DNA of 31,960 nucleotides from Lophium mytilinum (GCA_010093605.1 MU004193.1:310001-341960), one strand, 5' to 3'; shown: positions 1 through 31,960, numbered from the stretch's first letter. The notes: generated by a model not told the origin, from the letters alone. Numbers and translations: made by a program.

Positions 1-906
1 ATTAAGTATATATCTATAAAAATAGATATAGAAAAAAACTAGAATAGAAGATTAATATTCTCTTCTCTTCTAAATCCTCTTAATCTTAGTATAGAGAATA
101 TATATAGGCCTTACTATTTTCTTAGAAACTAGAGATATATATTTTTCTAAGCTAGAAGTAAAGGTCTAAGAAGAATTAACTAAGTAGAAGAAGATAGTCT
201 AGGTTCTAATACTAATATATCTAGTATAGGGAGGGGAATCTAGATAATAAGAACTAGAAGAAGGTAGAGAAGGTAGAGAAGAACTAGAAGTAGGGGAAGA
301 TATAGAAGTAGAAGAGGTAGTAGAAAAAGAGTAAAAAGAAGCTCTAAAAAGAAATAGAAAAGAAAAGAAAAAAAATAAAACTTTAGAAATAATAATAAAA
401 GATAAATTAGATTAAACTAGAACTAGAGTAGAAACCTTATCTTTAGAACTAGATTTCTTAGAAAGTTCTTATACTTCCCTTCTTCTAAAAGTATTAGGTC
501 TAGTTTTAATCTTAGAAGAATCTAAAGAAAGAGTAGCTTTCTAAGAAGATAGAGCTTTAGATAATCTAGAAGTATTATAAGATTTATATTATATCTATCT
601 TCTATTACTATAGGCCTAGAGATAGTTAAGAAGACTCTAATTATAGTTAGAAGTAGGCTTATAATTAGGTAAAATATTAAAAGGGAAAGAAAGAGCTAGT
701 GCTAGAGGAGTTAATATAGCTATAGTAAAAAAGGTAGAAATAATTAGTATAGCTAGAGAGTTATCTAGAAGGTCTAGAAGGCTATTAGAAATAGTAGGGC
801 TTAGAGAAGTAGGTAATAGTAGCGGAAAATTATCTAAAGTAGGCTAAGAAGAGAAGTAAAGAAACTCTTAAGGAGTCTATATTAGAGAGCTTAGTAGTAC
901 TAATAT
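1..906 (-). pseudogene. RIP-degraded Ser/Pro-rich ORF relic downstream of copia pol, open past the window edge
   Basis: One frame from ~906 to 1 reads as coding (runs of TCT/CCT/ACT/CTA codons, e.g. 'SSPTSSSSLPSLPSSSS'). Its stops are TAA/TAG, the type RIP creates. Confidence 0.6.
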
Positions 907-1281
907 TTTAGTATACTTTTTATTAAGATTAGTTAAAGATTAAAAGAGTTATAATTTTTTAAAAGTTAGAAAAATTTAACTTAGTAGTTTTAGGTGCTAA
1001 ATTTAGATTCTAGTGCGACTTTAAGAATTTAGAGAAGTAGAAATTATTAAGTAGTAGAAGTTCTAATATACCTAGCACTTAGTTATTAATAGATAGTATC
1101 TTAGTATACTTAGTAGAAATTTTCTTAATAAAAATTTATATATAGAAAATATAATTCTAAGACTAATTTTTAGTAGCTTAGTATAAATTATATAGAGAAG
1201 TTAAATATTACTCTAATTAGGCTAAGAATTTAAACATGCATAGCTAGAGTATTAACTTTCCCCCTTATCTAGAGAGAAAGT

Positions 1282-4200
1282 TTATTTAAGTCCTAGAGCT
1301 TATCTAAAGAGTAAGAAATAGTTCTTTAAAAGTGCCTTTATAAGACTATTAGCTACCTATTAGTTAGTTAGAATAAATTTAAGGTCTATAGTATTATTAG
1401 CAACTTTTTTCTAAATATAGTAGTATTAGATAGTAATATATTTTAACCTAGAGTAGAACTATAGGTTCTTTACTAGTGTAATAGCTTCTTAGTTATTACT
1501 ATAGATAATAGTAGCTGCTAGAACTTCTTCTATAGCTAGTAATTTTTAGAGAAGAGAGCGTAGCTATATAGCTTTCTTAGTAGCTTAAGTTTCTTTTATA
1601 TATTCTACTTTATATAAAGAGAGAGTAATAACGGTTTACTATTTAGATAACTAACTAATAACTCTACTTCTAATACTAAAAATATATCTAGCTATAGACT
1701 AATATATAGCTTAATTACCGGCCTAATTAGAATTAGTATATTTAATAAGTAGCTAAAGTAGTCCCTTATATATAAGCTTAAGGTTAAGAGTCCCCCTTAG
1801 ATAGTATATAATATATTTTATAGCTTTAATATATACTATAGTAGGGTTTATAAGGTATTAGCTATATATAAATACTAAAAATATAATATTAGATTAAGTT
1901 CTAAGTATAGTATATATAAGAAAGCTAATTACTTTTATATACTAGAATTAATTAGCTTCTAATATAGTATAGCCGTCTTTAGCTAGGTCTATATTACCGG
2001 TTTCTATTAGGGTAGCTATAGGCTTTCTATTAGTAAGGTTAAATTTCTAAAGGACTTTAAAGAGGTACCCCCTTTAGCTAAGTACTAAGCTATAATTCTA
2101 TTAGTTACGTATAATTAATATACCTAGGTAGTAGCTATATACGCCTAGATCTAATATTTTAAAGCGCTTACTAAGAGTATCTTTAATAATCTTAATATTA
2201 GGTTTAAATAGACCTATAATAAGTAGATTATTAATATATACTATAATAAAGTTATAACCCTTTAAAAAGACTTCTAAGTTAGAATCTAGCAGAGAGAAGC
2301 CTAAGCCTTTAAGAAAAGTAGTAAGTATATAATACTAGATTCTAGGCAATTATTTTAATCTATAGAGAGCTTTCTTTAGATAGTAGACTTTATATATATT
2401 ATCTTCTATACTATAGAGTTACTTAATATAGATTTCTTCTTTAATATTACTATATAAGAAGGCGGTTTTAACATCTATTTACTTAATTTCTAGGTCTAGG
2501 GCAGCGGCTATTATAAAGATTATTTTATAGCTTATAGATTTAACTATAAAAGTAAAGGTTTTATTATAATTTATACCTTCTTCTTACTTAAATCCGCGGA
2601 CAACCTATTAGGCTTTATATTATATAACTTTACTATTAGGTCCGCGCTTAAGTTTATATACCTATTTACTATAGAGAATTTATTAGTATAGTAGAGCGTT
2701 AACTAGGTTCTAGATACTATTAGTAATTAGTAACGCTATTTCTTCTTTTATAGCCTTCTTCTATTCTTACTATATAGAGTTAGACTATGCCTAGCTAATT
2801 ATTTTTAGTTTAAATAGTTCTTCCGCAGCTATACTAATAAGTATAAAGAGCCTATATAGATTTTATAGTACATTCTTAGTCTATAATTCTTTATTTTTAT
2901 AATTTAAAACGCGTAGTTCCGGGTAGTTTAAAAGTACTTTAGCTAGTAGTTTATAGAGAATATCTAAAATAAAGATTTCTAGTAGTCCTATTATAGGTTT
3001 AACTAGGTTTCTAGAACTATAATAATCTAGCTCGCGTCTAGTTATAGAATTTAGTTAGAGAGGTAGCTGCCTAGGTACTTACCTAGGTAGCTACTATAGT
3101 AGTGCGGCCGGCCTTAGCTATATAGGTGCTTATCTAGGTAGTAGTTATATAGGTAGTTATATAGCTACTTATATTCTAGGCTAAGAAGAAGAAGGTCTTA
3201 CCTCTAGACTTAGTACTTAGTTAGGTTAAATAGTTAATTTAGAGCCTTAATAGTCTAAGTTATTTATATTATCTTAGTTAACTAATATATTATAGAGGGA
3301 ATCTAGTAAGTATTCTCTAGCTAGTAACTAGTTTTAGCGCGTAATAGGCCGTCTCTTTACTTTAGAAGGTGTAATAGCTAGCGTTATATCTTTCTCTATT
3401 AGTTTAGTAGAAGGTTTAAGTTCTTCTATATTACTTATTAGTAATTAAGCGCGTTTTTATTATTTAAATAGTAGAGAAGCTATAAAAGATTTCTCTTTTT
3501 CTTCTATTATCTAATTATCTAGAAAGGTAATATATAGTAGATATTCTATAAAGATAAAATTTTTTACTATAATAATATAGTTATTTTAGTTTAGTAGGCG
3601 GTAGTTTTATCCTCTAGAATATCCTACTAAAATATAGTCCTCTAAGTAGAAAAACCCTAGTTTCTTTTACTTAGCTTCTACTTTAAGGACGTAGCATCTA
3701 CTACCTATTACTTATAACTAGTTAAGATAAGAAATATTACCCGTTTATACTTTATAAGAAGTAGTAGGTATTACTAAGCTAGGGCTTTAATTTCTAATTA
3801 TAACGGCGGCTTATAATACCTTAGGCTAGTATATTTTTAAGAGGCTAGATTATATAAGTATAGAGTTTATTTTACTAAGAAGTATATAGTTAATTACTTT
3901 AGCTATACTATTTAACTAATACTAGTCTTATCTAGTTATCTTAAGAAGGATACCTTTATCTTTATAGAAGTTCTAAACTAGTCCTAATATATTTTTACCG
4001 GCCTAATCTATTTATATCTAATAGATTCGCTATTTATAAGTTTTATACATATTAGCTAGAAGCTTTAAGTAAAAGAAGAATTTACTTTTTATTCTTAGCG
4101 GCCACGCCTAAAGCATTTATATTTTATTATAGATAAAAGTAACCTAATATCTATATCTATTATATGCTATTTTAAAAGGTCTAGATATATCTATATAGAT

Positions 4201-5880
4201 AAATTTAAAAGGGAATTCTCCTTACTTATTATACTAATTATAGGGTTCTACTTTTATTCTTTCTTAGATATAAGGTTTATATAAGCATCCTTTTAGTATA
4301 GGTTTTATCCCGGTAGATATTATTTTTAGCTTCTAGATTACTTAGTCGCCTAGGTAGCCTAATTATTTATACTAAATTTAATTATTTTAGTTACTAATCT
4401 AGTATGCAGCTATACTAATTTATATTAGCTATTAAAGGTTTAGAATATAGACTCTATTATATTTAGGTACTAGAAAAGTATTATCTTCTTAGGTAATATT
4501 AGCCCTGTTAGAATTAAAAGAGACACTAGTTTTAATCTAAAGGAGCTAGGAGATAGAAACTAGATTATATTCTAGCGTAGAAATATAGAGAGTATCTTTA
4601 AGAAGTAGTATAGTCTTCTTTCTATTACTCTAGTATTTAAGCCTAATAGTTCTAATAGATTTAGGTTAGAGGTAAGATTCTTTAATACCTTTAAGGCTAG
4701 GTTTTAAGTAGCTATATAGTATAGATAGTATAAATATATTATAGAAGCTAGAGTAGTAAGTAGAATAACTAGTATCTAGTAGCTAGATATTTTATAGGCT
4801 AGTAGTAGATTCTTTTACTATAGTTATAATATATAAGATTTCTTCTAGAAACTAGAAGGCTAGAATAGTAGTATAAGTAGTTCTATTATTATCCTTAGCC
4901 TTTTTATTACTAGAGAATCTATCTTCTTTCTATTATTATTTCCGGGTTTTAAACGCAAGGCGTTATTCTAGATATAGCTTAAAATAATTTTCTATAGTAT
5001 AATATATTTTACTATAGTAGAAATATTTTTTAAAGTTAGTTTCTTTATATTCTTTTAGTGCCCTAGCACTCTTTAAATAGATTAATTTAGCGGCTACTAT
5101 AGCTATATTATTACCCTTATAGTTCTTTTAAAGTTTCTTCTTATAGACGGCGGCTTAAATAGTAGTTCTAAAAGTAACTAGTTCTTCTAGAATAATACTA
5201 TCTTTATCTTAGAGTGGGATAAGGGTTTATTTCTAGCTAAATACTATTTTAAATACACGCTAGCTAGGTCTAAGTCCCTTAAGAAATTATATTAAGAGAT
5301 AGACCTTATTTTATATAAAGCGTAGGTTTAGTATATATATCTCTATAAACGCTTCTTATAGTTTCTCTATATAGTTCTTAATTTCTTTATAGTTAGTAAG
5401 AGTAATAGTAGTAAACTTCTTTCTTAGTAATATAAATTCTACGCTTCTAGTAGGGTAAAAGTAGCAGTTAAGTATTACTAGAATATTATAGGTAGTATTA
5501 ACTCTAGTAATTTTATTATATATATTAGTCCCGCATTAATTTTAAATAGAAGAGTATACTCTTTCTTATTTATCTTTCTATATATCTAGTAAGGGCTAGA
5601 GAGTAATTATTACTTATTTAAGATTATCTTTAAAGAGTTGTAACTTATTTATATATACTATCTATTATACTACTATTAGATTTATACCTAGTTCTACTAG
5701 AGGGTTTACTTTTATTACTAACTCTAGTTTATACTAGTAGCGGTATAGTAGAGACCTGTAACTATTTATTATAATCTAGTTATAAATTTCCCTTTTCTAT
5801 ATATTCTATCTATTAGAAGACTCTAGCTTCTTAATTTTATCTACTCTAGCTACAGCTATAATACTATCCTTAGTAGATAT
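1282..5880 (-). pseudogene. copia gag-pol polyprotein relic (~1532 codons)
   Basis: Probable start ATA (RIP of ATG) at 5880, 'MSTKDSIIAVARVDKIKKLE'; end 'ALGLK*' with TAA at 1284-1282. The span is 4599 nt, a multiple of 3, with many RIP stops. Confidence 0.85.
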
Positions 5881-6794
5881 AGTAGAGAGATAGAGAGGGT
5901 ATATAGCTTATAGTAGAGTTAAAAGAAATTTAAAGAATAGATATAGGTAGGTTAGATATATCTAGTAACTAGTTTATTAGTAACGGAGGTAATTATAGTA
6001 GAGGAGAAGACGTAGGCGTATTAATAGCTAATCTAGTAGATAAAGGGGTTTTAATAGAGAGCCTCTAAATATTAGTACTACTAGTAGTAAAGAGAGAGTT
6101 AGTAGTTATATAGCCTTTAGAAATAACTTTATCTAGTCTCTTTTTATAAATATAGTTAGTATTATTAATATTATCTTTAAGAAAAAGAGTGTTATAGTTA
6201 TTAAAGATTTTAGATAATCTAGAAAATTAAGTTTAATTAAGTATTTAATAGATATAAGTATAAGTAGGTTTAAGAGAATACTTATATAGATTATATCTTA
6301 TCTAAGAAGTAGATAACTTAAAAGTAGGTAATTTTATATTAAGAGAGAAGGGGTGCCTTTTTAATACTTTATTACTAAGTAAGTAGCTAGTAATATAAGT
6401 AGAGAGTTAAGAGTAGCTTATATACTAATTTAGAATTAATATTATAAAAGTAGGTATAGTCTTATCTAGAGTTACTAGTTTCTACTAGTATTAATAGTAA
6501 AACTACCCCTTAGCCTAATTTTTAATTTTAAAATAAGGTAGCTAGAAGATAGTTAGTTTCTAACTACCTTCTTTTTTCTAGTTTATATTTTAGTATAGAG
6601 CTAGAAGAATCTAGATAGAACTTATTAGTAATTAAGGTAGTTAGGTAGCTTAGAGCTAGCCTAGCCTTCTACTTATTTCTATCTAAAAGGGGCTACGTAG
6701 TAAAGATAAATAATATTTATTATTTTACCCCTAATAAGGTTTTAGTAAAGCGGGTTTTTAGTATATTAGATAGTACTTAGCTTATTATAAACCC

Positions 6795-6806
6795 GGGCTT
6801 ATAACC
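6795..6806 (-). promoter_or_regulatory. copia primer-binding site GGTTAT(G>A)AGCCC
   Basis: Minus strand reads ...TTAACA|GGTTATAAGCCC directly after the LTR end. This is one RIP change from the GGTTATGAGCCC initiator-tRNA-Met half-molecule PBS known from copia/Ty5-type elements. Confidence 0.85.
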
Positions 6807-6936
6807 TGTTAAAAGGAATACTAAGTTAATTAATTAACCTAGGTAGAGGGGGAATAGGGCTATCTATATATCCAACCCTAAGCCTAATTTCTCTTATGTT
6901 GAAACACTAGTTAGCCTAAGCTAACTACTTCCAACA
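6807..6936 (-). repeat. 5' LTR of the copia element (130 bp)
   Basis: Minus strand starts TGTTGGAA and ends TTTTAACA (TG...CA with short terminal inverted repeat). It abuts the PBS and marks the switch to non-RIP sequence. Confidence 0.8.
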
Positions 6937-7247
6937 ATAAATTCTTTGCAATGTATTAGGCTTGCAAGCCTCGTCGACAGTCGTAGAGAGATGTTAAATG
7001 GAGGAACAAATAACTGCACCCGTGGCTTCCTTTGCCCGTTTTACTGAGCCTCTAAAGTACGTTAATCGAATTTTAATATCTAAAGAACGCTGATTTAGCG
7101 CAATTATTGTAATGCGGTAGCTCGTCCGAGTCGCAAGACACGATGCTGGCAAACATATTGATATCTGGCTTCCTTTCATTTCGCAATCATTTCTGTTGAA
7201 CGCTTCATCAATGCGTGTATGTACTAGGTATCCGTTACCGATCATTT

Positions 7248-8143
7248 TTAGCGCATTTCCACTCCTTCCATCCCTTCAGTAATCGTCATCACCGCCGGCC
7301 CGCCCACAGATGCCTCCTTGAGCTTCCTGGCCAGGTCTTCAAATCTCCTTCGCTGCTCATCCTCTGAAGGCCCCTGGTATCCCAGCTTACTCGTCAAAGT
7401 GGACACATCCTCTCCAACCTCGTGTAGCAAAGCTCTGCCTGATTCGTCCACGCAAATCGTACGAGCAAGATGCTCGAAAAATTCCAAAACACCGTCATTC
7501 CATAGTTCATTTTGCTCTAATATGTGAAGATGTGCTCGACCGCTTTCCGCACTCCCGTCAACCAGAGTTCATGTTCGTTCCCTTCGCCTACGCTAAGCAA
7601 GTAGAGATCGCAGAGAACGCCAAGCTTAAGAAAATTGTCGAGGCGAAAGTACTCGAACGGCTTTCCTTTCGGCCAGGCTTCCTCCGATGGATAGTTTATC
7701 TGACGAAACATGGCAAGTTGTATGTCAGAGTTGTACAGCGGGTCAGCGACCTGATAGAGGCGCCGAAAGAGACGAGCAGGCAATCCGACGCGGTGCGCTG
7801 AATCAGACACACTTTGCTCGATTTTTGGCTCAATACAGTCAAGCACTAGCCCTCCGACATATTCTCCACATCGTGGATGCATCTTTTTATCGGGGCCACT
7901 CGTAGAATGTACGTGGATGTCGCAGGCGAGAAGGTGCGCTAAGAACGTGACGGTGTCGTCGCTCAAGGGATCTGGTAACTCGGGAATTAGTGTTTTCAAG
8001 TAGTTCTCCAGGCGGGACCCAATCTGGTAAACACACTCGTCCGTGTTATCCTAGGTGCATGTTTTCCATGGTATGGGTTTCTTAATGATGCTGGGGAATG
8101 ATGACAACGTGGATTTCTGATGATGGCGATCGTTGGAAAACAT
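7248..8143 (-). pseudogene. Paralog A of the unknown family; ~298 aa if repaired; in-frame TAG at 8053-8051 and 1-nt frameshift at ~7518
   Basis: ATG 8143 gives MFSNDRHHQKSTLSSFPSIIKKPIPWKTCT*DNTDECVYQIGSRLENYLKTLIPEL, running into track ORF 7517-7999. Adding one base at 'TAT TA GAG' gives ...HIFTYxEQNELWNDGVLEFFEHL, joining track ORF 7248-7487. The product is colinear with paralog B over its full length. Confidence 0.88.
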
Positions 8144-8333
8144 TAGGTGGGACAAGGGGACTTCTTATCAATCGTACGTCTCTTTGAATTGTCACCCAGA
8201 AACTTCTTGCACCTTACAGTAAAACCAATGTTTGTGAGAAGGGAAGAAGGTGGTGTACCACCTGCGTAATTCCCTGTCGGGCCGTAACAGCTTCTGAGGC
8301 TACCTACCAGACATCACATACCGAAAACCCCTA

Positions 8334-9218
8334 TTACATTTCCAGTTCGTCCTTCGCCCCATAAATCGCTACGGGCTCCCCCATAGAAGCCTTCTTCATC
8401 CTTTCAAGCATTCTCTCGATCCTGCTTTCTCGTTCATTTTTGAACACCCCTTCGCAATTTATTCTTGTCGCCAAAGATACCAGATGTTCCCCGAGCTGGC
8501 GCAACAAGGTGCATCCCCCCTCGTCTATGCCAATGGTTGATGTCATATACTTGAACAAATCGATGACCCCTTCCTCCCATTCTTGAAGCCGTTCCATATA
8601 GCTGCACAAATCCGAAGCTACCTTTCGGAGAACGTTCAACCAGCTGTCATGGTCTTCCTCGTCGCCGCGGCTCAGGACGTAAAGCTCACAAGGGAATGCG
8701 ACATCGCCCACACCTACAACTTCCGAGATGCCGCTATTGGTGGAGGTTTTCTTCTCGTACGTTTCAAGCTCCCGAAAATTTCGGAGAACAGCACCCAGGA
8801 TATGAGGGGTGTATTCCGGTTCCGCGATTTGATAGAAGCAGCGGAAAATGCGTGCCTGAAGCTTGATTAGGGAGAGCCACAAGTCCAGGTATTGTGTGTA
8901 CAGCCAGCTATCAGGCGCCATGAGTATCGTCTCTCCAATACTGAACGGGGCCTTGTCACCATCGGGGTCGTCCTCCTCTCGGTCCTCTCCGCTCTTGGCG
9001 TACAGATGTAAGTCACCAGCAATCAGAGCGGCGAGGAGATTGACCGCGTCATCGCTCACAGTCATAAGGCCCTCCCACGTAGGATTAACGAGCTGTGGGA
9101 GTAGTGTTTCCATGTAGTTCTGGATCCGGATTTCCATCGTGAGTAGGCACTCATATGTTGGCGAGAGATGGGTTTCTCTCCATCTTATGTATCTTGGAGG
9201 GCTGGGTTGTGGGTCCAT
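8334..9218 (-). CDS. Paralog B: hypothetical 294-aa protein of unknown, probably alpha-helical family
   Basis: Intact intronless ATG-TAA ORF. It shares motifs with both neighbours (LLAALIAGDLHL, ARIFRCFY, CELYVLS, WLNVLRKV, EWEEGVIDLF). There is an upstream TATAAAAA and no evident signal peptide. Confidence 0.9.
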   Translation of the reverse strand: MDPQPSPPRYIRWRETHLSPTYECLLTMEIRIQNYMETLLPQLVNPTWEGLMTVSDDAVNLLAALIAGDLHLYAKSGEDREEDDPDGDKAPFSIGETILMAPDSWLYTQYLDLWLSLIKLQARIFRCFYQIAEPEYTPHILGAVLRNFRELETYEKKTSTNSGISEVVGVGDVAFPCELYVLSRGDEEDHDSWLNVLRKVASDLCSYMERLQEWEEGVIDLFKYMTSTIGIDEGGCTLLRQLGEHLVSLATRINCEGVFKNERESRIERMLERMKKASMGEPVAIYGAKDELEM

Positions 9219-9490
9219 GACGACGTGAAATGCTGTTGGAGAAGATGATGTTAAAATCTGAGACGCAGCGCATGGCCATAGTTTTTATAGAGGCGGGCGT
9301 TTCTTTGAGCTCTGGCCTAGAAGCTTCGTGCTGCCTTTAGTAAGACCTCCGTTTGTTAACATACCTTCAGAATCAAGCGGATTTGCTGTTTCCAAGGATT
9401 CTTCCTTTACGATAAGAACGCACTGCTCACCTCTTACATGCTGCAAAAACCTCCACCTCCACAACCTCAAATCATTCCCTTTACGCCATC
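9219..9490. promoter_or_regulatory. 272-bp divergent intergenic region, probable bidirectional promoter
   Basis: Lies between head-to-head ATGs at 9218 (-) and 9491 (+). TATAAAAA on the minus strand at 9289-9282, ~65 nt before B; C/A/T-rich leader before C. Confidence 0.65.
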
Positions 9491-10264
9491 ATGTCCCGAG
9501 CATCGGAGACCCTCCCCGACCTTGAATCCCGCCTCGAAAGCCTCTCACCATATCTCCCAAAGCTCCTATGGAATGCCCATCAAGACGTCCTGCAATTCCA
9601 CGCCCGCCTGCTTGCGCTAGACATAACCCTCCACTCGACGCCAGACCGGCACAAGGGCGCCTTCAAGGTGGGGCAGACAGTCGTTCATGGCGCTTCTCTA
9701 CCTATGCTCGGGAAAGATGAGATGGTCAAGTGGGCAAAGATCTGCGCTCAGCACTTTCGATATCTGTATGGCGAGGTTGATCAGGACTTTAGGGAGGACG
9801 TGTGCCGAGGGATGATCGATTTGTTGCAGCAAGTCGAGCACAAAGGTCCGATATGGATTACTCATGGAATCATGATTATGCTTTGCGAATTATACGTCCT
9901 CGCTGATAATCTCGACGACAGCCTGGATCGGAGCATCTGGCTTGACGGAATGCGGAAGGTGGGAGTGGGATTGTGTAAATGGACTGATGGAGCGGGGGAA
10001 TGGAACGATGAAGCTCTAGATCTGCTCTATTACGTCGAGTTTACGTTGGGATGTAAGATGGGGGAGCAGAGGGAGGTGCGGGCGTTGTTGTTTGAACTTC
10101 TGGAACGGCTGAGGAGGCTGGCGCAGACGTTGCCGGTACCAAGAGATGCAGACTTGGTGATGAAGATCCAAGAGAGGTTGGACGAAATGCAGAAGGTGCA
10201 TAAAGTGATGGACCAGGCGGAGATGAATGAGGTGACTGCTGCTTTGCGGGATGTTGGGATTTGA
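9491..10264 (+). CDS. Paralog C: hypothetical 257-aa protein, most divergent family member
   Basis: Intact intronless ORF with good start context (CATCATGTCC). Motifs FHARLLALDITLH, AQHFRYLY, CELYVLA, WLDGMRKV and EWNDEALDLL match A and B in the same order. Confidence 0.9.
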   Translation: MSRASETLPDLESRLESLSPYLPKLLWNAHQDVLQFHARLLALDITLHSTPDRHKGAFKVGQTVVHGASLPMLGKDEMVKWAKICAQHFRYLYGEVDQDFREDVCRGMIDLLQQVEHKGPIWITHGIMIMLCELYVLADNLDDSLDRSIWLDGMRKVGVGLCKWTDGAGEWNDEALDLLYYVEFTLGCKMGEQREVRALLFELLERLRRLAQTLPVPRDADLVMKIQERLDEMQKVHKVMDQAEMNEVTAALRDVGI

Positions 10265-10526
10265 TCTGTGTGACGGGGAGAGTTTAGATATGCGAGCCTG
10301 ATGACTTTCTAATGCCGGGATGCTTTGGACTCCCTAGAAGAACTAAGATCTCGCCGTTGTGAAAGCTCCCTATGCAGTAATTAGGAAATGTATTGTCTTG
10401 GTGTTGGTGAGAGGAAGCTAGCTGGGCCTGTAAGACGGAAGAATATACATGGAAGCTGCTGATTAAGCCACTACACAGGAAAGGGTCAACACCGTCTCAT
10501 GACCTCCATAGATTTTGGGCGAGCCT

Positions 10527-10588
10527 ACTCGTAGCCCCCCTTTTCACTCGTCGCAGCCCCCCTTTTCACTCCGTGTAGCCCCCCCTAC
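10527..10588. repeat. Three imperfect tandem copies of ACTC..G(T/C)AGCCCCCCTTTTC (19-22 bp)
   Basis: actcgtagccccccttttc / actcgtcgcagccccccttttc / actccgtgtagccccccctac read directly. Confidence 0.85.
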
Positions 10589-10740
10589 AATAGGTTTAGC
10601 GCCGGCCCGTATGAATGATGTTCCTCCAACCAAACTCACTTACTTAGCTCTAGATTGCCTTGCACGCCAAGCTCACCAGATATAGAGGTGGTTACGGGCT
10701 CATGCACGCTACTAGCTCGTGCACGGTTTCTTTTAACCGC

Positions 10741-11229
10741 AACACTAGATTTTAGCACTCTAATAGAATTAGCTAATATTTTAGTAGTAGATATTTCTAG
10801 GCTTATAATTTAGTAATTTTAAAGAATTATATAAAAATATCCATTCTCTATAAACTTATTAAAGATTTAATAAATTTATTTAAAAGTAGTATTTCTTTAA
10901 TATTAATATATAATATTAATAATATAAGAAAAAACTCTACTCTATAGCTTATTATATAGTATAAAAGCTATTAAAAACTTTTTATAAAATAATAGTAAAT
11001 AAAAGTATAGTAAAACTACTATATTTTATAAATACTATTTAAAACTACTTATTTATAGAATATTATAGTAGTCTTTAATCTAGAAAGCTATACTATACTT
11101 CTATAATATAAAGTAAAGTATATATTCTATATACTTAGATTAAAGAAGTAATTTATATTTCTTTAGTACTATTATATTATTATTAAAAGATTTTAGTTTT
11201 AATTAGGTTTATAGCTAAGAAAAAGGTTA
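10741..11229. repeat. Unclassified, extremely AT-rich RIP relic
   Basis: RIP-type composition; no recognisable TE protein motif found. Confidence 0.5.
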
Positions 11230-11436
11230 TATTACTATTAATAAGGTTGCGTAGAGAGAAGAGAGGCTCTAGCTATAGGCCTGCTACGTAGTAGAGTACA
11301 CGCCGGTAGAACTCTAGGCGCCGGTAGAACTCTAGATACTAGAAGAACCCTTAGTCTAGAGATTATATAATATCTATATATATAATAACCTCTAACCTTA
11401 ATAACTACTAAAAGAATACTAAGAAATAATATAATA
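11230..11436 (-). repeat. Probable 3' LTR of gypsy A (~207 bp)
   Basis: Follows purine tract AAAAAGAGAGGG (11452-11441, minus) and begins TATTATA (RIP form of TG..CA ends). Contains an 18-bp direct repeat CGCCGGTAGAACTCTAGR (11301-11336). No second copy in the window, so the distal end is approximate. Confidence 0.6.
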
Positions 11437-12493
11437 TATACCCTCTCTTTTTAAAAACTAAGCTTCTATAAGAACTTATAGAAAGACTTACTATTAAACT
11501 TATATATTAGATAGCTAATATAGGTATAGCTCTATATATAGATAGAGTATACTAATAAAATTATATAGATAGATATTCTTAGTTAAATTAATTCTACTAT
11601 CTAATAATAGCGTAGAATCTTAGGTTATACTAGACTATTATAATAATATAGTAATATTCTAGAGGTTTTATTATATAGGTAGAGTCTAGTTCTTTAGTTT
11701 AATAAAGTAAGTAGATAGTTTAGGTTTCTATAGGCTATAATAATAGAAGTTAAAAACTTTATAAAGGTAGCCTTTAAAGTTTCTAGATAGTTACTAGAAT
11801 CTATATAGTTATATACTACTAATATAATAAACTTTATACTATATATTATTATTCTTAACGCGTAAGTTAATAATTTAAGTAACTATAAACTCTTCTATAG
11901 ATTTATTATTATCTTTATACTAGATTAGCTCTAGTAGTAGTATAGATTCTAGCTAATTCTAGCCTTTAATAGGCTTAGAAGTATCTAGCTATAGTAAGAA
12001 AGAATAGAAGATATTATAGATCTTAGTATTAGATAGTAGGTCTAATTAGAAAGCTACGCCCTAATTAATAACCTTATTAACGCGGAAGGGGCCTATAAAC
12101 TTATTATTAAGCGCCTTCTTAGCGCGGTCTAGTTTAATATTTTTAGTATTAAGCTAGACTATATTATTAATATATATATCCGCTACTATATTATAATAAT
12201 AGTTAGCTTAGTAAGCCTATTTTTTCTAGGCCTATATAATATAGTTTTATAGATATACTTTAATATTCTTAAGGTATTAGGCTATATTATTAGATAGCTT
12301 ATATTTAATTTTCTTATTCTTAGATATTTTCTTATCTTTAACTATAAATAGCTCTAGTTCTAAGCGTAGAGTATATCTATAATTAGTAAAGAATAGTAAT
12401 AGTTCTATTATAGCTAAGATATAAGTATTAGCTACTAGTTCTATAGAGAGTAATAGGTTATACTAATTATTCTATATATAGTTAATATAGGCT
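11437..12493 (-). mobile_element. Gypsy A (chromovirus), integrase C-terminus and chromodomain relic
   Basis: RIP-reverted reading: 'YVNYMQNDW...SPFFANYG', 'VWLDTKNI...KFIGPFRV', 'IHNVFH', and chromodomain 'EEFIVTQIIDSR'. Confidence 0.85.
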
Positions 12494-12742
12494 TATTATA
12501 GTTATAGTATAGAGGAGCTTAGTAGTATAAGGTAACTAGATAGGTTAATTTTAAGAGGTTATATAAGAAGTAGAAAGAAAGGCTTCTAGAAAAAAACTAT
12601 ATATATAGAGGAGAGAGGCGCGTAGGCGCTAGGCGGGCTAGTATATAGGCGGCGCGAGGTAGTATAATAGGTATAGAGGTAGAAGGTAGAAGGCCGGTAA
12701 TAGGTAAATATATAACTAGAGAATAGGGCGTAATCTATTATA
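12494..12742 (-). repeat. 3' LTR of gypsy B
   Basis: Gap-free match to 20294-20542 (offset 7800); both ends TATTATA. Confidence 0.95.
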
Positions 12743-14906
12743 CTACCCCCCCGTTTAAGAACGCTAGTAGGAAAAGAAAAGAAAAGAAAAAGAGAAAAGA
12801 AAATAGTATTATAGGCCGTGTCGGGTTTAAATATAAGAGTGTAGTTATCTAGTGTAGTAAATTATATAGCATAGTTTAGCTAATTATTAGTTATATACTA
12901 ATATATAAGAAGCTAGTATACTTAAGGTATTACTTATAAGGGCTTTTCTATTATAATAGCTTAGCCTACTTTATATAGCTAAGGATTCTAATCTTATTAT
13001 AGTTATTATATATAAAGTTATAATAAACTATATAAGGCTATTATTAATTATAGTATATAGGTATAGTAAGGTAATTATATAAAGATAAGAATATAGCTTA
13101 GTATAGAGTAATTATAATTATAAATAGTTAGTAGTAAAATTATTAGTAGTATTATTATTATTAGCAAGGCGCGCGCGCTAATTATTATTAGGTTTAAAGT
13201 CTAGATAAGGACTATTAGCGTCTAGGTTAAGGTTGTAGAATTTACTAATAAGGTCTACGGCCTTAGGTATAAACTATTTCTATAGTTACTATTTCTATAG
13301 TGCAGTGTAGCCTTTATAAAGTTCTTTATATTTAAAGTAGTAGCGTCCTTTTAGTCCGCGGCCGCGCTAGCGGCTATTAATAATACGCGTAATTAGGTAT
13401 TATTTAATAGATTTAGAGGTAATAGAGTTAATTACCTAGATAGAAGGTAGCAGTAGCTAGCGTTAGCCTAGTAGTAGACGGGACCTATCTAGGTAGAGAA
13501 GGTATAGGTAGAAAATAGGGTATATTTAAAAGCCTTTAAGACTTATATTTATAAAGTTAAGTTAGAAGGCGTAACTATTATTAATAATCTTAGTAATATA
13601 GAAGGGGCCTAGGTTCTTATAGTTAAGTAATTTATTTAGTTGCATAGTTTTAACGTTTCGGGCGTTAAGCTATACCTAGTTATTAACTTAGAGCTTTAGC
13701 GGGGGATTATAGTACTAATTAGTATAGTCTACTTATTTAGTTTAGGCCTATATTATTATAGTCTTATATTTATTTAGAATATTCTTTATCTAGTTAATAT
13801 ATTTATTACCTTTAAGCTAATAGTAATAGATAGTAGCGTTAGTACTAAGAGCAGGCATAGGTAGAGGTTTAGGTGCGGTGTTATTTATTACACTAGGTAG
13901 AGGCTTAAGGCTAGAACGCGGGTAAAAACCCTTATTAATAAAGAATAGCGTTATTATAGTAGAAGTATTAACTTAGTTATTTACTAAGAATTCTCTAATA
14001 GGCAAGTAGTTAATCTAGTTATTCTAGCGGTAGTTAATAAATTGCCTAAGGTAGGCCTTTATAACGGCGTTTATATTTTCTATTTATCTATTAGTTTTAG
14101 GGTGGGCGGCTATAGAAATATTCTAATAGATACTAATACGCTTATAAATATATTTCTAAATATCTAAAATAAATTATAGGTTGCAATTACTAATAATAAT
14201 ACAGGGGAGGCTATAGAGGTAGTAGATCTTATAAAGAAAGGCGTTAATAATATTATAGATAGAGGTGCCGCTTATAGAAATATAGTAATATTCTTTACTT
14301 ACGCGGCAGATAATAATAAGAATCTTAGTATAGACTTAGCTATTATACTTATAGAGAGAAAGCTCTATAATAAAGTCTATAGTAATATTAGTCTAGCGCT
14401 ATTCTAGTATATTAAGTAAATATAGAAGACCTTATTTTTTATTATAGAAGGCCTTTAACCGTTTATAACTATAGTAGGCGCTAGTATAGTCTTTAACTAA
14501 ATTATATATACCTAGCTAGAAGTAGTAATATTAGATAAGTTTATATATACTATACTTTTCCGGGTATCTACTAATAGTAGTATTATAGGTAAGCTATAAG
14601 AGCTTAAAATATAAGTTATTATACGCAGGGATATATAACTAGCTGTAATAGTATAATTAATTACAATAGATTTTAAATTCTAAGATATCTAGATTACTAA
14701 TAATATTACGTAGAGATTAAGGGAGTGCGCGCTTACTATTATATATAAGGGTAATAAGTTTATAGAATATAGAGTTAAAAAGTAGTTTAGGTAGCTAGCT
14801 AGAGTAGCCTTTATTAAATAGATTAGTAAGTATACGTTATTAAACTAGATTAGGTTCTACATAAAGATTATTATTATTCTTAAAAGAGTTAACTATAAGA
14901 GAAGAA

Positions 14907-14948
14907 TTAGGGTTAGAGTTAGGGTTAGAGTTAGAGTTAGGGTTAGGG
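14907..14948 (+). repeat. Telomere-like hexamer tract, 4x TTAGGG + 3x TTAGAG, inside gypsy B pol
   Basis: ttaggg ttagag ttaggg ttagag ttagag ttaggg ttaggg read directly. Confidence 0.9.
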
Positions 14949-17900
14949 TTAATATTATTATTGCGCGCGTGGCTGCGCAGTATTGCAGGTGCAAGAAGAA
15001 ATTAAGAGTATATCTTTAATAGTAGTAACTCTATAGTTAGTAATAGGTCTAACTCTTTATAGTAAGGCACTAGCCTAATTAGATTTAGCGTGCGGCCTAG
15101 GCCGTTATTAGATAAGCTTAAGTTAATATTTAGTAAATGCGTTAGTGCAATACCTAGGCCTAAGTTATAAGATTTAAGGACTATTTAGTATTAAAATTAA
15201 TTGCGGGGATTATCTAAATTAGTAGAAAGGTCTTATAATCTTCTTATAAGGCTATCTAGTTTTCCTCTAAGAATACTAGGTTAATAGATAATCTTAAAGT
15301 TAAATCTAGTAAGAAACCTAGCCTAGCGGGCTTAGCAATAATTAAGATATTTAGTTAATATAAAATACTTAAAATTGCAGTAATCTATAAGTATATCTAT
15401 AGGGTTATCTAAATTAGTACTTACTAGTTTAGGGCGCTATTTCTTAAAGGCTTTAACTATAGTAAGTAGTTTCTTATTATAGATTTTATAGTTACATTCC
15501 TAAGGGCTTATTTTAGATAAGAAGAAGGCGATAGGGTAGAGTAGACCGTCCTCTCCTATCTAAGATATAACGCCGGTAATAACGTAGTTAGAAGCGTCTA
15601 TTTTAATGTAGACCTTCTTACTATATTAAAAGTAGCGTAGAATAAATGCAGTAGTAAACGCTATTTTAAGTGCTTAGAATACTTATTTATATTCTCTATT
15701 CTAGATAAATTAAGCTTTAAGCTTTATCTTCTTTCTATCTATTAATTTTATTATAGATATAAGTAGTAATACTATCTAGAAGAATATATATATAAAATAT
15801 TAGTAGAAATTAGTAAATTCTATAAAGGCTTATACATCGCGTAGGCATATAGAAGTCTTTTAATTAATAATAGCGGTAACCTTATCTATATTTATATAGA
15901 CGCCCCCTATTATAATAATAAGGCCTAAGTATTTAATCTTAGTCTTATTAAATTTGTATTTAGTAAAGTTATAGTTAAGGCTAGCTTTATTAAGCCTTTC
16001 TAGTATCTTTATAATAGGCTCTTTATATTCTTTCTTAGTACTATTTATATAGACTAGAACGTTATCTATATAGGCTAAATAGAAATTATCTAGGTAGTTA
16101 TATAGTATCTAATTAATAAAGAATTAGAATTATCTAGAGCCTTCTATAACGCTAAAAAGTATAATAATAGATTTATACTGTCCCTATTATATAGAGAAGG
16201 CTATAAGATCTATATCTTCTTCCCGCATTTAAATTTAATTAAACGTGGAAATAACATCTAGTTTAGAATACTATTTAGCGTTACTAAGCTTTTAGAGTAT
16301 TTCTTAGATAAGTAGTAGTAGGTATCTTATCTTAACTATTATAGCGTTAACAGCCCTATAATTAATGCAGAAATAAACGCCCCCTCTAGGCTTCTAGATA
16401 AGAAGTATAGGAGAGAATATAGAGAATTATAACTTATAGATAAACCCTTTATTAAGGTTATTATTAATCTATTTCTTTATAACTTTAAGTTCTTTCTTTA
16501 ATATAGCGTAGGGCCGGGCCTTAGGCAGTCTACCGGCTCCTTCTATTAGATTAATTTTGTAATTAATTCCGGGTTAGTATAGTAGAAGTATATTAGCCTC
16601 TACTTAGTTAAATATATAAATATAGCGGCGTAGCCGTTTTAAAAGCTATTATTCTATCTCTTCTTAGAAGAGGTGCTTTTTAGTATACATAAACTTATTA
16701 ATATCTTTAGCTAATATTTTACGCGCTTTAAGCGGAATATTATTACCTATATAAAATGCAATAACCTAAAGTCTATTACAGGTAATAATAAAGTCTTTAT
16801 TTTTATTTTCTAATACTTTAAGAATGTATTATAGAATTTATTTAAGTTTCTATTCTTTTTACTTAGAAATAGACGCTATGCGTATATAGGCGTCTGCACT
16901 AGTAGGTCTCTAATTAGTAGCGTTATAATTAGCGTATTTATTTAGTATATTTTTAGGGCGTATACTATTAGCCTATATAGTAATAGAATTATAGTTAAAA
17001 TAGTATATGCAATTCTAGTAGGGCTCGCAGTAAGATTATATAAAGTCTAGGCGTTCTACTTTCTAGTTAATAGCTAGATTATATTCCTAGAGCTAGTTAA
17101 GGCCTATAATAATATTATAGTCTTCTAGATTAGTAATATAAGCCTAGTAGCGGCTCTAATAGCTATTTATATCTATACTAAGGAGGGCTTTATATATTAC
17201 TTTTTAGGTAATAGCTAATCTATTAGCTAGTTTAAGAACTTAGGCTTTCTTAAGGGGTTTTAAAGGTAAATTTACTAGGTACGCGAACTTAGTACTAGTA
17301 AATAAATTAGTGGCTCTATAATTAAGATAAGAATTAATTTTTATTATTTCTATAGGTTATTCTTTCTTATAGGTTTATACTATTGCTAAAAGAACTATAT
17401 TATTTACCTACTTAATGTTAAATTCTCTATCTTTATTTTAAAATAGTTTCTATTAAGCTTTACTAAGAGAGGCTGCTAAAATAATAAGCCGTCTATACTA
17501 AAGATTCTATATAACTAAGTTCTTATTATATTATAGACCGCAACTATAGTCTATAACCTTACTTTTCCCTTAAAACCCTTACCTTTAGAGTAATTAAAGC
17601 CGCGTTTATTATTAAGGGTTTTATAGTTATTAAAACTATTATTATTATTCTTATCTAAGAGTTCTTTAACGCGGGCGGCATAATTATTAAGGCGGGGTGC
17701 TAAGAATAAATCTATCTAATAAGTAGTAAAGCCTAGTTTATTAAGTTAGTTTATAGAATAGTATAGGTTTCGCGTAAAGTACTTTAGAAGATAGTAGTAG
17801 AAGTATTTACTATCTTTTATAAGCGCTTCTCTATCGCCTTTATAAAGCTTATTAGGGGGTACCTAGTTAAAAAAAGGGGTAATCTTAATATTATCTTAGG

Positions 17901-20293
17901 CTATAGAGATAGTAGCTACAATTAAAGAGCGTAGAGTATAGGTGCGGTCGCGATTATAATTATAGTTATAATAATTACTATCGCGGTAATTATAGTTATT
18001 ATAGTTACAACTATTATAATTAAAGTCTTAGAGCTAGTTATAGTTAAAGTTTCTAAAGCTATAGTTATTAGGTTGCGCGTTTTTATTAATACTATTATTG
18101 CGGAGCTATTTACGTGCAGCGTTAATATACTATAGGCTAGTAGTAAAGCCTTTACCTAAAATAGCGCTAGTAATAATATCTAGGCGGAGTTTCTACTTAA
18201 GGTTATAGACGTTATTATAGCCTCTATAGCCTAGAAGGTAGATTATATATAATTTTATTAGTTTCTATATATAGTTAGGTATTATACTATTTATCTAGAT
18301 AAGCTTATAAAGCTTATTCTTAGTAGTACTAATTTTATTAGAATTATTATATTAGAAGTCTAAGAATGTAATAGCTTTCTAGATAGTAAGAAATAGTTAA
18401 TAGCTATCTTACTAGGCGCGGAAGCCCTTAAGGGGTATACCTATAAGATACTTACTAAAGTAGATAAGGTATAAGGGTTTACTAGATCTTATAGCGTAGC
18501 TACTATAGTTAACTTTATTTAGGAATCTATAATAGAACTTAGAGTACTTATTCTTATTACCTCTAAACTTATCTAGATGCGGCTAGAACTTATCTTCTAT
18601 ATAGGGGACTCTATTTAGAGTAATACTAAGGTTTTAATAATCTTTAGATATCTTAATATAGAGGTCTTAGTAATAGTAATAGGGATAGCTTACATTTTAT
18701 AAATATAAGTGTAAGTATAAGTATAAGTATTAATAAAAGTAATACTTATAGGAGCGGTTATAATAATAAGATAGGCTACGCGTATAGTTACGGCGATAAG
18801 GGGGGCTTCTATTATTAGAGGAGAATAGACTAGAGTTATAGTAACCGCGTATATACTCTATAGTATAATAAGCTTAATTATTATTACTTATATATTTTAT
18901 AGTGTAGTAAGGTTAATTAGTATTATAGCCTACTAAGGGGCTATTATTAGCTTAAGCTTCTTCTAATTTAATTACTCTATTAAGAGAGGCTAGTAGATCT
19001 TTAGCTGCTGCAGTAATAGGGTTAACAGGTAGTAGAGGTATAATAGAATAGGCTAGATAGGGCACTACTAGGAGTATTAGTATAGGGGGGCCTTATATAG
19101 TTAGCGCAGTTATAAGAGTGCGCTAAAGAGTCTATAGTATTTTAATCTTATTTTCTAGAGTAGTAAGGCGCGTATTATATTTATACTTATTCTTAGCTAT
19201 CTAAGTAAGGTTAGCTATAAGGTATTTAATAATTTTTCCTTGCTCTATAGACTACTTATTAGCTTAGATATAGTTTTTTTACTAGGCTTTAATATCTACT
19301 TTAAGAGAAGCAATTATCTCTTTATAAGTATAGAGTTTATTTTTATATTCTTCTAGTTTAGTTTTAATATTAAGTAGGCGTTTAAGTTTCTTATACGCGG
19401 CCTTTAACTTATTATTCTTCTTATTATATTTCTTCTTAAGAACTCTAATCTTGTTCTAGAGGTTGCGCTATACTTTCTAGTTATTCTTGCGTGTTTACTA
19501 GAGGATTTTAGTTATAGCTTAATAGCTTCTAAGAATATAGAAGAAGTAAATAGAGTTAGCTTAGACTTATATAAGAAAGTTCTAAGAGTCTATAATCTTA
19601 ATTAAGCTATTAAACTATTTATTACCGGGCAGAAGTAAATAGTCTAGAAACTTAGTAACATTATTAATAGAGTTAAAAAACGTGCCTAGGTTACAGCTAT
19701 AGCTAGAAGTATAGTACTTAATAATAGAGCTATAGATTATTAGGTCTAGAGTATATATAGAGTTATTAATATAATTATCTTTAGTAGCGTCTTTATCTTA
19801 GGTAAACTAATTCTCTTTCTCTTAGGTTAGCTAATAGGTTAGCTAAGTATCTACGCGCACTATTTAGGTAGACTACTAAGTATCTATGCATACTATTTAC
19901 ATAGACTACTAGGTATCTTCTTTAGTTAGCTTTTAGAGTAGCGCGCTCTTTAAAGTCTTATAAGAAGACTTAGAGGGCGCGTAGAACTATAAATAAAATA
20001 GTAGTAGAAAGTAGAAGAATAGTTATAAACTACTATACCTAGAGCGCCTAGGTTCTATTCTAGTGCCTAGTAGAGGCGGTAGATTACTTATTATAGAGAA
20101 TATAGTAATAGCACTTAGTAAGGTAAAGTAGTAAGGCTATATGCCCTTTAGTATTATATATATAGTTTATATAGATATACTTACTAAGCTATTAAGTAGC
20201 TTAGTAAATAAGGATTAAGGTTTAAGGTATAAGGATTAAAGTAGTAATAGTAAAAAAGAATTAGTGCTAGTTAGAATATTAAATATAACCTAA

Positions 20294-20542
20294 TATTATA
20301 GTTACGGTATAGAGAAGCTTAGTAGTATAAGGTAACTAGGTAGGTTAATTTTAAGAGGTTATATAAGAAGTAGAAAGAGAGGCTTCTAAAAAGAAACTAT
20401 ATATATAGAGGAGAGAGGCGCGTAGGCACTAGGCGGGCTAGCGCGTAGGCGGCGCGAAGTAATGTAATAGGTATAGAGGTAGAAGGTAGAAGGCTAGTAA
20501 CGGGTAAATATATAACTAGAGAACAGGGTATAATTTATTATA
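20294..20542 (-). repeat. 5' LTR of gypsy B
   Basis: Direct repeat of 12494-12742; the differences I could see are C/T or G/A transitions. Confidence 0.95.
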
Positions 20543-21180
20543 GGCTTATAGGTACTTTTTTATATTAGTATTAGTAATTTCTATCTAACTATCTATTTCT
20601 AGGTAGAAAGTAGTAGATATATTAAGTAATAATTATAACTAATAGTAGAGGTATTACTAGAACTTAGAGGTAAACTATATTTCTAGATTACTAGTAATAG
20701 ATAAGGAAAGTTTATAGAGTTAATAGATCTATTAGAAATAAACCTTAGTAAGCTTATCTACTTCTAGAAAAGTAATAGTAAGAAAGTAATATTTCTTTAA
20801 AAGTCTATTAATTATAACTAGTATATAATAATACTTGCGCCTATAATATTTATAGATAGATAGGTTAACTATATAGTCTATAGTAATATTACGCTAGTAG
20901 TAGAGAGAAATAGGTAAGAGGTATAGAAAGCCTTACTTAATAAAGTTAGATAGCTTAATATTATAATAGTAATAGTAGGCGTTAATATATATTATAATTA
21001 ATTTAGTAAACCTAGGCTAGTAGTAGCTAGAATAAATCTATTATAGATAGTTTATATAGCCTCTATAACCTACACTAGTATAATTATAACTAAGCTATAA
21101 GATTCTTAGCTAGAGGGCGGCTAATTATAGTATAAATAGTTATTAAGAGTTCTTATAAAGAACCTATAGTTTATTATTAG
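20543..21180 (-). mobile_element. Gypsy A, integrase zinc finger and catalytic core (upstream half)
   Basis: RIP-reverted: 'LSHDHTSVGHRG...YYWP...C..C', 'WRDITMDYIVDLP', 'IDRLSK', 'ITSDRG.QFTSEFW', 'STAFHPETDGQTE..N..MEKYLQA', continuing in frame as 'YVNY' at 12489. Confidence 0.9.
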
Positions 21181-21848
21181 TATTATAGTATAAACCTAAA
21201 ATTCTAATAATTATATACTAAGGTTACGTGCCGCCCCTTATATAACCTAAGTAAGACGCGCTAGGCTGCAGCCTATGCGCCGGCCTTAAACTATAACCTC
21301 TTAAGAGCTTCTAGCTTTCTTTCTTCTTCTTAGCTTAGATTTTTATAATAGTTAATATATTTTATTACTTATATTATATTAGCCCTCTATATAATCTAAG
21401 CTTACTCTTCTATACTTAGAATTTTATTAATTTTTTCTAGAACTCTATTATAAAATCTAGGCGTTTTCTACTAAAACTAATTAAATATCTACCTACTAGC
21501 CTAGCTATATAGCTACGCGCGGCATCTAAATTTAACCTAGTAGATTATAATTTAGCACCGCCTTCTTTAAATAAGCTAGTTAATCTAATAGCTTAGCTTT
21601 AAGATAATCTAAAGACTCTAGATACTATAAGTAGCGCTAATCTAAATACTTTAGAATATACTTCTATAACTCTATTAACCGCTAGTAATAAGAAAGCCCG
21701 CTATACTACGCGCCTTGCGCGCTTTTAAGGCGCAGTAAAAGGCTCTTCTATTCTAGCTATTATTTCTAGCTTCTAGTATAAAACTAGAGAACTAATTCTA
21801 AATATTTAAAAAGAGATTTAAGCCTTCTTATAAACTATAGATAATACT

Positions 21849-21906
21849 TAGCGCGCTAATACCTAGCGCGCTAACGCCTAGCGCCCTAATACCTAGCGCC
21901 CTAAAT
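21849..21906 (+). repeat. 15-bp tandem repeat x4 (TAGCGCSCTAAYRCC) in gypsy C gag region
   Basis: tagcgcgctaatacc tagcgcgctaacgcc tagcgccctaatacc tagcgccctaaat read directly; the unit is 5 codons. Confidence 0.85.
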
Positions 21907-24900
21907 ACTTAGTAGATAATTAAGTCTATACTACTAGAACCTTAAACTAGAATATTACTAATAACCTTAATCTAGACTATAACTCTAATAATAAAGATAG
22001 CTTTATAACGCCTAGCGCTAATATATTAAATAAGCGCGCTATTTAATTTATTATAGAAGATAATATATATAAACCTTAAGCCTAAGCTAGTAGTAGTAAG
22101 CTATACGCCGCCTATTACTAAGTATCTATAGTAGACTAATAAGCCTCTATTCTAGTTATATACTATAAAACTAAATAGGTTCTAGATACTAAACCTAAGT
22201 ATATAGATATTCTAGAGAGACTATAAAAAACTAACCTATAGTACTATATATAGCTACTAGTCTAGCTTTTTAACTATTATAGTAATAGTACTATAACTAT
22301 TAATACTATAGTTACTAATAAAATAGAGTTTACTACTATAGTAAATAAGAATAATCTAGTATAGTAGAAATTCTTCTAGAAGCTCTATATAGAGTATAAA
22401 GTAGGCTTTAAAAAAGCTAATAAAAAAGATAAGCTCTATAATAATCTCTAGAATAAATACTAGAAGTATAAATAAAATACCTCTAATAATACTACTATAG
22501 TAGAATAAGAATTAGAGGCTTATTATACTAAGTAGCTCTAGTATATTACTAGTAGCCGCTAGGCTAACTAAAAGCTTAACTAGATACGCCTACGCTATAA
22601 TTACTAGTATAGTAAATATTATATAATTAAGAATATATATAAATAGCTTACTACCTATATTAAAAAGCTTAAATAATAGCTCTACTAGTAGGGGGCTATA
22701 TATCTATAGCCTCTAAACTCTAACTATAATTTAGATAATAATAGTACTTATTCTTCTATACCCGCAGTTCTACTTTATTAACATTCTATTAGCTAGCCTC
22801 TATAGTTTAAACCTATTAAGAGTAAGTCTACTACTCTATTTACGCCTATTTAAGATCTAGGCGTATACGCGGCAATATATTACTATCTTAATCTAGATAA
22901 GTTTAGTAGTAGTAATAAGAATAAGCTATTCTATTAGTAGTAGCGCATGTAGGTACTTAGTAAGCTAGATATCTACGCACTACTATATACTACTACGCAT
23001 TATTATATAGTATATATCTATAATAGACTTAAAAGAGAAGCCTTTAATATAATCTTCTATTAGGCTAAATCTAATAGTAATAAGCTATACCTATCTATAG
23101 AAAAACTAATTAATAATCTAGATAAGGTCTATAGACCTTTTAATAAGGCGGCTAATATATATACTAATTTATATAATAGTAAGTTTATATAGAAGAAAAA
23201 TAAGTATATAATAATTTAGGTAGAACGCTTTAATACTAATATAGCCTCTCTCTACTTTAAAGACCCTAAGAAGATCTATTATATATAATATAATCTTGCT
23301 AATAGCCTTAAGTATAAGGCTGCTAATAGATAAGATAGTAATATAATAACCTTTATTATGTTTCTCTAGACCTTAAAATCCTAGCTTAATATTATTAAAC
23401 TAAATAAAAATATCTATAAAAATAAGAATACCTCTAAGTCTATATATAATAACTATAAAGCTACTAGCGCTAGATTATTCTCTACTACGCCTTACCGCCC
23501 GCCGCTTACTAACGCGGAATATATATCTAAGAATAATACTAGTAATACTACTCTAAGTACTACTATAAATAACTCTCTAGGCCTCTTTAGTTATAACTGC
23601 TATACTATTATACGCCTTAAGTAGCTAGGTTACTACTAGAACTATCTAGAGTATAGATATATAGCTAATAGTAATACTCTATATATTAGCTAATAGCTAG
23701 TTTCTATCTATAAGGTTAGTAGCCTTATAGATAAGATTAATCTTACCGGCGTTAATATTAGCGCTATAAATACTAGCTCTACCTATAATAAGATAATAGG
23801 AAATACTTAATTCTTAGTAATAGTTACTACTAAGGACCTCTAATAGCCTTTAATAATAGAAAATTAAAAGCGGTTATAGATAGGATTACTATTTTAGAAT
23901 AAGAAATTAAACTAGTTATTATATATATATCTACACTTACGCCTTAACTAGTTAATTGTAAATAGTTTAGCTTCTTAGGTAGTATCCTCTAATCTAATTC
24001 TAATTTATTTACTACTAAAATCCTTTCTAATATAGAATTAGGCTCTTAGTTCCTTTATTTAAAGACCGCGCACCTTTATAAGATACCTATCTAACCCCTT
24101 TTATAACCTATTATTCTTAAGCTTACTAATAGTAAGCCCTCTATTATATTAAACTATATAGTAGATATTACCTTCTATATAGATAACTACTATAATACTA
24201 TTACTTACTATATTACTAATACTAGATAATATAATATAATTCTAGGCATGCCCTAGCTTTAACTTTATAACTCTACTATTAGCTTTAGAAAGATATAACT
24301 TATCTTTTAATCTAACTATTATATAACTAACTACCTCTATTATAGTAGGCTAGTTATTATAAAGAGCCTTATCTATTTAAAATATATTAAAATTAAACTA
24401 TACTAGAACCTAGGTAACTTCTATAGCTCTTAATAAAACTCTAACTCTAACTTTAACCTTACCCTAACTATTAAAGGCCCTAATAACGCGGAAGACTTCC
24501 CTTAGCTTAATTATAATAGTAAGCCTCTTCTACCTAAACTAATTCTACTAGATAAGCTACTAGTATATAATATTTAATTTATCTCTATATATACCTATTC
24601 TATTATAGCTAAATATAATAAAGATATAGTAATAACTATTAGTTTATAAGACTTTAAGTAACTAAATTAACTATAGAATATAGATAAGCAATATATATAT
24701 AGATAATAGGTAGTAAACCTAGTAAATATTACTACTAAAAACTACTACTAGTTTAAAGAGAAAATAACTAAATTACTATATACTAAGAACTAGCTATAAT
24801 AGAAGGTTTCTCTCTTCTTCTACTAGATTCTAGACGCATTTAATCTATAAGTAGCTAATAAGCTACCTCTATATAGGCCTAGCGTTAATTATACTATTAA

Positions 24901-25323
24901 TTTTAAAGACTCTAATATAAAACTACTAGTTCTATATTAGTATAGCCTTTCCTATAATAAATTATAGGCCGTTAAAGCCTATATTAATAAAATACTTAGT
25001 AAAAGCTTTATTTATTCTAGTATATTACCCTTTATAGCGCCGGTTATTATTATTTATAAACTAGGCAGAGGACTCTATATCTATATTAATTACTACTTGC
25101 TAAATAAAATTATAGTTAAAAATAGAAACGCTTTTTCTCTTCTATATAATATAATTATATAGCTCTATAAAGCTAAGATATACTCTATCTTTAATATTAT
25201 TATAGCCTTTAATAATATCTATATTAAAGATAGTAATTAACCTAAAATAGTATTCTACACCTAATATAGTATCTTTAAATTTAATATTATACCTTTTAGC
25301 TTATATAATACTTCTAGAATATT

Positions 25324-25333
25324 NNNNNNNNNN
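25324..25333. other. Assembly gap (10 N) in gypsy C RT, at the position of the YxDD segment
   Basis: N run; the RT sequence before and after skips the catalytic motif. Confidence 0.95.
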
Positions 25334-27820
25334 AAAAAAGACTATAAGAAGAACTATATAAATATTCTAACTATACTATATAATACTAGCCTCTATCTTA
25401 ATATTAATAAGTATTACTTTTTAGTTAAGAGAGTTAAATACCTAGGCCTAATTATTATACCTAATAGAATAGAAATAGACTCTACTAAAGTTAGTACTAT
25501 TTAGAACTAGAAGCTACTCTATAATATTAAGAATATATAATTATTCCTTAGTTTCTATAACTTTTACTAATAATTTATTACAGGATACTTATAAATTACT
25601 ACTCTATTAACTAAGCTTACTAAGAAAACTATAAAATAAGGTAATCTTCTCTTACTTACTAATAGTCTAGTAGCGTAAGCCTTTAAAAAGCTTAAAGCCT
25701 TATTTCTATTTGCGCTAGTTCTAGCCTACTTTAATCTAGATCTAGACTATATACTAGAGACTAATACCTTAGACTATATTATAGCTATAATTCTTTCTTA
25801 ATAAGAACTAGATAGAATTCTTTAGCCTATTATCTTTTTTTCTAAAAAGATAACTCTAGCTAAGTATAACTATAAGATCTATAATAAGAAATTACTTACT
25901 ATTATCCGCGCCTTTAAGAAATAGTGCCCTAAGCTTACTAGTATTATTAACTCTATACTAGTATAGATAAACTATAAGAATCTAGAATATTTTATATTAT
26001 CTAAGTAACTAAACCGCTATTAAGCCTAGTAGGCTAAGTATTTCTCTTAATTTAACTTTATCCTAAACTAGTAACTAGGTAAGTAGTTAACTAAGCCTAA
26101 TAGCCTTACTTATAGGCCTAGTAATATTCTAGATAATTTAAATAATTCTAGAACTAAATATTAAATATAAATAGTATTAAAGAAAAGAAACCTACTAGAA
26201 GGAATATATTAAGTCTTATAACTTACTAGTATACTTTTAAATAAGTAGAAAGTCTCTATTAAGAGGCTTGCCTAACTAATATATAATATTATAGAATAAT
26301 ACCCTACTAATATTCTATATATTATTCTAGCTGCTAATAGAACTAAAGAAAAGAAGAAGCACTTAACTAAGGCTATAGCTAACTATAGTAAGTTAGATAA
26401 AGATCTATATAATGCTGCCTTTAATATTACTACGCTATTTACCCCTAAACCCGTACCTATAGATTCTACTACTAAAGAAGAAGTGCTAAAGATATTTAAG
26501 CCTAGTAATAAGTTAGATAAGAACTTACTAGGGAACTATACTAATAATACTACTATTTAGTAGATTAATCGCGTGTATATAAAGAATAATATCCTCTAGT
26601 ATATTATATACGCTAAAGAGATAGATAAATAATAAATTCTACTTAAACTAATTTAGAAATAAGAAATTAAAATTAAGCTTAGTAACTATAAGATCTATAA
26701 AAATAGGCTATTTATTAACGGCCGCCTATATATTCTATATAACGTAAAGCTCTATATATAGTTAATTAAGAAAGCCTATAACTCTTTACTAGAAGACTAT
26801 ACTAGATAGAACTCTCTTTACTATTATCTCTTCTTCTAGTACTACTAGCTAGAAATTATAAACTCTATTACTATATATATTAACGCCTACTATATATATA
26901 GATATATAAAGGTTTATATAGATAGTAAGTATAGCCTACTTAAACTACTACTAATTCTAAATTATTACTAGATAGATATCTCTATTAACTTTATTACTAA
27001 GCTGCCCCCTTATACTATTAAGGGCTAAATATACTAATATATTATAGTAGTTATTAATAGGCTCTCTAAGAAGTATAAGTTTATTCCCCTAGATTCTATA
27101 GAGCTAGAAGACGTTATATAAGCCTTTATTAACTAGATTTAGTATAAAGAAGGCTATCTAGACTATATTATTTCTAACTATAGTATATAATTTACCTTAT
27201 TCTTCTAGAAATACTTATATAAATGCGTAGGGACGCGCCTAAAGCTATCTATAATAGTATATCTAGAGACTAATAAATAAACTAAAATTATTAATGCCGG
27301 CTTAAAATAGTACCTACGCGTATATATATATTACCTATAGAATAATTAGATAAATCTTATTACCTTTACTAAGTTTAAAGCTAATATAGATATTAACTAG
27401 TCTACTAGCGTCTCCCCCTTTAAGGCTACTAAAGAATATATACTAAGAAGTAGCCTTAAACCCTCTTTATAAGAAATTATTATACTAGAACCTAAGAAAT
27501 AAGGCGTAGATACTGCTAAGAAGCTTATTATATAAATCTATAAATTATATAAGTTTCTTAAAGGTAAACTATATTAGAATTAATCTAAAATAAAGAAACT
27601 AGCTAACTAGAACTACTTACTAGCCTCTAAGTTTAAAGTTAATAATATAGTTATACTTAATACTAAGAATATCTATACTATATAACTAAGTAAGTCTCTT
27701 AACTATAAGAATCTTAGTCCCTTCTATATAACGCGTATTATTAATAATATAGTATATAAGCTAGAACTTTCTAAGTCTATAAAAGAAATCTTTCTAGTAT
27801 TCTACCTATAGCTACTACTT

Positions 27821-30800
27821 AGGAGATATAATGTAATTAAATTTACAGCACCTTAGAAATACAACCTAAGAAGTGCCTCTAGAGGCTACTTAAGGCCCTA
27901 TAAATATTTACACGCAGTATTAGAGCTCTATAAGCTGTGCTAGCGGCGTTATAGTAGACTTACGTATTGTAACCCCTATTATGCAGCATTATTAATAATA
28001 ATAATAATAATAATACTACTAATAATACTAATAACAACCCTAAAACTAAACCTACTAACTAAAGACTAAGTAGAATATCTACGCTAACATCTAAATACTT
28101 ATTAAAGAAGCCTATAGTATATAGAACTCCCTATAGAATAAGCCTATATCCTCTAACCCTAAGATAAATAACGCTCTTAAGCACCTCTAGAACTTTACCG
28201 GGCGTATACTAGCTAGCCTCTTAGGTACTGCGGAGGACCTATAATAAACGCTATAGAGGAAGATAATAAAGATAATAGAGGAAATATAGAAGGGCGTATA
28301 GGCGCTATCTATATAAAAAACAACCTACGCAGCAGTAATAGCAGTAGAAAGAAATAGTAAAACTATAGAAAATAGAGAGTATATAATATAGACTACCTAT
28401 AAAATTACTATATATATTAAGGATAAGGAGAAACGCGCCGCAATAAATAAGAACTTAAATGCAACTATTACCTATAAGCTCTAAGTAGTAGGAGAGCCTA
28501 ATATAATAAAGATCTATAGCGTTAGAAAGCTCTAGAGTAGAGATATAAAGGCCTACATGCCGGATGCAACTACTAAGAAAGCCCTATTAAAGAAGAAGAA
28601 ATAGATAAAGGTTCTAGGTAAAATAGCATAAATCTAACTACCTAAGATCCTCCTAGAGATGCATAGAGTACCTAAAAAGATAAACCTAGAGAACCTAATA
28701 CTATAAAGTAGTATTATATAAGATAATAAGGTACTATACCTAGGCCTAGCTATATATAAGATTATATAGAAGCACCTAAATTAGATCTAGGCTATTAGAA
28801 ATAACCCTAAATAGCGCGCCTTATTAGCTATAGTTACTATAGGCATAGAGGCAATAGTAAATAAAATTATAGATAGCGGGCTAGCATAGAATAGATATAT
28901 ACTAGAGGCTATAAAGTATAAGGTAGGCTTTACAGCTACCTAATACTTCTAATACTAGAGCTATAGGCACATTACTAGATACTATAAGAAAAAGGCAGTA
29001 TACGCGGCGTGCGCAGAAGCTTATAATATAAGATAATGCATAGAGGAGAGTATTAGAAAGTGCGCTAACTATAAGAGAAGCTACCTATTATATAGTGCAG
29101 CGTATACTATAAAAAAGAATACTTAACTAAAAGCTAATATAAAGAGGTAGGTAGCACTAACCTACTATAGGGCTAATAATAGCCCTAATAATAATACTAA
29201 TAATACGCCGGGTATAGTAATATTCTAATCTATAATAGAATTACAAGCTCTTAACGTAGTAAGTAGAAAGAGGAAGGCTACTAAGAATAGTAACGCACTA
29301 GACGGTAGCACCCTAAGAAGAGTAGAACGCCCTTCTATATCTACTATATTTACCGCGTATAAGGACCCGAAATAACTAAAGATAAATAGAGTGCTATAGT
29401 CTACCTATGCTATATAGACTACCTAATTAATATATACTTTCTATTTAACGCAGCAGCCTAACTATAATAACCTATAGCCTTACTATAATAGCCCGCAGCC
29501 TTTCTATAGAACCCCGCAGCCTACCTATAAAACGCTATACTACTCTTAGATAATAACCTACAGTAATAACGCCGGACTATTATAATTTAATATAACTTAG
29601 GTACCGTCCACCTAGAAAGAAGAGGTAGTAAGCTATTAGCTCTATACTAAGGCTAGCCGGGCTATAATAAATAACTCTAAAGACTCTATAGATACCTAAT
29701 ATTAGAATAACCTAATATACTTACTATTATATAGTATAATATTAATAAGAGCTAAGAGACCTAAAGGGAGTTCCTTAAAAAGGTAGAGGTAGCCTAGCTC
29801 TAGCTATTAGTGCTAGCTATATAAGAACTATAGAAGAACACCTAGAAATATATCTTACTATATATAAAATTATACTATCTACTATATAGAGAAAGCCTAA
29901 AAGCTAGAATATATATATATATTAATAAGTGTCTAAACCTAGGCTAATAAACTATAGAGTACTACTTACTAGACCTTATTACTCTCTCCCTCTAGGCCGG
30001 GGAAGAGGATATTTAAATTTATAATATCTATAACCTAAAGCTATATAGAATTATAGCCACGCTACCCCCTATACTATATAAGAAGGTAGAGTATATACTT
30101 ATAGGCAATATAAACCTACACTACCTATTCTAGAGAGAAATATAGGTAATTAGTATAGAAGAGTAAGCTAAGAAGCTTATTTACATTATAATAGAAGTAG
30201 GCCTAACTCTAGCTATAAAGGAGGGCATAGAAATATAGGTAAGAGAAATATAGTAGACTATAATTAACCTTATATTTATATCTAAATAGCTAATAAAATA
30301 TATAACATCCTATATAGTTTAAGAGAAGTAAAACTATTACTTAGACTACTACTCTATATATACAGAATTTAATATTATACTACTACTAGTAACTAAATAG
30401 CCCCTACGCCGGCTATAGAAAAATATTATATAGAAGAATATATAGAAGTACCTTATAGCCTAGCTAGTTAAGCTAGAAAACTAGAATAACCCCCTAGATA
30501 ATAAAGAAGAAGAAGACCTAGATAACTTTATACGCATTCTCTACTAACTTATTAAAATTACTATTAACGCTATAGTACTAATAGTATAGCCCTTATAGTA
30601 CGTATTACTATTCTAGACTAAGAAGTACTTAGAAAAGGTGCATAAGACTAGGTAGATATATAGAATATAGCGCTTATTACACTCTATAGAGGACTAGATA
30701 TTATACTAGGTCTAGTATAACTGTAAGAAAAGAGCTATATAGAAAGAGAGTACTAAGGTATAGCGCTATATAGTAGAGAAGGTAATAAATAACTCTAAAG

Positions 30801-31960
30801 GGGCATAGAAACTAGCTAAATAGGGCCGCACAGTTAGAAAGAAATTAAGGCCCCCTTCTTAATTTCCCCCCCTTTTCTAGCTAGGTAACCCCACCCTATA
30901 TATAGATAATAAGATAAAAGCATATATACTTACTAAATAGTTCTTTCTACTACTAGTAGAAGCTAATCTATCTAACCTAGAAGGGTTCTAATACCTAGAA
31001 CTATATACTACCTCTATAGAAGTTACTATAGAAGATATACTCTTAGCACTAATAGAAATTACGCTAGATAAGGCCTCTAGAATTATAGGAATTATAAATA
31101 GATTTCTAAAGAAGTATAAGATATAACTAGTACTAGTACTTACCTGCTTCTTTATAAAGTGCCTATATAGAGGATACTACCTCTACCCATTTAAAGAATT
31201 AATTATAGTAGTTCTACGTAAACTCTAGAAAGCGTTCTATATAATAGTAAAAGCCTACAGGCCTATTATACTGCTAGAAATAATAGGTAAGCTATTTAAG
31301 CGCATTATAGCTAAGAGGCTCTCTAAGATAGTAGAGAAAAAGAGTATACTACTATCTAGCTAAATAGGGGTACGGCCGAAACGCTCTATATAGATAGCAC
31401 TTAAACTCCTTATAGAATAAATCTATACTATATAGAAAGGAAACCTATAGCTTATAGTATTACTTCTTAGCCTAGATATATTAGAAGCGTTTAATTAAGT
31501 CTTATATAAATAAATAATATATAACCTACAGGTCTAGAGTATACTAGAGTAGATAATAAGGTTTACTAGGTCCTTTTTATAAGACTATATAACTAGGCTC
31601 TCTATAGAAAGCTATATAGTAGAACTAATTATAGTTACTATAGGCATTCTATAGGGCTCCTTTCTATTACCTATTCTCTTCCTCTTCTTTACTAGTATAC
31701 TACTACTAACCCTTTAGAATAGTAATATAACAGCCTACGGGTTTATAGATAATATAAATATTCTTATATATAGTAGAACTATAGAGGTAAACTATAGGGC
31801 TATTAAGAGAGCCTATAATAGATATATAGAATAGATAAGAAAGTATAGTATAGTATTTATACTAGATAAATATTACCTAATATACTTTATAAAAGCCTAT
31901 AAAGAAGTTAATCTAAGAGCTATAGTTAATATATAAGGCTTTATAGAGGGCCCTATAATA
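27821..31960 (+). mobile_element. RIP-inactivated Tad1-like LINE: ORF1 (~27980-29700) and ORF2 endonuclease-RT (~29715 to window end)
   Basis: ORF1 triple zinc knuckle 'CFQCQ.YGHIA..C...CAACAEAH....C...CANCK..H......C' (~28945-29105). APE motifs 'IIQYN.NKS', 'LAIQEPW', 'GD.NLHHP.W', 'TIDL.F', 'SDH'. RT motifs 'YRPI.LL...GKLFERI', 'LSLDI..AFD.V', 'GIPQGS.LSPILF', 'GF.DD'. Confidence 0.93.

Follow-up and report, generated by a model that had tools for sequence, protein, structure and literature searches.

Three Related Genes on a Unique Island between Retrotransposon Relics

The 31,960-nucleotide stretch of DNA analyzed here (the window) comes from Lophium mytilinum, a wood and bark saprobe, and holds three related genes, A, B, and C, on a GC-normal island of unique sequence between two degraded retroelements. 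With positions counted from the first letter of the window, the features are as follows.

2005..3729, minus strand: left flank, RIP-degraded Ty1/Copia-type retroelement relic (Pfam on translations, stops as X)
2005-2670, minus strand: reverse transcriptase of the Copia relic (RVT_2, E 6.6e-35)
3544-3729, minus strand: integrase SH3-like region of the Copia relic (SH3_retrovirus, E 8.5e-05)
6907..10546, no strand: unique GC-normal island, 3.64 kb, carrying genes A, B, and C
7248..8143, minus strand: gene A, pseudogene in two frames, stop at 7248-7250
7248..7568, minus strand: frame of the A C-part, 106 aa
7517..8050, minus strand: frame of the A N-part, 177 aa
8334..9218, minus strand: gene B, intact, intronless, 294 aa
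9219..9490, no strand: B-C spacer, 272 bp between divergent starts
9491..10264, plus strand: gene C, intact, intronless, 257 aa
12478..20542, minus strand: right flank, RIP-degraded Ty3/Gypsy-type LTR retroelement (LTR direct repeat and Pfam)
12478-12742 and 20276-20542: LTRs of the Gypsy relic, direct repeat of 267 bp, 89% identity
15416-15694, minus strand: RNase H of the Gypsy relic (RT_RNaseH_2, E 2.3e-18)
15914-16372, minus strand: reverse transcriptase of the Gypsy relic (RVT_1, E 1.6e-12)

In each of two DNA runs, positions 6907-10546 were recovered as one 3640-nt contig that agreed with the window with 0 differences and 0 gaps and ended at repeats on both the left and the right. A sequence-only reading of this DNA had placed the genes on an island of 3.8 kb; the island exists, but its size by unique contigs is 3.64 kb. 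The depth of the two contigs, 112 and 89 as compared to 104-165 for long neighbors, indicates that the island is single copy, and the DNA runs containing it come from one sample only. GC content was about 0.50 in the island, but only 0.23-0.33 in the flanks, while TpA/ApT was 0.69 in the island and 1.6-2.1 in the flanks, and (CpA+TpG)/(ApC+GpT) was 1.25 in the island and 0.03-0.33 in the flanks. The flanks are RIP-degraded and the island is not. Together with the Copia and Gypsy relics, these values bear out the earlier view that the genes lie isolated in RIP-degraded transposon sequence. All seven stop-to-stop frames of at least 100 aa in the 31,960 bases fell inside the island, and tRNA and Rfam scans of the whole window gave no match.

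Two Intact Genes and a Decaying Paralog

Genes B and C are arranged head-to-head, and the 272-bp spacer between their starts may serve as a shared bidirectional promoter. Both encode acidic proteins (pI 4.6-5.3) whose highest Kyte-Doolittle 19-residue means are 1.33 (B) and 1.58 (C), and whose N termini are hydrophilic, the highest 10-residue hydropathy within the first 35 aa being 0.88 (B) and 0.52 (C). Hydropathy thus gave no signal peptide or membrane signal in B and C, and the mark of a secreted effector in an AT-isochore was lacking. The open reading frames and hydropathy therefore agree with the initial description of B and C as intronless and devoid of an evident signal peptide.

The three genes are true, though very divergent, paralogs, as judged from similarity far beyond chance: by BLASTP, B and C were 24% identical over 205 columns (E 2e-14), while B was 31% identical both to the N-part of A (E 8e-23) and to its C-part (E 3e-15). 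The shared colinear blocks on which the sequence-only reading had based their kinship were all found in the translations, in agreement with BLASTP: FLAHLLACDIHVH / LLAALIAGDLHLY / FHARLLALDITLH for the first block, ARLFRRLY / ARIFRCFY / AQHFRYLY for the second, CDLYLLS / CELYVLS / CELYVLA for the third, and WLTGVRK / WLNVLRK / WLDGMRK for the fourth. A second W, said to follow the first by exactly 21 residues in all three proteins, does so in B and C (counted by hand), but in A only when the sequence is read across a frameshift. A hidden Markov model (HMM) built from four full-length members matched A, B, and C; run over all six frames of the window, it gave no other match, even with E allowed to reach 100. 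Neither this six-frame search (E<=100) nor tblastn (1e-3) detected further decayed family copies in the RIP-degraded flanks.

Gene A had been suggested to be a decayed or conditional copy, and decay proved correct, since it carries one in-frame TAG and one frame change, both of which are present in the read-based contigs. The TAG lies at 8051-8053, and homology to B runs on upstream of it (IPWKTCT*DNTDEC in A, IRWRETHLSPTYEC in B); the ATG of A is likely that at 8141-8143. The frame change was located by the six-frame HMM search between 7514 and 7550, with frame -0 (8134..7514) covering profile positions 2-187 and frame -2 (7550..7254) covering positions 176-276. An intron in place of the frameshift was rejected: the two W residues remain 21 residues apart over the frame change, which leaves no space for an intron. 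Assembly error is an unlikely source of the lesions, as two read-based contigs (word depth 112 and 89), possibly derived from the assembly's own sample, match the window base for base.

The public annotation of this region can be corrected on these grounds. The NCBI model BU16DRAFT_541458 (P0005) fuses B, as its first 294 aa, with the N-part of A, i.e., one intact gene with part of a pseudogene. Apart from the DNA runs, part of the island was found only in X3, a run that is only guessed to be RNA. Its single contig there, of 175 nt and depth 3.8, lies at 8349-8523 over the 3' end of B and is identical to the window at all 175 bases; A and C had none. No RNA run containing the island was listed, and the X3 contig is at most a faint hint of B transcription.

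A Family of the Mytilinidiaceae with Old Paralog Lineages

The sequence-only reading could match the proteins to no named family, and Pfam hmmscan likewise returned nothing at E<=1 for nine family sequences (B, C, both A pieces, P0006, P0007, P0008, P0010, and P0012). An exhaustive phmmer search with C against 1,835,955,588 representatives gave eight proteins at E<=1e-3: C itself; the fusion model P0005; the relatives P0006, P0007, P0008, and P0010; and P0009 and P0011, which were rejected as relatives, being low-complexity repeat proteins with no family-HMM match at E<=10. P0005 and P0008 belong to L. mytilinum, on one 1,795,902-bp contig, and P0007 and P0012 to Mytilinidion resinicola, on one 1,325,604-bp contig. 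P0009 and P0011 aside, every phmmer relative among the 1.84 billion representatives that has a species assigned came from the Mytilinidiaceae; P0006 and P0010 carry no assignment. Two metagenome pattern scans matched 218 and 204 stretches, of which 0 were confirmed as relatives. As far as these searches of protein libraries reach, the family thus appears restricted to the Mytilinidiaceae (Lophium and Mytilinidion). A literature search found no paper mentioning the locus-tag prefixes BU16DRAFT or BDZ99DRAFT.

C and P0012 of M. resinicola are 66% identical over 257 aa with 0 gaps, and by sequence P0012 is the ortholog of C. Family domains number three in P0007 and two in P0010. In P0007, three copies arrayed on the same strand have been annotated as a single fused protein, and this "ARM repeat" protein of M. 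resinicola probably represents three genes. In a tree of 11 domain units, three pairs stood out (starred). Two of them were cross-genus, namely C with P0012 (support 99/99, 65% identity) and P0008 with P0007 domain 2 (support 99/98, 50% identity), while the third joined P0007 domain 1 to domain 1 of P0010, the latter without species assignment (support 100/100, 48% identity). Identity between orthologs therefore ranged from 48 to 66%. From the tree, at least two, and probably three, paralog lineages are older than the Lophium/Mytilinidion split. The cross-genus pairs therefore point to a paralog set that has been passed down vertically for a long time, and not to a sporadic mobile distribution, in the two species examined.

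A Predicted MIF4G-Like Helical Fold

AlphaFold2 (AF2) models of B (pLDDT 75.2, pTM 0.75) and C (pLDDT 81.8, pTM 0.79), which share one shallow alignment of nine sequences, both consisted of 11 long helices and one helix of 4-5 residues, with no strands of three or more residues. The best fold match of C was the Paip1 middle domain (3rk6_B; Z 13.0, rmsd 4.3, 199/217 residues), followed by 2vso_E (Z 12.9, 208/239 residues), while that of B was the MIF4G domain of eIF4G (2vso_E; Z 14.3, rmsd 4.3, 214/239 residues), with 3rk6_B at Z 12.7 and 4iul_B at Z 12.5. In the wide VIA-align search, the title named MIF4G, eIF4G, Paip1, UPF2, CWC22, or DAP5 in 11 of the 20 highest rows with C and in 13 of the 21 highest with B, and other HEAT proteins aligned only partially or ranked lower. 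By definition, a MIF4G domain is a single compact unit of 200-250 residues in which about ten helices are paired in antiparallel, HEAT-like fashion. The models have such antiparallel pairs, and their whole-domain superposition on MIF4G domains ranked above that on other folds, a Z of ~13 being reachable by common helical-repeat geometry. In Foldseek, no match to either model reached E<=1e-3, and TM approached or exceeded 0.5 only in MIF4G rows (6yxj_B, 0.55/0.63, for C; 1hu3, 0.49/0.66, for B). The UniRef label for P0007 is "ARM repeat-containing." On the strength of these models, B and C probably have a MIF4G-like fold.

Known MIF4G domains (those of eIF4G, Paip1 middle, DAP5, UPF2, and CWC22, as well as the stand-alone zebrafish eIF4G-like 2i2o) are similar in size, at about 220-290 aa, and share with the B and C models an all-alpha short solenoid of antiparallel helix pairs and a predicted soluble, non-enzymatic character; the superpositions span the whole domain (Z 13.0-14.3, rmsd 4.3, 199-214 residues). 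In contrast to them, B and C have no Pfam MIF4G or PDB sequence match: the MIF4G profile (PF02854) matched none of the nine family sequences at E<=1, no PDB entry matched by sequence below E 0.19, and the identity in the structural alignments was 11-15%. The best PDB sequence match, cytochrome b562 at E 0.19, is meaningless. In the ESM Atlas, B gave no usable match, and the feature scores of C (0.81 and 0.77) were too low to be useful. Furthermore, MIF4G domains occur in all eukaryotes, while the A/B/C family spans two genera and forms a tandem multi-copy array. Among the literature matches listed, nothing relevant to lineage-specific MIF4G expansions in fungi was found.

The likeness could also reflect generic HEAT/ARM geometry, since helical repeats reach Z of about 13-14 by their common arrangement alone. 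In that case, the proteins would be generic HEAT/ARM proteins with a role unrelated to MIF4G, or near-functionless orphans decaying in a heterochromatic transposon desert. Consistent with this, the Foldseek rows, with E of about 1e-2, were mostly designed ARM/HEAT repeats, and an ESM Atlas structure search with a weak model of C (pTM 0.50) gave assorted HEAT, importin, and TPR helical-repeat clusters. Also, of the three copies, A is already dead, and the sole contig from a run guessed to be RNA is the 175-nt piece at depth 3.8 over the B 3' end. However, the open frames of B and C (294 and 257 codons) have been kept despite 24% identity, which implies that they have been coding for long; the alignment of C with its ortholog has no gap; and, with either model, most of the highest-ranking rows are MIF4G domains, covering the whole domain. 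We therefore consider a generic or functionless nature possible but rather unlikely.

Weak Case for a Driver or Recognition Locus

The sequence-only reading had proposed the island as a poison/antidote or allorecognition locus. This idea was not upheld: we found no feature specific to such systems, C has an ortholog in another genus, and the predicted fold is that of a soluble scaffold. Vertical retention across genera, as read from the tree, weakens it further, and the case for the island as a candidate driver or recognition locus is weak. No HET, NACHT, or related Pfam domain was detected at E<=1 in the nine family sequences, and neither the B and C models nor hydropathy displayed an enzyme, pore, or membrane feature, nuclease and kinase included.

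Spore killers such as Podospora Spok, Neurospora Sk, and Schizosaccharomyces pombe wtf are small gene sets associated with transposon-rich DNA, and Spok and wtf genes have a patchy distribution. The A/B/C set is likewise small and lies in transposon-rich DNA, it belongs to a lineage-restricted family, and the tight head-to-head pair with its 272-bp spacer would suit a meiotic driver in which either B or C is the toxin and the other its inhibitor. We nonetheless judge such a driver to be very improbable. B and C share a single predicted soluble scaffold fold that has no nuclease, kinase, pore, or membrane feature and nothing toxin-like, phmmer gave no homology to a known driver, and the island is single copy by contig depth. 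In addition, C is conserved vertically and gap-free between the two species, and the paralog lineages are old, unlike the patchy pattern of Spok or wtf. Co-folding of B with C scored 0.00 in both runs; performed without controls or family alignments, this carries no weight either way.

A study of Neurospora describes doc-1/doc-2/doc-3 as paralogs that are linked and highly divergent, that vary in copy number, and whose alleles have been kept through speciation (PMC4831770). The doc genes resemble A, B, and C, which are also linked, highly divergent, intracellular, variable in copy number, and without a named family. A doc-type locus for kind discrimination or allorecognition, in which linked divergent paralogs define compatibility groups and B, C, and the other copies on the scaffold are the determinants, would fit the presence of paralogs of 24-31% identity within 3 kb, with P0008 on the same contig, as well as the copy turnover seen in pseudogene A, the fast divergence of orthologs (48-66% identity), and the intracellular nature of the proteins. 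However, the named relatives from the phmmer search with C include none outside the Mytilinidiaceae, so that this search detected no DOC, HET, or NLR link, and Pfam found no HET or NACHT domain. Moreover, the divergence observed separates species and old paralogs rather than alleles; the island comes from one sample, and the 175 bases from the other run are identical, whereas Neurospora doc is defined by deep allelic haplogroups in populations (PMC4831770). We therefore regard a doc-type locus as improbable.

A self/non-self or conflict system could also be built from MIF4G-like scaffolds themselves, with fast-diverging paralogs competing for, or mimicking, a docking site of host translation or of an RNA helicase. 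Differing copy sets (B and C here, others on the scaffold) would then produce compatibility groups or a toxin-and-decoy pair. Such a system, which would bring a new protein class to fungal recognition or drive, appears to us equally improbable.

Parallels also exist in Leptosphaeria maculans, where, according to two reports, genes lie isolated in RIP-degraded AT-isochores, among them the head-to-head AvrLm10A/AvrLm10B (PMC3945186; bioRxiv 10.1101/2022.05.10.491286). That pair shares with B and C its occurrence in a Dothideomycete, a small island in RIP-degraded retrotransposon DNA, and a divergent neighboring arrangement. However, the Leptosphaeria genes encode small effectors that a plant pathogen secretes, and AvrLm10A and AvrLm10B are partners rather than paralogs, whereas B and C are paralogs without a signal peptide.

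A Proposed Tandem Family of Scaffolds Stranded by Transposons

The explanation that we prefer, at a probability of about 0.5, is that A, B, and C belong to an old tandem family of soluble helical scaffolds, MIF4G-like in fold, which evolves fast, is restricted to its lineage, and was stranded by transposon invasion. Each protein would be soluble and acidic and would consist of one all-alpha domain of about 260-300 aa, with 11 helices in antiparallel pairs. An ancestral tandem array would have given rise to paralog lineages that separated before Lophium and Mytilinidion split, after which orthologs diverged fast, to 48-66% identity. Retrotransposons would then have entered the region in Lophium and been destroyed by RIP, leaving B, C, and a decaying A on the 3.64-kb unique island. 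The array would thus be undergoing birth-and-death turnover, in which B and C retain their open frames and A is being lost. Of this account, the anatomy and the evolutionary history are very likely as proposed.

Many MIF4G domains dock DEAD-box ATPases. By analogy with stand-alone MIF4G proteins, B and C may act as non-enzymatic docking scaffolds that bind a protein along their helical-repeat surface, with a DEAD-box ATPase or another RNA-metabolism factor as the first candidate partner. The proposal that B and C are scaffolds for an RNA-metabolism partner is speculative.

Many such orphan families exist in most fungal genomes, and the practical value of this one is modest for now. The usual picture of MIF4G-type domains is that of one conserved copy per pathway. 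If the preferred explanation holds, the island would reveal an unnamed family with a familiar MIF4G-type fold, arranged as a tandem array that evolves fast and is confined to one small fungal family, and would offer a handle on how a core RNA-metabolism scaffold domain could be recruited to a lineage-specific role.

Two intact paralogs and a pseudogene

The island carries three genes, two of them intact:

7248-8143, minus strand: A, broken, downstream of B and spread across two frames
8334-9218, minus strand: B, 294 aa, intact
9491-10264, plus strand: C, 257 aa, intact

B and C stand head-to-head with 272 bp between them. The sequence-only reading had called the three genes divergent paralogs, and this was borne out by BLASTP (B against C, E 2e-14, 24% identity; B against the N-part of A, E 8e-23, 31% identity; B against the C-part of A, E 3e-15, 31% identity) and by its quoted motifs, all of which were found in the translations of A, B and C. 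It had also suggested that A may be a decayed or conditional copy, and decay was confirmed: in pseudogene A exactly two lesions are visible, both also present in read-based contigs. The first is an in-frame TAG (8051-8053), upstream of which homology to B continues to a likely ATG (8141-8143); the second is a frame change somewhere between 7514 and 7550. Since the 21-residue spacing of two conserved tryptophans is preserved across this second break, an intron at this point was ruled out and the break is an indel.

The window comes from Lophium mytilinum. The NCBI protein BU16DRAFT_541458 (P0005, 498 aa) contains the B product as residues 1-294 and joins B (8334-9218) to the first frame of A (7517-8050); its predicted introns pass over the stop of B, the spacer and the in-frame TAG of A. 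C, on the opposite strand, is a gene of its own. We read this model as an annotation artefact, a gene merged with a pseudogene. Directly downstream of A, at the low-GC island edge, an ATG frame of 83 aa (6994-7245, minus strand) with no family relatives is probably noise.

Relatives and age of the paralogs

None of nine family sequences matched Pfam, and a PDB sequence search gave no match, in agreement with the sequence-only reading, which could match the proteins to no named family. An exhaustive phmmer search with C against 1.84 billion representatives returned eight matches at E<=1e-3, namely, C itself and the B+A model, four real relatives (P0006, P0007, P0008 and P0010) and two spurious ones (P0009 and P0011), the latter being low-complexity repeat proteins that the family HMM did not recognize. 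P0012 was found additionally by profile search.

Relatives with their contigs
P0007: Mytilinidion resinicola BDZ99DRAFT_523003, 673 aa, 1,325,604-bp contig
P0012: M. resinicola, 260 aa, 1,325,604-bp contig
P0008: L. mytilinum BU16DRAFT_541454, 276 aa, same 1,795,902-bp contig as B, outside the window

P0007, labeled 'ARM repeat-containing' in UniRef, consists of three consecutive family domains (d1 to d3), and P0010 has two. The domain junctions in both resemble a whole gene end abutting a whole gene start, and both are probably tandem genes on one strand that the gene caller fused, like B with A; P0007 would then probably be three tandem genes. Within reach of the searches, several fast-evolving family copies are kept in Mytilinidiaceae only.

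C aligned with P0012 over 257 residues at 66% identity with zero gaps. For 11 domain units we then built a maximum-likelihood tree, in which A was represented by its sequence read through both breaks and the spurious P0009 and P0011 were left out.

Supported tree pairs (support; identity in the alignment)
C and P0012, Lophium/Mytilinidion pair: 99/99; 65%
P0008 and P0007-d2, Lophium/Mytilinidion pair: 99/98; 50%
P0007-d1 and P0010-d1: 100/100; 48%

A, B and P0007-d3 had no resolved placement, and an N-terminal (R/K)x(I/L)xW motif is common to these three. Because cross-genus pairs are strongly supported, at least two paralog lineages, and probably three, predate the Lophium/Mytilinidion split and have been retained in both genera.

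A predicted MIF4G-like fold

AF2 models built on nine-sequence alignments (C, pLDDT 81.8, pTM 0.79; B, pLDDT 75.2, pTM 0.75) each contained 11 long helices, with strands absent. In the PDB, Foldseek found nothing at E<=1e-3 for either model, and TM came near or above 0.5 only for MIF4G domains (C, Paip1 6yxj_B, TM 0.55/0.63; B, eIF4GII 1hu3, TM 0.49/0.66). In an exhaustive VIA-align search, MIF4G domains ranked first for both C (Paip1 3rk6_B, Z 13.0, rmsd 4.3, 199/217; eIF4G 2vso_E, Z 12.9) and B (2vso_E, Z 14.3, rmsd 4.3, 214/239; 3rk6_B, Z 12.7; DAP5 4iul_B, Z 12.5), although geometry alone can give helical repeats such Z values, and we therefore grade the modeled fold only as MIF4G-like, with a probability of about 60%. 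UPF2, CWC22, T. cruzi EIF4G5, mimivirus vIF4G and Gle1 followed; by title, 11 among the best 20 rows for C and 13 among the best 21 for B were MIF4G-type.

Both B and C have an acidic pI (4.6-5.3) and lack membrane and signal segments. In the alignment, A, B, C, P0008, P0012, P0006 and P0007-d2 share a conserved tail of 12-15 residues after the last helix (hydrophobic-T/A-x-G/A-A/M-x-acidic-hydrophobic-x-M/I), at or near each protein's extreme end. The tail, where model confidence is low, could be a docking peptide.

Function of the locus

The sequence-only reading had proposed a poison/antidote or allorecognition locus. Its structural half stood: the genes are true paralogs outside any named family, one copy is decayed, and the surroundings are a transposon desert. 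Its functional half gained no positive support: no likeness to a toxin, nuclease, kinase, pore, HET or NLR protein was found, and the paralog set is retained vertically across genera rather than being patchy. The Neurospora doc locus is described as a set of linked paralogs that differ strongly from one another and vary in copy number (PMC4831770), and the formal parallel with A, B and C is a fair one; doc, however, is defined by allelic haplogroups, whereas the Lophium locus is known from one sequenced strain. We instead propose that B and C may be non-enzymatic scaffolds that, by analogy with stand-alone MIF4G proteins, would offer their repeat surface as a docking site for a partner. Family turnover would proceed by tandem birth and death, with A as a copy being lost.

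The island and its flanks

GC profile and RIP indices divide the window into three compartments, and all seven of its stop-to-stop frames of at least 100 aa lie inside the island.

Compartments (GC; TpA/ApT; (CpA+TpG)/(ApC+GpT))
1-6900, left flank: 0.26; 1.85; 0.08
6907-10546, island: 0.50; 0.69; 1.25
10750-31960, right flank: 0.28; 1.77; 0.14

Two DNA runs from one sample, possibly the assembly's own source and not independent of it, each gave one 3640-nt contig equal to 6907-10546 with 0 differences, and their remaining contigs ended at the island edges. This single exact contig with breaks at its edges indicates that the island is unique sequence with multi-copy repeats on both sides. The flanks were translated with stops as X and scanned with Pfam, and the Copia and Gypsy matches in these RIP-indexed flanks confirmed the earlier description of RIP-mutated transposon sequence.

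Retroelement relics
2005-2670, minus strand: Copia-type relic in the left flank, RVT_2 (Pfam, E 6.6e-35)
3544-3729, minus strand: Copia-type relic, integrase SH3-like region (Pfam)
12478-12742 and 20276-20542: Gypsy LTRs, 267 bp, 89% identical
Between these LTRs, minus strand: Gypsy-type element in the right flank, RVT_1 (Pfam, E 1.6e-12) and RT_RNaseH_2 (Pfam, E 2.3e-18)

The array may have been cut into islands in Lophium when retrotransposons invaded and were then hit by RIP.

Two inverted matches (13576-15494 against 25867-27749, 70-74% identity) tie the Gypsy relic to a second degraded copy farther right in the opposite orientation, and the sign of the GC skew flips near 21 kb. At the island's right edge (10456-10616), a motif resembling 'GTAGCCCCCC(T)TTTCACTC' recurs in short direct copies and many other DNA-run contigs match partially, the unique contig stopping at 10546; this edge resembles a dispersed-repeat terminus. 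At the left edge, 34 bases (6903-6936) stand out by a very high word depth, which reaches 500 in a DNA run and about 2250-2490 in X3, a run guessed to be RNA; this suggests a repeat family that is very abundant and possibly transcribed.
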